Shown one piece after another: positions 1 through 64,000 of a stretch of 64,000 bases of DNA. Origin of the DNA: an uncultured Candidatus Saccharibacteria bacterium (lineage in GTDB: Bacteria > Patescibacteriota > Saccharimonadia > Saccharimonadales > JBBQAJ01); the NCBI GenBank assembly GCA_964593805.1, contig CAZQHP010000001.1:64091-128090 (forward strand). The letters are read 5' to 3'. The notes under the pieces were generated by a model. It was not told where the DNA came from. It saw only the letters and a list, made by a program, of their open reading frames with translations, and ran no database searches. Position 1 is the stretch's first letter, and each line of letters starts with the position of its first letter. A program made the position numbers and the translations under genes.

Positions 1-1
1 C

Positions 2-2416
2 GCTGTTGGCTATACCTTAACCGATGTAATAACGCGTTATAAGCGCATGCAAGGCTATAAAACGCTGTGGCTGCCCGGCACCGATCACGCCGGCATAGAA
101 ACACAGTTTGTTTACGAGCGGGACGTACTGGCGCCGCAAGGGAAGACCCGGCTGGATTTCACGCCGGAGAAGTTTTATGAAGATGTGATGGAGTTCACCC
201 TGATTCAACAGACAAAAATTTTGAGCCAATTCCGAAGTATGGGATTCAGCCCAGACTGGGGCAGGCTAAAATTCACGCTCGACCAGGGAGTTGTGGATAT
301 TGTGTACGATACGTTCAAAAAACTACACAAAGACGGGCATGTTTATAGAGGTAATCGTATAGTAAACTGGTGTCCGCGCTGCAGCGCCGCGTTTGCCGAT
401 ATTGAACTGGAACACCGCGAACAAGAAGACGCCATGTACACGCTGGACTACGGGCCGGTGCGGATTGCAACAGTACGGCCGGAAACGATTTTTGCGGACG
501 TAGCGGTCGCCGTTCACCCCAAAGACAAGCGCTACAAAGACCTCACCGGCAAAGAGGCCACGGTACCGCTTATAGACCGTCCCATACCTGTAATCACCGA
601 CGACTACGTAGACCTAAAAACCGGCACCGGGGCACTAAAAATCACACCAGGGCACGACCCGCACGACTATGAAATCGGACAGCGGCACAATTTGCCCGAA
701 ATATCCGTGATTGATCTGCAGGGAATTATGATCAACGTCCCGGCGGAATTTGCCGGTTTGGACGTCCAGACTGCCCGCGGGCAAGTAGTGGCCGCGCTTG
801 AAAAAGCCGGAAAAATAGTCAAAACCGAAAAGCTGGTTCACCAAGTCGCCGTGCATGACCGCTGTGGCACCCAGATTGAGCCGCTGATTTCGGAACAGTG
901 GTTTTTGCGCATAAATGAACTCAACAAACCAGTTATAGAAGCCTTGAAAAAAGAAGAAGTTCTGATTTTCCCAAAAAGATTCAAACAGGTAGCTCTGAAC
1001 TGGCTGGAGCAGGAACATGACTGGTGCGTCAGCCGTGACAGCTGCTGGTGGGGAATTCGGATGCCGGTGTTCTACAAAACTTCTCACGACAAAGACAAAG
1101 AATCATATTTGATTACCGGCGTAGAACAAGAGGCGATTGATTACTACGGGGCAGGCAACTACCACCAAGAAACAGCCACGTTTGACACTTGGTTTTCCAG
1201 CGGGCAATGGCCCTACGCAACCCTAATGACATCCGGGGAAGGGGACTTTGATACTTTTTATCCAACCAGCCTGATGGGTACGGCCAGAGAAATTTTACAC
1301 AAATGGGTAACTCGAATGATTATGTTCAGCCTGTACACCACAGGACAAGTGCCTTTTAAGCACGTGTACCTCTGGGGAATGGTCACCGACGAACACGGCA
1401 AAAAAATGAGCAAAAGCAAAGGCAACGTGGTTGATCCGCTTGAAATTACCGCCAAATACGGCACCGATGCGCTGCGTTTAGCGGGCGCAATCAGCAATAC
1501 GGCCGGCACGGATTCTCCTATGGCCGAAAAGCGTGTAGAGGCCATGCGAAACTTTTGCAACAAGCTGTGGAACATCGCCCGTTTCGTACAAGACAAAGTT
1601 GGTGATAGTGTTGACTTAGATACAACACCCAAAACTAGTGCTGACCACTGGCTGTTGGATCGTTTGGACGCGGCCAACAGAGACATTTCTGCCCGTATGG
1701 ACAGTTACCAGCTCAACGAAGCGACAAACGCGTTGTACCACCTGGTCTGGGATGATTTTGCCGACTGGTATATAGAGGCTAGCAAAACGCAGCTCAACAA
1801 AGGCGTGCTGGCACATGGGCTAGAGACAATACTTAAACTGGCGCATCCGTTCGCTCCATTTGTCACTGAAACTATTTGGCAAACCCTAAAAGGGGAGGGG
1901 GATGGTTCAACTGGACCCACCACAGGCAGTTTGTTGATTTCCAGCAGCTGGCCAAAAACGCACAAGACCGACGCCAAACAAGCGGCAGTGTTTGAAGACA
2001 TCAAAACCGTGGTTAGCGAAATTCGCTTTATCTGTGCTGCGGCAAAAGCCACAAAGCCGCGTTTGTACCACAGTGGCGATTCATTCATAAACGAACACGC
2101 CCAAATCATCAAAAAGCTGTCAGGCGTCTCAGACGTGTCCCAGGTGCGTGATGGTAGCGGCCTGCACCTGACGCAATCCGACCATGATTGCTGGCTGGAC
2201 CTAGACCACACCACCATCCAGCGTTTTGTTCAGCACCTCCGTGAAGATTTAGAAACAACCAAGCAGGCCGTTGCCCAGCTTGAAACACGCCTAGGTAACA
2301 AAGCCTACACGCGTAAAGCACCGAAAGAACTAGTGGCGCAGACAAAACAACAACTGAAAACAGCGCAAGATTTATTGGCCAAACAGCAAGCTGAATATGA
2401 ACGGTTCAAACTGTAG
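2..2416 (+). CDS. valS: Valyl-tRNA synthetase, 5' end cut by window edge
   Basis: The frame is open back to nt 2 (AVGYTLTDVITRYKRMQGYK...). The class I KMSKS loop is present (GKKMSKSKGN). Anticodon-binding region and C-terminal coiled-coil tail are typical of ValRS. Confidence 0.93.
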   Translation, partial: AVGYTLTDVITRYKRMQGYKTLWLPGTDHAGIETQFVYERDVLAPQGKTRLDFTPEKFYEDVMEFTLIQQTKILSQFRSMGFSPDWGRLKFTLDQGVVDIVYDTFKKLHKDGHVYRGNRIVNWCPRCSAAFADIELEHREQEDAMYTLDYGPVRIATVRPETIFADVAVAVHPKDKRYKDLTGKEATVPLIDRPIPVITDDYVDLKTGTGALKITPGHDPHDYEIGQRHNLPEISVIDLQGIMINVPAEFAGLDVQTARGQVVAALEKAGKIVKTEKLVHQVAVHDRCGTQIEPLISEQWFLRINELNKPVIEALKKEEVLIFPKRFKQVALNWLEQEHDWCVSRDSCWWGIRMPVFYKTSHDKDKESYLITGVEQEAIDYYGAGNYHQETATFDTWFSSGQWPYATLMTSGEGDFDTFYPTSLMGTAREILHKWVTRMIMFSLYTTGQVPFKHVYLWGMVTDEHGKKMSKSKGNVVDPLEITAKYGTDALRLAGAISNTAGTDSPMAEKRVEAMRNFCNKLWNIARFVQDKVGDSVDLDTTPKTSADHWLLDRLDAANRDISARMDSYQLNEATNALYHLVWDDFADWYIEASKTQLNKGVLAHGLETILKLAHPFAPFVTETIWQTLKGEGDGSTGPTTGSLLISSSWPKTHKTDAKQAAVFEDIKTVVSEIRFICAAAKATKPRLYHSGDSFINEHAQIIKKLSGVSDVSQVRDGSGLHLTQSDHDCWLDLDHTTIQRFVQHLREDLETTKQAVAQLETRLGNKAYTRKAPKELVAQTKQQLKTAQDLLAKQQAEYERFKL

Positions 2417-3260
2417 ATTGAGGTTCCAGGGCGTTTTTAACGCGGGCGGCGGATTCTTCCGGGCGGTAGTCGTCAAACCACAGCACATGCCAGCCAAATT
2501 TCTCTGCCGCCATGACATTGGCTCGAGAATCGTCTACCAGCAGAATCTCTGCAGGCTCGCAGCCCGCCTGTTTCTGAGCCGCTTCGTAAATCTTGGGTTC
2601 GGGTTTGATAGCTCCTAGTTGAGAAGAGTCAATAATAGCGCTGTAGCGGATGTCTGGTAGCAGGCCGGCGGCTCGCATGGCGTCTATAAACCCTGGCATA
2701 ATGTTGCTGAGCAGGCCAACTTGGTAATATTCGGCCGCCCAGCGCACTAGTTCATGCATTTCCGGTATGGGATCCACGGCGTCCAGGTAATAGGCTTGCC
2801 AGTCCATTTCGGCCATGCGCAGCTCTTTTGCCATGGCCTGGTTAAAATCAGCCACCGGCATGTCGCCGCGGCAAACCGCGTCGTTGTAGTGCCAAAAAGT
2901 CGTTTCAATCACGTCCGCTGCCGCGCCGGTATCGGCCGCCAACTGCGTGAAAGCCCGGTGGAAAAACCGCACCAAGCAGCCATTTATATCAAAAAATACA
3001 AACCGAACACCGCTTTTGGAGCGGTATTTTTTGCTGGCTGGGATCGCTGGCGCCACGTCTCCCATCAGTTCGTTCAAAGAAACGCCCAGGGCTGCCGCGA
3101 TAGCCTGGATGGTAAATATGGAGGGGGACTTTATAGCCCCGCGTTCAATTTTGGCGAGCGTAGAGTAACTGAGCCCTGCCTTGTGGCAGAGATCTTGCTG
3201 TGTTAGACCAGCTTTTTTGCGCGCCGTTTGTAACTGGCGACCGAGTCCCACCTCATCCAT
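2406..3260 (-). CDS. XRE-type helix-turn-helix domain fused to a HAD-superfamily hydrolase domain
   Basis: The N-terminus LGRQLQTARKKAGLTQQDLCHKAGLSYSTLAKIERG is an HTH_3/XRE pattern. HAD-like motif I is FVFFDINGCLV and a late acidic motif is LLVDDSRANV. The 3' end overlaps valS by 11 nt, convergently. Confidence 0.75.
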   Translation of the reverse strand: MDEVGLGRQLQTARKKAGLTQQDLCHKAGLSYSTLAKIERGAIKSPSIFTIQAIAAALGVSLNELMGDVAPAIPASKKYRSKSGVRFVFFDINGCLVRFFHRAFTQLAADTGAAADVIETTFWHYNDAVCRGDMPVADFNQAMAKELRMAEMDWQAYYLDAVDPIPEMHELVRWAAEYYQVGLLSNIMPGFIDAMRAAGLLPDIRYSAIIDSSQLGAIKPEPKIYEAAQKQAGCEPAEILLVDDSRANVMAAEKFGWHVLWFDDYRPEESAARVKNALEPQSTV

Positions 3261-3381
3261 ATAGGGATTATAGTACCGGTTTTATAGATAAAAAACTAGT
3301 ATCAAATGGCTAGTTAGGCATGAGACAAACTTCGTTTTTCTCATCGCGTCCGCCGTGGCGGAGCGCTCTTTTCCTTGAAAT

Positions 3382-3555
3382 CTATATGAAGACGCCCAGA
3401 ACGGTGATTATCAAAACCATAGCGCCAACGCCGGCGAAACCCGCCACCGTCAAGGAATTTTTTATATTGCCGCCAGTGGAACGCATGACTTGGTTATATA
3501 CCCAGGCGGCGCAGCCAGCTCCGAGCAGTAACCCAATAGTAAAGTTTGAAAACAT
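3382..3555 (-). CDS. Small two-helix membrane protein (57 aa), absent from the ORF track because it is under 60 aa
   Basis: My translation is MFSNFTIGLLLGAGCAAWVYNQVMRSTGGNIKNSLTVAGFAGVGAMVLIITVLGVFI. A GGAG lies 4 nt upstream of the ATG, and the ORF starts 13 nt after the HIT gene stop on the same strand. Confidence 0.55.
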   Translation of the reverse strand: MFSNFTIGLLLGAGCAAWVYNQVMRSTGGNIKNSLTVAGFAGVGAMVLIITVLGVFI

Positions 3556-3567
3556 AACTCCAGTCTA

Positions 3568-3960
3568 CTAAAACGCCAGTTTTTTAGCCATCTCAGCTAG
3601 TGAATTGTGGTCTGGTTCGCTACTCATATCCGCGTTGTGGCGGAATTCTTCGGTGGTATGGAAGGGGATGACGTGTACATGGGCGTGCGGCACATCCACG
3701 CCAATCACTTGCGTGCCGACGTACGGCATGCCAAGTACATCCCGCAGGTGTCTGGCGACTTTTTGGACGGCAGCCATGAGAGCGGCGTAATCTTCGGTTT
3801 CCAGATCCCACACAAACTCCACCTGCGCTTTAGGAATCACCAAAGTATGCCCGGGCTGAACGGGATGTATGTCCAAAAACGCCAGTGTTTTTTCGTCTTC
3901 ATACACTTTGTGGCAGGGAATCTCGCCCTTAATGATTTTGGTAAATATAGAATCTTCCAC
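3568..3960 (-). CDS. HIT (histidine triad) family nucleotide hydrolase
   Basis: The histidine triad HAHVHVIP is near the C-terminus, with the N-terminal FTKIIKGEIP pattern. Start codon is GTG. Confidence 0.88.
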   Translation of the reverse strand: MEDSIFTKIIKGEIPCHKVYEDEKTLAFLDIHPVQPGHTLVIPKAQVEFVWDLETEDYAALMAAVQKVARHLRDVLGMPYVGTQVIGVDVPHAHVHVIPFHTTEEFRHNADMSSEPDHNSLAEMAKKLAF

Positions 3961-4031
3961 CGTTACATTATAGCGTAGTAGTATTCACATTTTAGGCGCC
4001 AAAATTCATTAACTTTGCTATAACGATAATA

Positions 4032-4946
4032 ATGTCAGGATTTGAAACTGCACCTAGATTTCAGAGAATACTAAGCCATGTAGCCAAGGCCTTATTGGTA
4101 TACGCCGCCGCAGCTGCACCAATTGACAACATGCCTACGTGCACCGAACAACTCTACCAGGCTGACTCGACGGAGCAGGGCGTTGGACTGGAGGGTGGGT
4201 CGGTTAATGATTTGCTCATAAACGATAGTCTAAGTATCGTGACCTACAACATTAAGTCCGGGGAGCGTGGCATCCAAGAAGTAGCTGACGAGCTGGCACA
4301 GCAGGAACCTGACGTCATCTGTACTCAAGAAACGGTTGCCAGTAATGTTGATCCAATTCTTAAAGCAACTGGCTTATCACATCACGCCGTGGCGTGGGCT
4401 AGTGAGTCCGACGGCCAGCCATTTGGCAACGTAACTTTTTCTGATTCCGAGATTATCGACAGTTATACAATCCCACTGCCGCGCATTTACGATGAGCAAC
4501 GATCTTTGCTGGTAACAACACATCAACGCGACGGGGAAAAGTTTTATGTTTTAAACACCCACTTGACACCCAAAAACGCCACGGCGCTGGTTGAGGGCAC
4601 AGAAGATACTCAGATATCTGAACGTGATTTACAGGCCATTTACGTCATGAAAGAATTAAATAGCTTGCCAGCTACGGATCCAGCGTTTTTCTGCGGGGAC
4701 TTGAACGCGCGACCAGGATCAAGTACTTACAACGAAATGACTGGAGGTAGATTTATTGATGGAGTGACGGCTGTTGGTGATAAAACGCTCGAAACCTTCG
4801 CAGGTAGTGACGTGCAGATTGACTATATATTAAACAACGGCCAGAAGTGGCTTTTAAGTAAAGTTCGTACATTTGGAGAACGGCAAACCGATCACTGTGG
4901 CGTTGAGGGCGAATTCATACAGCTTGCTGAAACAGAAACTGCTTAA
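4032..4946 (+). CDS. Endonuclease/exonuclease/phosphatase (EEP) family protein
   Basis: An ordered EEP motif series is present: VTYNIKSG, ICTQET, LNTHL, GDLNA, DYIL, TDHCGV. Confidence 0.8.
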   Translation: MSGFETAPRFQRILSHVAKALLVYAAAAAPIDNMPTCTEQLYQADSTEQGVGLEGGSVNDLLINDSLSIVTYNIKSGERGIQEVADELAQQEPDVICTQETVASNVDPILKATGLSHHAVAWASESDGQPFGNVTFSDSEIIDSYTIPLPRIYDEQRSLLVTTHQRDGEKFYVLNTHLTPKNATALVEGTEDTQISERDLQAIYVMKELNSLPATDPAFFCGDLNARPGSSTYNEMTGGRFIDGVTAVGDKTLETFAGSDVQIDYILNNGQKWLLSKVRTFGERQTDHCGVEGEFIQLAETETA

Positions 4947-4978
4947 TTAAGTATATTAATGCAGTACAATAAAGCCAT

Positions 4979-6121
4979 ATGCAGTTTGTGAAAAGATTTT
5001 CACGTGGTTTGGCTTCTACACTACTGAAATTAACTCTGTTTGGAGCGGCCATCACAGCTTCGCTAGTGGCGGTTTTTGCATCGCCGGTAGTGCTGAAAGA
5101 TTCTTTAGCGGAAAATAATCTGTATGACGGTCTGGTACAAAATATTCTTTCGGCCGTCCAGAACAGTGACGTGTCAGGAGAGTCGCAAGCACCGGCCGAT
5201 AAACAGCGCAGCCTGGATGTGCTTAAATCAGCCGCGACTCAAGCCTTTACACCAGAAGTTCTCCAAAGCGCCACGGAACAAGGCCTGGACGGCATTTACC
5301 GCTGGCTGAACGGTGAAGTAGACCAGCCAGATTTCCGGATTGATTTGTCGCAGGCAAAAGCCAACTTCATCGCTGCGGCTGGTGCGGAGCTGGAAGCATA
5401 TGTGGGCGGTTTACCTGTTTGCACAAATGCGCAAATGAAGACACTAGACCCAGATACTGACCCTTTTGCCCTCACGTGCCGGCCATCTAATTTAACAGTC
5501 GCGGTCATAAAGGATCGGGGGTTAGCGGAACTAACCAACAGCGACGAATTTTTCCCTAACCCCGTCATCACTGCCGATAGCCTATCCAAGAACGAAAGTG
5601 GAAAGAACTTCTTTGAACAAGCCGAAGGTGCTCAGGAAGCTTATAAAGCAGTCAAGGCTTTGCCATGGATACTTTTAGTGCTTAGCGCACTATTTGCGGC
5701 GGCAGTTATATTTCTAAGCGAAACCAAACGAAAGGGCGCTAGAAGCGTTGCTATAAGCGTGCTGGGTACGGGTCTTTTCCTGTTTTTCACTACTTGGCTA
5801 TTCGGCTTCCTGTTTGGGCGAGCGGCCGAACCTGGAGGGATGCTTGGCAATTCTATAAACAATGATTTCAGGGAATCGCTTTTGGCCTTAATCCGTTCGC
5901 TAAACAGTATTTTTAACAAAACTGTGCTGGTTTATTGTCTGCTTTATATTGCGCTTGGAGCAGTGATACTGGCGGCTCTGCAATTTACCAAACCAAAGGA
6001 GCATGAAGACAAAAAACTAGACCTCGAAACGACCAAATCTGAAGAACCGACTGAAAAGCCCGAAAATCCAGCAGCAACCGAGCCAGAAAAGACCTCGGCC
6101 GCTAAAGAAACCAAAAAATAA
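4979..6121 (+). CDS. Hypothetical polytopic membrane protein with a Lys/Glu/Pro-rich tail
   Basis: Long ORF with an N-terminal hydrophobic helix, several C-terminal hydrophobic helices and an acidic/lysine tail. I recognise no family. Confidence 0.65.
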   Translation: MQFVKRFSRGLASTLLKLTLFGAAITASLVAVFASPVVLKDSLAENNLYDGLVQNILSAVQNSDVSGESQAPADKQRSLDVLKSAATQAFTPEVLQSATEQGLDGIYRWLNGEVDQPDFRIDLSQAKANFIAAAGAELEAYVGGLPVCTNAQMKTLDPDTDPFALTCRPSNLTVAVIKDRGLAELTNSDEFFPNPVITADSLSKNESGKNFFEQAEGAQEAYKAVKALPWILLVLSALFAAAVIFLSETKRKGARSVAISVLGTGLFLFFTTWLFGFLFGRAAEPGGMLGNSINNDFRESLLALIRSLNSIFNKTVLVYCLLYIALGAVILAALQFTKPKEHEDKKLDLETTKSEEPTEKPENPAATEPEKTSAAKETKK

Positions 6122-6123
6122 CC

Positions 6124-6213
6124 TGGCGGAAGGGGTGGGATTCGAACCCACGGTACCGTTGCCGGCACGACGGTTTTCAAGACCGTTTCCTTCAACCACT
6201 CGGACACCCTTCC
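6124..6213 (-). tRNA. tRNA-Ser (anticodon UGA), CCA encoded
   Basis: Reverse complement is GGAAGGGTGTCCGAGTGG...ACGGT CTTGAAA ACCGT...GTGGGTTCGAATCCCACCCCTTCCGCCA. It has a long variable arm, a 7-bp acceptor and a TTCGAAT T-loop. Confidence 0.92.
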
Positions 6214-6217
6214 AATT

Positions 6218-6310
6218 TGGCGGAGGAGGAGAGATTCGAACTCTCGCTGGAGATTGCTCCCCACTAACGATTTAGCAAACCGTCCCCTTCAGCCACTTGG
6301 GTACTCCTCC
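6218..6310 (-). tRNA. tRNA-Ser (anticodon GCU), CCA encoded
   Basis: Reverse complement is GGAGGAGTACCCAAGTGGCTGAAGGGG ACGGT TTGCTAA ATCGT ... GAGAGTTCGAATCTCTCCTCCTCCGCCA, with a long variable arm. Confidence 0.9.
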
Positions 6311-6402
6311 GCAACAGATACAAATTATATCAACATAGCCCGAATTTACCAGTCGGTATCCAAAATTCGGTCTTCTTGCTTCCAGAGTGCTACAATACGC
6401 TT

Positions 6403-7071
6403 ATGCAACCGGGAGATACCATTACGCCCAATAGCAAAGCCGACGATGACTCTGCAGATACTACTTTGCCCGCTCCCCCCACTGCTACCAAAACCCCAAA
6501 ACCTGAACCTGAACCAGAACCAGAACAACAGCCAGTAGCAGCCGAAGCGCCAAGCCCCTGGCAATATTCGCCGGAAGACCAAGCGGCTGCCAGCCGGCTG
6601 CCCCAGGCCAGTGTCCCACCCGTTAGCTGGAGTGCTTCCGAATTTATAGACAACGAAAAAAACCCCGGCTGGTTCATAGCTCTCGCTGGCATTGCGGCGG
6701 GCGCCGTGATGCTGATTTACCTGATTACGCGAGACCTGGTTACTGTTTTTGTAGTCATTATGGCGGCTACGCTGTTTGGCGTTACGGCCAAGCGCAAACC
6801 CCGCACTCTGCAGTACCAACTCGACCACACTGGCGTAAACATAGACAGCAAACTATACCCGTATGACAGCTTCAAATCGTTTGCCATGATGCAAGAAGGC
6901 GCGTTTAACTCCATACAACTGATGCCGCTCAAACGTTTTATGCCCCCAATCAGCCTGTATTATCCGCCGGAAAGCGAAGCGCAGATAATCGCCACGCTGG
7001 GCAGCTACCTCCCCCATGAAGAACGAGCTCACGATCCGATTGAGCGCCTAATGCGCCGAGTCCGGTTCTAA
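6403..7071 (+). CDS. Hypothetical membrane protein with a Pro/Glu-rich N-terminus
   Basis: I moved the start from the track TTG (6376) to the ATG at 6403, which lies 6 nt after a TACAAT box. The protein has two central hydrophobic helices and a conserved-looking C-terminal domain. No family recognised. Confidence 0.65.
   Translation: MQPGDTITPNSKADDDSADTTLPAPPTATKTPKPEPEPEPEQQPVAAEAPSPWQYSPEDQAAASRLPQASVPPVSWSASEFIDNEKNPGWFIALAGIAAGAVMLIYLITRDLVTVFVVIMAATLFGVTAKRKPRTLQYQLDHTGVNIDSKLYPYDSFKSFAMMQEGAFNSIQLMPLKRFMPPISLYYPPESEAQIIATLGSYLPHEERAHDPIERLMRRVRF
6502..6525 (+). repeat. Hexanucleotide tandem repeat (CCTGAA x2, CCAGAA x2) encoding (PE)4
   Basis: Read directly from the sequence: cctgaacctgaaccagaaccagaa, inside the 6403-7071 CDS. 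Confidence 0.9.
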
Positions 7072-7560
7072 ATGAAATTAGCTTTAGTTATACTTGGAGC
7101 CTCCGCGGTTTTAGTGGTTGGGGTGCTATTGGCGGCAGCCAGTATCTATAATTTTAGAAGTGACAAAAAACCTGAAGCCAAAGAGTTTTTGGCCGGCAAA
7201 GTTCCCCAGCCTGCCCTTGATGGTTCTTACAAGGGCGGGCGGGCCACGGGTTTGGGCGATAATTGGCTGGGAAAGCATTTCAATTCGCTTGAAAATACCG
7301 GCATAAACAATTTTGCCAGCAAATCCAACGCCGGGGAAACGGAACAACGCTATCCTTTTGCTACTTCCCAAGCTGCTAGTTTGCGCAATAAAGGTCAGAT
7401 AGTCCTGCAACTTGACTACAATATTGGCAGTAATCCGTTGTGGCTAAAGCTGATTCGCGATGAATTGGTAGAAGTAAGCCCGGGTAATTATCTGGGCAAA
7501 ATCCAGCTCAAAGTCGGGTTTGTGATAGTCACGCTCGGCTACTTCCGATTAAGCAACTAG
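7072..7560 (+). CDS. Hypothetical protein with an N-terminal signal/anchor helix
   Basis: The ATG directly follows the upstream stop (TAA ATG). N-terminus is MKLALVILGASAVLVVGVLLAAA. No family recognised. Confidence 0.6.
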   Translation: MKLALVILGASAVLVVGVLLAAASIYNFRSDKKPEAKEFLAGKVPQPALDGSYKGGRATGLGDNWLGKHFNSLENTGINNFASKSNAGETEQRYPFATSQAASLRNKGQIVLQLDYNIGSNPLWLKLIRDELVEVSPGNYLGKIQLKVGFVIVTLGYFRLSN

Positions 7561-7598
7561 CAATCACCTCTGTTTTATGCTAAACTTCTCCCCTGTTA

Positions 7599-7675
7599 GT
7601 GCCCGTAGCTCAGCTGGATAGAGCGTCGGCTTGCGGAGCCGAAGGTCGTAGGTTCAAATCCTGTCGGGCACACCA
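7599..7675 (+). tRNA. tRNA-Arg with anticodon GCG (non-canonical G34), CCA encoded
   Basis: GTGCCCG TA GCTC AGCTGGATA GAGC G TCGGC TTGCGGA GCCGA AGGTC GTAGG TTCAAAT CCTGT CGGGCAC A CCA. The D-loop is the same as classical tRNA-Arg (AGCUGGAUA, A20), with C35 and G36. Confidence 0.8.
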
Positions 7676-7682
7676 ATGAAAG

Positions 7683-7705
7683 AGCCTCGTTTTACGGGGC
7701 TTTTT
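7683..7705 (+). terminator. Rho-independent terminator after tRNA-Arg
   Basis: 7-bp stem AGCCTCG/CGGGGCT, loop TTTTA, followed by a T-run. Confidence 0.6.
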
Positions 7706-7726
7706 CATTGCTATAATTTTAGGAGT

Positions 7727-7817
7727 GGAAGGGTCGCATAGTTGGTTTAGTGCGCTGGTCTCGAAAACCGGTAGGCCCGCAAGGGTCTCGAGGGTTCGAA
7801 TCCCTCCCCTTCCGCCA
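7727..7817 (+). tRNA. tRNA-Ser (anticodon CGA), CCA encoded
   Basis: GGAAGGG...CTGGT CTCGAAA ACCGG, a variable arm TAGGCCCGCAAGGGTCTC, then GAGGGTTCGAATCCCTC CCCTTCC G CCA. Confidence 0.9.
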
Positions 7818-7818
7818 G

Positions 7819-7843
7819 AAAAATCGCAATTATGGCGATTTTT
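7819..7843. terminator. Bidirectional hairpin terminator between tRNA-Ser (+) and comFC (-)
   Basis: AAAAATCGC aattatg GCGATTTTT forms a 9-bp stem with A-run and T-run flanks on both strands. Confidence 0.6.
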
Positions 7844-8516
7844 ATTGTTTTTGGGCGAAGGCTACGGCAGCAACGGATTTGGCGCCGGCTTGTTTAAGGG
7901 CTAGTGTCATGGCTTCTAGAGTAGAGCCGGTAGTTACTACGTCGTCCACAATCAAAATATCTCTGCCTTTGACCAGCCTTGGTTTGGTAACTACAAAAGT
8001 GTTTTTGAGCTGAGCCAAGCGCTTTTGACGGTTGGCGCCAACTTGCCGCGTTTGCAACAAATGGGTTACGGCGCGCACCGACATTAGGCCTCGTTTGCGG
8101 GCAATCGCCCGGGCCAGCAAAGCGGCGTGGTCATAACCGCGGGCGCGTACCCGGCTGGTGGCGGTTGGCACGGGGATTACCAGGCTAGCCAGGGGCAAAT
8201 AGGGCAGTACTTCGTCCATTGCTTCGGCGATAACTTGTACTGCTGCCTGTGCTCGTTCGTACTTGTAGCGGTGCAGCAGGGTTTTGGCATGGCCGTCGTA
8301 GTCGGTTCTTATCCAGACATGCCCTATGCGAGTTTGTTTTTTGCAGCGGTCGCAGACGGCAAAATTCGTGGTAATGCGGCGGCAACGGAAACAGCGGCTG
8401 GGCAGTTCTGGAAAAACGTCGGGCAAACACCAGTCGCAGACCAGCTTGCCCTCAGCTCCGCAGGCCAGGCAATTATGTGGAGCTATGGCAGAGAGCAAGG
8501 TGTCTAGTAGTGGCAT
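7842..8516 (-). CDS. comFC: ComF family protein (phosphoribosyltransferase-like competence protein)
   Basis: N-terminal Cys clusters (CLACG...CDWC, CFRC...CDRC) and a C-terminal PRTase motif ILIVDDVVTTGSTL. Confidence 0.85.
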   Translation of the reverse strand: MPLLDTLLSAIAPHNCLACGAEGKLVCDWCLPDVFPELPSRCFRCRRITTNFAVCDRCKKQTRIGHVWIRTDYDGHAKTLLHRYKYERAQAAVQVIAEAMDEVLPYLPLASLVIPVPTATSRVRARGYDHAALLARAIARKRGLMSVRAVTHLLQTRQVGANRQKRLAQLKNTFVVTKPRLVKGRDILIVDDVVTTGSTLEAMTLALKQAGAKSVAAVAFAQKQ

Positions 8517-8542
8517 GTTTCCAGTGTACCACCGGAAAAGTC

Positions 8543-8625
8543 CAGAGCTGAGAGTACTGAGTATGGAGTATCGGGCTACGTGTGATTTTCGCGCTCAGTA
8601 CTCTGTACTATGGACTCCGTACTCC
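8543..8625. repeat. ORF-less copy of the GAGT(A/C)C-word repeat family that flanks the 17.3-kb four-helix-bundle gene
   Basis: The left arm cagagctgagagtactgagtatggagtatcggg closely matches the reverse complement of 17711-17746. The right arm contains CTCAGTACTCT, which pairs with AGAGTACTGAG (11 bp). It shares the 11-mer GAGTACTGAGC with 17308-17318. Confidence 0.7.
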
Positions 8626-8745
8626 TCTGTTGTATATATTATGTTGTAAATATAAGAGGTAGAGGTTGCGCCCCTGATTACCTGGAGCTATACTTGCTAG
8701 TAACAAAAATTGCAAACACACCGTTCTAAAACTGATTTATAAAAC

Positions 8746-8778
8746 TGTTTTTCAAACCAAGGAACTGTTTGAAAAACA
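8746..8778. promoter_or_regulatory. Perfect 12-bp inverted repeat with a 9-nt spacer upstream of hsp20 (candidate operator or RNA structure)
   Basis: TGTTTTTCAAAC (8746-8757), then caaggaact, then GTTTGAAAAACA (8767-8778). It lies 93 nt upstream of the hsp20 ATG. Confidence 0.5.
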
Positions 8779-8870
8779 TAAAGGAAGAATCGACCAGAAG
8801 TTGGAGTAAGGGCAAAGACTTTTGCACTTACGGAAGCTGACCGTCGGTTCTGACGTGGAGGGTAACAACT

Positions 8871-9353
8871 ATGGCTCGAAGAAGCCGAGACGAAGATTTG
8901 TTGATGGAAGATGAGTTAACCGCAGCGTTTTTGGGCGAAGAAGATTTTGGCCCTGCGACTGATGACCAAACCGCTCCTACTGGTACTGCAACCGCAACTG
9001 CTGATGACTGGGAAGAAGAAGACGCCGTGCCCGGGCAACTGGCGGTAGATGTTTATGAAACCAAAGAACGCCTGGTAGTAAAAGGCCGCGTGGCCGGCGT
9101 AAACAAAAGCGACCTGGACGTCAGCATTGCCGACAATACGCTGAGCATTCGTGGCACGCTTTCCGCCGGCAACGAAGACGACGTAGAGAATTATTTTGTA
9201 CAAGAATGTTACTGGGGCGAATTCAGCCGTAGCATAGCTTTGCCCGTTCCGGTCAAAGAAGACGAGATTGAAGCCGTCCTAAAAGATGGCGTGCTGACAA
9301 TTAGCTTTACCAAAGTTAAGCAAGACAGCGTCAAAAAGATCCAAGTCCTTTAA
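8871..9353 (+). CDS. Hsp20/alpha-crystallin family small heat-shock protein
   Basis: Alpha-crystallin domain pattern (LAVDVYETKERLVVKGRVAGVNKSDLDVSIADNTLSIRG ... GEFSRSIALPVPV ... AVLKDGVLTISF). SD GGAGGG lies upstream. Confidence 0.88.
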   Translation: MARRSRDEDLLMEDELTAAFLGEEDFGPATDDQTAPTGTATATADDWEEEDAVPGQLAVDVYETKERLVVKGRVAGVNKSDLDVSIADNTLSIRGTLSAGNEDDVENYFVQECYWGEFSRSIALPVPVKEDEIEAVLKDGVLTISFTKVKQDSVKKIQVL

Positions 9354-9382
9354 GCTGAAAGCTTAAAGCTAAAAGTCAAAAG
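9352..9382. repeat. Left arm of the inverted repeat enclosing the four-helix-bundle gene
   Basis: AAGCTGAAAGCTTAAAGCTAAAAGTCAAAAG. The 18-nt core at 9365-9382 is the exact reverse complement of 9743-9760. Confidence 0.85.
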
Positions 9383-9390
9383 AGAAGACA

Positions 9391-9726
9391 GTGCGATTTG
9401 AAGATATAGTGGTTTGGGAAAAAGCCCGTGAACTTTGTAACGAAGTGTATCGGGCTTTTTCTGTTTGCAAGGATTTTGCGTTTCGCGACCAGATACAGAG
9501 GGCAGCCGTTTCGGTTATGAATAACATTGCAGAGGGCGCTGAACGTGCCACAGACAAAGAGTTACGACAATTTTTACATATTGCCAAAGGTTCTTGTGGT
9601 GAAGTCAGGTCGATGCTGTTTTTGGCTAGCGATCTTAAATATATCCAAGAGGCGGAATTCACACAACTTTTCGAGCGGTCAGAAGAAATCTCAAAAATGC
9701 TTGCCGGATTTATCAAAAAGCTCTAA
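9391..9726 (+). CDS. Four-helix-bundle protein (23S rRNA intervening-sequence protein / Avd-like family)
   Basis: Family pattern: VWEKARELCNEVY...FRDQIQRAAVSVMNNIAEGAER...FLHIAKGSCGEVRSML. Start codon is GTG. Confidence 0.85.
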   Translation: MRFEDIVVWEKARELCNEVYRAFSVCKDFAFRDQIQRAAVSVMNNIAEGAERATDKELRQFLHIAKGSCGEVRSMLFLASDLKYIQEAEFTQLFERSEEISKMLAGFIKKL

Positions 9727-9742
9727 CCATTTCTGATCAGAG

Positions 9743-9773
9743 CTTTTGACTTTTAGCTTTTGACTTTGAGCTT
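9743..9773. repeat. Right arm of the inverted repeat enclosing the four-helix-bundle gene
   Basis: CTTTTGACTTTTAGCTTTTGACTTTGAGCTT. It matches the reverse complement of the left arm at 27 of 31 positions. Confidence 0.85.
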
Positions 9774-9774
9774 G

Positions 9775-10206
9775 TTATTCAGTGGCCTTGGCAAGAACAA
9801 ATTTGACTACAACCTGAGCTAGTGCAACCACAACCAAGCCAATTATGGCGTACAGAATGGTGTTTTTGGCACCAGTTATGTTGCCGCTATCTCCACCAGA
9901 TGTAATGTACTTCAGACCACCAATGATAATCATGATGACCGAAACCACGCCCACGATTAGAGAAAATACATTGATAACCAGTTTTATGATTTGATCAACT
10001 CTACCGCCAGCTGCTGTGACGTCTGGTTGCGTACAAGTACTCGTACCAGCAGTTACCCCGCTAGTGCTGAGATCAACACCACAAGCTATCCCGCCGCTCA
10101 CGTCGTCAGTTGCTGCGTATACAGTTGCGACCGACATAGTAGCCGGCGCCAATAATAACGTTGCTAGTGATGCCGTTGTTAATAGTTTTTTTAGCTTTTT
10201 AATCAT
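9775..10206 (-). CDS. VirB2/TrbC-type T4SS pilin-like protein, paralogue 6 (last in operon)
   Basis: Signal peptide, a variable region with 2 Cys, then the conserved hairpin IMIIIGGLKYITSGGDSGNITGAKNTILYAIIGLVVVALAQVVV. Confidence 0.8.
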   Translation of the reverse strand: MIKKLKKLLTTASLATLLLAPATMSVATVYAATDDVSGGIACGVDLSTSGVTAGTSTCTQPDVTAAGGRVDQIIKLVINVFSLIVGVVSVIMIIIGGLKYITSGGDSGNITGAKNTILYAIIGLVVVALAQVVVKFVLAKATE

Positions 10207-10270
10207 TTTGGGGTGTGACCTTTCTTAAATTCTCTATCATTTATACCACAAACGCTTTATCAGATTCAAG

Positions 10271-10720
10271 CTACGGCGTGCAGCTAGTGGTCACTTTGCC
10301 GCCGCATTTAGGTAGAGCTGTTGATTTGGCGAGCACAAACTTTACTATCACCTGAGCCATAACAACTACCACCAAGCCGACTATGGCATAGAGAATGGTG
10401 TTTTTGGCGCTGGCAGTGTTGGAGCCTTCGCCTTGAGATAATATGTATTTGAGACCACCGACGATAATCATAATTATTGCCGCAACGCCTACAATCATGC
10501 TGAACACATTGATAGCTAATTTGAGAGTATTGTCCACATTTGGTCCGGGGACGGCAGTGTCACAATTGCCACTGTTGCCGGTACTGGCCTGCACTAGCGC
10601 CTCGCAGGCTTGGCTTTTGGGGTCAATCTGGGCGGCACGTACCTGTTTGCCAGAAAAACTTAGAAGGGTCGCCGTAAATACAAGTCCAATTACTGCAATA
10701 TGTATGATTCGTTTTAGCAT
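10271..10720 (-). CDS. VirB2/TrbC-type T4SS pilin-like protein, paralogue 5
   Basis: Signal peptide, 2 Cys in the variable region, hairpin IMIIVGGLKYILSQGEGSNTASAKNTILYAIVGLVVVVMAQ, and an extra C-terminal Cys pair (PKCGGKVTTSCTP). Confidence 0.8.
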   Translation of the reverse strand: MLKRIIHIAVIGLVFTATLLSFSGKQVRAAQIDPKSQACEALVQASTGNSGNCDTAVPGPNVDNTLKLAINVFSMIVGVAAIIMIIVGGLKYILSQGEGSNTASAKNTILYAIVGLVVVVMAQVIVKFVLAKSTALPKCGGKVTTSCTP

Positions 10721-10732
10721 TTCATCCTCATT

Positions 10733-11149
10733 TTACAATCTACTGACTGCCAAAGCTACTACAGCCCGAGCTATCACCACGATTACCAGCCCAATTACGG
10801 CAAACATTATAGTGTTTTTGGCCTTGTTTACCTTAGCACTGTCTCCGCTAGAACGTACATATTCAAACCCGCCAACTATTATGACAACTACGGCCGCTAT
10901 GCCGGTAATAAGCGCGAATATATTGGCAATCCTGGTTATCACGCCGTCCGTGCCGGTAATGGGGTTAGAGCCATCCGTAGAACAAACAACCGACTTCTGG
11001 CTTTGGCCGGTACTGTCGACTGCTTGCGGACAATCCTGTTTGACTTGACCAAATGGATCAAAGGCTGCTGCGCGGCTACCCGAAAAACCTATCACCAAGA
11101 ACAGAAAGGCTACGAACGATAAGCAAGCGGCAATTACGTATCTTTTCAT
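10733..11149 (-). CDS. VirB2/TrbC-type T4SS pilin-like protein, paralogue 4
   Basis: Signal peptide, 2 Cys in the variable region, hairpin VVIIVGGFEYVRSSGDSAKVNKAKNTIMFAVIGLVIVVIA. Confidence 0.8.
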   Translation of the reverse strand: MKRYVIAACLSFVAFLFLVIGFSGSRAAAFDPFGQVKQDCPQAVDSTGQSQKSVVCSTDGSNPITGTDGVITRIANIFALITGIAAVVVIIVGGFEYVRSSGDSAKVNKAKNTIMFAVIGLVIVVIARAVVALAVSRL

Positions 11150-11153
11150 TAAC

Positions 11154-11444
11154 TTATATTATGGCCCTTAGGAACACATTCACTATACCAAAAGCGCTGA
11201 AGGCAATCACCAAGCCAATCAGAGAATACATGATGATGTCTTTGGCTTTGCCCAATTTGTCCGGCTCCCCCTGCGATATCACGTACTTAAAGCCGCCATA
11301 CACCACACTGATAAACGCAATCCCCGCTAGTATGCCAAAAATCACATTGAATATAACTATAACCAACTTAGAATCTAGGCCAGCCTTTGGTAATGGACTT
11401 GTATCTATTGGTAATGCTGCAAGCAGTGCAAATATCAGCCCCAT
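11154..11444 (-). CDS. VirB2/TrbC-type T4SS pilin-like protein, paralogue 3 (minimal, 96 aa, no Cys)
   Basis: Hairpin ISVVYGGFKYVISQGEPDKLGKAKDIIMYSLIGLVIAFSA. The ATG abuts the upstream stop (TAG ATG). Confidence 0.78.
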   Translation of the reverse strand: MGLIFALLAALPIDTSPLPKAGLDSKLVIVIFNVIFGILAGIAFISVVYGGFKYVISQGEPDKLGKAKDIIMYSLIGLVIAFSAFGIVNVFLRAII

Positions 11445-11978
11445 CTAACCTCCTAATTTATTACCAATAAAAGCAACTAATGCCGTAGCGGTAACCACAA
11501 TACCAAGCCCGATTACCGAATTAACCAGAGTGGCCATAGCCGCTTCTATATTTTTGGGCTCGCCTTGGCTAGACATGTACTTATAGCCGCCCATAATTAT
11601 GAAGGCAACCGCAACCAACGCGCCCAAACGTAGCAAAATATCTATGATTGCCAAACCAATTTGTACAAGATGGTCGGTTAACTCACCGCCGATTATCCCG
11701 CATGTATTTTTAGTATTGTTACTGTCAATAAACGGATTGTCGGAAACTACTTCGCCATAGTCATCCCCAAAATATTTGTACCAACCAGGTAGAATACCCA
11801 GCAGTTTGTAGTCCTTGTCACACTTTATAGACCCAGCTGGTGCGGCAAATGCTGACTGGGCTGGGAGTATGCCAGTTATTGCTGGCAGGGCGGCAAGTAC
11901 AAGCCCGGCAGTTACAATTATGGCCAAAAGGACAATCTGGCGTTTTATGCTTTGTGCCAGATATTTCAGATATATCAT
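11445..11978 (-). CDS. VirB2/TrbC-type T4SS pilin-like protein, paralogue 2
   Basis: I moved the start to the ATG at 11978, which forms an ATGA overlap with the upstream stop. There are 2 Cys in the variable region and the hairpin IIMGGYKYMSSQGEPKNIEAAMATLVNSVIGLGIVV. Confidence 0.78.
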   Translation of the reverse strand: MIYLKYLAQSIKRQIVLLAIIVTAGLVLAALPAITGILPAQSAFAAPAGSIKCDKDYKLLGILPGWYKYFGDDYGEVVSDNPFIDSNNTKNTCGIIGGELTDHLVQIGLAIIDILLRLGALVAVAFIIMGGYKYMSSQGEPKNIEAAMATLVNSVIGLGIVVTATALVAFIGNKLGG

Positions 11979-12643
11979 AATATGCCCCCTGGCAACAGCC
12001 ATTGGGCAACAGCAAACAGCAGGCCGTATCCTACCAAAGTTAAAATAGCACTGAAAATGAGTTTTTTAGCCTTTTCTACCGCACCCGGATCGCTACCAGC
12101 CATTGAGTACTTAATACCGCCCACAATAATCATGCCGGTAACTACTATCCCGATTAGTGCACTTAGAAGTTTGATTGCGGTATTGATGTAGGTGAATAAG
12201 CCGCAAGCAGTGCTTTCTTGGCCTGTACAGGCAGTCCCGTGGGGCTGAGCTATACAGTTTTGTTTTTGTTCCGTCGTCCAGTCTTGAAAATCATCTGGTA
12301 AAGCAGCACAATCTAAGGGAGGGGCGGTCGAGTTTGGGGTAATGGCCGTGGGCAGAGGCGGTGGATTGCCAGTTGTATCGGTAAAATGCGCGTCTACTTG
12401 TCTCACACATTCAGCTATCGCATTATTATTGCCAGTGTTCGTCTCATAGCACGCCACGTTATATTTGTCTCGCTTGGAGCTTATGCAGTTTGCGATTTGG
12501 GTTGCGCCAGACCTGGGGTCGTCGCTACAAGTACCATGATCTGCTGACGCGGTTTGGCGACTCGGCGCAACAAACAGGGCAGACACAACTGCAACCAGAA
12601 CCACCAGCGCAAAAATTAATTTTTTGTGTTTTATTGATAACAT
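11975..12643 (-). CDS. VirB2/TrbC-type T4SS pilin-like protein, paralogue 1 (largest, 8-Cys ectodomain)
   Basis: Signal peptide, a roughly 140-aa variable region with 8 Cys, then the hairpin MIIVGGIKYSMAGSDPGAVEKAKKLIFSAILTLVGYGLL. Confidence 0.78.
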   Translation of the reverse strand: MLSIKHKKLIFALVVLVAVVSALFVAPSRQTASADHGTCSDDPRSGATQIANCISSKRDKYNVACYETNTGNNNAIAECVRQVDAHFTDTTGNPPPLPTAITPNSTAPPLDCAALPDDFQDWTTEQKQNCIAQPHGTACTGQESTACGLFTYINTAIKLLSALIGIVVTGMIIVGGIKYSMAGSDPGAVEKAKKLIFSAILTLVGYGLLFAVAQWLLPGGIL

Positions 12644-12829
12644 TTAACTAAACTATAATATCACTCCTTGCAAAAAACAAGGCTCTGCGCTACGACTCTG
12701 GCTTTAATTTGCAATGTGCGGATTCGCTTCAACCAAAGATTACGATTGCGCCTAAAAGTCGCAAACGACCTCTTGGCCAAGCCAAAGCTATCTTGTTTAT
12801 GGCTAGATTTTTTGCTTATATATAGGCAA

Positions 12830-15800
12830 ATGTATCGCAAATTGGTATCTCTTGTAGGCAGTGGGCTGATTTTGGTTTCAGTCTTTATGTCGCTGTTCGC
12901 TGCCGTACGCCCCATGCAGGCAAGCGCTACTTCGACGGAACCGCAGGACGAACAGAGGAGACTACTCGTTGCGTTTAAGTACTGTCTGAGCGATCAAAAA
13001 ATTGACGAAAGCGACAATGGCAACCCGGCTGAAGACTTTGCTGATATGTGGGATGGTGGCATTGATGGCTATAAGAAAGAGGACGTTGTGGTTGGGTTTG
13101 AACTTGAGGGTGATAACGGTGTTAAATCTTGTGAAACGAGCATTTTACCGGGGCTAAAAATTCTGGAACCTCAAATAACTACACCGGGTGCGGCCGAAAC
13201 TCGTTTGTTTGCTTTACTGGCCAATTCCGATGGGAAAGTTTTTAGAGCAAATAGGGATAAATTGGTCGCAAGAATAGACGACCAGATTAAATCTATGGGC
13301 TCCGACCCTAGGAAGGCATTTACCGCAAATCGCCTATCGCCGCTTATCACGCTTTGTTACGACATTAAAATAGACAAACCCTCCTACGAAGCGACAAATC
13401 AAAACTTTAGAGCTAAGTTCTTGGGAACACAATACTTTTTTGAGCACAAAAGCGATGCCGACGATGATAGCTATAAATGGCTCAAACAGGGGGCTATTGG
13501 GGAGAATGTTTTTCTGGGCGATATAAAACTAGGTTTTGAGTCATCGAAAAACGCGATAGGTAAGGGTGATTGGGATTCATTTGAAAGTGATTTCTACCCT
13601 TTTGGTTCGGACTTACAAAGTTTTACTAGTGGGCATGCCGGCAACAATGGTATTCTGGACTGTAAATTCATAAAAGAAAAAATGGAATCAGGCTTTTTCA
13701 CGGATGATGTTATATCTTCTGTGGATATAGATAAAGACATTGTAATAATTGGCGTAGACACCAACGGCGACGGCAAAGCCGATGTGGCACTTGATCCCGT
13801 AACCGTAGCCAGCGTAGATGCAGGTGGCGACACGCACGTGGATTGTCAAACTGGCGGGCTTTCTTTGAACCCTTTTACGCTAGCTGATAACGCCATTAGC
13901 TGGTTGCTGTGCCCTTTGCTTGATGGCGCTCAGGCGATTGTAAACACGGTTGGCGGCTGGGTGGTGGACCAGTTGGAATTTGATGTGGATCAATACCTTG
14001 TAGGACCGACAACCGATAAGAACGATGCAGAAATTTTCCCAGTCAAAGACGCCTGGAATGCCTTCAGGGTTATTTCGCTTTCACTCGTAATACTCGTGGC
14101 GCTGGCTGGCATATTAATGGGGAGTTTTATAGACGCTTATACTATAAAGAAGATACTGCCGCGCATGCTTATAGCCATAATTGCTATTTCGCTGTCGTGG
14201 GATCTGTTGGTGCTTGTTATAAGAATTACTAACTCGCTGGGTATTGCCGTCAGGTCAATGATAGATTTGCCATTCAATAGCCTGAACAATGCCGCCATAA
14301 ACCCGCTGGTTATTTTGGGTGGAGCAGGTGCCGCTACCGGGCTAACGACTATTTTGGGAGCACTAAGTCTTATTGGAACCGCGGCGCTGGCGGTACTTTT
14401 TGCGTTTATTTTCACGATACTGCGAGTTGGAGCAATCATTGCTTTGGTAATCTTTGCGCCGATAGCAATATTGTGCTGGATACTTCCAGGCACGCAAAAA
14501 GGCTGGAATTTCTGGCAAGAGGGCTTGATGGGAGCTTTGCTCATGTTCCCGATAGTAACGGCATTTTTGTCAATTGGTTCCGCTTTTGGGAAAATAATTT
14601 ATAACATTGAACCCAATAGCCCGCTCAACCAAACCATTGCCCTTATAGCCACCTATGCGCCATATTTCTTGATTCCCAAAGCCTTTAGCATGGCAGGCGG
14701 TATAGTTGGCAACCTTTCTGGCCAGCTAAATGATCGTGGTCGTGGCGCCTTTGACCGCCTCAAAAAATTCCGCCAAGACCAAGGCCAAAAACGCTGGGGT
14801 GATATCAAGGGTGGCAGATACTTTCACGGCGGCAATAAGGATAGTTTTAGAAGAAGAGTTAGTGGCATCGCACAAGGCGCCTCATTATTGCCTAATGCCG
14901 GACTTGGTCGCGATACAAGTAAATGGAAGGGTAAGTTGGATGACGCACGGTCCGTAGCCAGCCAAACCTATGCGTCAAAGGCTACGCAAGATGACGCCGC
15001 GAAGCTAGCTAGAGACAAAGATGACGCTATTATGAGAGCATTCATAGAATCTGGAGGTGACTTAGATGAAGCTGAAAAAGTATTAGTATCTAGTCAAGGT
15101 ACCGCCGATCTTTACGGTGGAGGTAAAAAAGCAGATGGAACATTATGGGAAGAAGGGACTGAGGCGTATAAACAAAACTGGGAGGCAAATAGAGGAGCTC
15201 GTGAATCTGCGTTACGTGGAATAGAGGCACTTAAAAAAGATTATGGCGCAGATACCGCAAAGCTTATAGCGGCAAGAACTCTTTTCAGGAGCTCGACCGC
15301 GTTTTCTTACGAGAATGGATTTGGTGAAATGGCGGAAATAATCAGAAAAGTAGCCACCAAGAGCGATGGTACAGTTGATACGCTTTTGGCTACACAGTTA
15401 CTTGAGGAAGGAAACGCTGCTCAAAATGCCGCTGGACGAAACGATGTGGGAGGTGCTAGCTTCTCTGTAGGTATAAAAGCAATTAACAATGTTGGTCGTC
15501 AAAAGATTAATGCTGACGGAACTCTATCCACTGAAATATATACTTCTCAAGATGCCACGCATGATGCTTGGGAATCTGCTTTTGGCGGCAAACCACCAGA
15601 CGAGGTCTTCCGAGGTGGGAAAAAGAAAAATGGTCAAGCAGTTTCTGGTTATTTGTATGGGTATACAGATGGTGCGGGCAATCATCACAAGGGTGAGGTA
15701 GAGATTCGGATGGAAAAACTTCAAGCAGATACCAGTCTAACTGAAGAACAGAGAGCTCAAGAAGCAACTCGCATATTGCAATGGGAAGAATCGTATCATG

Positions 15801-16192
15801 TTGCTGCATCTCGCTCTTCTGCTGATATTCGCGAAGTTATGGGTGCATCTTTCGGTGAAAAGTTTGATCATGATCTGTTGCCTCCAGAAATGCGTGAGAA
15901 AATCTTTACTAAACAAGTACCTGTTTTGCGGAATGGCGTCCCAGTAATGAAACAAGATCCAACTAAGCCAAAAGGGTTCATGATACCCGAAACAACTACT
16001 CAGTATGATCCAGATCTTGAGCTAACTCGTGTTGAGGTATTTGATAAACTTCGTGGTACCAAAGAATGGCAATTATATGCCAAAGAGTATGGGTATGCGG
16101 CGGCGGCGGCAGGAGCTAATGTCGCTGTTGCAGGCATAGAACCACCCCCAGTTGATCCAGGAGCTACTGGTGCAGGCGGAGGAGCACCTTAA
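12830..16192 (+). CDS. Giant VirB6/TrbL-like polytopic T4SS membrane protein (about 1120 aa) with large N- and C-terminal extensions
   Basis: I moved the start to the ATG at 12830 (MYRKLVSLVGSGLILVSVFMSLFAAVRPMQASA is a signal/anchor). The central block has at least 6 hydrophobic helices (AFRVISLSLVILVALAGILMG ... IALIATYAPYFLIPKAF). A hydrophilic tail of about 480 aa ends in an Ala/Gly/Pro-rich stretch. Confidence 0.7.
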   Translation: MYRKLVSLVGSGLILVSVFMSLFAAVRPMQASATSTEPQDEQRRLLVAFKYCLSDQKIDESDNGNPAEDFADMWDGGIDGYKKEDVVVGFELEGDNGVKSCETSILPGLKILEPQITTPGAAETRLFALLANSDGKVFRANRDKLVARIDDQIKSMGSDPRKAFTANRLSPLITLCYDIKIDKPSYEATNQNFRAKFLGTQYFFEHKSDADDDSYKWLKQGAIGENVFLGDIKLGFESSKNAIGKGDWDSFESDFYPFGSDLQSFTSGHAGNNGILDCKFIKEKMESGFFTDDVISSVDIDKDIVIIGVDTNGDGKADVALDPVTVASVDAGGDTHVDCQTGGLSLNPFTLADNAISWLLCPLLDGAQAIVNTVGGWVVDQLEFDVDQYLVGPTTDKNDAEIFPVKDAWNAFRVISLSLVILVALAGILMGSFIDAYTIKKILPRMLIAIIAISLSWDLLVLVIRITNSLGIAVRSMIDLPFNSLNNAAINPLVILGGAGAATGLTTILGALSLIGTAALAVLFAFIFTILRVGAIIALVIFAPIAILCWILPGTQKGWNFWQEGLMGALLMFPIVTAFLSIGSAFGKIIYNIEPNSPLNQTIALIATYAPYFLIPKAFSMAGGIVGNLSGQLNDRGRGAFDRLKKFRQDQGQKRWGDIKGGRYFHGGNKDSFRRRVSGIAQGASLLPNAGLGRDTSKWKGKLDDARSVASQTYASKATQDDAAKLARDKDDAIMRAFIESGGDLDEAEKVLVSSQGTADLYGGGKKADGTLWEEGTEAYKQNWEANRGARESALRGIEALKKDYGADTAKLIAARTLFRSSTAFSYENGFGEMAEIIRKVATKSDGTVDTLLATQLLEEGNAAQNAAGRNDVGGASFSVGIKAINNVGRQKINADGTLSTEIYTSQDATHDAWESAFGGKPPDEVFRGGKKKNGQAVSGYLYGYTDGAGNHHKGEVEIRMEKLQADTSLTEEQRAQEATRILQWEESYHVAASRSSADIREVMGASFGEKFDHDLLPPEMREKIFTKQVPVLRNGVPVMKQDPTKPKGFMIPETTTQYDPDLELTRVEVFDKLRGTKEWQLYAKEYGYAAAAAGANVAVAGIEPPPVDPGATGAGGGAP

Positions 16193-16220
16193 ACAACCAA
16201 AGATGTATACTTACTGATAT

Positions 16221-17306
16221 ATGGCTACGTACAAGGTAATTCAGGATATTGAGTCGGAAGACAAACTGCTGGGGCCGCTTACGCTGAGGCAATTTGTCTA
16301 TGCGGCTATTGTTGTGATGATGGGTTTCCTGGCTTTCAAACTGGCGGCGGTCAGCTCGCTGTTTGTTGTCCCGTTTATCTTGCCTATGGCATTTTTTAGC
16401 CTTTTGGCCGCGCCGTTCGGCCACGACCAATCGTCTGAGGTTTGGCTGCTGGCAAAAATTGGCTTTTTTCTAAAGCCGCGGCGGCGCATCTGGGACCAGG
16501 GCGGTATGCAAGAACTGGTGACCATAACGGCGCCTAAAAAACTGGAGCAGCACCTGACGGACGGACTGACTCAAATGGAAGTCAAAAGCCGTTTGCAAGC
16601 GCTGGCCAACACCATAGACAGCCGCGGCTGGGCCGTCAAAAACGTCAATGTGAATCTGTTTAACCAGCCGTCTTATTTGACCAGCGGCACAGGCTCTGAC
16701 CGTTTGGTAGATGGCAGCAGCCTGCCCCAAGCCGTGCCAAATTATGAAATCGTCGCGGCCGATGACATATTGGACGAAACGAGCAACCCGACCGCCCAGC
16801 ATCTGGACGCTATGATTAGCCAATCCGAACAGGCCCACCGCGAAACGCTGGTAGCGGCTGTGCGAAACGGTCCCCAGCCAGCAGCGCCGCCGGCAGATTA
16901 CTGGTTTATGAATCAGTCTGCCAGCCCTCCACAGCCAAAACCCGGCTATGCTACGTTTGACGGCGGCTCAACCATCGCGCCCGGGGCAACCCCGGCAGAT
17001 GATAGGCAAGTATCAGACTCTGGGACGGCAGAGCAGGAACTGCTAAACCAAATTCACCGTGAAAACTCCAGGCCAAACCCAGCCTACGGCCATATGCGCG
17101 TGCTTGATCCAGCCGGCGCTAAACAAACAAGCCAAGCCCCGCCAAGTGCCAACACTACCCCTATGCGGGCGCGGCAAGACAACGCCAAAGCCGACCTGGC
17201 ACGACTAGCGGCCAACGACGACTTAAACGTTTCTACTATTGCCAGAGAAGCCAACAAAGCCGCCAAACAGCCCCCGGATGACGAAGTAGTTATTAGCTTG
17301 CGCTAA
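16221..17306 (+). CDS. PrgI/VirB3-like membrane protein with a long low-complexity C-terminal extension
   Basis: The N-terminus VIQDIESEDKLLGPLTLRQFVYAAIVVMMGFLAFKLAAVSSLFVVPFILPMAFF resembles the PrgI-family pattern (acidic lead-in, LTLRQF, two TM helices). The rest is Pro/Ala/Gln-rich. Confidence 0.65.
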   Translation: MATYKVIQDIESEDKLLGPLTLRQFVYAAIVVMMGFLAFKLAAVSSLFVVPFILPMAFFSLLAAPFGHDQSSEVWLLAKIGFFLKPRRRIWDQGGMQELVTITAPKKLEQHLTDGLTQMEVKSRLQALANTIDSRGWAVKNVNVNLFNQPSYLTSGTGSDRLVDGSSLPQAVPNYEIVAADDILDETSNPTAQHLDAMISQSEQAHRETLVAAVRNGPQPAAPPADYWFMNQSASPPQPKPGYATFDGGSTIAPGATPADDRQVSDSGTAEQELLNQIHRENSRPNPAYGHMRVLDPAGAKQTSQAPPSANTTPMRARQDNAKADLARLAANDDLNVSTIAREANKAAKQPPDDEVVISLR

Positions 17307-17307
17307 T

Positions 17308-17340
17308 GAGTACTGAGCCGAGAGTCCTGAGTCCGGAGTC
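17308..17340. repeat. Arm of the inverted repeat enclosing the second four-helix-bundle gene
   Basis: GAGTACTGAGCCGAGAGTCCTGAGTCCGGAGTC matches the reverse complement of 17711-17746 at 29 of 33 positions. The perfect 15-nt core is GAGAGTCCTGAGTCC (17320-17334). Confidence 0.85.
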
Positions 17341-17689
17341 AAGAGGGAAGGCTTCGGATAAATCCTGCTAGTAACTTTGAAACTTCATCTGTCTTTTGTA
17401 GAAGTTCTGCTTGTTTTTCACGTTTTAGATAACCTAGATCTGGAGCAACCAAGAGCATTGATTCTACTTCTGCGGCAGAACCCTTGGCAATAGACAAAAA
17501 GTTTTTGAATGACTTGTCACTCCTTTTGGCATAACCTTCCGCTATATTGTTCATAATTGATATTGAAGCTCTTTGGATTTGATCCTTGAAGCCATAGTCC
17601 CGACAGTTTTGAAAGGATTTATAGATATCGACTGTCAAATCGTGCGCTTTCTGCCATGCCAATATATCTTTGAATGATCGAATAGCCAT
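17339..17689 (-). CDS. Four-helix-bundle protein (23S rRNA intervening-sequence protein / Avd-like family), second copy
   Basis: ILAWQKAHDLTVDIYK...FKDQIQRASISIMNNIAEGYAKRS...FLSIAKGSAAEVESML. It is a clear paralogue of the 9391-9726 protein. Confidence 0.85.
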   Translation of the reverse strand: MAIRSFKDILAWQKAHDLTVDIYKSFQNCRDYGFKDQIQRASISIMNNIAEGYAKRSDKSFKNFLSIAKGSAAEVESMLLVAPDLGYLKREKQAELLQKTDEVSKLLAGFIRSLPS

Positions 17690-17710
17690 TTCCCATATTC
17701 TAGCATTTTC

Positions 17711-17746
17711 CCGTACTCTGGACTCAGGACTCTCAGCTCTGTACTC
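17711..17746. repeat. Opposite arm of the inverted repeat enclosing the second four-helix-bundle gene
   Basis: CCGTACTCTGGACTCAGGACTCTCAGCTCTGTACTC. The core GGACTCAGGACTCTC is at 17720-17734. Confidence 0.85.
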
Positions 17747-17760
17747 TAAACGGCTTCGCC

Positions 17761-17769
17761 TGGTATACT
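17761..17769 (+). promoter_or_regulatory. Candidate extended -10 promoter (TGgTATACT) for the downstream T4SS genes
   Basis: TGGTATACT lies 57 nt upstream of the ATG at 17826. The near-palindrome ATGCAAATGCAT (17787-17798) lies between the box and the start codon. No convincing -35. Confidence 0.3.
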
Positions 17770-17825
17770 AAAGCGTAACTGTAATCATGCAAATGCATAC
17801 AAGACTTTAGGTGGGCCAAACATTC

Positions 17826-18743
17826 ATGGATCCAAACAATACACCCCCATACAATCCGCAACAATCACCGCCAGGACCAGCTGTTGGCGGGCAGCCGTAT
17901 ATTGCGCCTGAGGCTCCATTACCCAGCGGCAGCTATAACCCAAACATCCCTTTGCAACCGCTGGCGCAGTACGGCGCCAACCAAGCCCCGCCGGTAAACG
18001 CGCCGCACCTGAAGTCCAACCCAAACAGCACTCAAAACACCCTGCAGATTGCCGAAATCCGCGACGGGATTGTGATTATGAATGACGGCAGTTTTCGTTC
18101 GGTTATCATGGTAAAATCTATCAACTTTGACCTCATGAGCCCTGATGAGCGTGAAGCTGTGGAGTTTAGCTACCAGGGCTTTTTGAATTCACTCTATTTC
18201 CCCATTCAGATTTTTGTGCGTTCGCAAAAAGTAGATTTGCGGCCGTACATTGACCGCCTGGACAAAATTCGTTCCGAGCACGACAACATGCTGCTGGCGC
18301 TGCTTATGGAAGATTACATTGGCTTTATTGCCGACTTGAGCCAGCAGACGAACATTATGGACAAGAAATTTTACGTTGTTATCCCGTACTTCCCGGTAGC
18401 GGACATCACCAAGGCCATAACCCAAAGCAAAAACTTTTTTAGCGGCCTGAAAGGGCTGTTCAACAACAAGCAGCAGCACGTCACCATAAACGAAGCCGAC
18501 CTGAACAAGGCCAAAGACGAATTGCGCAACCGTGTGCAGGCCGTCCTGGCGGGGCTAATGCAGTGTTCTGTGCAGGGGTTGCCGCTAGATACGCAGGAAC
18601 TGATTGAGCTGTATTACGACACTTACAACCCAGACACTGCTACCAGGCAGCAGCTCAAAAATTTTAGTGATTTATCCGCGCCAGTGGTAGAAAAAGGCGA
18701 AGGCGCGGCTTACCAGCCAAATCTGGATAGGGAGCTACAATGA
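17826..18743 (+). CDS. T4SS-associated protein: Pro-rich N-terminus plus a domain resembling the non-ATPase N-terminal region of VirB4-family proteins
   Basis: I moved the start to the ATG at 17826. The pattern LQIAEIRDGIVIMNDGSFRSVIMVKSINFDLMSPDEREAVEFSYQGFLNSLYFPIQIFVRSQKVDLRPY recalls N-termini of monoderm VirB4/TraE-type proteins. It has no Walker motifs. Confidence 0.6.
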   Translation: MDPNNTPPYNPQQSPPGPAVGGQPYIAPEAPLPSGSYNPNIPLQPLAQYGANQAPPVNAPHLKSNPNSTQNTLQIAEIRDGIVIMNDGSFRSVIMVKSINFDLMSPDEREAVEFSYQGFLNSLYFPIQIFVRSQKVDLRPYIDRLDKIRSEHDNMLLALLMEDYIGFIADLSQQTNIMDKKFYVVIPYFPVADITKAITQSKNFFSGLKGLFNNKQQHVTINEADLNKAKDELRNRVQAVLAGLMQCSVQGLPLDTQELIELYYDTYNPDTATRQQLKNFSDLSAPVVEKGEGAAYQPNLDRELQ

Positions 18744-18844
18744 TTTCATCATTTCAAAGTTCAAATATTTGTGATTTGAGTTTTGTTTTTTCTTTGTTAT
18801 CTGCTGCTTGGCATTTGAATTTTACCTCCGAAGGAGGTCTCTAG
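18740..18844 (+). CDS. Candidate 34-aa micro-ORF filling the whole gap between two T4SS genes
   Basis: Its ATG overlaps the upstream stop (ATGA), and its TAG stop is immediately followed by the virB4 ATG (TAGATG). Peptide: MISSFQSSNICDLSFVFSLLSAAWHLNFTSEGGL. This is speculative. Confidence 0.35.
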   Translation: MISSFQSSNICDLSFVFSLLSAAWHLNFTSEGGL

Positions 18845-20770
18845 ATGGCATTTGGCAAACAAAACCCTCAGCTTGACCCAGTGGCACTGGCGCAGCAGCA
18901 GCAAATGCGCGAGCAACAAGAAGTGCAAGCCGCTTTCCAAAAAGGCGTTACGGCCCTGCGCGATTTTATAGCTCCAAGTTCATTGGTTTATAGTGCCAGT
19001 CATTTTCAGATTGGTACGCGCATAGCACGAACTTACTACATATACGGTTTTCCCAGGCAGGTTTTTACCGGCTGGCTGTCCAGTATGGTCAATATGGATG
19101 AGGTTATAGACCTGTCTATGTTTGTCTATCCGGTTGAAAGCCAGGTAGTACTAGAAAACTTGCGCAAAAAAGTTTCTCAGCTGGAAGCGGGCCTGCAAAT
19201 AGATGCCGAAAAAGGCCGCGTGCGCGACCCAGGCAAACAAGCAGCCATATCCGACGCTGAAGAAATGCGCGACAAGCTGCAGGTGGGTGAAGAGCGTTTT
19301 TTCCGCTTTGGTATTTATTTCACAATCTACGGTTCCTCCATGGATGAACTGGAGTTTGTGTCTCATAAAGTAGAATCCGTGCTGGGCCAGCAATTGGTGT
19401 ATTCCAAACCAGCCACTTCCCAGCAAGAACAGGGATTCAACAGTACTGTGCCGCAGTTTAGCGACCAGTTGCAGATAAAGCGCAATTTCAGCACCGGTGC
19501 ACTCAGCACCACTTTTCCGTTTACCAGCGCCGACTTAACTCAAGACACTGGAATCCTGTATGGCATAAATATGCACAATTCGGGGCTGGTCATCTTTGAC
19601 CGTTTCTCACTGGAAAATGGTAACTCAGTAGTGTTTGCCAAATCTGGCGCCGGCAAAAGTTTTACCGTCAAACTGGAAGCTTTACGCAGCATGATGTACG
19701 GCACAGAAATTTTCATAATTGACCCGGAAAACGAATACCAGCGCATGTCTGAAGCCGTAGGCGGCGCTTACGTTCGCCTTAGTTTAAATTCAAACGTCCG
19801 TATTAATCCGTTCGATTTGCCAAAAGTCGTGGACTCCGAGGAAGCCGACAACGCGCTTCGCAGCAACCTGATCACGCTGCATGGCTTGCTAAGGCTGATG
19901 ATGGGCGGCGCCCAGGCTCAAATGGCCGCAGCAGGCACCGGCGGCCAACCAGTCTACGCCCCAGCACTAACGCCTGCCGAAGAGGCAGATTTAGACTCGG
20001 CGCTGATAGAAACTTACGCCAAAGCCGGCATAACCAACGACCCGCTGACGCACAATTCCCAGCCGCCAACCGTGAACGATCTTTATGATACGCTGCTCCA
20101 TATGGGCGGCACGGGGCCGCAGCTGGCCCAGCGCCTGCGCAAATATACCACCGGAACCTTCGCTGGCATTTTCAGCCAGCAAAGCAACATAGACATCAAC
20201 AACCCGCTGGTGGTGTTTAACATTCGCGATTTGGAAGATGAACTGCGCCCCGTGGCCATGTACATCGTCCTGAACTTTATCTGGAACAAAACCAAGTCCG
20301 ACCAGAAAAAGCGCCTGTTGATAGTAGACGAAGCTTGGCAGTTGATGAAATACGAAGACTCGGCAAACTTTTTGTTCAGCTTGGCCAAACGCGCCCGTAA
20401 GTACAACTTAGGCATTACTACCATCACCCAGGACGTGGAAGATTTCATGGGCTCGCGCATGGGCCGGGCAATCGTGGCCAACGCCAGTTTGCAAATACTG
20501 CTCAAGCAGTCCAGTTCCGCGGTTGACGTCCTTTCAGACACTTTCAAACTGACCAGCGAGGAGAAAAAGCGTCTCAGCCAGTTCCCGGTAGGCCAGGGCT
20601 TATTCTTTGCCGGCCAAAACCACGTGCACATCCAGATTACTGCCAGCCCCACAGAAACCGGCCTAATCACCACCAACCCCCAGCAAGTACAAGCCATGGA
20701 GCAACAGGGCGAGTTGAATCAGCCTCAGGGAACCATAGACCTGCAAAACCGCTTAACGCCAGGTTTATAA
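18845..20770 (+). CDS. virB4: VirB4-family T4SS ATPase
   Basis: Walker A is AKSGAGKSFT, Walker B is RLLIVDEAWQL, and a late TTITQDVEDF motif is present. The N-terminal FIAPSS...YYIYGFPRQVFTGWLSSMV pattern is typical of VirB4. SD GAAGGAGG lies upstream. Confidence 0.88.
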   Translation: MAFGKQNPQLDPVALAQQQQMREQQEVQAAFQKGVTALRDFIAPSSLVYSASHFQIGTRIARTYYIYGFPRQVFTGWLSSMVNMDEVIDLSMFVYPVESQVVLENLRKKVSQLEAGLQIDAEKGRVRDPGKQAAISDAEEMRDKLQVGEERFFRFGIYFTIYGSSMDELEFVSHKVESVLGQQLVYSKPATSQQEQGFNSTVPQFSDQLQIKRNFSTGALSTTFPFTSADLTQDTGILYGINMHNSGLVIFDRFSLENGNSVVFAKSGAGKSFTVKLEALRSMMYGTEIFIIDPENEYQRMSEAVGGAYVRLSLNSNVRINPFDLPKVVDSEEADNALRSNLITLHGLLRLMMGGAQAQMAAAGTGGQPVYAPALTPAEEADLDSALIETYAKAGITNDPLTHNSQPPTVNDLYDTLLHMGGTGPQLAQRLRKYTTGTFAGIFSQQSNIDINNPLVVFNIRDLEDELRPVAMYIVLNFIWNKTKSDQKKRLLIVDEAWQLMKYEDSANFLFSLAKRARKYNLGITTITQDVEDFMGSRMGRAIVANASLQILLKQSSSAVDVLSDTFKLTSEEKKRLSQFPVGQGLFFAGQNHVHIQITASPTETGLITTNPQQVQAMEQQGELNQPQGTIDLQNRLTPGL

Positions 20771-20779
20771 TGATTTGGC

Positions 20780-23416
20780 GTGAGGAAACAAGACATCGTG
20801 AGCAGTAACGACCTCTTGGACGAGGAAGAGAAGGCTGGCCAGCATGATAATCTGGGTGTTCACCCTGAGCACCGTGAAGCTGAGGCCGACGAACTGGAAA
20901 ATCTTTATAATGCTTCGTCTGCTGTCGGATCTCAAGACGATGGCCAGATACCTTATCGTGATGAAGGTAAAAAAATTAGCCGTATATCTCGGGCGCGCGC
21001 CAGGCTTAAAAACCCTAGACTAAATAAACGCATAGGAGTTTTAGTTCTTGGCTCAACTGGGATAGCTCTTATTGGTCTTATTTTATTGATGTTGTTTATG
21101 ATTAATAGTCTTAAGCTGCAAAACCTTGCCGCCCATATTACCGAGCAAAATTTAACTCGTCTCTTCCGTGACAATAAAAACGCAACCGAAAATGCTATGG
21201 CAGAAAGCCTTGGTAAAGATGTCGAAAACCAAACAGGCAGAAGTCTAGTTAGGAACCTCAAAGATCAATACGGGAATCTCCGCAGTTCCACCTGGGGAAA
21301 GCTTGACGCCATACGGCCGCAAAAGGTTTTGGATAACCTGCATAGCGGGGGTCAAATCGAATACGTCTACAACGAGGTGGAGCGAGGATTTTTACCAGGC
21401 AAGAAACTAGTCCTAAGCGAAGTAAGAATTAACGGGGAATCTATCACGGTAGCCGATGAAAGATTTGGACGCGTTTTTTCCAATACCGGCGAGCGCATTC
21501 GTTTCAGCCAAGAAGCAGGCGCGGCTTTCAAGCGAGCTACGCCCGAAACCTTTGGCATTATTCGTAGCCGAGCGTATAGCAAGTTGCTGGATGGACTGGG
21601 TATTAAACTACGCCTGTGGGAAAAATTAGCAGTAGGCTTTAAAGGAAAAAGTGTCCAAGAAGCATTTAGCCTGCAACAACAACAAATTGCCGAAAAGACT
21701 TACAAAGGTAGCCAAGTCGAAGGAAGCACGGTAAACGAAGTAAAGAAGGGTGCAGAGGGCACAGAGTCAAGAATAAAAGATACCATAAAAAATACTGAAG
21801 GCGACGAATTTAAACTTGGTAGATTCAAGCAGTCTCTCGAGAACACAAAAATTAAAGTCACTACATACAAAGATAGCGTTAGAACTAGCATAGAAAGCAC
21901 GCTTGGCGCACAGGGAACAAGTAATTTAGTTAAAGCTGCTAGTACGGTCAGTGGTATTTATAAAATTGCTTTCCCGGTGTGTTTAATATATGACGGTTCA
22001 GTAGTAAACAATGCTGGCCCAATAGACGATAAAAGCCGAGCACTTCAGAGCGAAGGATACCAAATTTTGTCGGGGTCTGACCAAACGAAAGTGGGTGCAA
22101 CCGTGCCTGAAGCACGGGGTGCATTTGACAACAAACTGGGCAATATATCCTCATCGGTGCCTGAGCGTATTGCTAGGGGTGAAGTTGTTGATACGTCAAA
22201 AGTACTTACAGGCCCGGACCGACCGCAAGCTGGCGGCAACGGAAGTCTGTCTACAGATACAGAAAGCATACTGACAGCTACTGTTGGTAGTAATGTAGTC
22301 GTTGATAATCTTGATGCGGTTGTGCAAAAGATTTGTCCAATAGTTACTAAGCCAGAGATCATACTTGTTGACGTTGCGCTTCAGGTACTGCTCGCAACAT
22401 TAACGGGCGGAACAAGTGCGGCGGCCGAACAAGGAGCAATAGAAGGAGTGGAGCGAACAACCTCTATTTTAGCCGCCAATGCGGGTTCAGAACTTGCCGA
22501 ACAAATTGCAGTTCAAGGAACATCGCAAGCACTAAAACAAGTTGCCGAAAGAACTCTTGCTCAAAAAGTAAAAGGATTGATTGTAAGGATAGGTGCTCAA
22601 ACAGCCGCCATAACGGGTGTTACATATCTGGCCAAAATGCAGGTGCTTAATCGAACCAGTGGTACTTACGTAGGATTGGATGGCGGTAACGATTATGCTA
22701 CGCAGGGTGCGGTCGGTGCGGAACTCAATATGAACGAAGGGGAACGCCAGGTTGCCATGGGCAGAATACAGACTCCTGAAGAAATTGAACAAAATGATAA
22801 ACTTGACCTTGCCTACCTGAACCAGAAGACTGCTGAAAAAAGTCCGTTTGAGCGTTATTTTGCCGTCAGCAATCCAAATTCACTGGTAACACTCACGGGT
22901 AGCTGGGTGCTGGGGAAATCTCATAATATATTGCAGCCCGGACAAATTAGCCAGTTCTTTTCCGGTATTTTTAAGGGTGTGGGCTCGACTTTTGCGAGTC
23001 TGGCTAGCAAGCCATTTAACGGCACGGTTCGAGCCGCCGCCCCTATAGATAGACATTACGGCATCATCCAGTGGGGTTGGTCTGCGGAAGAAAACAATTT
23101 AGCCGACAATGACCCCCGCTACGGCATGCTTGCAAACGCAGAATACTGGGAACAATCAGTATCCGAACAATCGAAAAAAGATATACAGGAAAAGTATGGT
23201 GTTTGTTTTACAGATTCCATTGGTACGCTACTCAAAGATGGAAAAATTAAACGCGATGAAAGCGGCACGGTTACCGGTGGCGCCTGCAAACCTGAAAACC
23301 TAGGCCCCAATAACCCTGAGGGTTTTGGAGATCTCGTCTTTCGCTATCGCTTATTCAATCGCTACAACAATGTATTGGACAATTTGGGCGATATCCAGAA
23401 CGTAGGTAGCCAGTAA
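20780..23416 (+). CDS. Large (878 aa) single-pass membrane-anchored protein of unknown function, T4SS-linked
   Basis: Continuous ORF with a GTG start. An acidic cytoplasmic N-terminus is followed by one TM (IGVLVLGSTGIALIGLILLMLFMI) and a roughly 760-aa ectodomain. No family recognised. Confidence 0.65.
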   Translation: MRKQDIVSSNDLLDEEEKAGQHDNLGVHPEHREAEADELENLYNASSAVGSQDDGQIPYRDEGKKISRISRARARLKNPRLNKRIGVLVLGSTGIALIGLILLMLFMINSLKLQNLAAHITEQNLTRLFRDNKNATENAMAESLGKDVENQTGRSLVRNLKDQYGNLRSSTWGKLDAIRPQKVLDNLHSGGQIEYVYNEVERGFLPGKKLVLSEVRINGESITVADERFGRVFSNTGERIRFSQEAGAAFKRATPETFGIIRSRAYSKLLDGLGIKLRLWEKLAVGFKGKSVQEAFSLQQQQIAEKTYKGSQVEGSTVNEVKKGAEGTESRIKDTIKNTEGDEFKLGRFKQSLENTKIKVTTYKDSVRTSIESTLGAQGTSNLVKAASTVSGIYKIAFPVCLIYDGSVVNNAGPIDDKSRALQSEGYQILSGSDQTKVGATVPEARGAFDNKLGNISSSVPERIARGEVVDTSKVLTGPDRPQAGGNGSLSTDTESILTATVGSNVVVDNLDAVVQKICPIVTKPEIILVDVALQVLLATLTGGTSAAAEQGAIEGVERTTSILAANAGSELAEQIAVQGTSQALKQVAERTLAQKVKGLIVRIGAQTAAITGVTYLAKMQVLNRTSGTYVGLDGGNDYATQGAVGAELNMNEGERQVAMGRIQTPEEIEQNDKLDLAYLNQKTAEKSPFERYFAVSNPNSLVTLTGSWVLGKSHNILQPGQISQFFSGIFKGVGSTFASLASKPFNGTVRAAAPIDRHYGIIQWGWSAEENNLADNDPRYGMLANAEYWEQSVSEQSKKDIQEKYGVCFTDSIGTLLKDGKIKRDESGTVTGGACKPENLGPNNPEGFGDLVFRYRLFNRYNNVLDNLGDIQNVGSQ

Positions 23417-24603
23417 TGTTACGCCGACTTTTGTCCTGCTTGGCAATTGTATTGATACTTATGCCTTCCGTAGCGCAAGCACAACTTACTCAGGGCGATC
23501 TGGGATCAATACTAGGTGGTACGGAATTCTACGATCCAGTTGCCGAAAATTGCTCGGCGGTAGGTACAACTGCTCTGTCCGGCAGCGACAAAGCCGCTAA
23601 AGTTTACTACTATTTGACTGGCAGGGGGCTGTCTCCCGAACAAGCCGCCGGTGTTATGGGGAATCTTGAACCGGAATCCGGATTTATACCCGATAACCAA
23701 GAAAATAATATACCTTTCCCAAATGGCGGGTGGGGTATTGCCCAGTGGACCGCCGGACGGCGCGATTCACTTGTGTCTGCCGTTTTAGCGGTCGGGCTGC
23801 CGTATACGAACGAACAAACCCCGCCAGACCAAATGGATGCATTATTAGCCTTTGAATTAGACTATCTTTACAACGAATCAAATGGACGCCAATCCAGAAC
23901 ATATCCGGATATAAAGGAGTGGGAGGGGTTAAAACGGCAGACTACTGCCAAAGACGCGGCTTATTACTGGGAATATAATTTTGAGCGTCCGAAAGTAGCT
24001 GGACAACAAATTAGAATCGATGCCGCTGAAAAGTTTTTGGCGCAGTTTGGCGGGGCAACAAGTTCTGGCGCAATCGCAACGGGCTGTAGTGCTTCGCTGG
24101 GAGGAACTGCGGGCGCTAGCGCAGACCAAGATACTTCTGCGATGCAGTGCCCTGCCGGTACAACCGATGCGGGCGTTGTACAAGACTATGGGCCAGGCAG
24201 GGTTCCAACTGTCAAAATCCGGCTGTGTGATCTGCCGACAGTTACCCAAGTGAACGCCAGCATTACCCAAGCCGCGCTAGATATGGTTACCGCCATAGAA
24301 AAGGCCGGTCTTGAGGTTTCTGGCGATGCATGGCGATCATATGACGAACAGGCGGCTTTAAGGGACAGCAACGGCTGCCCAGACGTTGACATCAGTCCAT
24401 CAAGTTCATGTAGAGTTCCTACAGCTAAGGCTGGTTCTGGTACACATGAAGTGGGATTAGCAATTGACTTCAACGACATGTGCTTCCCAAATGCAACCTG
24501 TCCTTCTAGCGCGGCCTGGCGGTGGTTGATGGAAAATGGCGGTACGTACGGATTCAAGAAAAACTCCGACGAGGCCTGGCATTGGTCTCCAACAGGCAAC
24601 TAG
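23416..24603 (+). CDS. Secreted bifunctional cell-wall hydrolase: lysozyme-like domain plus VanY/M15-type peptidase domain (VirB1 analogue)
   Basis: Signal peptide MLRRLLSCLAIVLILMPSVAQAQ. AAGVMGNLEPESGF...GWGIAQWTAGRR is a phage-tail-lysozyme-like pattern. The C-terminal SGDAWRSYDEQ...GSGTHEVGLAIDF...EAWHW shows the HxxxxxxD...H zinc ligands of M15 peptidases. There is a 1-nt overlap with the upstream stop. Confidence 0.75.
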   Translation: MLRRLLSCLAIVLILMPSVAQAQLTQGDLGSILGGTEFYDPVAENCSAVGTTALSGSDKAAKVYYYLTGRGLSPEQAAGVMGNLEPESGFIPDNQENNIPFPNGGWGIAQWTAGRRDSLVSAVLAVGLPYTNEQTPPDQMDALLAFELDYLYNESNGRQSRTYPDIKEWEGLKRQTTAKDAAYYWEYNFERPKVAGQQIRIDAAEKFLAQFGGATSSGAIATGCSASLGGTAGASADQDTSAMQCPAGTTDAGVVQDYGPGRVPTVKIRLCDLPTVTQVNASITQAALDMVTAIEKAGLEVSGDAWRSYDEQAALRDSNGCPDVDISPSSSCRVPTAKAGSGTHEVGLAIDFNDMCFPNATCPSSAAWRWLMENGGTYGFKKNSDEAWHWSPTGN

Positions 24604-24621
24604 TAAAAGAAGGGTAGTTAA

Positions 24622-26229
24622 ATGGAAAATATATTCAAACCAGATATAAGCAACCCGGCAGACCCGCGGCGAAAACTGGTAATTTTTGGCTTGTTGATTG
24701 TTGCGGTTTTCACGCTGATTTTTTTGGTGGTTAAATTTTATGGTACCGGCCGCATAACTTTAAGCCTGCCAAATAATAAACAGCCGCTGACCGTGGAGAT
24801 TTTCAAACAGTCTAACGGCGAAAGGGCGGCTTTGGAAAAGGTACAGGGCGATAGTTTCAGTAAATTTCTCCCAGCTGGGTCGTATGAGATACGTGTTTTT
24901 TCTGCAGATAACCAAGCCGTTTCATACCTTGCATCGGTACCAAGATTTTTCCGTACTACTACCAAAACTGCGACGCTACAGAACCAGTCCGGGCGCCAGA
25001 AACTGGCAAGAGACGTATCGAGCTGCCCGGTGTTAGTAGGTGAACAACTGTATTCTTTTACTTGCGGCTGGTCCAATGTGATTTCTCGTCACACGCCTTT
25101 GACGGCAGAAAAGTACTCAGCACGCCAGGATTTCCCGGTTAGCGGCGTAGTCGCTGCCAAATCTTATCGTGACGGCATGCTAGCACTGAGAATTTTAAGC
25201 GGACAAGCAAATTCACCAATAACACCGGTCATTAGTTTCATAAAAAACGGAGTGGTGGTAAGCAGTAAAACTCTACCGGCGAGTTTTGCTAGTACTGATT
25301 CGTCCAATAATCCTGATTATCAACTGGTTATTGATAGAAAAAATCACACTGGTTTCGTAGTCGTAAAGAAAGCTGCTAGCGTTGAGATCGCGAGCTTCAA
25401 AAGCTTTGAGTCCGACGCGGTAACCAGAAAGGTAGAGTTTACCGGCTTAGAACTGGACCGCCTAGCAAGTTCAACCGATTTGTACGATGATCAGTTTTTG
25501 ATAGCCGTTGGAAAATCCGGCAATCCAGTTCATGAACCCGGCGGCAAGAAAGACACCAAGCCTTTGGCTACGGTCGTCCGTATTATTGATACAAAAAGCC
25601 AAGACGCACCATCCACGGACTATAAGATTAACGAGCCCTTTAGCAAGGTAAGTTTTTGCGGGACACAAGATGTCTGCATTCTACGCGACAATAAGCTCAC
25701 CGTGTATATGAAATCCGCCGGCAAACTTCTAGCGCGTGGATCAATTAACAGCGTGGATAAATTTATAGTAATTGACGGCTCAACTGTGGCATATTTACAA
25801 GACAAAAGAGTCTATAGACTTAATACAGACGACCTCGGCGCAACTATGTTGTACGCCTCGGACCATTTTACTGTTACCGACATTTTCACTTCGGGGAACG
25901 CACTTGTCATGAACGCTAGTTTGCCGAGCGCTACGAACCAGGAAATCACCCACACGTTCCTGCTAGGGTTAAGCCCGGCTGAAAGCAAAGACTTTGTTGA
26001 TGACAAATTGCCTTATAGCAAAGACCGTTATGTTTGGGACATGGATTATAGCGGCAAAACGATACTCGCTACACTAATTCTGAACAGTTCTACTTTTGAT
26101 AGAGCAACCAGCACAATCAGTTACGACCAGGCCGAATATGCCGGTGCCGCAAAGCAGCTGACTGAACGGTTAGCAAAAGATGGCTTCAGCGCGCCAGAAT
26201 ATACAATTAAGTTTATCGTAAGCTACTAA
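24622..26229 (+). CDS. Membrane-anchored 535-aa protein of unknown function, last gene of the T4SS-like locus
   Basis: N-terminal anchor KLVIFGLLIVAVFTLIFLVVKF followed by a beta-rich-looking ectodomain. No family recognised. Confidence 0.62.
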   Translation: MENIFKPDISNPADPRRKLVIFGLLIVAVFTLIFLVVKFYGTGRITLSLPNNKQPLTVEIFKQSNGERAALEKVQGDSFSKFLPAGSYEIRVFSADNQAVSYLASVPRFFRTTTKTATLQNQSGRQKLARDVSSCPVLVGEQLYSFTCGWSNVISRHTPLTAEKYSARQDFPVSGVVAAKSYRDGMLALRILSGQANSPITPVISFIKNGVVVSSKTLPASFASTDSSNNPDYQLVIDRKNHTGFVVVKKAASVEIASFKSFESDAVTRKVEFTGLELDRLASSTDLYDDQFLIAVGKSGNPVHEPGGKKDTKPLATVVRIIDTKSQDAPSTDYKINEPFSKVSFCGTQDVCILRDNKLTVYMKSAGKLLARGSINSVDKFIVIDGSTVAYLQDKRVYRLNTDDLGATMLYASDHFTVTDIFTSGNALVMNASLPSATNQEITHTFLLGLSPAESKDFVDDKLPYSKDRYVWDMDYSGKTILATLILNSSTFDRATSTISYDQAEYAGAAKQLTERLAKDGFSAPEYTIKFIVSY

Positions 26230-26233
26230 ACTG

Positions 26234-27280
26234 CTAGAGGGGGATGACTGTGCAGTTGCCCAAAAAGTGCTGGACTACTATGTCGGCGTCGGTGGTGGTT
26301 ATGAAAGTTTGATGGTCTTTTAGGTGTTCGGTCAGCGCCCGGCGGCGGGCGCCGTCCAGTTCGCTAAAAACATCGTCCAGTAGCAGGATTGGCAACGAGC
26401 CCCGGGCTTTTTCTATGCTTTGGACTTCGAGCAACTTTAGCGCCAGCAACATGGTGCGGGTTTCGCCCCGTGAAGCCGATGCCGCCAGCTGGTAGCCGCC
26501 TATGAGCAGCTGCAGGTCATCGCGGTGCGGGCCAATTGTAGTAAAACCCCGCTCGCGGTCTTTGTTTGTTCTTGCCTCCAACCCCTTCAACATCGCGCTG
26601 CCGTAAGCCTGTGGCTTCAGTTTTGTTTCGTAAATCATGTTGGTTTTAAGCTTTTTGCCAGCCAGTTTGTTGTACAGCCTAGATAGCTGGGCCCGATGTT
26701 CGTCCACAAACGCCATCCGCCGTTCGGCAATCTGCCCGCCCAGTTCGCTCAATCGCACATTCCAGACAAATAGCTGGTCGGGCAAAAAATCTTGTTTGAG
26801 CAGTCGGTTGCGTTGGGAAAGCGTTCTTTTATACTGGCGGCGCAGTTCACCGTACGCGGGGATGGTCTGTTCAATCACGTCGTCCAAAAAATTACGGCGC
26901 AGTTCCGGCGACTCGGTGAGCAGTTGCAGATGGTTTGGCTCAAATACCACCGCCGGCACTGTGCGCAGCAACGGCAAACGCGTCAGGATAGTACCGCCGA
27001 TGGCATGTTCTTTTTTGATTACCTCTCCCTGCAAACGCAATTTTACGCTGCGTTCTTTTCCTCCTGCATCGCCTCCTAGCCGAGCCCAGTCAGCACCGTG
27101 GCGCAATAGGTCGCGGTCGGCGGCGCGATAAGAATTACCCCTGCAAAGCACCAGTATGGCTTCCAGTAAATTAGTTTTGCCGCTGGCATTCGGCCCGACT
27201 ATTATGTTGACGCCAGAACCAAATTCAAAGGTTGCGTCTTTGTAGGAGCGGAAATGCTGCAACCGTAGATTGGAAATCAT
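26234..27280 (-). CDS. recF: DNA replication and repair protein RecF
   Basis: Walker A is GPNASGKTNLLEAI, the signature-like motif is SRGETRTMLLALKL, and Walker B is ILLLDDVFSELD. It sits in dnaA-dnaN-recF synteny. Confidence 0.92.
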   Translation of the reverse strand: MISNLRLQHFRSYKDATFEFGSGVNIIVGPNASGKTNLLEAILVLCRGNSYRAADRDLLRHGADWARLGGDAGGKERSVKLRLQGEVIKKEHAIGGTILTRLPLLRTVPAVVFEPNHLQLLTESPELRRNFLDDVIEQTIPAYGELRRQYKRTLSQRNRLLKQDFLPDQLFVWNVRLSELGGQIAERRMAFVDEHRAQLSRLYNKLAGKKLKTNMIYETKLKPQAYGSAMLKGLEARTNKDRERGFTTIGPHRDDLQLLIGGYQLAASASRGETRTMLLALKLLEVQSIEKARGSLPILLLDDVFSELDGARRRALTEHLKDHQTFITTTDADIVVQHFLGNCTVIPL

Positions 27281-27297
27281 AGCCTTATTGTATATGT

Positions 27298-28389
27298 TTA
27301 GCTTTTCAGTGGCATGATTACATGGGCGTAGTCGTCATGCTTCGGCCCAGACAACAAACAGGCTTCTAGCTTGCCGTTGAAGCCGATTTTTACATCTTCG
27401 CCGTTTATCGCGTGCAACGCGTCCAAAATGTAGCGTGAATTCAGAGTGATAACACCCTCGCCGTCAATCGTGGCGGCGGCGGTAGCGATGTTTTCACCCA
27501 GTTGCGAGGCGATGGAACGAATACTGACGGCTTGCTTGGCTTTGTCCAGGTGAATCGTCACGCTGCCGGCGCTTTCGCGGGCAAACAGGCTAGAAACTTT
27601 GGTGATGTTTATAAATTCTTGTTTTTTGAGCACCGCGCTCTGGGCAAAATTTTCCGGTATAAGTTTGCGGTAATCAGGATACTTTCCCTCAATCAATCTC
27701 GCGACCAGTTCGACGTCGCCAACCCGAAACAACACCTGTTGTTCGTCGTGGGTAACCGTGACTTCGTCCTCTACGTCGGTCAGAATCCTGAGCAAATCCT
27801 GCATGGCAGTGGCAGGAATTAATAGGCTCATTTCTTGGGCTGTTTTCATCAGCCTCTTTTCTGCCAGGCGGTAGCTATCTGTCGCCACCAGATACAAGTT
27901 TTTGTTGTGGGTGTGTACGAAGACGCCGGTTAAAACCGGCCGGCTTTCGTCTGACGAGGCCGCCATTAGAACCTGTTGCAAGCCGCTTCTTAGGACTTTT
28001 GATGGGACTTTCCAGCTGGTACCATCAGCGATTGCTGGCATAACCGGGTATTCTTCGGCTGTTGTGCCGTTGATAATGGATTGGTATTGGGCGGTGGTTA
28101 TTTTGAGTTTTGTTTCATCAAGCTCGAGCGTAATAGTCCCTGAAGGTAGGCTAGCTACAAAATCCACCATCAACCGGGCAGGGACGGTTATGGCGCCTTC
28201 GTCGTTCACCTTTGACCCAATGTAGTGCGTGATGGCTATGTCTAGGTTTGTAGCGGCAATACTGAGCCGGTTGCCAATAGTTTTAATCAGTACGTTTGAC
28301 AATATCGGCAATGTACCTCTACTGTTTGCGACGCGCCCAACGCTGCTAAGGGCTTTGTGTAAATTTTCCTGGGTTACCTGTAGTTTCAT
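27298..28389 (-). CDS. dnaN: DNA polymerase III beta sliding clamp
   Basis: 363 aa with a typical N-terminus (MKLQVTQENLHKALSSVGRVANSRGTLPILSNVLI). Its position is directly downstream of dnaA. Confidence 0.92.
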   Translation of the reverse strand: MKLQVTQENLHKALSSVGRVANSRGTLPILSNVLIKTIGNRLSIAATNLDIAITHYIGSKVNDEGAITVPARLMVDFVASLPSGTITLELDETKLKITTAQYQSIINGTTAEEYPVMPAIADGTSWKVPSKVLRSGLQQVLMAASSDESRPVLTGVFVHTHNKNLYLVATDSYRLAEKRLMKTAQEMSLLIPATAMQDLLRILTDVEDEVTVTHDEQQVLFRVGDVELVARLIEGKYPDYRKLIPENFAQSAVLKKQEFINITKVSSLFARESAGSVTIHLDKAKQAVSIRSIASQLGENIATAAATIDGEGVITLNSRYILDALHAINGEDVKIGFNGKLEACLLSGPKHDDYAHVIMPLKS

Positions 28390-28639
28390 AATAAGTTATT
28401 CTCCTTTGTAATACTTGTTATTAGGGCTGTGGATAGTGTGTATAAATAAGCTAGTCTCATTATAAAACGCATAAAAAAGTAGTGCATAAAGCTGTGCCAA
28501 GCGCTCGGACAAGCTGCTTACAAACCCAGGACTTATCCGCAAGAAGCTTGCTGCCAAAACCACCTGTGGGAAAGCGCGGGTAGTTGCCCCCAACTTATAC
28601 AAGCACTTAGCGCCCGCTCGTAAACAGCTTATGGACACG
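28390..28639. other. dnaA-dnaN spacer with DnaA-box-like 9-mers and an AT-rich stretch (candidate oriC half with unwinding element)
   Basis: TGTGGATAG (28428-28436), TTATCCGCA (28533-28541), TGTGGGAAA (28565-28573), TTATGGACA (28629-28637). An AT-rich run spans about 28437-28490. Confidence 0.55.
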
Positions 28640-30007
28640 CTACGCATATAAACGCTCCTTGATCTCACTAATCGCAGCCTTGATCTCGCTGTCATAACTA
28701 GCTTCTTTTTCTATCTTGTCAACGGAGTGGATCGCGGTGGTGTGGTCTTTGCGCCCCAACTCGCGGGCAATTTTTGGGAAACTGAGATGCAGCTCGCTGC
28801 GGAGCATGTACATGGCAATCTGGCGCGGCACCACAATGTCTTTATCGCGCTTTGGTCCCAGCATTTCTTCCATAGGCAGCTGGAAGTACTTGGCCGTGCG
28901 TTCAATGATTTGTTTGGCACTAATGTGTTTGGGGCGGTTTTTGTTGCCCCCAAGCAAGCTTGTGGCAATGTGGATATCTGGGTTCAAACTGCGCATTTCA
29001 CAGAAAGCCAACAGCTGGTTCAGGGCGCCTTCGAGTTCGCGAATGTTGGACTGGATTAGGCTAGACAAATACTCTACCACCGGCTGCGGCAAGACAACGT
29101 CGTGGTGCTGGGCCTTGGTTTGGATGATAGCGCAGCGGGTTTCAAAGTCCGGGTTTTGCATATCTATGGTCATGCCCCAAGCAAACCGCGAGCGCAAGCG
29201 CTCTTCGAGTGTGGGGATTTCTTTGGGCTGCTTGTCGCTGCTTATTATGATCTGTTTATTGGCCTGGTGCAGGGCGTTAAAGGTGTGGAAAAATTCTTCC
29301 TGCATTTTTTCTTTGCCGGCAATAAACTGCATATCGTCCACAATCAGCACGTCCGCGCTTCTGTAGTGCTTGGCAAAATCAGTCGTTTTCTTAAATCTCA
29401 AAGCGTCCACAAACTCCTGTACAAACTGCTCGGTGGAAGCGTAAACAACCCGCGCGTTCGGGTTGTTGGCCAGCACGGCATTACCCACCGCTTGGACCAA
29501 GTGAGTTTTGCCAATGCCCACGCCGCCATACACAAACAGCGGGTTGTATTTGGTTCCGGGGCTTTGGGCGATTGCCTGGCACGCGGCATAAGCCAGTTCG
29601 TTGCCAGAACCCACGATGAAATTTTCAAACGTATAACGCTCGTTCAGGCCCTGGCGATAACTGTGCGTCAGGGTAGTTGTAAGTTGCTGGACATTTTGTG
29701 GGGTCGTAGCAGCTTGCGCGCCTAGGATCATTGGCTCTTCGTCTGCCTTCTTGTTTTGGGCAGTGTCGGAGTGGATTTTGTAATCCACACGCTGGGGCGT
29801 GATGTCGTTTTTGGCCAGGATCTTAAGAACCATGTCATTGTATTTTCGCTCCAACTGCTGCTTGATAAAAACGTTCGGCACCCCAATTACCAGCACATTA
29901 TCTTTGTGCCTGAGCATGCGGGTATTTTTGAACCAGGTTACAAAACTACCCCTTGAAACAGTGAGTTCAATTTCACCTAATACCGCCTGCCATAGGTCTT
30001 CTTGCAT
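28640..30007 (-). CDS. dnaA: Chromosomal replication initiator DnaA
   Basis: AAA+ Walker A GGVGIGKTHL, Walker B LIVDDMQF, and the C-terminal DNA-binding helix region (SFPKIARELGRKDHTTAIHSVDKIE). Confidence 0.95.
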   Translation of the reverse strand: MQEDLWQAVLGEIELTVSRGSFVTWFKNTRMLRHKDNVLVIGVPNVFIKQQLERKYNDMVLKILAKNDITPQRVDYKIHSDTAQNKKADEEPMILGAQAATTPQNVQQLTTTLTHSYRQGLNERYTFENFIVGSGNELAYAACQAIAQSPGTKYNPLFVYGGVGIGKTHLVQAVGNAVLANNPNARVVYASTEQFVQEFVDALRFKKTTDFAKHYRSADVLIVDDMQFIAGKEKMQEEFFHTFNALHQANKQIIISSDKQPKEIPTLEERLRSRFAWGMTIDMQNPDFETRCAIIQTKAQHHDVVLPQPVVEYLSSLIQSNIRELEGALNQLLAFCEMRSLNPDIHIATSLLGGNKNRPKHISAKQIIERTAKYFQLPMEEMLGPKRDKDIVVPRQIAMYMLRSELHLSFPKIARELGRKDHTTAIHSVDKIEKEASYDSEIKAAISEIKERLYA

Positions 30008-30498
30008 TATGGTCTACGCGCCGCGCCTTCCCAAGCCGGGCAAAGCCCGTCTTTGCAAGCTGTTTTTGGCACCCAGCACATTTTTCAATTGCGCTACTCC
30101 TGAGCAGTACTTTCTGTACTGCTCAGTCCGTTGCTCACTGAGAAAATGCACTGTGCACCCAAGCGCGTAGACCATAAAACCCTCTCCCCGACTTACTTCA
30201 GCACTAACTATACCTAAGGGCAGGCGAGTTTTCCACAACTTTCCAGAAGTCACAACGATACCCGATCAATATCCTCAAAACAGAGCCGGGGTTATGCACA
30301 GCGAAACCAGTCATCTGTTAATCTGTGGAAAATGCTTGTAGTTGTGGGGACAACTGCCGAGAATTCGTGGGTAAATATTGTTAATTTGACTCCGTAGTTT
30401 GGTGCTGGCGCAGATAACTAGCTTTTTTTAGCCGCGCCAGCCGCTGGTTCTGGTTTATCTGTTCCAATTTTTGCCTCTCTCTGTTAAGATAGAAACCT
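30008..30498. other. dnaA-rpmH intergenic region with DnaA-box cluster (candidate oriC half and divergent promoters)
   Basis: TTTTCCACA (30229-30237), TTATGCACA (30292-30300), TGTGGAAAA (30324-30332), TGTGGGGAC (30343-30351), and the inverted repeat CTGGCGC-N22-GCGCCAG near 30403-30438. Confidence 0.6.
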
Positions 30499-30636
30499 AT
30501 GCCAAAACGCACCTATCAACCAAAGAAACGCCGCCGCTCCCGCGAACACGGCTTCATGAAGCGCATGGCCAGCAAAGCCGGCAGAGCAGTGCTCAAACGC
30601 CGCCGAGTCAAACGCCGCACCAAGCTTTCAGCATAA
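30499..30636 (+). CDS. rpmH: 50S ribosomal protein L34 (45 aa, missing from the ORF track)
   Basis: My translation is [45 protein letters not shown]. It sits in canonical rpmH-rnpA-yidC synteny. Confidence 0.93.
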
Positions 30637-30719
30637 GTAACAACTTTCAAGTAACAAGTTTGCAAGATTTATGGTGGAGTTTTCTTGACACTTGTACCTT
30701 GACACCTGAAACTTGATAT

Positions 30720-31097
30720 ATGATTAGTCGCGCCCACCGCTTTCATGGACATGGCTCATTGCGCTACGTCTACCAGCACGGCCAAACCGTGAGGGGGCCG
30801 TTGACGGCTCTGAAATACAGCCAAAACAGCCGCCGTGCGCAGTACCGCCTAGCGGTGGTGGTCAGCAAAAAAGTCAGCAAGTCCGCCGTCAAACGCAATC
30901 GTATCCGCCGCCGGCTCTACGAAGCGGTGCGAGGTTACGAGGCGCAGATTTTGAAGCCTTATGACATGGTTATCACCGTCTTTCACGAACAACTAGCGGC
31001 TCTGCCGGCTCCAGAGCTGGAGCGCCTGGTACGGGCCCAGCTGCGCCAAGCAGGGGTTATCAGCAATACCGCCGCCAGGCAGCCCAAGGCAGATTAA
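30720..31097 (+). CDS. rnpA: Ribonuclease P protein component
   Basis: A basic protein with the pattern RLAVVVSKKVSKSAVKRNRIRRRLYEA, positioned after rpmH. Confidence 0.88.
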   Translation: MISRAHRFHGHGSLRYVYQHGQTVRGPLTALKYSQNSRRAQYRLAVVVSKKVSKSAVKRNRIRRRLYEAVRGYEAQILKPYDMVITVFHEQLAALPAPELERLVRAQLRQAGVISNTAARQPKAD

Positions 31098-31160
31098 TTA
31101 ACCAGGGGCTTAATTTCCCCTGTTAATCATGTTAAGATATAACCAAGAAAGAGAGGATAA

Positions 31161-32099
31161 ATGTTTGTAGCCTCGCTATTTAATACTGTAATCGTTGACC
31201 CAATCTTTAACCTGCTGGTTCTAATCTACGGCTTGCTGCCGGGGCACAATTTTGGCCTCAGCATCGTCCTGTTTACTATCGTTGTGCGTCTGCTCATGTG
31301 GCCGCTAGTCAAAAAGCAGCTGCACCAGGCAAAGGCCATGCGCGAGCTCCAGCCGGAACTAAAACGCATCAAAAAAGCCGCTGCGGGCAACAAACAAGAG
31401 GAATCTGTAATGCTCATGGAGCTCTACAAAGAACGCGGAATTAGTCCTTTCGGCTCGCTCGGCACGCTGGTTATTCAGCTTATTATCCTGATTGGCCTGT
31501 ATTCCGGTCTGCGTCGGGTAGTTGATGACCCGCACGCTATCCTGAACTATTCTTACGACTGGCTTCATAACCTGAATTGGCTCAAAGCGCTTGGGGCGGA
31601 CATTCATCGTTTTGATGCCACGCTGTTTGGGTTTGTTGATCTAACCCGAGCAGCCATAAACAAAGGCGGCGGGGTGTACTGGCCGGCGCTTTTCATCGTC
31701 CTGGGTAGCGCAGTGGCGCAGTTTTATCAGAGCAAACAACTGCTACCTAACAACAAAGACGGCCGCGGCCTAAGAGCTATTTTGAAAGAAGCCAACTCCG
31801 GTAAAAAAGCCGAACAATCAGAAGTAAATGCCGCGGTTGGCCAAAGCACGCGCTATCTTTTACCGTTTATGATTGTGCTGTTTACTATCAACCTGCCTTC
31901 GGCGCTTTCGCTCTACTGGCTGACCAGCGGAATTGTGGCCTATATGCAGCAGGCGCGCGTGCTTGGCAAGGATGAAGTAGAAATGGAAGCCCTGGCTGAC
32001 GCGCCAAACGTGATTGAGGGCGAAGTCATAGAAAAGCCAAAACCAAAGCCCAAAAAACACAAAAAATCCGCTGGCAATAAAAAGCGGAGAAAAAAATGA
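31161..32099 (+). CDS. yidC: YidC/Oxa1-family membrane protein insertase
   Basis: Polytopic protein with PLVKKQLHQAKAMRELQPELKRIKK and the LPSALSLYWLTSGIV pattern, plus a Lys-rich tail. Confidence 0.9.
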   Translation: MFVASLFNTVIVDPIFNLLVLIYGLLPGHNFGLSIVLFTIVVRLLMWPLVKKQLHQAKAMRELQPELKRIKKAAAGNKQEESVMLMELYKERGISPFGSLGTLVIQLIILIGLYSGLRRVVDDPHAILNYSYDWLHNLNWLKALGADIHRFDATLFGFVDLTRAAINKGGGVYWPALFIVLGSAVAQFYQSKQLLPNNKDGRGLRAILKEANSGKKAEQSEVNAAVGQSTRYLLPFMIVLFTINLPSALSLYWLTSGIVAYMQQARVLGKDEVEMEALADAPNVIEGEVIEKPKPKPKKHKKSAGNKKRRKK

Positions 32100-32587
32100 C
32101 AGACGCCGCCAGCCCGTCCATAGAAGACGCCATCCAATACGCCAAAAAGTATTTAGAAGACCTGCTGTCTTTTTTTGGCCTGAACACCGACGTTTACGCC
32201 ACCACCGAAGACCATGAAGTTATAGAACTCAACGTACCCAGCACCCACCTGAACGGCTTTCTGATAGGCCAGCAGGGCGACACCATGCGCGCGCTTCAGT
32301 TCCTGGTCAGCAGCGCGTTGCGCAGCCAGGGCTACGACTACAGCCGGGTAAACGTGGACATTGCAGACTATAAAAAGGCTCGTGCCGACCAAATTGCCGA
32401 CCGCGCCGAAGATTGGATCAAAAAAGTCCAGGAATCCGGCGAGCCCATGGAACTAAACCCCATGAACGCCGCCGACCGCCGCATAGTCCACAAAACAGCT
32501 AACGACGCCGGACTAACCACCGAATCAGTAGGCGAAGGCCCCACCCGCCACGTCGTCCTCAAACCCCCCCCGACAGACAAAACATAA
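32096..32587 (+). CDS. jag: Jag/SpoIIIJ-associated RNA-binding protein (KH + R3H domains)
   Basis: ATGA overlap with yidC. The KH-like segment is LIGQQGDTMRALQFLV and the R3H segment is MNAADRRIVHKTANDAGLTTESVGEGPTRHVVL. Confidence 0.85.
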   Translation: MTDAASPSIEDAIQYAKKYLEDLLSFFGLNTDVYATTEDHEVIELNVPSTHLNGFLIGQQGDTMRALQFLVSSALRSQGYDYSRVNVDIADYKKARADQIADRAEDWIKKVQESGEPMELNPMNAADRRIVHKTANDAGLTTESVGEGPTRHVVLKPPPTDKT

Positions 32588-32588
32588 C

Positions 32589-33340
32589 CAATTCACATTT
32601 CTCCCATCTGTTACAAGACAGTCTTGTATAAGATAGCAAAAATGTGATATTTTCTATGTATGCCATCTCGTAACGCAATTAAATCCGATGTCCCTGAGTC
32701 TTATTACCATGCCTATGCCCGAGGCATCAATAAGCAAACAATTTTCCCCGAAGATGCTGATTTTGAGTATTTCCTAAGACTATTAGCTCGATACTTATCA
32801 ACTAAACAAGCCGAAAACAAGCTTGGCCGCGTTTACCCCACATTTACGAGCCGGATTGAGCTGATTACGTACTGTCTAATGAGCAATCACTTCCATTTAC
32901 TTATTTATCAAGTCGACGAAGGAAGTATGGCCAGTTTCATGAAAAGTCTTTTAACAAGCTACAGTAAATACTTCAACCTTAAGTACAAACGGAGCGGTCC
33001 ACTTTTTGAAAGTCGATATAAAGCCGTGAGAATCGAAGCCCAATCATACCTCGAGCACATCAGTCGATACATTCATCTAAACCCGCGTTACTGGAAGAAC
33101 TATCCGTATTCAAGCTTAGGTTATTATTTCAAAGCTAATGCGGTCGAATGGCTGCGGCCAGGGAAAATAGAGTCATTATTCAATGGCCGCACACAATATT
33201 TGTCATTTCTCGATGACTATGAAGAGCACAAACAGATGTTAAAAGAAATAAAACACGAACTAGCAGACCGTTAACGATAATTCACAAAAACCCTCTCATA
33301 TACAAGACTGTCTTGTAACAGATGGGGGGAATGTGAATTG
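32589..33340. mobile_element. RAYT/IS200-type unit: Y1 transposase gene bracketed by 42-bp REP-like inverted repeats
   Basis: The left arm at 32589-32630 (CAATTCACATTTCTCCCATCTGTTACAAGACAGTCTTGTATA) matches the reverse complement of 33299-33340 at 40 of 42 positions. Each arm carries the internal hairpin TACAAGAC-A-GTCTTGTA. Confidence 0.8.
32660..33274 (+). CDS. IS200/IS605-like Y1 (HUH) transposase, REP-associated tyrosine transposase type
   Basis: The HUH region is CLMSNHFHLLI. The C-terminal helix carries the catalytic Tyr region (GPLFESRYKAVRIE...YLEHISRYIHLNP). Single-ORF unit. Confidence 0.82.
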   Translation: MPSRNAIKSDVPESYYHAYARGINKQTIFPEDADFEYFLRLLARYLSTKQAENKLGRVYPTFTSRIELITYCLMSNHFHLLIYQVDEGSMASFMKSLLTSYSKYFNLKYKRSGPLFESRYKAVRIEAQSYLEHISRYIHLNPRYWKNYPYSSLGYYFKANAVEWLRPGKIESLFNGRTQYLSFLDDYEEHKQMLKEIKHELADR

Positions 33341-36121
33341 TTATTTGGGATGATGGATTACTTTGACTATTACTGCTGCTGTTGCTACGGATAATAGGAC
33401 GTAGAGTGCTTTAAGCCAAGGATTGTCATGTGTTTTGTAGACGTTGGATGTGGTTGTGGGGATTGTTTGTTCGGTTGTTTCTGGAGTAGGGTTTGTGCTT
33501 AATCCTTGGACCTGAGGGGTGGCTGATAAATTGTTCGGATTAGTGGGGCTGCTGGCAGGTTGCAGTTCGGTGTTCGCGGCCGCCACTGCTCCTTGGGTTT
33601 GGGTTGGTTCGGTGACTTCTTGGTTTGGGCCGGCTTCGGTTTCTGGGTTGTTGGCTGGGGGTTTGGGGTCTCCGACAGACGGGTCGATTTCAATAGAAGG
33701 CGTAGGGATTGGTTCGATGACTAGTGGCGGCTGGTCAATTAACGGGTCGCAGGCGTCGTCAGTGCTGTCTTTGTCTGTGTCTTCCGCGCTCGTAGGGACC
33801 ACAACGCAAGCGCCCGGATTGTCTCCGGAAACGTAGACTGTTTCGTATATGTCTACATCTTCATCGCTGGTGTTTTTGCCATACAGGTGAAGCGTGTGGA
33901 AGCCGGTGGGCACAGAACCGGCAAGGGTTATTTGTATGGTGACATTGCCCGATGCATCCGTGTTGAAAGTGCCTAGATCTACTGGGTCGGAATTGAGCCA
34001 ACCGCGAACGGTGCTAGAGGCTTTGATGAGCGAGGCCAGGCCGCTATATTCGGTCACCCAGGTTTTGCCAAGTTCTATCGCGCCGCCGTTTGTGCCAGTC
34101 GTGTTTTTGATAATCCGCATGGTGCGGTTGGTTTTTGGCACGCTCAGGATTGGCAAGCTGTCTGGCGGGTCAGCCGGTGTCAGGCTGGAGTTTGGCGTTG
34201 GCATAGCTAGGGTGAAGTTGGCGGTTTGTTCCAGGATTTTTGCCTTGAGTAGTGATTGGCCCAAGGCGTTCGGGTGGTAGCTTTCGTTGCCAATCGGACC
34301 GTGTACAAAAGGTATGTTGGCTATGTCATTGCCGGTAGTTAGGCCGTTGATCGCCACATTCCAGCTGTCAGTTTCGCAAAGCTTATGGCCGGCCAGTGCG
34401 TCTTCCGTGTCTACGTAAGCCACCCCAACGTTGGAGGCTGCAGTTTTGACCACGGAGTTCAGATAGCTCACCAACTGGTTGGCAAAGATGAGTTCAGTAC
34501 GGTTCAGATGCACATTGTTGGCGCAATTACCGTCTGGGTAGGCAATCTGCGGGTAGCCAACCACGTAGATTTTGGCTCGCGGGTCGCCAGCGTTTTTGAT
34601 TTGGGTGTACAGGTCTGTCAGCCGAGGAAATTGTCTGTTTATTTCGTCCACAATCTCCAGACGGTCTTCGTAGGAGCTGTAGCAAGTGTCTGTATAAAGG
34701 CAGCGCTTGATTTTGTCGGCGAAGCCGATGTCGTTGCCAACAGCGGAGAGGGTTATGATGCTGGGCTGGTACTCTTCTAGGAATCTTTTTTGTCCCCTAT
34801 ATCCGGGCAGAAAGCCAGCTAAGATTTCATCATCAAATGACTTATCTTCTTTGTTTTTTGCTTGCGAGAATTTTTGATTATAAAGTTCACTAAGGTCAGT
34901 TATGTCCTGAATTTTTGCGCCCGAACATGCCATAGATTCGTACTGGCCAAACCCCAGTTCACTAGAAATCAAGTAAGGGTAGGAGCGCTGGGAAAGGTGG
35001 CATTTGTTTTCTGTCGTGTCTGTCAGTGCCTTGTATTGGTAGGCTCCCTCGCCACTCGCAAACGAATCTCCTAGAGCCAGGTACTGGAAGCTGGCGGCTT
35101 GCTGTCCGTCAGCGGTCAATGTATAGCGGGAAATTTTGCTGGTGGTGCCAATTTTACTGCCCAGGTACATGTCCAGCGTGTAGTCGCTCCTGAACCGGAC
35201 GCTTGAAACGTTTGTGAAGCCCGTGACTTGCTGCTGGATAAAGGGCAATAGGTCACGGGAACTGCAGGATACTTTAGTGGTAATGATGTTTGGTACCGGC
35301 CCGCAAGTAGAGAGGTCGTACAGCCTCAAAATTCCAAAATTGTTGGAAGCCACTATGGCGTACTTGCCATCCGGGCTTATGGCCGTTCTAAACCCCGGGC
35401 CCAGCCCAATGGAGTAGTTGACGGCAGTGCCAAATGGCAAAACTTCTCGCGTTTTGGTATTTACCCGGACTGTAGCCACAAATGGTATGTCTACGACCAT
35501 CCAGTCGCCGTTGGTAGAGAAACTCATGGATTCATGAGCCGCAGCCAGCAAGCGGCCAGATTTGTCCCTCAATGAAACCGGAGAAGTTGCCGGGAGTTTA
35601 TGCACTACTTTGCCATCGTTTAACGCAGTGCTGTCTAGTGATTTATCCAGATTGTCCCAGAAAAACAGATAGTACCCATAAAACGTGCCGCCGCCCATGG
35701 TCAATCCGGTAGACGAATAAGGAATGGGTACTGGTATGGTTGACCCTCCGTTCGCGGTGAGTATGTTTCCCGCAACGGTGCTGCCCTGCCGTTGCAAATA
35801 ATTGCTGGTAGAAAAAGCGCCGTAGCCGGTGTCTACTACGCAGCTAGTGTGGCTTTGCTTACTTTGAGGGATGGGCAGTAGTCTTTTGGGGCGGGTGATA
35901 ACTTCGCGCTGCTGGCAGCTTTGATTACCGGTGTTGTTTGGGGTAAGCGGTTCATTTGGGCCTAGGTCTTCGAGCCTGTCCAGAATAGGCAGTGCAGAGG
36001 AAAGCCAAGGGGAAACAGCTGTTTCTGCAGTCGCTGATTTATGTGGCGGCAACAAAAGCAATAGAACGGCAAAACATGCAATGAATGTAATACCGACCCA
36101 AAACTCTCTTCCTGTCCGCAT
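33341..36121 (-). CDS. Giant (926 aa) surface protein with a central SGNH/GDSL hydrolase domain, a Pro/Thr-rich stalk and a C-terminal membrane anchor
   Basis: N-terminal signal/anchor; GDSL block I is YLALGDSFASGEGAY; a late block is NESYHPNALG. The C-terminal P/T/E-rich region is followed by the TM WLKALYVLLSVATAAVIVKVI. Confidence 0.75.
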   Translation of the reverse strand: MRTGREFWVGITFIACFAVLLLLLPPHKSATAETAVSPWLSSALPILDRLEDLGPNEPLTPNNTGNQSCQQREVITRPKRLLPIPQSKQSHTSCVVDTGYGAFSTSNYLQRQGSTVAGNILTANGGSTIPVPIPYSSTGLTMGGGTFYGYYLFFWDNLDKSLDSTALNDGKVVHKLPATSPVSLRDKSGRLLAAAHESMSFSTNGDWMVVDIPFVATVRVNTKTREVLPFGTAVNYSIGLGPGFRTAISPDGKYAIVASNNFGILRLYDLSTCGPVPNIITTKVSCSSRDLLPFIQQQVTGFTNVSSVRFRSDYTLDMYLGSKIGTTSKISRYTLTADGQQAASFQYLALGDSFASGEGAYQYKALTDTTENKCHLSQRSYPYLISSELGFGQYESMACSGAKIQDITDLSELYNQKFSQAKNKEDKSFDDEILAGFLPGYRGQKRFLEEYQPSIITLSAVGNDIGFADKIKRCLYTDTCYSSYEDRLEIVDEINRQFPRLTDLYTQIKNAGDPRAKIYVVGYPQIAYPDGNCANNVHLNRTELIFANQLVSYLNSVVKTAASNVGVAYVDTEDALAGHKLCETDSWNVAINGLTTGNDIANIPFVHGPIGNESYHPNALGQSLLKAKILEQTANFTLAMPTPNSSLTPADPPDSLPILSVPKTNRTMRIIKNTTGTNGGAIELGKTWVTEYSGLASLIKASSTVRGWLNSDPVDLGTFNTDASGNVTIQITLAGSVPTGFHTLHLYGKNTSDEDVDIYETVYVSGDNPGACVVVPTSAEDTDKDSTDDACDPLIDQPPLVIEPIPTPSIEIDPSVGDPKPPANNPETEAGPNQEVTEPTQTQGAVAAANTELQPASSPTNPNNLSATPQVQGLSTNPTPETTEQTIPTTTSNVYKTHDNPWLKALYVLLSVATAAVIVKVIHHPK

Positions 36122-36214
36122 GAATCACCTCTGATGAATGTCTAAACATAACTATAGAGTTTTGTGTGCGTAAAAAGCAAGTAAACCCAAGATTATTCAC
36201 AGATATAGCGCAAG

Positions 36215-36916
36215 CTAGTCTTTTAGCGGGTAGAATTCTTTCAAAGCTGGTCCGCCACAGCTTAACTCAATAGATAAGTTCTTTTGTTGCAATTGCGATT
36301 TTAGCAAGAGATCAGGACTAATGTTGTTTGCAAACACCAATCCTATAGAACAGCCAAGAGAAACATCCGTAAACTTTATATCGTATCCATTTCTTTGTAC
36401 TTGGTTTTCGTTTTTGGGTTCCAAAAATGTCTTTTCAGAATCATATGTGACCGAAAGACTCGGAGACGAAAGCAGGAATTTTCGGATTTCCGAATTTAAC
36501 ACATTTGCTTCTTTGACATCAGATACTGCATAAACAGTCCCAACCTGTACGCCACACCCCAGCGGACCCCTACCGAATTCTTGGCTTGAGTAGCCGCAGG
36601 TTTTTTCTTTTTTGGTTTCGTCGGCTTTGCCAATTTTGTCCTGAATTTGTATAGCCAGCGCGTCCAGGCTGGCTTCTGCTTTGTCAAAGTTCTGTTTCTG
36701 ATTGTGTATTTGCAAGGGGCGGACTACTAACGCGTAACCTACAGCTCCCAAAACGCCAGCTCCAACTAAACCATAGAGAGCATACCGGAGGATTTTTTGA
36801 GTTTTTGTCTGGGCCATGGAGTTTATTGTACTAGTGCTTTTGCTTATTTGCCAAAGACTTCGTTTTAAGTCGCGATATTTTGGTTCACTATGTTTTACAT
36901 AAGCTTTATACTTCAT
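36215..36916 (-). CDS. Hypothetical membrane-anchored protein (start uncertain: ATG at 36916 or 36817)
   Basis: The track ORF extends to 37126 through the neighbouring gene, so I trimmed it. MAQTKTQKILRYALYGLVGAGVLGAVGYALVV is a plausible anchor. No family recognised. Confidence 0.55.
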   Translation of the reverse strand: MKYKAYVKHSEPKYRDLKRSLWQISKSTSTINSMAQTKTQKILRYALYGLVGAGVLGAVGYALVVRPLQIHNQKQNFDKAEASLDALAIQIQDKIGKADETKKEKTCGYSSQEFGRGPLGCGVQVGTVYAVSDVKEANVLNSEIRKFLLSSPSLSVTYDSEKTFLEPKNENQVQRNGYDIKFTDVSLGCSIGLVFANNISPDLLLKSQLQQKNLSIELSCGGPALKEFYPLKD

Positions 36917-37991
36917 GCCAGTGGATGAAATTCTAAAAAACAACAAATTGCGAATGGGCCTGGGGATTATTGTAGTTTTTGAAATCCTGGCTGCGGTATT
37001 TTTGGTGTCACGGCTGAGTATAGAGACTTCACCGGAAGCTAAATCCGAGCCAACAAAACCTGATACAAATACCGCGCTGGTTTCGTTCACGACTGTGGGA
37101 GATTTTGGAGCCAACGAAACCACCAAAAGGGTTTTGAAAACGTCAGTAAGTCAAAAACCAGATTTTACGCTTGCTCTAGGTGACTTTGCTTATAACCAAA
37201 CCAAAAGTGAGGCCGAGTGGTGTGGTTTTATCCATACTGCGGTAGGGGATACTTTCCCTTTCATGCTGATTGCGGGGAATCATGACGTAGAAGGCGACGG
37301 CGGGTTTGGCAACGGACATTTTGAAAAGTATGCGGCGTGTTTGCCAAACAGGATGCCGAATATGCGCGGCACATACGGGGAAAAGTATTTTTTTGATCAA
37401 GGAAACACCGCCAGAATTATTGGGATTGCTCCAAACCTGAGCGTGTACGGCGCGCCAGGAAACTATAACAAGGGCGGAGACGCCTATGTATGGCTCAGCA
37501 GCACAATTGATGACGCCCGGGCAAAAAATATCTCATGGCTGGTGGTTGCCATGCACGAAAACTGCATAGCCATGGGCGTAAAAAAGTGCGAAATCGGCGA
37601 AGATTTGCTGAATTTGTTGGTAGAAAAGAAAGTTGACCTAATTTTGCAGGGCCACGAGCATGGCTATATGAGGAGCTCGCAGCTGAGTTTGAACCCGGCC
37701 TGCGCGAGTATTTCTGCAAGCACTCCAAAAGCGGAGTGTGTAGTTATATCAACGGAAAATAGCTACAAAAAAGGCCTAGGGCCTCTGCTCGTCATAAACG
37801 GCACCGGCGGTTTTGATGTGCGGGACATAAATCTTCAGCGGGCAGAGAAAATCTTTTTTGCCAGCTGGCACGGCAAAAACATAGAACCAGCCAACGGGCC
37901 AGTCTCTGTCAAAATTTATAGCGACAGGTTAGAGGCTGAATATTTGGGCGTAGAAGGCAAAGTCCAGGACAGCTTCAAAGTTATCCAATAA
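36915..37991 (+). CDS. Calcineurin-like metallophosphoesterase with an N-terminal membrane anchor
   Basis: Ordered metallophosphoesterase motifs: VGDFGAN, ALGDFAY, AGNHD, AMHEN, QGHEHGY. Confidence 0.8.
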   Translation: MPVDEILKNNKLRMGLGIIVVFEILAAVFLVSRLSIETSPEAKSEPTKPDTNTALVSFTTVGDFGANETTKRVLKTSVSQKPDFTLALGDFAYNQTKSEAEWCGFIHTAVGDTFPFMLIAGNHDVEGDGGFGNGHFEKYAACLPNRMPNMRGTYGEKYFFDQGNTARIIGIAPNLSVYGAPGNYNKGGDAYVWLSSTIDDARAKNISWLVVAMHENCIAMGVKKCEIGEDLLNLLVEKKVDLILQGHEHGYMRSSQLSLNPACASISASTPKAECVVISTENSYKKGLGPLLVINGTGGFDVRDINLQRAEKIFFASWHGKNIEPANGPVSVKIYSDRLEAEYLGVEGKVQDSFKVIQ

Positions 37992-39069
37992 CTTGCTTAT
38001 AGACTTCCAGGGTTTGTTCGGCCATGCGGCGCCATGAATACTTCTTCACCTGCTGCGACCCTTTGGCTTTGAGCTTGGAGCGGAGAGCTTCATCGTTCAA
38101 AACTTCGGAGATTTTGGCTGCCATGTCACCTACATCTAGCGGATCAAAGTAGTGGGCAGCGTCGCCGTAGACTTCCGGCAGACAGGTAGCGTTGCTGCTA
38201 ACTACCGGGCAGCCGTGCGCCATGGCTTCCAGCCCAGGAAGACCAAAGCCCTCGCTAAGCGACGGCATGGCGTAGGCTCTGGCGTGCTCGTAGAGCCAGC
38301 GCAACTGGCCTTCACTCACAAAACCGGTAAAAACCACCCCGGAAATGCCGTTTTTCTTTACCATACGTTCATGGCGTCTGTACAACGCTTCTCTTTTGCC
38401 GACCAGAACCAGTTTGAGGTCGGGGTTGGCCGGCTTTAGCAAGGCAAAAGCTTCTATGAGTCGACGCAGATTTTTATGCTCCATTGGCCGCCCGGTGTAC
38501 ATAATGTAACTGGAATCTTGCAGTTCGGTAATTGGTTCGGGTTTTTCGACAATCTTGTCCGCGCCCAGATGCGTAACGGTTATTTTGCGGCTATTTATAC
38601 GGGCGAATTTGGCTATGTCGTTTTTTACAAATTCAGAATAAGTTAGCAGAGCGGCTGATTTGCGGGCAACAATTTTGTTTACCAAGCGGTAAACTTTCTG
38701 TTTGGTAGTGAATGTAACGCGATTTTTGTCCGGATTGCGGAAGCGCAGGGTAGTGAGGTCGTTCATGGTTGTCACTACCTTGCCACGGTAGCGGATTGGT
38801 TGCTGAACCATAGTGAAGTGGACGAGGTCGGACTGCAGGCTTTTTATCTGTTTTGCCAAACCCAGCTGTTCGCCAAAACCAAATTCTTTGTAGGGGCAGG
38901 CTAATTTGGAAAAGTTGGGGTTGGTGGGCTGCCAGCTGTCCATATCGCTGGGCTTCAAAAGCACTACATATTTGTTCTGATTATCAATCTTTTCCAGGTA
39001 CTTAACTAGCTGGCGAGCGTAGCGGCCGGTGCTGGAATTCCATTCCCGAGAGCAAATAACTATTTTCAT
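37981..39069 (-). CDS. Glycosyltransferase family 4 (GT-B, GT1-type domain)
   Basis: The C-terminal motif is PSLSEGFGLPGLEAMAHGCPVVSSN. I moved the start to the ATG at 39069 (MKIVICS...). Confidence 0.82.
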   Translation of the reverse strand: MKIVICSREWNSSTGRYARQLVKYLEKIDNQNKYVVLLKPSDMDSWQPTNPNFSKLACPYKEFGFGEQLGLAKQIKSLQSDLVHFTMVQQPIRYRGKVVTTMNDLTTLRFRNPDKNRVTFTTKQKVYRLVNKIVARKSAALLTYSEFVKNDIAKFARINSRKITVTHLGADKIVEKPEPITELQDSSYIMYTGRPMEHKNLRRLIEAFALLKPANPDLKLVLVGKREALYRRHERMVKKNGISGVVFTGFVSEGQLRWLYEHARAYAMPSLSEGFGLPGLEAMAHGCPVVSSNATCLPEVYGDAAHYFDPLDVGDMAAKISEVLNDEALRSKLKAKGSQQVKKYSWRRMAEQTLEVYKQVIG

Positions 39070-39156
39070 ATTAGCCGGCAACCTTCTAAACAATTAGTAT
39101 AATAGGTGGGGTTTGTTAAAATAGACCCATCTGAAGCATAAATTAAAGGGAGCATA

Positions 39157-40155
39157 ATGGCAAAAAGCGCACTGATAACTGGCATTACCGGGCAAGATGG
39201 ATCGCATCTGGCTGAACTGCTCCATGAAAAAGGCTATGAAGTGTTTGGCGTGATTCGCGGACAGCAAAACCCGCGCCGCGTTGCTACGGAAAATTTGCTG
39301 CCATTTGTGAAGCTAATCGAGGCGGACGTAACAGATTTGTCGTCTCTTGTCCGCGCCATAGAAGTGGCAAAACCAGACGAAGTTTATAACTTGGGCGCCA
39401 TAAGTCACGTAGGCTACTCGTTCAAAGACCCGATTTTAACTGCCGAAGTCACAGCCAAGGGCGTGGTAAACATGTTGGAGGCTATTCGTCTGAGCGGCGG
39501 GACAAAAACCATACGTTTCTACCAGGCTTCAACTTCTGAAATGTTTGGCGGACTGGAATACAACCGACCAGAAAAAGGCTACAATGAAACATCTTTGTTT
39601 CATCCACGTAGCCCATACGGTGTAGCCAAATTATATGGCCATTGGATAACGATTAATTACCGTGAAAGCTATGACATGTTCGCCTGCAGCGGCATACTGT
39701 TCAACCACGAAGGCCCGCGCCGCGGCCTGGAATTTGTAACGCGCAAAATCAGCAATGCCGTAGCGCGCATCCAGCTAGGCAAACAAAAAGAGATTGTACT
39801 GGGTGACCTAAAGCCCAAGCGCGACTGGGGTTATGCTGGTGATTACGTAGAGGGTATGTGGCGCATGCTTCAGCAAGAGAAGCCAGCTGATTACGTGCTG
39901 GCTACCGGGGAGACCCATTCCATAGAAGAATTTTTGACATTAGCCTTTAAAGAAATTGGCATAGATGACTGGAAGCCGTATGTGCGCCAAGGTCAAGAGT
40001 TCATGCGCCCAGCCGAGGTAGATTTGCTACTTGGCGACCCCACAAAGGCAGAACAAGAACTGGGCTGGAAGCGCCAAGTTGATTTCCCTGGCCTAGTCAA
40101 GATGATGGTAGAACACGACCTAAAGCTAGAAAATTCTTCTCCCGGCAGTAAATAA
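39157..40155 (+). CDS. gmd: GDP-mannose 4,6-dehydratase
   Basis: ALITGITGQDGSHLAELLHEKGYEV, the STSEMFG catalytic region, YGVAKLYGHW (YxxxK) and the RRGLEFVTRKI pattern. Confidence 0.92.
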   Translation: MAKSALITGITGQDGSHLAELLHEKGYEVFGVIRGQQNPRRVATENLLPFVKLIEADVTDLSSLVRAIEVAKPDEVYNLGAISHVGYSFKDPILTAEVTAKGVVNMLEAIRLSGGTKTIRFYQASTSEMFGGLEYNRPEKGYNETSLFHPRSPYGVAKLYGHWITINYRESYDMFACSGILFNHEGPRRGLEFVTRKISNAVARIQLGKQKEIVLGDLKPKRDWGYAGDYVEGMWRMLQQEKPADYVLATGETHSIEEFLTLAFKEIGIDDWKPYVRQGQEFMRPAEVDLLLGDPTKAEQELGWKRQVDFPGLVKMMVEHDLKLENSSPGSK

Positions 40156-41085
40156 CTAGACTCGGCTTCGCCAATCGGCGACAACATCAGCCAGTGTGGT
40201 CTCAAAGGGAATCTCGGGCTTCCAACCAGTGTGGTCGGTAAGTTTTTTTGGGCTGCCATAAATAATAGGATTGTCAGAAGGGCGAACTTTAGAAGAATCC
40301 TGCTTTATCTCTGGCTTGCAGTCTGTGTTTGCTAAAATACCAGCCAACATATCACTACCGCTGTGGGCTACGCCAGAGCAAAGGTTATAAATTTCTCCAG
40401 TTTTGCCCTTTTCAAGTAAAAGGCGATATGCTCTTGCGATATCGCGAACGTCAGTATAGTCACGCTGTGCGTCCAGATTGCCCACTAGTATCTCACTGCT
40501 CAGACCCTTTTCTATTTCAATAACCTGTTTTGTTAAATCCGGCACTATAAAGCCCAGACCCTGTCCCGGTCCGAAGTGATTGAACGGCCGGGCAATTATG
40601 CATTCGAAGTCCCTAGTTTCGTAATATTGAGCCAGTTGTTCCTGGCCCATCTTGCTGACGTCATACGGCGAACTAGGCGAAACAAGAGAATTTTCAGTTA
40701 ACGGCAAATGTGCCGAGGCGTCGTACAAGTTTCCGCTACTGACTACCAAAAATCGCGGCTTAGCCTGCTGAGCCAAAGCTGCTTCGAATAGGTTCACTTC
40801 AATACCCATATTTGTAGTTATATACAACATAGGATCGTCAAAAGACGGTCCGACTGCTGCCAGGCCAGCCAGGTGAATCACGCCGTCAATGTCTTTAAAC
40901 GGAATTTGTCTTGTTTCCTCTGCACTATTCAAATCAAGTTGCAGATATGATGTAACAAATTCAGATTTTTCGATTTTGCCACCTGGTCGGTCTACCACCA
41001 CAACTTCAATATTATTTTTGGCCAGTTCTTTTACCAGATGTTTACCCACAAAACCGTTGCCACCGGTTACCAACACTCGTTTCAT
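40156..41085 (-). CDS. NAD-dependent epimerase/dehydratase (SDR); candidate GDP-4-keto-6-deoxy-D-mannose reductase (Rmd-like)
   Basis: Rossmann motif VLVTGGNGFVGKHL and YxxxK motif YDVSKMGQE. It abuts gmd tail-to-tail. The substrate assignment rests on context only. Confidence 0.6.
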   Translation of the reverse strand: MKRVLVTGGNGFVGKHLVKELAKNNIEVVVVDRPGGKIEKSEFVTSYLQLDLNSAEETRQIPFKDIDGVIHLAGLAAVGPSFDDPMLYITTNMGIEVNLFEAALAQQAKPRFLVVSSGNLYDASAHLPLTENSLVSPSSPYDVSKMGQEQLAQYYETRDFECIIARPFNHFGPGQGLGFIVPDLTKQVIEIEKGLSSEILVGNLDAQRDYTDVRDIARAYRLLLEKGKTGEIYNLCSGVAHSGSDMLAGILANTDCKPEIKQDSSKVRPSDNPIIYGSPKKLTDHTGWKPEIPFETTLADVVADWRSRV

Positions 41086-41163
41086 ATACTTAGGTTACAG
41101 CAGGATTCAGGCTTCACCAAGTCTGATTGCCCCAGGAGTGAAATACAGGTAAAATGAGCTGAA

Positions 41164-41976
41164 GTGCAAAATCTAAAACAACGCTACCGTTACTCGATTA
41201 TTTTGCTGAAACAGCTAGTTAAAACCGATTTCAAAATCAGGTATCAGAATTCAGTGTTGGGCTATCTTTGGACATTGCTAAGGCCGTTATTTGTGTTTGT
41301 GATTTTGTACTTTGTCTTTGTGAAGATACTCAAAACGGGCGGCGATATACCGCATTTTGGCGTCTATCTGCTACTGGGCATAGTGCTTTGGAATTACTTT
41401 GTAGAAGTGACAAACGGCGGTGTCAGCGCAATCGTCAACAAAGGTGAAATTATGCGCAAGGTAAACTTTCCGCGCTACGTAATTGTGCTGGCCGGGTCGT
41501 TTTCCGCGCTTATTAACCTGACGTTTAATCTAGCTGTGGTTGGGTTTTTTATGGTGCTATCCAAAACGGAAATAAGTCCAAGTGTTATATTTTTGCCACT
41601 GATTCTTATTGAGCTTTTCATTTTCTCGTTGTCGCTAAGTTTTTTACTAAGCGCCGTTTACGTGAAGCTTCGAGACGTGGGATTTATCTGGGAAGTTATT
41701 ATCCAAGGGGCGTTTTTTGCAACGCCAATTATGTACGCCTTTTCATTGGTGACTTCAAAAAGTCTGCTAGCTGGCAAGATTTTGATAAGCAGTCCGGTTG
41801 CCCAGATCTTGCAAGACGCACGGTACATGCTGATTTCCAAAAAAACTGACACTATGTACAGCGTGTTCCATACCACGTGGGCTTGGGCAATACCGGTGTC
41901 AATAGTTATTATTACCGCTGTAATATCGGTAGTATATTTTAGAAAACAATCGCCATATTTTGCGGAGAACGTATAG
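41164..41976 (+). CDS. wzm: ABC-2 type polysaccharide/teichoic-acid export permease
   Basis: A six-helix ABC-2 permease pattern (DFKIRYQNSVLGYLWTLLRPLF...), immediately followed by its ATPase. Start codon is GTG. Confidence 0.82.
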   Translation: MQNLKQRYRYSIILLKQLVKTDFKIRYQNSVLGYLWTLLRPLFVFVILYFVFVKILKTGGDIPHFGVYLLLGIVLWNYFVEVTNGGVSAIVNKGEIMRKVNFPRYVIVLAGSFSALINLTFNLAVVGFFMVLSKTEISPSVIFLPLILIELFIFSLSLSFLLSAVYVKLRDVGFIWEVIIQGAFFATPIMYAFSLVTSKSLLAGKILISSPVAQILQDARYMLISKKTDTMYSVFHTTWAWAIPVSIVIITAVISVVYFRKQSPYFAENV

Positions 41977-43166
41977 TGGACGACGTTGCCGTACGCGTTG
42001 GACGCGTGTCCAAGAATTTTCGTCTGCCGCACGAAAAAGTCAGTTCAGTCAAAAATCTTTTTGTTCACGCCGTTAGATACCTCAGAAATCATCGGACATA
42101 CGAAGTCCAGCATGCTCTAAAAGATGTTTCATTTGAAGTAAAACAAGGCGAATTTTTTGGAATTGTGGGACGGAACGGCAGTGGCAAGAGTACTTTACTC
42201 AAAATGCTTGCCGGTATATACCAGCCATCCAAAGGCAAAATCCAAGTCAACGGTAAACTGGTGCCGTTTATTGAACTTGGTGTGGGTTTTAGCCCAGAAC
42301 TAACCGGCAGAGAAAACGTGTATTTAAACGGAGCGCTGCTGGGGTTTAGTAAAAAAGAAATAGAAGCACAATACAAAGACATTGTGGATTTTGCCGAACT
42401 CGAACCTTTTATGGATCAGAAGTTAAAAAATTATTCTTCAGGTATGCAGGTTCGATTGGCGTTTTCAATGGCAGTGAGAGCCAAAGCTGATGTTTTGCTT
42501 ATTGACGAGGTTCTAGCGGTAGGCGACGCTGACTTTCAGCGCAAATGCTTTAATTATTTCAACAACTTAAAAAAGGAAAAAACGACCGTTATATTTGTTA
42601 GTCACAACATGGATGCTGTCAGAGAATATTGCGACAGGGCAATGCTGATAGAAAACAGTGAAGTAGTTGAAATAGGTTCTACCGACGAAGTTGCCGAAAA
42701 ATATCTGCAGCTGTTCATGGAAGATAAGACTGACGACGGTATTGGCGGCGAGGAAGAAAATCGATGGGGGGACCAAGCTATAAAAGTTATAGATATAAAA
42801 GTAGAAGTAACCAAAGAAACAATTATTATCAAAGAAACAATTAAAGCAACGCAAGCCATCGAACATCCGATTGCTGGTTTTCGCATAAGAGACGCTGCTG
42901 GCAGTGATATAACGGGTACAAATACTCTAATTGAAAACAAAACTTTGCAAAATTTTGAAAAAGGCCAGACTGCTGTGTTGGTTTGGCAGATGTACAATTG
43001 CCTGCGTGATGGCAAATATTCTGTTGATCCCGCCCTGCTTCACCCCGACAAAATTACAGTTGCTGATTGGTGGAATGATGCCGTTCGTTTTACGGTTAAG
43101 AAAAAAAGGCACATTCCATATACAATTGACCCAGGTTTTGACCTGACTGTTAAGGTGGAGCAGTGA
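41976..43166 (+). CDS. wzt: Polysaccharide ABC exporter ATP-binding protein with a roughly 150-aa C-terminal extension (Wzt-type)
   Basis: Walker A GRNGSGKSTL, signature YSSGMQVRLAF, Walker B LLIDEVLAVGD, then a non-ABC beta-rich C-terminal domain (residues about 250-396). Confidence 0.85.
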   Translation: MDDVAVRVGRVSKNFRLPHEKVSSVKNLFVHAVRYLRNHRTYEVQHALKDVSFEVKQGEFFGIVGRNGSGKSTLLKMLAGIYQPSKGKIQVNGKLVPFIELGVGFSPELTGRENVYLNGALLGFSKKEIEAQYKDIVDFAELEPFMDQKLKNYSSGMQVRLAFSMAVRAKADVLLIDEVLAVGDADFQRKCFNYFNNLKKEKTTVIFVSHNMDAVREYCDRAMLIENSEVVEIGSTDEVAEKYLQLFMEDKTDDGIGGEEENRWGDQAIKVIDIKVEVTKETIIIKETIKATQAIEHPIAGFRIRDAAGSDITGTNTLIENKTLQNFEKGQTAVLVWQMYNCLRDGKYSVDPALLHPDKITVADWWNDAVRFTVKKKRHIPYTIDPGFDLTVKVEQ

Positions 43167-44074
43167 TGATTGACCCCAAAGCTATTACCACTTACGCGCA
43201 ATATAACGAAGATCTCATTCTTGCGGCGTTGTTGTCAGACGTTAAACAGGGATTTTATGTTGATATCGGCGCCAATTATCCGGTTATTGATTCGGTAACA
43301 GAGTATTTCTACCAAAAAGGCTGGCATGGCATAAACATTGAGCCGCTTAAGAAGCTGCATAAACAACTGGCCGAAGCCAGACCAAAGGACATAAACCTAA
43401 ATATCGGAATCGGAGAAACAAAAAGTGAGGCTACTTTTCGTGAATATGTGGATGTACCTGGGCAGTCAACATTTGACCCGGAACAAAAAAAACAGCATGC
43501 AAAATCGTTAAAATATATAGACTACACAGTACGTATACTGCCACTGAGCGACGTATTGGCTAAATACAATCCAAAGCACATACACTTCATGAAAATAGAT
43601 GTCGAGGGTTTTGAATACGAGGTGGTGGCCGGGAATAATTGGGAGAAGTTCCGCCCAGATGTGGTGTGCATAGAAGCAAATCATGTCTCAAAAGACTGGC
43701 GCCCAATTCTAGTAGGGCATAACTACAAACTATTTATTGCCGATGGTCTGAATGAATACTATGTGGCACAAAAGCACTGGAATAGAACAGAAGGCTTTGT
43801 GGAGAAAATAGTAGAACTTGATTACCATGCGCTGAAACAGCACCAACAACAATCCTGGCATACTGATAGTGAAGAACTGGTGCGTACGGCCAAAGTTGCC
43901 GAAGAGCAGCAAAAACAAATACAAACCCACAAAGAAAACGTGGCTAATCTGCAAAAAATGGCAGCACTGACCCTGAAAAACAGACCATGGTTTTCAAGGT
44001 TCAAGCGGGCTATTTACGGGCTTACCGTAGACTGGGTGCGCTATAAAAAATCTTCTAAAAAGAACCTTCAATAA
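43166..44074 (+). CDS. FkbM-family methyltransferase with a C-terminal coiled-coil/amphipathic tail
   Basis: FYVDIGANYP and FMKIDVEGFEYEV are FkbM patterns. The C-terminal Gln/Lys/Glu-rich heptad-like region is EEQQKQIQTHKENVANLQKMAAL. The start overlaps the wzt stop (GTG at 43163 is an alternative start). Confidence 0.78.
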   Translation: MIDPKAITTYAQYNEDLILAALLSDVKQGFYVDIGANYPVIDSVTEYFYQKGWHGINIEPLKKLHKQLAEARPKDINLNIGIGETKSEATFREYVDVPGQSTFDPEQKKQHAKSLKYIDYTVRILPLSDVLAKYNPKHIHFMKIDVEGFEYEVVAGNNWEKFRPDVVCIEANHVSKDWRPILVGHNYKLFIADGLNEYYVAQKHWNRTEGFVEKIVELDYHALKQHQQQSWHTDSEELVRTAKVAEEQQKQIQTHKENVANLQKMAALTLKNRPWFSRFKRAIYGLTVDWVRYKKSSKKNLQ

Positions 44075-45353
44075 TTGAGAGCAGCTGTTTGGACATTTTC
44101 TTCCAGCTGAATTTTTTGGACTGCTTTAGGCCCGCGCTGATCATTTTTTTTCTTAGCTTAGGATCTTCCAAAGCTATAATCGCTCTAGCAATAGCGGTGT
44201 AGTCGCCCGTTTCTATTAACAACGCCGCTTTTCCGGCCGCTTCCGGTATGGATGAATTGTTGTAGGTTATAACCGGGCAACTGGATGACATGGCTTCAAG
44301 TATAGGCAGGCCGAAGCCTTCGTAAATAGTAGTAAATATAAAAGCATGCGCCGATTCGTATAAGCCTTTTTTTTGCTCGTCGGTAACAAACCCCACAAGA
44401 TGAATGTCTTTCTTGTATGGGCTGCTCATGATTGCGTTCCTGCCTTCAATGCTCGGCAGGTGATTTAGTTTTTTGAATTCATTTCCCGCTAAAACCAGAG
44501 CCATGTCTGCGCCATGTCCTTTAGCAATATTAAATGCATGGACAATATCCTGAATCCTTTTTCTGACATCAGTCCCCCCTATATAAAAGACATATGGCTT
44601 GGTAATCTTTTTTGCAATCGAGAAATCGGGTTTATCATCCGACAGTACTGCCGCCAGCGGCACGGTATATATCTTGCGTCTGTCTATACCCAGAATTTTC
44701 GCAAAATCTTCGGAAGTTGCTTTGGAGATGCATATGATTTTATCAGCCCGCTTGTATGTTTTGTAATGCAAACGGTATTTTTGGTTATAATAAACCGATC
44801 TTATCAGGGCGATTAGGGTTTTTGGCATTATTTTTGATCTGCTTACAGCAAAAGACCTATGGCTTATCCTAAAAACCAGAGAACGCAGTATGCCTCTCTG
44901 AGTTTTTCCCATAGTGTTTGCTGTGTGTTTGAGCGTAAAAGACAAACTGGGCAGGTATTCATTTTTCATAATTAGCGGAATTAGGTCGTAGCCAATTATG
45001 ATGTTTTGTGTCTGTTTCCATCTGGGCGCGCCAAGCGTAAAGTCAAACTGGACAAATACGTCAGGTTTTATTTTTTTTAGCGGGTGGAAACGGTGGTTTA
45101 TAAGCCTGATAAGCCCAGGCAATTCGCGCGGAGAATTCAGGACGGTTTTAATTGTGGCAGTCTCGATGATTTCATAGGAATTATTAAGTTCAATGCCCAG
45201 CTTTTCCACTGGATTGCTTTTGTCAAAAACATAAAAAACGTACTTATTGTCATCTGCGGGCAGGTTTTCAAGCACGCTTTTTATATACATGCCTATACCA
45301 CGGTTTTCATGGCCAATCTGAAGAGCGCGCAGGTCAAAGCAAATTGTTTTCAC
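44055..45353 (-). CDS. Glycosyltransferase family 4
   Basis: The C-terminal motif is TTIYEGFGLPILEAMSSSCPVITYN. The 3' end overlaps the methyltransferase gene by 20 nt, convergently. Confidence 0.8.
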   Translation of the reverse strand: MKTICFDLRALQIGHENRGIGMYIKSVLENLPADDNKYVFYVFDKSNPVEKLGIELNNSYEIIETATIKTVLNSPRELPGLIRLINHRFHPLKKIKPDVFVQFDFTLGAPRWKQTQNIIIGYDLIPLIMKNEYLPSLSFTLKHTANTMGKTQRGILRSLVFRISHRSFAVSRSKIMPKTLIALIRSVYYNQKYRLHYKTYKRADKIICISKATSEDFAKILGIDRRKIYTVPLAAVLSDDKPDFSIAKKITKPYVFYIGGTDVRKRIQDIVHAFNIAKGHGADMALVLAGNEFKKLNHLPSIEGRNAIMSSPYKKDIHLVGFVTDEQKKGLYESAHAFIFTTIYEGFGLPILEAMSSSCPVITYNNSSIPEAAGKAALLIETGDYTAIARAIIALEDPKLRKKMISAGLKQSKKFSWKKMSKQLLSIIEGSF

Positions 45354-46507
45354 TCGTTGATTTCCTCGAGTATTTTCAGAAGTTTCTTGGCTTCGTTATC
45401 CCAAGAGAATTTATCGACCTGTTTATAGCCCTCTTGTACCATATTTTCCTGTAACTTTTTGTCAGCCAGTACTGTACTCATGACATCCGCAAGCTCTATA
45501 ATCGATTTAGCGTCCACTACTTTTGCAGCAGATCCCACGGCTTCGGGCAAAGATGAATTGTCACTGGTTATAACCGGCACGCCGCACGCCATGGCTTCAA
45601 CCGGCGGAATACCAAAACCTTCATACAAACTTGGGTATACAAAAAGTGAAGCACCGCTAAATATTGCCGGCCTGTCATCATCCTTCACATAATCTAACGG
45701 TTGTTGAATATGACTGCCATTCGTGCGAAGGCGTTCGATGATTTCAAAGATTTCATCATCCAGCCAGCCGCGCGCCCCCACGAGCAACAAAGAATATTCA
45801 TTGCGGACTGATTGGTCCAGCTTTTCGTAGGCAAGAAGTAGATTTTTAAGATTTTTCCTTGGCTCAATGTTGCCTACAAACAAAATATATTTGCCATGTA
45901 TACCATAGCGGGCTTTTATTTTTTTAATCTGCTCTTCGGGACGCCTGTAGAATACTCTTTGGTCTATTCCCGGGTAGACTATTGAAACATCTTTTGAGGG
46001 AACACTATAAAAATCACAAATTTCTTTTTGGCTATTTGTAGAGATGGTAATGATTTTATTAGAACGCTCTACGGATTTTCTGACGTTGTCACTCAGAAAT
46101 TTTTGGTTTCTAGGCTCCACATACTGCGGAAAATATTCAAAAGATAGGTCGTATACAAAAGACACCGATTTCGAAAACCATAATGGCCAAGAAGTGTAGT
46201 TCGGGAAAAGATAAATATACCGGCCAAAGAACAAATCGTACGGAGGCTGAAGGTTCCTGATCTTAAGTGCGTTTGCAATCCGAAGAGTGAAGGGGCTTCG
46301 CTTGATTTTAAAATTACGGAAGCCATAGCTGCGAATTTTAGCCATCTTTCGGTAAAAAACCCCGAGCGTTACTTGTACGTCGTCACGATCTTCTATAAGC
46401 CTGTCCAAAGCTCTGAGCAGTTCTAAGCAGTAGTGGCCGATACCGCTAAAATGAGTGTTAGTCAGCACCTCCGCATCAACAAACACCTTTAATTTTCGTT
46501 TCGACAT
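45350..46507 (-). CDS. Glycosyltransferase family 4
   Basis: The motif is PSLYEGFGIPPVEAMACGVPVITSD. There is a 4-nt overlap with the downstream GT gene. Confidence 0.82.
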   Translation of the reverse strand: MSKRKLKVFVDAEVLTNTHFSGIGHYCLELLRALDRLIEDRDDVQVTLGVFYRKMAKIRSYGFRNFKIKRSPFTLRIANALKIRNLQPPYDLFFGRYIYLFPNYTSWPLWFSKSVSFVYDLSFEYFPQYVEPRNQKFLSDNVRKSVERSNKIITISTNSQKEICDFYSVPSKDVSIVYPGIDQRVFYRRPEEQIKKIKARYGIHGKYILFVGNIEPRKNLKNLLLAYEKLDQSVRNEYSLLLVGARGWLDDEIFEIIERLRTNGSHIQQPLDYVKDDDRPAIFSGASLFVYPSLYEGFGIPPVEAMACGVPVITSDNSSLPEAVGSAAKVVDAKSIIELADVMSTVLADKKLQENMVQEGYKQVDKFSWDNEAKKLLKILEEINE

Positions 46508-46583
46508 ATTAGTATATTCTAACGAAACATAGGCACATCACAAAGAAAAGACGGTCGCACGGCTGACTTTTGGAGTAGTCAGG

Positions 46584-48548
46584 CTATAAGACGCCGGATG
46601 TCTGAGTGTGCCAAAAAGGGACGTTAAGCCAATTGTAAAGTACGGCGTTACCGTCCGGTTGTAGCAAGAGTCTTAAGCTGCCATGACCACTAGTACCGGT
46701 GTACCAAATCGGCTTGGCGCTGCGGTCGTATAGCACCAGATTGCCGTCTGGCTGCATGGCTAGAAATGACACCGACCTACCATCCGTACCCGTTGCCCAA
46801 GTGGCACGGTTTGGTGAATACAGTACAAGATTGCCGTCTGTTTGCAGTATCAATTTGAATCTGCGATCGGTCGTGTCTATGCTTTGGCCTGGATAAAGCC
46901 TGCCGCTTGGGAGGGTTGTATTGATATATGACAAGTGCTCGGGGGTATGAAGCGTATAGGTTGCCCACAAAACAGCGTTGCCGGCGCTATACATTACCAA
47001 ATTACCATCGGTTTGCACCACCAGGCGAGCGCCCGGATTTCCAGCTGTGGCTGTATTCCAAAGTGCCTGTCCGCCGGCGGTGTAAAGTACCAGGTTTCCG
47101 TCACCCTGCATTACTAGCCTGTTGGCAGTAGGAAACACACCCGTGTTCCATACGGTTTTGAAATTTGCATGCAAAGCCACATTGCCGTCTCGCTGCAAAG
47201 TAAGAGCCGACTGGGAATCCGGAGATAGCAACAAGTCGTCTTTATTCAGCGATTCTCCTGAATTTAACACCGAGTCGTTGCTATTGTTTGGAGAGGCAGC
47301 AGTGTTAACGTTGACGGTGAAGAACATACCCGGATCGTTCAGCCACTCCCGTCCCTCGACGAGCACGTTAAAATATTCATTGTAAGTACCTGTTGTTGCC
47401 GGAGCCTTCATGGTGAATTCAAAAGTACCTATTTGTCCGGGAGGGATTGTAGACTCCAGTAGTTGAGCTGGGCGGGCACTATTAAGCCAGTCTGTGTTGG
47501 CAAACTGGCTAACTCTATCCATTTGACGTGATGTTCCTAGGTGGAGAGTTGACTGACTCCATGTTTGAGTGCCCATGTTACGAGCTTTTACTCTTAGATA
47601 AATAGTTCCGTTTGGTACAACTGTAGGTGTCGAAGTAAATGATTGAGTCCGCCCAGAGTCGGTATATGCGTTTTGGCTTTCATATGACCATGCGTAGGGC
47701 ACTGGCGACAGGGTTGAGCCAAACCAGTCTATGTACATACGCCAAAAATTGCGGTTACCGTACGCACCGCAGCTGTCACCACTACCATACAAATTTGCAA
47801 GCGCGGATGCGTTAGGCTGGTAGGGGGTGTAGTTATATAGTCCAGCAGTTGCTTGGTTTTGTATGAACACGTTTGAACCGCCACAACCGGCGTTGGGATT
47901 GTATTGAATGTAGTTGTTCTGGCCGGCCGTGTAATTGAATAAATTTGCTTGTCTGGCGTATCGTTGGTATTGCCTGGCCGCATAGTAAACTTGATTATAA
48001 AATCCATAATACGTTGAATCACAATCTGCAGTATCAGGGCAGCCGTAACCGGTGGCACTGCGGTACTGCACGCTCCAAGGCCAGTCATCGGTTACCAAAC
48101 TCTGTTCTTTTTGCAGTAGCACCAACAAAACCTTAGGGCTAACTCCACAAGCCTGAGAAACGTCATAAATTATCTGAGCTGAAGTTTTAGTACCGCCTGT
48201 GATTGCTCCACAATAAGCATCGGCGGCTTTTGCTGCGGTGTCTTGTGAATAGTCCTTAAGACAAGTATATGGAGGCGGGTACCCACGGCTGGTGCCATAG
48301 GCAGCGCGCGTTGTGCCAGCATATGGCTGCGTCCCGTTTGTATCGCAAACCGGCACTTTGGCGTTCATGAAACTCTGAATATCACCCGGATTCATAGTAT
48401 TGGGGTTAAAGAAAACGGCGTCGTCAATAATCCGACCCGCGCTAAAGTCGCTGCCGGAAAGAGCTTTTGCAGGTGCGCTGGAACTCAGAAGCAGCAAACA
48501 AAGTGTTGCGGAGATTATAGAGACATAGAATTTTCTAGTAAATGCCAT
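46584..48548 (-). CDS. Secreted multidomain protein ending in two bulb-type (monocot mannose-binding) lectin domains
   Basis: It has a signal peptide. Six QxDxNxVxY-type motifs are present: LQRDGNVALH (degenerate), MQGDGNLVLY, VQTDGNLVMY, LQTDGNLVLY, MQPDGNLVLY, LQPDGNAVLY. The N-terminal region carries an ...SPKVLLVLLQKEQSLV... module and an Ig-like module. Confidence 0.8.
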   Translation of the reverse strand: MAFTRKFYVSIISATLCLLLLSSSAPAKALSGSDFSAGRIIDDAVFFNPNTMNPGDIQSFMNAKVPVCDTNGTQPYAGTTRAAYGTSRGYPPPYTCLKDYSQDTAAKAADAYCGAITGGTKTSAQIIYDVSQACGVSPKVLLVLLQKEQSLVTDDWPWSVQYRSATGYGCPDTADCDSTYYGFYNQVYYAARQYQRYARQANLFNYTAGQNNYIQYNPNAGCGGSNVFIQNQATAGLYNYTPYQPNASALANLYGSGDSCGAYGNRNFWRMYIDWFGSTLSPVPYAWSYESQNAYTDSGRTQSFTSTPTVVPNGTIYLRVKARNMGTQTWSQSTLHLGTSRQMDRVSQFANTDWLNSARPAQLLESTIPPGQIGTFEFTMKAPATTGTYNEYFNVLVEGREWLNDPGMFFTVNVNTAASPNNSNDSVLNSGESLNKDDLLLSPDSQSALTLQRDGNVALHANFKTVWNTGVFPTANRLVMQGDGNLVLYTAGGQALWNTATAGNPGARLVVQTDGNLVMYSAGNAVLWATYTLHTPEHLSYINTTLPSGRLYPGQSIDTTDRRFKLILQTDGNLVLYSPNRATWATGTDGRSVSFLAMQPDGNLVLYDRSAKPIWYTGTSGHGSLRLLLQPDGNAVLYNWLNVPFWHTQTSGVL

Positions 48549-48552
48549 GTCC

Positions 48553-49089
48553 TTATTTTACCTCTATAGTTTTGGATTGTGTACCGCTTGCGGTGGGCGA
48601 GTCGTACGTCAGCACTATCAGCCAGCTGCCTGTTGCCAGGGTAGAATCCCAGCTGATTGGAGTGCACTGCGTGTACGAGGCATTTTGAAAACCAGTCGAA
48701 CTTTTAGTAACTACTTGCGTACCTTGGGTTGCCTTTGCCGTACAAGTGCCGCCTTCTTCAAAAACACCCGTTACGTAGCCTTTTACAGCCGTGGCTGACG
48801 CCTCAACGATAAAAACGTCTACTTGTTTTTTTCCTGAGGTTGGCTGGTTGCTGGTGGCTTCATCTTTTTTGACGATAGCGTCTTTGTTGGTGTCTGTTTC
48901 TTGTTTTTCAGCGGTGGTTGGCGGGTCCAAGTTGACAACCTGCCCGTCGGCGGTTTTAGCTGGTTCGGTATCTTTGTTCTTGAGTAGGCGATAACCGGCT
49001 ATGCTTCCGGCAACCAGCAGAACAGCGCCCGCTAGGGCTAGAAAAACGAGCTTCTTGGTTATTTTAATTCTGCGCATGTTTGTTTTCAT
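48553..49089 (-). CDS. Hypothetical membrane-anchored protein
   Basis: The N-terminal anchor is KKLVFLALAGAVLLVAGSIAG. It lies 4 nt upstream of the lectin gene on the same strand. No family recognised. Confidence 0.6.
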   Translation of the reverse strand: MKTNMRRIKITKKLVFLALAGAVLLVAGSIAGYRLLKNKDTEPAKTADGQVVNLDPPTTAEKQETDTNKDAIVKKDEATSNQPTSGKKQVDVFIVEASATAVKGYVTGVFEEGGTCTAKATQGTQVVTKSSTGFQNASYTQCTPISWDSTLATGSWLIVLTYDSPTASGTQSKTIEVK

Positions 49090-49186
49090 CTAACAGTGTT
49101 AATGATACCACAAATAAGCATAAGTTTCAATAGTCAAAACACTAAAAAAAGACTTATTAAGCCAACACAGTATAAAATAAATACCA

Positions 49187-51313
49187 ATGCCCCAAACAAT
49201 CAAAAAAAACGGGAATCTTAGGCTTTGGCTTTCTAAGGCTTGGGTTCAGTGGTTGCTGGCAGCTATAATCTTTTTTTTATTTTCATGGCTTTATATGGGC
49301 CAAGCAATCAGCAGCTGCTCGACCGCTTCAACGGCACTCGGCAGTGATAGTACTGGTGGGTTCGGCTGGGTGCAGTGGGCTGGGGGCAATGATATGTCGT
49401 GGGGGGCTACAGATAAGAGCAACTATCCTTTCGGTGAACAGTTAGGAAAACCACAATTTATCACTTCCGCAGTCTTTATATTTGCATACAAACTGTTTTC
49501 ATCTTTGACTACGCCCATCTGCGGCTTGAATTTGATTGTGCTGCTTGGCTATATGTCGACAGCTCTTACGATGTTTGGATTGGTCCGTTGGCTGTCGAGG
49601 CGTTTTGATATTGCGCTTTTTGCCGGCTACGCGGCAGCCTTTGTGCCTTTTCATTTGATCAAATCACAAAGCCACGTCAATTATATTTATGGCAGTATAT
49701 TTATAGGGGTTATATGGGCTTTTCTATGGCTCCTCAGCAAGCCATCATATCGACGAGCGGCGGTATTGGGCGTGGTGAGCGCCCTGGGATTTTATTTTGA
49801 CGGCTACTTTATTTTAATAACCAGTTTACTTCTTCTTGGTCTATTTGCCGCTCCATTTGCTCTAGATTTTATAAAATTGATAATTAATCGCAAAGCCTGG
49901 CGAGACATTTTAAGAAAATCGTTTGTGCGACTAAGATACATCATATTTTCAGCAATAGTGCTTGCCCTATTGCTCGTACCAATCTTGTTAGTTTTTAGGG
50001 CAAGCGGAGATGCAATTAGCCAGTCGTTAGCGTCAGTCCGAAGTAATATAAAAGCAGAAACATTGATTTATGGAGCAAGGCCGATTGAATTTATCCTTCC
50101 CCCTTACAATAATCCATTGCTGCCTACTGAATACGCTGGCTGGAGGGCCCAAAAACTTCACAGTTCAAATTATTCAGAATCTACGCTTTACGTTGGATAC
50201 ACTGTGCTATTGCTGGCATTTATTGGGCTAGCGGGCTTGAGTCGCAGCAAACTACGCCGGGAAAAGCTAAAAGGAATACCATACACAGATCTAGTTTTTT
50301 CAACCACATTTGCATGGATTGTATGTTTTGCATTTTCACTTCCTGCTGTAGCCTTCCTATTCGGACACGATATACGCATGCCGACTTTACTACTGATTAA
50401 GCTGACGGCAAACTGGCGCGTCTTGTCACGGCTGTTTTTGGCGATGGATCCCCTAATTGTGCTTATGGCAAGTCTGGGTCTTTACTTCCTAACCAGAAAT
50501 AAATCACGGTTGATGCAGATAGGGACAGTCTTTGTTTGCGGACTGCTCTTGTTTTTGGAGTATTTGCCGACGCCACTACACACCACGAACGACCTTTATA
50601 AAGACGCACCACCCATATACAAGCAACTTGCAAACGATGACAGTACGAAAATAGTTGCCGAATACCCCATAGCTGACTTCAGGTATACCCCATCCATTTT
50701 TACCTTTCAGCCCATGCACAAAAAGATACTAGTTAATTCAAACGATTCCAGTATTTCAAGAGGACCATTTCTCGCCAGTTTTGCTGGCCTTAACGATAAA
50801 CAAACCCTAGGTACTTTAAAAAGTCTGAAAGTTGACGAAGTTATTACTCATGGTTTCAAATCTGACAACTCGAGCCTTGCGCAATTTTTTGAAAATCCTA
50901 ACTATAATCCCGACGGTACGCTCAACCTGCCGGCGAGTAGCTACGCCTACAGGCTGGGCGAATCAGTCAACCCAATCAATAGCTTGCTGGTGATAAAAAA
51001 AGGTTATGTAGCGCTGTCTGTGGACAGCAACCAAGTAAGTCACAGGATCATAACTAGCAATGCTACTTTGTATGTCTTTCATATTATCCCAAGCCCTGCC
51101 ACACAAAAATATAGAATCAGTTTTGCGGCCAATTCTATCTGTGAAAACCCTGCGGAGGTAACCATTTCACAGGGCGGTCAAACTATTTGGTTCAGTAGTG
51201 TCGGCAAGCTACCGGCAAGTATTGAGCTAACTGTGGATGATGAAGAATTTAACGTGCAGACGAAGCTATGTTCTATAGACGTCTCGAACCTAAGTTCAGC
51301 GCCATTACCCTAA
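49187..51313 (+). CDS. Large polytopic membrane protein with a C-terminal soluble domain; possible GT-C-type (YfhO/ArnT/PMT-like) glycosyltransferase
   Basis: About 12 hydrophobic helices span the first roughly 470 aa, followed by a roughly 240-aa hydrophilic domain. The assignment rests on architecture and context only. Confidence 0.5.
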   Translation: MPQTIKKNGNLRLWLSKAWVQWLLAAIIFFLFSWLYMGQAISSCSTASTALGSDSTGGFGWVQWAGGNDMSWGATDKSNYPFGEQLGKPQFITSAVFIFAYKLFSSLTTPICGLNLIVLLGYMSTALTMFGLVRWLSRRFDIALFAGYAAAFVPFHLIKSQSHVNYIYGSIFIGVIWAFLWLLSKPSYRRAAVLGVVSALGFYFDGYFILITSLLLLGLFAAPFALDFIKLIINRKAWRDILRKSFVRLRYIIFSAIVLALLLVPILLVFRASGDAISQSLASVRSNIKAETLIYGARPIEFILPPYNNPLLPTEYAGWRAQKLHSSNYSESTLYVGYTVLLLAFIGLAGLSRSKLRREKLKGIPYTDLVFSTTFAWIVCFAFSLPAVAFLFGHDIRMPTLLLIKLTANWRVLSRLFLAMDPLIVLMASLGLYFLTRNKSRLMQIGTVFVCGLLLFLEYLPTPLHTTNDLYKDAPPIYKQLANDDSTKIVAEYPIADFRYTPSIFTFQPMHKKILVNSNDSSISRGPFLASFAGLNDKQTLGTLKSLKVDEVITHGFKSDNSSLAQFFENPNYNPDGTLNLPASSYAYRLGESVNPINSLLVIKKGYVALSVDSNQVSHRIITSNATLYVFHIIPSPATQKYRISFAANSICENPAEVTISQGGQTIWFSSVGKLPASIELTVDDEEFNVQTKLCSIDVSNLSSAPLP

Positions 51314-52428
51314 CGGGAATTTTTGGAGGCAATGCCCGAGTTGGCTAGAAAATCCCTGTAGCAATTATCGAAAGTATATCGTTTGCTTGATTCCCACGCT
51401 GCTTGGCGCAACGCCTTGTAGCGGCCAGGATTGTTTACTAATTGGTTTATGGCGTTTCCAAGGGCGTGCTCATCGCCGGAAGGCGCTAGTAAGCCCGTTT
51501 TGCCATCGGTAATGCTGTCGCGCAGCCCGTCGCAATCATATGCTACGGCTGGAGTACCCTGGCTGTTCGCTTCAGTGACTACAAGGCCCCAGCCTTCCTT
51601 GACGGAAGTGACCAAAATTAATGACGCTTCCCGCATGGCTTCCAAACGCTGCTCGGAATTTACACGACCCAATACCTTGATTGCTTCATGATGCCTTGAG
51701 CGTTCAACATAACGCATGACTTTTTGGGCATATGCGCCACCATTGTCACCAGCGACCGTTAGTTGCAGTGCAGGATTATTGTCGCGTGCATATTCAAAAC
51801 TCTTAACCGCACTCAATGTACGCTTCATGGGTCGTATAGCTCCAAGCACCAAAACGTTATTATGACTTGGCTTTGGAGCCAATACTTTAAGTGGCTCAAT
51901 ATCAATCCCAACTCTTAAGACTTTTGTTTTGCTGAGGGAAAATCCATAACGGTGCAAATCCTGGCGAGTACTTTCGGATTCAGTCAACACGGTCTGATAA
52001 ACCCGAGACAGCGTGAATAAATACAGCGGCTCAATCAAATAACCAACCACAGAAAGAGGAAATGGCATTTGGTAAAACCAAACTTTGCGCGCTAACTGAT
52101 AAGTAAGCAAAATGCTTTTTTTACGAGTGTAAAAGCCGCAGCCGAACGGAATTGTATTCATTTCATCAACGACAACCTCAGCCCAGTTTTTCAGCTTTTT
52201 TCTGTATAACCAAAACGCTCTAGCGTAAACACTTACCCTATTGCCAACCCTTGTGATTCTGACTCCATCTATAGTTTCACTAGCCAAGGACGCAGGGTAA
52301 CGAGCCGTAATTAAACACACTTCGTGCCCATCCCGCACCAGACTTTTCATAAGATGCCATGATATGTTTTCAGCTCCGCCTGCCTGCGGATGCCGGATGT
52401 CCTTCCAGGAAAACCAAACAATGTTCAT
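51310..52428 (-). CDS. Glycosyltransferase family 4
   Basis: N-terminus WKDIRHPQAGGAE and C-terminal motif TSVKEGWGLVVTEANSQGTPAVAYD. Confidence 0.8.
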   Translation of the reverse strand: MNIVWFSWKDIRHPQAGGAENISWHLMKSLVRDGHEVCLITARYPASLASETIDGVRITRVGNRVSVYARAFWLYRKKLKNWAEVVVDEMNTIPFGCGFYTRKKSILLTYQLARKVWFYQMPFPLSVVGYLIEPLYLFTLSRVYQTVLTESESTRQDLHRYGFSLSKTKVLRVGIDIEPLKVLAPKPSHNNVLVLGAIRPMKRTLSAVKSFEYARDNNPALQLTVAGDNGGAYAQKVMRYVERSRHHEAIKVLGRVNSEQRLEAMREASLILVTSVKEGWGLVVTEANSQGTPAVAYDCDGLRDSITDGKTGLLAPSGDEHALGNAINQLVNNPGRYKALRQAAWESSKRYTFDNCYRDFLANSGIASKNSR

Positions 52429-53372
52429 TTCGATTTTCGGGCAATGATATACAACGGTCGGTTCTGTGTTTCGTTATGTATACTTTCAATGTAGAGCGCC
52501 AGCAGCCACTGGCAAATCAAAACAAGGCCGACAAGAAAACTCAACAATAAGGCTAACATGGCTGTTCCAGTAACTTCCAAATTTAGCGGGTCGTCTAGTA
52601 TGTAGGATTCAACTGCCAAGAAGATGCCCAGAATGCTAGACAAAATAGTAACAATAAATCCCAAGAAACCCGTAACCAGCAAGGGCTTTGTTGACTGGGA
52701 TGTAAAGGAGTGAAGGGCCAGCTTAACGAGCTTGCTAAAACTATAAGTGGCGGTACCGCCATGCCTTTGAGGGGAAACGAAAGGCACATAGCTTCTCTGA
52801 AAGCCCAGCCAGTCAATCAAGCCACGGGTGAGGCGATTACGCTCAGTTAGCTTGCTAAACTCATCGGCCACCCTACGGTCAATAAGCCGAAAATCGGTGG
52901 CTCCAGAAACTGAACCGGTATCCGTCAGAAGGTTTAATATGGCATTATGAAGTTTTGATCCGTAGCGTTTTATGAAGCCCTCGTTTTTATTTTGTGTCCG
53001 GACGCCAATTACGACGTCAGAACCCCGCCGCCACTCAGCTAAAAAGGAATCAATTAATTCCACTGGATGCTGACCGTCGGCATCAATCATAACTACTACA
53101 TCCCCATTGCTTTGTTGTATCCCAGCACTGGTGGCTACTTCTTTGCCAAAGTTTCTTGACAGGCTTATAAATTGCACATCTTTGTCTTTTTTGACCAGAT
53201 CCTCAATAATATCTAACGACCCATCATTGCTGCCGTCATCTATATATATAATTTCTTTTTTGATCCGGTACTTGTTGAAAAAATTTACAATTTTATCATG
53301 GTGCCATGCTAAATTGTTGGCTTCGTTATGAACCGGTACAACTAAACTAAGTAAATTGGGTTTTTGACGCAT
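52425..53372 (-). CDS. GT2 polyprenyl-phosphate glycosyltransferase (GtrB/ArnC/CsbB/DPM1-like) with two C-terminal TM helices
   Basis: LSLVVPVHNEANNL, YIDDGSNDGS, MIDADGQHP, then the TMs KPLLVTGFLGFIVTILSSILGIFLAV and MLALLLSFLVGLVLICQWLLALYI. Confidence 0.82.
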   Translation of the reverse strand: MRQKPNLLSLVVPVHNEANNLAWHHDKIVNFFNKYRIKKEIIYIDDGSNDGSLDIIEDLVKKDKDVQFISLSRNFGKEVATSAGIQQSNGDVVVMIDADGQHPVELIDSFLAEWRRGSDVVIGVRTQNKNEGFIKRYGSKLHNAILNLLTDTGSVSGATDFRLIDRRVADEFSKLTERNRLTRGLIDWLGFQRSYVPFVSPQRHGGTATYSFSKLVKLALHSFTSQSTKPLLVTGFLGFIVTILSSILGIFLAVESYILDDPLNLEVTGTAMLALLLSFLVGLVLICQWLLALYIESIHNETQNRPLYIIARKSK

Positions 53373-53424
53373 AATCCTCTATTCCTAATATAATACTGTA
53401 ATATATGAGGAAGAAGCCAATTTA

Positions 53425-54465
53425 ATGCCCAAAAAATCAACAGTATCATCTAGTTCATCTATAACGCTCTCCGTTGTAATGCCGGCATACAATGCTGAAA
53501 AATGGCTGTCTGTGTCGGTACCAAAAATAGCCGCGGCCATCAAAAATGCCGATATTGATCAAGCAGAAATAATTATTGTCGACGATGGTTCTTCGGACGA
53601 CACGGCCGAAGTCGCCAAGTCTCTTAATATAACTTTTCCGGTACAGGTTATCACTCAGAAAAATAGCGGTAGATTTGCTGCCAGATATGCGGGGACTCGA
53701 GCAGCTAAATACAAGTATGTACTTTTCATAGATACGCGTATTTTTATTGGAGAAAATGCACTCAAATATATCACTCGAAAAATTAAGGATTCTGCAAACA
53801 AAGTAGTTTGGACCAGCCATGTGATTATTGAAAGAAAAGGCAACCCCTATGCCCGATTCTGGGAAGCCCTAACTTTTATTGCCTGGAGAAAATATTTTGC
53901 AAATCCGCGTGAATGTTCGTATGGAATCCGGGAATTCGACCATTACCCGAAGGGTACGACTTGCTTTTTTGCGCCTAAAGAAACAATCATGGAAGCTTCA
54001 GAATGGTTTAAGAAAAATACCAAAAACAGCAAAGCTTCAAATGATGACACACTGTTAATACGGCGCATTGCGGAAAATAATCGCATCAACCTAAGCCCTG
54101 ATTTCTACTGCAGATATCATGCCAGGACTAATTTAAAACAATTTGCCAAACACGTTTTTCATAGGGGCAAAGTTTTTGTTGACGGTTTCCTGAGGCGAGA
54201 TGGTAACCGTTTCTTCTGGCCGCTGGTCGGCTTCTTGGTGTTGTCTGTTGCAACTCCAGTTTTTCTAATAATATCTCCCCAGTACGTATTCACTACACTT
54301 GTTTTTCTTGCTTTGGGATGGTTCATAGAGCTTATAATTGCCCTGTTAGTAAAAGTTCCAACCAAGGACGCTCTGAGCCTTTTTGTCCTTAGCCCGTTGT
54401 TCGCAGTGGTTTATGGTGCAGGTATTTGGTTGGCCGTGTTCGATATATACGTTCGAAGAAAATAA
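53425..54465 (+). CDS. Glycosyltransferase family 2 with a C-terminal membrane region
   Basis: LSVVMPAYNAEKWL and IVDDGSSDDT, followed by C-terminal hydrophobic helices. Confidence 0.8.
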   Translation: MPKKSTVSSSSSITLSVVMPAYNAEKWLSVSVPKIAAAIKNADIDQAEIIIVDDGSSDDTAEVAKSLNITFPVQVITQKNSGRFAARYAGTRAAKYKYVLFIDTRIFIGENALKYITRKIKDSANKVVWTSHVIIERKGNPYARFWEALTFIAWRKYFANPRECSYGIREFDHYPKGTTCFFAPKETIMEASEWFKKNTKNSKASNDDTLLIRRIAENNRINLSPDFYCRYHARTNLKQFAKHVFHRGKVFVDGFLRRDGNRFFWPLVGFLVLSVATPVFLIISPQYVFTTLVFLALGWFIELIIALLVKVPTKDALSLFVLSPLFAVVYGAGIWLAVFDIYVRRK

Positions 54466-54560
54466 TTCTTAAAGCAATAAATTATATACAGTACGATTGG
54501 TTATGCTCGCTGGATAGAGTGGTATACTAAGTTTTTATTCGTATGTGTTAGGGAAATCCT

Positions 54561-55331
54561 ATGATTAATTATATCGTCAGACTACTCGTCAGCTCACCTT
54601 TCTATCCTCATTGGATTGAACATCTGAAAATGAAACAGGGGAATAAAATAGTTTTGAAAGGTATAAAAGGTGAAGTACTTGAAGTGGGGGCAGGAGATGG
54701 CTCTAGGAAAGCTGTGATTATGAATGATTTTCCCGGAATTAAAAAATACGTAGCAACTGATTATTCCAGTTGGGATAAAGAATTTGATGGTGATGGAGCC
54801 AAGATGGCTCGCTATGGAAAGGCTGCTGAAATTTTTATGAGCCGTAAAAAAAGATCTAAACTGGATAGAATATGCAGCGCAACAGATCTACCGTTCAAAA
54901 ATGGCAGTTTTGACACACATCTTAGCTTCGAAGTACTAGAACATATATACGACCCAAAAACATATTTTTCTGAAGCGGCAAGGGTAGTAAAAAAGAAAGG
55001 TAAAGTAATCTTTTCGGTACCTTTTATGTACCGGGAGCATACTATGGATTATCAGCGCTATACGAGGGCTTTTATTACAAGGATTGCCGAAGAAAACCAA
55101 CTAAAAGTAAAACTTCTGTATAGCAATACTGGCTTTGGGACGACAATGGCAGTATTCACAAACCAATGGATAGTCAGGCGTATAATTGAAGGCCCCATAT
55201 TTATAAAACCGTTACTACTATTACTCTCGCCAGCGCTTTTTTTGATTAGCAATACACTTGGTTGGATTATTGATCTAAAACCAGACCATCGATTCGCTAC
55301 AAGATATCACGTGGTGTTAAAAAAACCGTAG
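54561..55331 (+). CDS. Class I SAM-dependent methyltransferase with a C-terminal hydrophobic segment
   Basis: Motif I is VLEVGAGDGS, and the post-I/II region includes FDTHLSFEVLEHI. Confidence 0.75.
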   Translation: MINYIVRLLVSSPFYPHWIEHLKMKQGNKIVLKGIKGEVLEVGAGDGSRKAVIMNDFPGIKKYVATDYSSWDKEFDGDGAKMARYGKAAEIFMSRKKRSKLDRICSATDLPFKNGSFDTHLSFEVLEHIYDPKTYFSEAARVVKKKGKVIFSVPFMYREHTMDYQRYTRAFITRIAEENQLKVKLLYSNTGFGTTMAVFTNQWIVRRIIEGPIFIKPLLLLLSPALFLISNTLGWIIDLKPDHRFATRYHVVLKKP

Positions 55332-55364
55332 ATAGTTGACGATGTTGGTTCAAACTAGACTCGT

Positions 55365-56612
55365 CTAGCGTTTTACGGTTTTAGCAATTCTGAGTAAAAT
55401 ACCATATGATGCCATGCCAGCCAAAAGGCTAAGCCAGAGCGTACGTATCATTTCGAGTGGCGTGTTTGAGAAAAGTAACGGCATTAAAATACTGAATACA
55501 AGTACGAGCCCTGCAAGCAGGATGGAGCTTTTTTGGCGACACAACAGCAAATAGAATCCATACAATGTTATTGCAACTAGCGTAAGTTGATAAAGTGTCG
55601 CAAAGATAAGAAGGTTGCCTTGATTGGCGAAGCTGGCTCCCAGCAGTAACTTGGCCAAAAAGCTCTTGAAAACCAATTCTACCGAAAGAGCCACCAGACC
55701 AAGCATTGCGAGCAACTTATAGCCCGTAACCAGCATGCGCCGATTATTTGCCCGATTTTCTATCTCTATCTCGGGCAGTATTATCCAAATCAGCAAAAAA
55801 CAGACGTAATAAAGGGCATTGCTCAAAATGCTTATACCGCTGTAGACACCTGCAACGGCAGGGTCAAATAATGCCTTTGCCAGAATAATGTCGTAGTTTT
55901 GCAAGAAGCTAAGCACGCCCACCACCAACAGGCATAATAGTATATAGCTCTTCAGGCCGATAATAAATCTGTGTTCCTCGGAGCCGCTTTTTTTGAAAAG
56001 CGAGCCAATGCTCGGCAGTCTAACGCCCGGAACTAGGCGCAAAACAACCAGTCCTACCAAGGCCCCACATAATATTCCAAGTAAACCTCCGTTTGAACCA
56101 AAGGCTATTGCCAACATGCTGGCAAATATAAACTTTGCCAACGCCGCACTAATATTAAATCCGCCGACTCTGACCAGCTCCTTATTGCCCTGTAGATAGC
56201 CAGTCCAGATTATTCCGGGTATTGCGGTCAAAAGAATTAGTGCAAGTATAAAAAACGAGCTTATATCTTGGACTCGCAATAGATTACGCAAATAAGGCGA
56301 CGCAACCAGCATAGTTGCAGTGGCACCTAGAAATACCCAAATAAGGAATTTCTGAATTACCTGTGCGTGATTTCTGGCTTTTTCTTCTTCGTGAGCCTTT
56401 ACCAGATAGATAGATATAATATTAAAAGCCAATAAAATACCCAGTATCTGGTTAGATATGGCGACAATTACAGCAAAATCCCCAAATTCTTTGGCGCTCA
56501 GAGTTCGAACCAGAACAGGGTACAGGGCATAGTTAAACAGCGCACCCGTGAGGGAAAGAACACCGAAAAGCCCTGACCGCACATAGAAATTTGATAATTT
56601 GAAATCTTTCAC
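55365..56612 (-). CDS. Polysaccharide biosynthesis/oligosaccharide flippase (Wzx-like, MOP superfamily)
   Basis: 415 aa, almost entirely hydrophobic helices (about 12), sitting in a glycan locus. Confidence 0.7.
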   Translation of the reverse strand: MKDFKLSNFYVRSGLFGVLSLTGALFNYALYPVLVRTLSAKEFGDFAVIVAISNQILGILLAFNIISIYLVKAHEEEKARNHAQVIQKFLIWVFLGATATMLVASPYLRNLLRVQDISSFFILALILLTAIPGIIWTGYLQGNKELVRVGGFNISAALAKFIFASMLAIAFGSNGGLLGILCGALVGLVVLRLVPGVRLPSIGSLFKKSGSEEHRFIIGLKSYILLCLLVVGVLSFLQNYDIILAKALFDPAVAGVYSGISILSNALYYVCFLLIWIILPEIEIENRANNRRMLVTGYKLLAMLGLVALSVELVFKSFLAKLLLGASFANQGNLLIFATLYQLTLVAITLYGFYLLLCRQKSSILLAGLVLVFSILMPLLFSNTPLEMIRTLWLSLLAGMASYGILLRIAKTVKR

Positions 56613-56738
56613 TTGATATCAATAATAGTTGAAAAAAAGGCTAGTTCCTAGCGGGCAAGCAATACCAGGCTATTAAATGAGGCGTTAATCGTCCAGGGGC
56701 TTTATACTGGCATAAGACTAAATGACGAAAGGCAGGTA

Positions 56739-57881
56739 ATGAAAATCAGCGAAGCTACATTTACAATTATAGCCAATGGCTTTGCGGACGGGCCGGCTCA
56801 GCCGCTAAGGGATTATCTGCTGGAGCATAAAGCCAAGAAACTTATAATGGTGAATCACCCGCTTGTTGCCGAGGGAAGCAACAAGCACATTGTAGCTATC
56901 TACGTAAAAGGTAAGCTGAAGAGCCACAAAAAATACAAATTACCTAACAAACCTCCCTACACGTTTGCTTTTGATCCCTTGGTGCCGTTGAAGCTGCCTA
57001 AAAGCGATGCCTGGTTTGGCTTTAACAATCTAGCCACGCTCAGGGGGTTGCGGCACAAGAAACACGGCAAAGCTCAAAAAGTTTATTATTGGGCGGTCGA
57101 TTTTGTTCCTAATAGGTTCGGGAACAATATACTAACCAAGATATATAACAAGGTAGATAAAAAAGTTAGCATGCAGGCTGATGCTCGTATCGAACTTGCG
57201 GAAACCGCAGTTGCAAAACGAGCTAAATATTTAAACCTGGATACCAACAAAACGGCACCAACCATAACAGTGCCCATGGGTACTTGGCTTGAGAGAACGC
57301 CTAAAATAAAAGATACGGCCTGGAAAAGCAAAAAAGTCGTTTACCTTGGGCACTTGGTTGAGAGACAGGGCGTTGCGACGTTAATCAAAGCCTTGGGAAT
57401 GATAATCAAAGAAGACCCAGGCGTAACGGCCGATATAATTGGAGGCGGGCCGCTTGCTGATAGCCTGAAGGCTCAAGCAAAAGAACTGGGCATAGCCAAA
57501 AAAGTAACTTTCCATGGTTTTGTAAAAGATCATCAAGACGTAGAGGCAATACTGGCAAAAGCCACTGTAGCCGCAGCGCCATATGTTAAAGACGAAGCTA
57601 GTTTTACCCAGTTTGCCGACCCTGGGAAAATTAAAGCATACCTAGGCGCTAACTTACCGGTCGTGCTTACGGACGTTCCGCCAAATGCCCGCGAGCTGGA
57701 AGCAAGTGGCGCAGCTTTAGTTGTAGAAGACAGCCCAGAAGCTGTTGCGGCTGGTCTGCAAGAGTTGCTGCAAAACCAGGTAAAATGGCAATCTGCGCAT
57801 AAGGCTGCTGCAAAACTAGCCCAAGAATTTGACTGGAATAACTTGCTCAAACGCGCACTGAGCAAACTAGGATTTGAATAA
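56739..57881 (+). CDS. Glycosyltransferase, GT-B fold (GT4-like, divergent)
   Basis: Length and C-terminal half (VVYLGHLVERQGV...FHGFVKDHQDV...) resemble GT1-domain proteins. The EX7E-type motif is not canonical. Confidence 0.6.
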   Translation: MKISEATFTIIANGFADGPAQPLRDYLLEHKAKKLIMVNHPLVAEGSNKHIVAIYVKGKLKSHKKYKLPNKPPYTFAFDPLVPLKLPKSDAWFGFNNLATLRGLRHKKHGKAQKVYYWAVDFVPNRFGNNILTKIYNKVDKKVSMQADARIELAETAVAKRAKYLNLDTNKTAPTITVPMGTWLERTPKIKDTAWKSKKVVYLGHLVERQGVATLIKALGMIIKEDPGVTADIIGGGPLADSLKAQAKELGIAKKVTFHGFVKDHQDVEAILAKATVAAAPYVKDEASFTQFADPGKIKAYLGANLPVVLTDVPPNARELEASGAALVVEDSPEAVAAGLQELLQNQVKWQSAHKAAAKLAQEFDWNNLLKRALSKLGFE

Positions 57882-57883
57882 AA

Positions 57884-58825
57884 TTACTTTGTAGCCAAGC
57901 CTGACTCGTCAACAAACCATGCATAAGTTTGCTTCAGGCCTTCTTCAAAGGCAATCTTGTGGCGCCAGCCTAGCTCATGCAGTCTGCTTACATCCAAGAG
58001 TTTTTTTGGCATACCATCAGGTTTGCTGGTATCAAAAACCAGCTTACCGGTGTAGCCCACCGTATCCTTTATAATCTGGGCGAGTTCTTTTATAGACACA
58101 TCCACCCCAGTGCCGACATTTAGGAATTCTTTGTCCTGGTAGTTTTCCATAAGCCAAAACACCGCGTCGGCAAGATCATCGGTATGCAGAAATTCTCGCC
58201 GGCTATTGCCGGAACCCCAGATTATAACCTCGGGAGCCTTGGCAACTTTTGCGTCGTGCATGCGGCGCATAAGCGCTGGTATGACGTGCGATGATTCAAA
58301 ATCAAAGTTGTCCCCCTGGCCGTATATGTTTGTTGGCATGCATGATATGAAATTAAGACCATGCTCAACATGAATATATTCGCAGAGTTTCATGCCGGCA
58401 ATTTTTGCGATTGCATAAGCTTCATTTGTTGGCTCTGGCTTGCCTTCAAAGAAATAATCTTCTTTCATCGGTTGTTTGCAGTTTCTAGGATAGATACAGG
58501 AACTACCCAGGAACAGCAGTTTCTTGGTTTTGAATTTCAGAGCCGACCACATCACATTGTTTTGTATCTGCAGGTTTTCGTACAGGAATTCAGCGGGGTA
58601 CGTCATATTAGCTTTGATGCCCCCGACTCTGGCGGCTGCCAAAATAACATAGTCCGGTTTTTCTGATTCAAATAAATCATTCACGGCCTTTGGGTCTGTC
58701 AGATCAAGTTCGGCATGAGTTTTCATGACCAAATTAGTGAATCCCTCGGCCTTCAGCCGCTTTGTGATACCCGACCCGACAAGTCCGCTATGACCGGCAA
58801 CGTAGATTTTATCCGTTTTGTTCAT
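57884..58825 (-). CDS. GDP-L-fucose synthase family enzyme (Fcl or ColC-type 3,5-epimerase/4-reductase)
   Basis: KIYVAGHSGLVGSGI, GSSCIYP and YAIAKIAG (YxxxK). It is translationally coupled (4-nt overlap) to the upstream 3-dehydratase-like gene. Confidence 0.85.
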   Translation of the reverse strand: MNKTDKIYVAGHSGLVGSGITKRLKAEGFTNLVMKTHAELDLTDPKAVNDLFESEKPDYVILAAARVGGIKANMTYPAEFLYENLQIQNNVMWSALKFKTKKLLFLGSSCIYPRNCKQPMKEDYFFEGKPEPTNEAYAIAKIAGMKLCEYIHVEHGLNFISCMPTNIYGQGDNFDFESSHVIPALMRRMHDAKVAKAPEVIIWGSGNSRREFLHTDDLADAVFWLMENYQDKEFLNVGTGVDVSIKELAQIIKDTVGYTGKLVFDTSKPDGMPKKLLDVSRLHELGWRHKIAFEEGLKQTYAWFVDESGLATK

Positions 58826-60042
58826 AGCTTTTTCAAAAGTTCCTGCAAGGTCTTAATCTCAGCAGAATTCATTTCGGCATTGTTGCCAAAATAAAATCCA
58901 TTGGCATGCACGATGTCCGAATTTGGGCAAGCAACCTCGTTTTTAGTATATTTTTGGTAAAATGGCTGCTTTGTCATGTTGCCTGCAATAACAGGGCGGA
59001 TCTCTACGCCCGCATCCATGAATTTTTGCTTGTATTGCTGGGCTGTAGCGTTGTCTTTGCAGATTATTGGCATAGCAAAATTCGACACGGTTTTCATGTG
59101 CGAAAGTTTGTATGTGAAGAAGTGGTCATTATCTCCGAGCGCCTTAGAAAATGATTCAAAATTTTTATGTCTTTGACTCACAATTTCGTCAAAATACTGA
59201 ATCTGCTGATTACCAAGAAAGCCATTAATTTCACTTGGCCGAGCATTATAGGCTAAATCATAAAATGTATATCGCGCATAGAATTCGTCTATGCCATATT
59301 GGTCGCGCAACTTTTTTTGATCGTCTGGGTTGAGGTTACGGTCCCAGCCATGGGCACGCCCCATGGTCAGGGCTTTGTATAGCTCCGGATCATCGGTGCA
59401 TATCATACCACCTTCAACGGTAGACATATGATGCCCTACAAAAAAAGAAAAAGTAGATGCCTGGCCAAAATTTCCCAGCAGCGTATCGCCCACTTTAGAA
59501 CCAAGTGATTCGCAATTATCCTCAAAGAAGACGATGCCCTTGCTATCACAAATGGTTTTTATTTTGTCTATTTCGTCAGCAAATCCAAGTACGTTGGTAA
59601 GAAAAAGCCCCTGAAGCTCATCTGCTTTTTCTTCCAATATAGCCGGCGAAACGTTTAGCGTGTCTGGATTGCAATCCAGCGGAACCGGCACCAGGCCCAG
59701 CTGGATTAACGGCATAACATTGGTTGGCCAAGTTAGAGCCGAAAAACCGACTTTGTCCCCGGGTTTAAGCTTGCCCAAGTTTATAAGAGCTTGTACAAGT
59801 AGTAGGTTTGCCGTGCTGCCACTGCTTACAAATACGGCGAACTCTCTGCCTTGTTTCTTGGCAAAGGCCGCTTCGAATTGCAAGCATTGTTCACCCATGC
59901 TCAGACGATCAGTTTCCAAAATAAACTTGGCTAAAGCCTGCTTTGTTTTTTTCTCATTATAAAAACTCGATTTCACGAGTTTGATCATGTGCTGTCCGGA
60001 ACTATACTTGTCTACCTTGCCAAGCCAGAAGTTCTTACTCAT
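58822..60042 (-). CDS. DegT/DnrJ/EryC1-fold sugar 3-dehydratase (ColD/E1-type, His in place of the Schiff-base Lys)
   Basis: SMGEQCLQFEAAFAKKQGREFAVFVSSGSTANLL, and STFSFFVGHHMSTVEGG, where aminotransferases carry SF...K...GEGG. The ATG at 59988 is an alternative start. Confidence 0.75.
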   Translation of the reverse strand: MSKNFWLGKVDKYSSGQHMIKLVKSSFYNEKKTKQALAKFILETDRLSMGEQCLQFEAAFAKKQGREFAVFVSSGSTANLLLVQALINLGKLKPGDKVGFSALTWPTNVMPLIQLGLVPVPLDCNPDTLNVSPAILEEKADELQGLFLTNVLGFADEIDKIKTICDSKGIVFFEDNCESLGSKVGDTLLGNFGQASTFSFFVGHHMSTVEGGMICTDDPELYKALTMGRAHGWDRNLNPDDQKKLRDQYGIDEFYARYTFYDLAYNARPSEINGFLGNQQIQYFDEIVSQRHKNFESFSKALGDNDHFFTYKLSHMKTVSNFAMPIICKDNATAQQYKQKFMDAGVEIRPVIAGNMTKQPFYQKYTKNEVACPNSDIVHANGFYFGNNAEMNSAEIKTLQELLKKL

Positions 60043-60088
60043 ATCAATCCAGTATACCTGAAAATTATGATATCGACCCGGAGGTCAT

Positions 60089-61048
60089 TCAGCGCCGTAA
60101 ACGACTGGAGGTATTTCCTTCCAGCAGGCGAATAAAGTGGACCGTAGCGATTAGAATGCTTTTTTGCTGCAGTGCACGTTTAGCCTGGAACTCGGGACTG
60201 TCTTGTTCAATTGCTGTCTGTTGGGCTGGATGCTTATACGCTACGGGCACGGACTGTACTCGATATTTTCGAGCCAAAGCGGCAATAATAGGCAAAAAGA
60301 TAGCGTTTGACCATAGATCAGGATGGTCTTTTGTTAGTCCTGACTGGCGTTCGCCAACAAACTCATACCGGTCTTCAAATAAACTGACTAATCCGGGCTC
60401 ATTCTTAAATATTCGCGGGCCAATCCAGGCGTCAAGCTGCTCGGCATGATCATCCAAAAGATGATGACGCCGCAGAATGCCATTCCATGCTTTGTTGCTT
60501 TCTTTTTCAAATTTGACTTGATAATCAGGATAAGTCCCGAAGCCGTCCCCGTCTCTGCTTGGTATTATGAGATCTGCTTTGTCTTCGAGGATTAACTTTG
60601 CCGGCTCAATTAAGCAATCACGAACCATCGATACTTTTTCTGGTTCTGTCCAACATATGACTTTTACACCATCCAACTTGCTGACCGACTCAAACGCCTG
60701 TCTTCGTCCGGCACTCATGCCTGGCTCAGACTGCGCCTCAACCACTACGCCAGTAGCTTCCAGGGCTTTTTTAAACTCCTCAGAGCTTCCCCCATCTACC
60801 ACCACAAATTTGTATCCTTGGGCTGCTGCAAGGCCGGCAGTGGTCAATGCCAAGTCACCGCGAACCTTATCTGAGGTTATAGGTCCGCCTTCCCCGGACC
60901 TCCAAGTAGGGTACAAGGTAGTAGTGGCTATACCGACCTGCTGAGCAATTTGTAGGCGCTCGGAGTCTGAAAAACTGGCAGTTTCATCTGTTGGCAGGAA
61001 GCTGCGTTCATGATTTGAGGCATTAGCCGCGGACGTACTCATTTCCAT
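60089..61048 (-). CDS. Hypothetical protein (possibly nucleotide-sugar-transferase-like)
   Basis: Continuous 319-aa ORF in the glycan locus. The weak pattern FVVVDGGSSEEF...DLIIPSRDGDG is not confidently assignable. Confidence 0.5.
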   Translation of the reverse strand: MEMSTSAANASNHERSFLPTDETASFSDSERLQIAQQVGIATTTLYPTWRSGEGGPITSDKVRGDLALTTAGLAAAQGYKFVVVDGGSSEEFKKALEATGVVVEAQSEPGMSAGRRQAFESVSKLDGVKVICWTEPEKVSMVRDCLIEPAKLILEDKADLIIPSRDGDGFGTYPDYQVKFEKESNKAWNGILRRHHLLDDHAEQLDAWIGPRIFKNEPGLVSLFEDRYEFVGERQSGLTKDHPDLWSNAIFLPIIAALARKYRVQSVPVAYKHPAQQTAIEQDSPEFQAKRALQQKSILIATVHFIRLLEGNTSSRLRR

Positions 61049-61127
61049 ATTATAGTAAATAATACGACTTTTGTCAATCTGCTCATAGTTTGCTAAGCTT
61101 GTAAGGATATCTGGAAAGGATTTTGAT

Positions 61128-62447
61128 TTGAAAATTGCAGTTGTAGGTACTGGTTATGTAGGTCTTGTAACTGGAACCTGCCTAGCCGAAACGGGCAATA
61201 CGGTTGTTTGTGTTGACGTGGATCAGGCAAAAATTGCCAAAATGCAAAAAGGCCAAGTGCCCATATACGAACCCGGACTGGATGCGGTTTTTGAGCGCAA
61301 TATGGCAGAAAAAAGACTGTCTTTCACCACCGAACTAAAACATGCCGTAAAGGACGCCGAAGTAATCTTCCTCGCTCTGCCTACGCCGCCAAACGGCGAC
61401 GGGTCAGCCGACTTGTCGTACATAATGGACGTAGCTGGCGAGTTGGGAAAAATTCTGGATCACTACTGCGTGGTGGTCGATAAAAGCACCGTACCAGTCG
61501 GTACAGCTGTTAAAGTATCCGAAATCATCAACCAGAAGTCAAAAGCCAAAATAGACGTGGTTTCCAATCCTGAATTTTTGCGCGAGGGTTTTGCGGTGTC
61601 GGATTTTATGAAACCGGACCGAGTAGTAATTGGCGCCAACTCAGAACGAGCTTTTGAAGTGATGCGAAGACTATACGACCCGTTTGTACGGCAGTACAAC
61701 GCAGTTATGGAAATGGATACTGCCTCTGCTGAAATGACAAAATACGCCGCGAATGCCTTCCTGGCTCTAAAAATTTCTTATATGAATCAGGTGGCAGCGC
61801 TTTGCGAAAAGCTGGGAGCTGATGTGGACCATGTGCGTCGTGGCATTGGAGCCGATGAGCGAATCGGCAAAAGGTTTTTGTTTCCTGGCATTGGATACGG
61901 CGGCAGCTGTTTCCCAAAAGATGTAAAAGCGATTATAAACACTGCCCAAAACAGTGGCGTAAAGTTTGAAATTCTAGAAGCCGTTGAAGCCGTAAACGCC
62001 AGGCAAAAACAACTTTTGCCTGAAAAGATAAAGCAGTACTATAAGCAAAACCTAAAAGGCAAGACGTTCGCTCTGTGGGGTTTGGCTTTCAAGCCTGATA
62101 CCGACGACATACGCGAAGCACCGGCGCTTGAAATAGTGAAATCTCTGATAAAAGAAGGCGCAAAAATTGTGGCTTATGATCCCGAAGCTATGGATAACGT
62201 AAAAGCTGCCATGGCCAGCGAAACGGCACTTAGTTTTGCAGAAGACCACTACAGTGCGACTGAGGGAGCTGACGCCTTGATAATCGCTACTGACTGGCGG
62301 GAATTTGCCACGATTGATTTCTCTAAACTGAAAAAAGCACTGAAAACTCCCGTCATATTTGACGGCCGAAACATGCAGGAGCTCCATAATCTCCGCGGTC
62401 AGGGAATTTACTACGAAAGTATTGGCCGGGAGGTTGTGCGTGGCTAA
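61128..62447 (+). CDS. ugd: UDP-glucose 6-dehydrogenase
   Basis: KIAVVGTGYVGLVTGTCLAETGN and the catalytic Cys region GYGGSCFPKDV. TTG start with GAAAGGA upstream. Confidence 0.9.
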   Translation: MKIAVVGTGYVGLVTGTCLAETGNTVVCVDVDQAKIAKMQKGQVPIYEPGLDAVFERNMAEKRLSFTTELKHAVKDAEVIFLALPTPPNGDGSADLSYIMDVAGELGKILDHYCVVVDKSTVPVGTAVKVSEIINQKSKAKIDVVSNPEFLREGFAVSDFMKPDRVVIGANSERAFEVMRRLYDPFVRQYNAVMEMDTASAEMTKYAANAFLALKISYMNQVAALCEKLGADVDHVRRGIGADERIGKRFLFPGIGYGGSCFPKDVKAIINTAQNSGVKFEILEAVEAVNARQKQLLPEKIKQYYKQNLKGKTFALWGLAFKPDTDDIREAPALEIVKSLIKEGAKIVAYDPEAMDNVKAAMASETALSFAEDHYSATEGADALIIATDWREFATIDFSKLKKALKTPVIFDGRNMQELHNLRGQGIYYESIGREVVRG

Positions 62448-63318
62448 AAAAGTTATCTTAGTAACCGGAGGAGCGGGGCATGTCGGTTCGCATATAATCG
62501 AGCTGCTGGTCAAAGATGCCAACAACCAAGTAATTTCGCTCGACAACTATTTCATAGGCAAAAAAGAGAACCATATTGCCGGCGCGGAATACCGCGAAGG
62601 GCACACCAAAGACATAGATAGCTTAGTACCCGAAAACCCAGACATTGTTTATCACTTGGGTGAATACGCCCGGATTGCACCATCTTTTGACGACGTTGAA
62701 AAAGTCTATGACATGAATATAGTAGGCACGTTTGCAGTAGTAGAGTTTTGCCGCCGACGCGGCGTGGGAAAACTGGTTTATGCGGCCTCAAGCACAAAAT
62801 TTGCCATAGAAGGCAACGGCCGGCACCAAAACCCGTACGCATTTACCAAAGCAACAAATGTGGACTTAATAAATGACTACGGCAAGTGGTATGACCTGAA
62901 TTATGCTATTTGCTACTTCTACAATGCTTTTGGACCAAGGGAAAACGGCACGGGAAAGTACGCAACCGTGATAGCCAAATTTGAACAATGTTACCTAGGC
63001 GGTCAGCCCCTGCCGGTTGTAAAGCCTGGTACCCAAAGACGTAACTTTACGTATGTCAAAGACTTAGCCCGGGGTATCGTATTGGTAGGAGAAAAAGGCC
63101 AGGGCGATGGTTATGCTCTGAATAATACTAAAGGCTTTTCGATTGTTGAAATTGCAGAGGCTTTTGGAAGATCGTTAGAGTACGTCGATGGGTACGCCGG
63201 GCGGATGGAAACAGGTGATTCACCGGCGAAGGCTCGCGAGGAGCTAGGATGGGAAACCACCGTGGATATCCTCGACTACATAAAAGAATTTACTCAAAAA
63301 CACCCGAATCCAGTCTGA
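62440..63318 (+). CDS. NAD-dependent epimerase/dehydratase (SDR); candidate UDP-glucuronate decarboxylase or epimerase
   Basis: I moved the start to the GTG at 62440 (GGGAGG lies 6 nt upstream, and the start overlaps the ugd stop). Motifs are VILVTGGAGHVGSHI and YAFTKATN (YxxxK). The substrate is inferred from ugd adjacency only. Confidence 0.7.
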   Translation: MAKKVILVTGGAGHVGSHIIELLVKDANNQVISLDNYFIGKKENHIAGAEYREGHTKDIDSLVPENPDIVYHLGEYARIAPSFDDVEKVYDMNIVGTFAVVEFCRRRGVGKLVYAASSTKFAIEGNGRHQNPYAFTKATNVDLINDYGKWYDLNYAICYFYNAFGPRENGTGKYATVIAKFEQCYLGGQPLPVVKPGTQRRNFTYVKDLARGIVLVGEKGQGDGYALNNTKGFSIVEIAEAFGRSLEYVDGYAGRMETGDSPAKAREELGWETTVDILDYIKEFTQKHPNPV

Positions 63319-63349
63319 AACGAGAAAATAATTTGGTAAGATATATTAG

Positions 63350-64000
63350 ATGATAACCGTAATTATTGCTGGCGGGTCGGGAACGCGCCTGTGGCCGCTG
63401 TCCACGCCAGAGTTTCCTAAGCATTTGCTCAAAATTAATAACGATAGCAAATCACTGCTTCAAAACACCTATGAACGCGCCAAAAATATCAGCAGCGCCG
63501 TATATGTAGTCACCGACGCCAGCCACGCCCACCACATCAAAGAGCAGTTGCCAGAGCTAAAAGACACTGCGTTTATAGTTGAACCAGCCAGACGTGGCAC
63601 AGCCAGCTGTATAGTAGCCGCGCTGGCTCACTTGACCGACAAGCACGATGTAAGCGAGCCAATTGCAGTCCTTTCTGCCGACCACTACATACGTGATACA
63701 GCGGGCTTTGAGCACAGTTTTAAGGTCGCGGCCGAAGCCTCTAAGCAGTCGGGAAGAATTGTCTTAGTTGGTGTTGAGCCTGACCACCCGGCTACAGGGT
63801 TCGGTTACATACAAAAAGACGGGATTTTTGATGAGAAATCTTTTGTATATAACGTGCACTCGTTCAAAGAAAAACCAGAATTTGACGTGGCCAGTGAATA
63901 CGTCAAAAGTGGCAATTACCTTTGGAACTGCGGTTATTTTGTAGGTTCGCTCAACACATTCAAAAAAAATATGAAGGCTCACGCCGAAGGCATGCTGGCT
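63350..64000 (+). CDS. manC: Mannose-1-phosphate guanylyltransferase, 3' end cut by window edge (not in ORF track)
   Basis: My translation is MITVIIAGGSGTRLWPLSTPEFPKHLL...GFGYIQ...FKEKP...YLWNCGYF, open to the window end. Confidence 0.85.
   Translation, partial: MITVIIAGGSGTRLWPLSTPEFPKHLLKINNDSKSLLQNTYERAKNISSAVYVVTDASHAHHIKEQLPELKDTAFIVEPARRGTASCIVAALAHLTDKHDVSEPIAVLSADHYIRDTAGFEHSFKVAAEASKQSGRIVLVGVEPDHPATGFGYIQKDGIFDEKSFVYNVHSFKEKPEFDVASEYVKSGNYLWNCGYFVGSLNTFKKNMKAHAEGMLA

Follow-up and report, generated by a model that had tools for sequence, protein, structure and literature searches.

Which activated sugar could be made by two coupled genes, one encoding a DegT-fold protein that resembles the 3-dehydratase ColD and the other an epimerase/reductase of the Fcl family, in a genome of the Saccharimonadales, ultrasmall Saccharibacteria (TM7) of the CPR? 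The pair lies within a stretch of 64,000 nucleotides that was analyzed as a whole (the window), and a preliminary description of this DNA had proposed a role in GDP-colitose synthesis. The comparisons reported here point to the same answer: the pair probably accounts for the final two steps in a branch leading to GDP-L-colitose. The GDP-L-colitose pathway itself is already known and the locus does not constitute a new kind of system; what is unexpected is the host group. Colitose is familiar above all as an immunodominant sugar in the O-antigens of E. coli O55 and O111, Yersinia and Vibrio, and a literature search found no link between colitose and Saccharibacteria.

A translationally coupled gene pair

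The ColD-like gene (58822-60042, minus strand) encodes a 406-residue protein of the DegT fold, predicted to be a PMP-dependent GDP-4-keto-6-deoxy-D-mannose 3-dehydratase with His204 as catalytic residue. The Fcl-family gene (57884-58825, minus strand) follows and encodes a 3,5-epimerase/4-reductase of 313 residues with a putative ColC function. The two reading frames overlap by four nucleotides, ATGA, reading ...AAG CTA TGA / ATG AAC.... Coordinates and strand of both genes agree exactly with the preliminary description, the overlap is present as described there, and the two features that had been pointed out in the ColD-like protein, FSFFVGHHMSTVEGG and the N-terminal pattern LSMGEQCLQFEAAFAKKQGREFAVFVSSGSTANLL, were both found. 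The matches on which these confirmations rest, those of gmd and manC described below included, have E-values of 1e-60 to 1e-138, far beyond chance.

The transcription unit begins with a gene for a divergent, 319-residue glycosyltransferase of the GT-A fold (60089-61048, minus strand). Its product has no sequence match in Pfam or the PDB; an AlphaFold2 model (pLDDT 90.6) has GpgS/MpgS/GtrB glycosyltransferases as its top Foldseek matches (E 5e-8, TM about 0.5), and in 8 of 80 loci a homologue adjoins the ColD-like gene. Directly upstream of this gene a putative sigma-70-like promoter, TTGACA-17-TATAAT (61049-61077, minus strand), agrees with the consensus at 12 of 12 positions, as a pattern match only.

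Histidine in place of the Schiff-base lysine

Is the DegT-fold protein an aminotransferase or a dehydratase? Residues 31-400 match Pfam PF01041, the DegT/DnrJ/EryC1 aminotransferase fold of fold-type I, with 207 bits, and NCBI labels homologues 'DegT/DnrJ/EryC1/StrS aminotransferase family protein'. This aminotransferase fold and family would suit an ordinary sugar aminotransferase making GDP-perosamine, a reading that we nevertheless consider extremely improbable. The top PDB match, extending over the full length, is ColD of E. coli O55 (2gms; 219 bits, E 1e-63), with 35% identity over 369 residues, whereas the dehydratase E1 reaches 140 bits and perosamine synthase merely about 72 bits. In the HMMER alignment GHHMST of the window protein pairs with SHHIAT of E. 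coli ColD, which places His204 on ColD His188, the first histidine of the HH motif according to the register set by the mutant PDB entries 3b8x (H188N) and 2r0t (H188K). Six further ColD positions (G56, S57, D159, E162, S183 and N248), which we take to be the PLP-contact residues of the 2006 ColD structure, are all invariant in alignment A1. Upon proper alignment no lysine is found at the Schiff-base position; it is occupied by histidine, as the preliminary description had claimed, and the HH motif is kept in 119 of 120 homologues. Replacement of this lysine by histidine is a hallmark that marks sugar 3-dehydratases, and ColD works without a reductase partner (PMC8987622; bioRxiv 10.1101/2021.09.04.459008).

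Histidine at the lysine position and PMP-dependent 3-dehydration are also characteristic of E1 (RfbH/DdhC, CDP-6-deoxy-L-threo-D-glycero-4-hexulose 3-dehydrase, PDB 3bcx). Could the protein then be an E1-type CDP-4-keto-6-deoxyglucose 3-dehydrase, as the label 'CDP-6-deoxy-D-xylo-4-hexulose-3-dehydrase' given to many homologues by JGI implies? RfbH is indeed the top NCBIfam model for the ColD-like protein, but the score of 203 bits falls far under the model's cut-off (423), and ColD of E. coli obtains 263 bits with this model. Moreover, the [2Fe-2S] cysteine motif and the need for an E3 reductase are features of E1, and neither is present in the window. The iron-sulfur segment rdCyCapgCdntC of E1 pairs with 'drnlnp..dd..q' of the window protein, which contains no cysteine, and the same region is devoid of cysteine across 117 homologues; the missing motif that the preliminary description had expected is thereby borne out. 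Arg235 of the ColD-like protein corresponds to ColD Arg219, a position at which E1 has a cysteine. In addition, Pfam and NCBIfam scans of the window reading frames of at least 150 residues revealed no genes of the CDP-glucose pathway and no E3-type reductase, in agreement with what had been noted before; neither a CDP-glucose pyrophosphorylase nor a CDP-glucose dehydratase was found in the locus, and the synteny is with gmd and not with CDP-sugar genes. An E1-type enzyme is on these grounds highly improbable.

How close is the protein to characterized ColD (WbdK; E. coli O55 and Yersinia pseudotuberculosis; 2gms, 3b8x)? Fold and length are alike, both proteins have histidine at the lysine position, lack the iron-sulfur motif and keep the presumed cofactor-contact positions, both genes overlap an adjacent Fcl-family gene by 4 nt (for E. 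coli O55 in the colC-colD genes taken from the CB9615 chromosome), and both loci contain gmd and manC. The window protein differs in being only 35% identical, in having glycine in place of Ser187 and in an N-terminal extension of 18 residues that is common only to its closest relatives. Furthermore, the gene order is inverted, with colD preceding the fcl-like gene, and the gene pair resides in a CPR bacterium that is monoderm and lacks LPS. The ColD-like enzyme is predicted to act on GDP-4-keto-6-deoxy-D-mannose, a substrate indicated indirectly by the genes for Gmd, ManC and a phosphomannomutase at the locus and by the position of gmd next to the ColD-like gene in 26 of 81 related loci.

Neighboring genes and synteny

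The genes for the supply of this substrate had been proposed in the preliminary description and are borne out by profile and structure matches. The gene gmd for GDP-mannose 4,6-dehydratase (39157-40155, plus strand) scores 393 bits on TIGR01472 and 354-365 bits against PDB 1n7g, 2z1m and 1rpn, with 365 bits for 1n7g, and, as a point against the GDP-colitose reading, lies 19 kb away from the gene pair. The 5' part of manC, encoding mannose-1-phosphate guanylyltransferase (63350-64000, plus strand), gives 166 bits on TIGR01479 as a fragment of 217 residues; the full gene of 346 codons extends past the window and is followed, just beyond it, by a PGM/PMM-family gene (phosphomannomutase; locus L090). 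Next to gmd lies a gene for an Rmd-like GDP-4-keto-6-deoxy-D-mannose reductase (40156-41085, minus strand), whose best solved relatives, 2pk3 (191 bits) and 6x3b (174 bits), are both Rmd, as had been suggested. Adjoining these two genes are wzm/wzt for an ABC exporter (41164-43166, plus strand; NF050109, NF050108/NF010065), which from their context would provide a second glycan export route. When E. coli genomes were queried with the window gmd by blastn, gmd-rmd-wzm-wzt clusters of the O99/O60 type were returned.

On the other side of the gene pair, a GT4 glycosyltransferase gene (56739-57881, plus strand; Pfam Glycos_transf_1) is convergent on the Fcl-like gene. Its position and orientation are the same in six related loci (L007, L008, L010, L012, L088 and L089), with 50-57% identity where measured (L007, L008, L010 and L012), making the encoded enzyme a candidate transferase for the product of the pair. 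A multi-pass membrane protein (55365-56612, minus strand) is probably a Wzx-type flippase, being 24% identical to an L007 protein that bears PF01943 (Polysacc_synt), and this candidate is kept in L008, L010 and L012.

For synteny, 81 related loci from CPR bacteria, Streptomyces, Bacteroidota, Gammaproteobacteria and DPANN archaea were compared. An Fcl-family gene touches the ColD-like gene in 44 of them; gmd directly adjoins the ColD-like gene in 26 and is found within 6 kb in 44. In the close Saccharibacteria relatives gmd, colD and fcl form a single operon.

Does this setting also define the sugar? Campylobacter jejuni has enzymes with 62-67% identity to ColD whose substrate is GDP-6-deoxy-4-keto-heptose, and these C3-dehydratases of serotypes HS:5 and HS:11 share with the enzyme proposed here ColD-type chemistry on a GDP-4-keto-6-deoxy sugar and glutamate-driven regeneration of PMP (PMC10440746). 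Since homologues at this level of identity use a GDP-heptose, the sugar specificity is not readable from sequence alone, and the window enzyme is just 35% identical to ColD. The pair might thus make another GDP-linked 3,6-dideoxy sugar, for example a 3,6-dideoxyheptose as in C. jejuni HS:5 and HS:11. We regard this as quite improbable, as the heptose genes GmhA, HddA and HddC were found neither in the window nor in its flanks, bona fide gmd and manC genes are present in the locus, and gmd is the direct neighbor in the 26 loci mentioned above. Furthermore, C. jejuni uses a separate epimerase and C4-reductase on its heptoses (PMC10440746), in contrast to the bifunctional Fcl-type partner in the window. 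The heptose pathway, like the E1-type dehydrase and the aminotransferase, was rejected on the grounds given for each.

Fucose synthase or colitose synthase?

What, then, does the Fcl-family partner make? The protein keeps the catalytic serine, cysteine, tyrosine, lysine and histidine, that is the Ser/Tyr/Lys triad and the Cys/His acid-base pair, and is identical at these positions to E. coli Fcl (WcaG/GMER, 1e6u; Ser107, Cys109, Tyr136, Lys140 and His179). The catalytic residues and the extended-SDR Fcl family are likewise common to ColC (WbdJ, the GDP-L-colitose synthase of E. coli O55). In overall similarity the partner is nearer to Fcl, with 55% identity to the E. coli enzyme over the full length (370 bits against 1e6u) as compared to 41% to E. 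coli ColC, and in the orthology test it did not come out closer to characterized ColC than to Fcl. In neighbor-joining trees, the deep branches of which are weakly supported (44-77%), partner and Fcl form a group without ColC in 70-77% of the bootstraps, whereas a clade of partner and ColC excluding true Fcl appears in just 27%. Moreover, it is the single Fcl-family gene seen within the window. All this would fit a plain GDP-L-fucose synthase, in which case the product of the ColD-like enzyme would pass to another reductase, or the ColD-like enzyme would have a different role; the Rmd-like SDR encoded in the locus could, for example, act as the reductase and give a D-configured 3,6-dideoxyhexose.

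Several observations render such a division of labor unlikely. On NF047922, the NCBIfam equivalog model for Fcl, the partner reaches 460 bits, under the curated cut-off of 500, as do all nine other ColD-coupled partners tested (411-480 bits), whereas 499, 518 and 551 bits were obtained for Fcl proteins linked to gmd; E. coli ColC obtains 304 bits. The neighbor-joining tree places the partner outside the clade formed by 14 gmd-linked true Fcl proteins. At both discriminating positions it has the residues of ColC: Ser208 and Met272, corresponding to Fcl positions 207 and 280, occur likewise in E. coli ColC and replace Pro207 and Thr280 of Fcl. Replacement of Pro207 by serine or alanine and of Thr280 by methionine is found in 39 of 40 ColD-coupled partners and in 0 of the 14 true, gmd-linked Fcl proteins. 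Other candidate positions derived from three true Fcl proteins (N73, L114, P135, N177 and T206) were lost on adding 11 more, after which only 207 and 280 clearly discriminate. Furthermore, the gene is fused to colD and not to gmd, as in the case of ColC, which also is coupled to the ColD gene, and this translational coupling belongs to an arrangement kept in 44 of the 81 loci. Locus L082 provides a natural control, as it retains a separate true fcl beside gmd and has, fused to colD, a further fcl-like gene.

The comparison with Fcl and ColC, which the preliminary description had put forward as a check, therefore yields a mixed picture, identity and bootstrap grouping speaking for Fcl, and the position outside the true-Fcl clade, the score of 460 against 500 and the residues shared with ColC speaking for the GDP-colitose reading, with which the comparison as a whole is compatible. 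We infer that the partner converts GDP-4-keto-3,6-dideoxy-D-mannose to GDP-L-colitose; 'ColC' here denotes a function deduced from synteny and signature residues and not a proven orthology. Taken with the ColD match, His204, the absence of the cysteine motif and the locus context, these two lines of evidence support the GDP-colitose interpretation of the preliminary description.

A proposed route to a surface sugar

How could the sugar be made and used? Gmd would produce GDP-4-keto-6-deoxy-D-mannose, the substrate of ColD. The ColD-like enzyme, its PMP loaded from L-glutamate, would form a ketimine at C4 of the sugar, His204 would take the C4' proton and the 3-hydroxyl group would leave, whereupon hydrolysis would release GDP-4-keto-3,6-dideoxy-D-mannose and ammonia. 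The translationally coupled Fcl-family enzyme could then epimerize C5 and use NAD(P)H to reduce C4, which would yield GDP-L-colitose (3-deoxy-L-fucose); in addition, the same enzyme may turn the Gmd product straight into GDP-L-fucose. The sugar would probably be added by a neighboring glycosyltransferase, either the upstream GT-A enzyme or the conserved downstream GT4 enzyme, to a cell-surface glycan exported by a Wzx-type route. In a parallel branch, gmd and the Rmd-like gene could supply GDP-D-rhamnose for a D-rhamnose-type polymer exported by wzm/wzt. The suggestion that the organism may decorate its surface with colitose is supported as to the pathway, with one adjustment: in a CPR bacterium, which is monoderm, the glycan would not be an O-antigen.

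Implications for Saccharibacteria and beyond

It is conceivable, though we put this forward tentatively and as somewhat short of an even chance, that the pair represents a large uncharacterized lineage with members in CPR bacteria, Bacteroidota, Streptomyces, DPANN archaea and further groups. Its members would combine a ColD-like dehydratase, about 35% identical to the enterobacterial one, with an Fcl-derived reductase carrying the ColC signature. Cell surfaces well beyond Gram-negative O-antigens would in that case commonly bear colitose or a closely related 3,6-dideoxyhexose, and Fcl positions 207 and 280 would act as a switch between fucose and colitose synthases. Public labels such as 'aminotransferase' or 'CDP-sugar dehydrase' hide what is likely a GDP-colitose pathway, and the two-residue signature may serve to separate colitose from fucose synthases in genome annotation. 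If the sugar is made, ultrasmall epibiotic bacteria without LPS would display a dideoxyhexose. Such a display would bear on the recognition of Saccharibacteria by bacterial hosts, phages and animal immunity, and could determine host recognition or immune evasion in these episymbionts.

The ColD-like protein

The 406-residue protein (58822..60042, minus strand), which like its 313-residue Fcl-like partner (57884..58825, minus strand) lies exactly where the preliminary description had placed it, is a member of Pfam family PF01041 (207 bits in a Pfam search). Among all solved structures it matches the four ColD entries from E. coli O55 best, at 219 bits (E 1e-63) and with its residues 26-404 aligned to their residues 11-390; next come E1 (140 bits), a putative NDP-hexose 3-dehydratase (133 bits) and aminotransferases (75 bits or less). 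Identity with characterised ColD is low, BLASTP giving 35% with the enzyme of E. coli strain CB9615. The proposed replacement of the Schiff-base lysine by histidine is borne out, as GHHMST aligns with SHHIAT of ColD and His204 thus corresponds to His188, the first histidine of the pair being identified by the mutant ColD entries that read SNH (H188N) and SKH (H188K). Equally, the iron-sulfur cysteine motif of E1 (rdCyCapgCdntC) is absent and aligns with a shorter, cysteine-free segment. The HH motif is kept in 119 of 120 homologues, and none of 117 has a cysteine in the E1 cluster region. Moreover, G56, S57, D159, E162, S183, N248, R219, E329 and R331 of E. coli ColD, which we take to be cofactor or ligand contacts, are invariant in the alignment with the Saccharibacteria proteins; at the position of R219, E1 has a cysteine. 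In sugar 3-dehydratases, histidine in place of lysine is the hallmark, and ColD differs from E1 and SpnQ in containing no cluster and needing no reductase (PMC8987622; bioRxiv 10.1101/2021.09.04.459008).

Annotation is of little help for such proteins. In RefSeq even the characterised proteins of E. coli O55:H7 CB9615 (locus L006, 5702-7788) are named "DegT/DnrJ/EryC1/StrS family aminotransferase" (ColD) and "GDP-L-fucose synthase family protein" (ColC). NCBIfam seems to lack a ColD or ColC model, which accounts for the uninformative names of the CPR homologues.

Gene organization

The two genes overlap by 4 nt (ATGA; junction AAG CTA TGA / ATG AAC), as originally reported, and are therefore probably translationally coupled. 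The two E. coli O55 genes also overlap by 4 nt, but their order is opposite. A third open reading frame (60089..61048, minus strand, 319 amino acids) ends 46 nt upstream of the ColD-like gene and is preceded by a perfect match to the promoter-like pattern TTGACA-17-TATAAT (61077..61049, minus strand). Given this spacing, the overlap and the promoter-like match, the three genes look like a single transcription unit, divergent from ugd (61128..62447).

What could the third protein do? It has no match in Pfam or among PDB sequences, and its 80 homologues are mostly from CPR bacteria. A confident structural model (pLDDT 90.6) shows the GT-A fold of glycosyltransferases, with GpgS, MpgS and GtrB as nearest relatives (TM ~0.5). 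Homologues are encoded beside colD-like genes in 8 of 80 loci, in one of them (L024) between colD and fcl, and the gene is not found in two sister Saccharibacteria genomes. The protein is a candidate for the transferase that acts on the product of the pathway.

Which nucleotide sugar is used?

Enzymes of C. jejuni that are 62-67% identical to ColD use a GDP-heptose analogue (PMC10440746). The sugar is thus decided by context rather than sequence, and the context at this locus is mannose, not heptose. Scores of 393 bits with TIGR01472 and 365 bits with 1n7g confirm the gmd gene at 39157..40155, and the presence of manC (starting at 63350) was also verified; past the window end it is followed by genes for a PGM/PMM-family mutase, a GT4 protein, a Bac_transf initiating transferase and a Wzy_C protein. 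Family scans of the window's open reading frames of at least 150 amino acids detected no CDP-glucose enzymes, in agreement with the preliminary description, and no E3-like reductase or heptose-nucleotide genes.

When each species was represented by a single genome, at least 592 relatives of the ColD-like protein were obtained. The analysis covered the 80 best, none below 50% identity; their sources are many CPR lineages, Streptomyces, Bacteroidota, Gammaproteobacteria, Planctomycetota, Verrucomicrobiota and two DPANN archaea. Among 81 usable loci, including the window and the related Saccharibacteria locus L007, gmd lies within 6 kb of the ColD-like gene in 44 and is its immediate neighbour in 26, and an Fcl-family gene is the immediate same-strand neighbour in 44. 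The closest relatives have a tight gmd-colD-fcl operon, and two sister Saccharibacteria genomes retain colD-fcl with a convergent GT4 gene, adjoining ugd, an SDR gene and manC. This synteny of gmd and fcl-like genes with colD-like genes is the main evidence for GDP-4-keto-6-deoxymannose as the probable substrate. The same operon of gmd, ColD-like and Fcl-like genes occurs in a Woesearchaeota MAG (L059, 31-3253) and a Nanoarchaeota MAG (L084), with ColD-like proteins 51% identical to that of the window, which suggests either that ultrasmall bacteria and archaea have exchanged the cassette or that the bins were contaminated.

Fucose synthase or colitose synthase?

Sequence identity of the partner is 55% with E. 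coli Fcl and 41% with E. coli O55 ColC, and these two reference proteins share 39%. The NCBI Fcl model has a cut-off of 500 bits; the window protein reaches 460 on it, between E. coli ColC (304) and E. coli Fcl (551). The values are 411-480 for nine more colD-coupled proteins, and 499 and 518 for two gmd-linked Fcl proteins encoded in the loci surveyed. A Cyclobacteriaceae locus provides a natural control, as an fcl paired with gmd occurs there together with another fcl-like gene, this one fused to colD. The reference set was enlarged by 11 plasmid-borne gmd-linked Fcl genes, one of them beside nodZ in Mesorhizobium. In a bootstrapped neighbour-joining tree of 73 Fcl-family sequences the 14 true, gmd-linked Fcl proteins form an exact clade without any colD-coupled member (44% bootstrap), and the partner falls inside a 17-member clade of CPR and Streptomyces proteins (65-75%), all but two of them directly colD-coupled. 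The kinship with ColC raised by the preliminary description is less clear: 70-77% of replicates join the partner to E. coli Fcl and leave E. coli ColC outside, 27% join it to ColC and leave every true Fcl outside, and the deep branching order is therefore weakly supported.

The catalytic residues, which in E. coli Fcl are Ser107, Cys109, Tyr136, Lys140 and His179, are retained across the alignment. Two other positions, which fall within the conserved stretches GSGxPxREF and DGTPRKL, divide the family. Position 207 is proline in 14/14 true Fcl, alanine, serine, valine or asparagine in 39/40 colD-coupled proteins and serine in E. coli ColC; position 280 is threonine, alanine or serine in 14/14 true Fcl and methionine in 39/40 colD-coupled proteins and in E. 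coli ColC. The window protein has Ser208 and Met272 there and so carries ColC-type signature residues, although it is Fcl-like overall. We infer that both positions touch the sugar, and they constitute a candidate signature distinguishing fucose from colitose synthases.

Proposed pathway and host

ManB and ManC would supply GDP-mannose, which Gmd would convert to GDP-4-keto-6-deoxymannose. The ColD-like enzyme, using PMP and His204 and being regenerated by glutamate, would then yield GDP-4-keto-3,6-dideoxymannose, from which the Fcl-like enzyme would form GDP-L-colitose. By established Fcl chemistry, epimerisation of a 3-deoxy substrate at C5 and then its reduction at C4 lead precisely to 3-deoxy-L-fucose, in other words colitose. 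The system would operate in the manner of ColD and ColC in E. coli O55, Yersinia and Vibrio, and the Fcl-like enzyme may also make GDP-fucose.

In contrast to those hosts, the window host lacks LPS: it is an ultrasmall monoderm of the CPR rather than a Gram-negative bacterium. The closest named relatives of the 406-residue protein are from Candidatus Saccharimonadales/Saccharimonadia, and the window contains a CPR-type type IV secretion-like cluster (11445-26229) with a T4SS pilin, a PrgI-family protein, a TraG/VirB4-type ATPase and a lysozyme/VanY hydrolase, together with several large proteins without family matches (1174, 878 and 535 amino acids). It is followed by what is probably the chromosomal origin region (26234-32587), in which minus-strand recF, dnaN and dnaA are succeeded by a gap of ~1.1 kb (30008-31160) without an open reading frame of at least 150 amino acids, and then by yidC and a gene for a Jag/R3H protein. 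Four tRNA genes (Ser-TGA, Ser-GCT, Arg-GCG, Ser-CGA) cluster at 6124-7817. No publication tying colitose to Saccharibacteria, Patescibacteria or the candidate phyla radiation emerged from our literature search, co-occurrences being incidental only; colitose has been predicted from genomes in non-classical lineages elsewhere, such as a verrucomicrobial endosymbiont.

Branches of the glycan locus

At its edge the glycan locus has an IS200-like Y1 transposase gene (32660-33274, plus strand) adjoining the gene for a 926-residue protein with a GDSL lipase/acylhydrolase domain (33341-36121, minus strand). A 708-residue protein (49187-51313, plus strand) without a Pfam match has homologues of 27-29% identity in glycan loci of related Saccharibacteria (L007, with two copies, L010, L056 and L067) and represents a conserved, uncharacterised family. 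Near gmd, the Rmd-like gene and wzm/wzt, the locus also encodes a 654-residue protein (46584-48548, minus strand) with repeated B-lectin (monocot mannose-binding lectin) domains, matching the putidacin L1 family of lectin-like bacteriocins (165 bits), with a homologue in L007 (3527-5611) and a likely one, seen as a faint B_lectin match, at the edge of locus L088. Members of this bacteriocin family recognise polymers of D-rhamnose.

The best solved relatives of the SDR beside gmd are Rmd proteins (2pk3, 191 bits; 6x3b, 174 bits), and its neighbours are wzm, wzt and an FkbM methyltransferase gene. The whole block (39157-44074: gmd, Rmd-like reductase, wzm, wzt, FkbM methyltransferase) closely resembles the arrangement in E. 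coli O99/O60 O-antigen clusters (L001-L003). Several GDP-6-deoxyhexose branches diverging from one gmd, as envisaged at the outset, are therefore a reasonable picture, and the analogy suggests that an ABC-exported D-rhamnose-type polymer may exist beside a Wzx-type route near colD.
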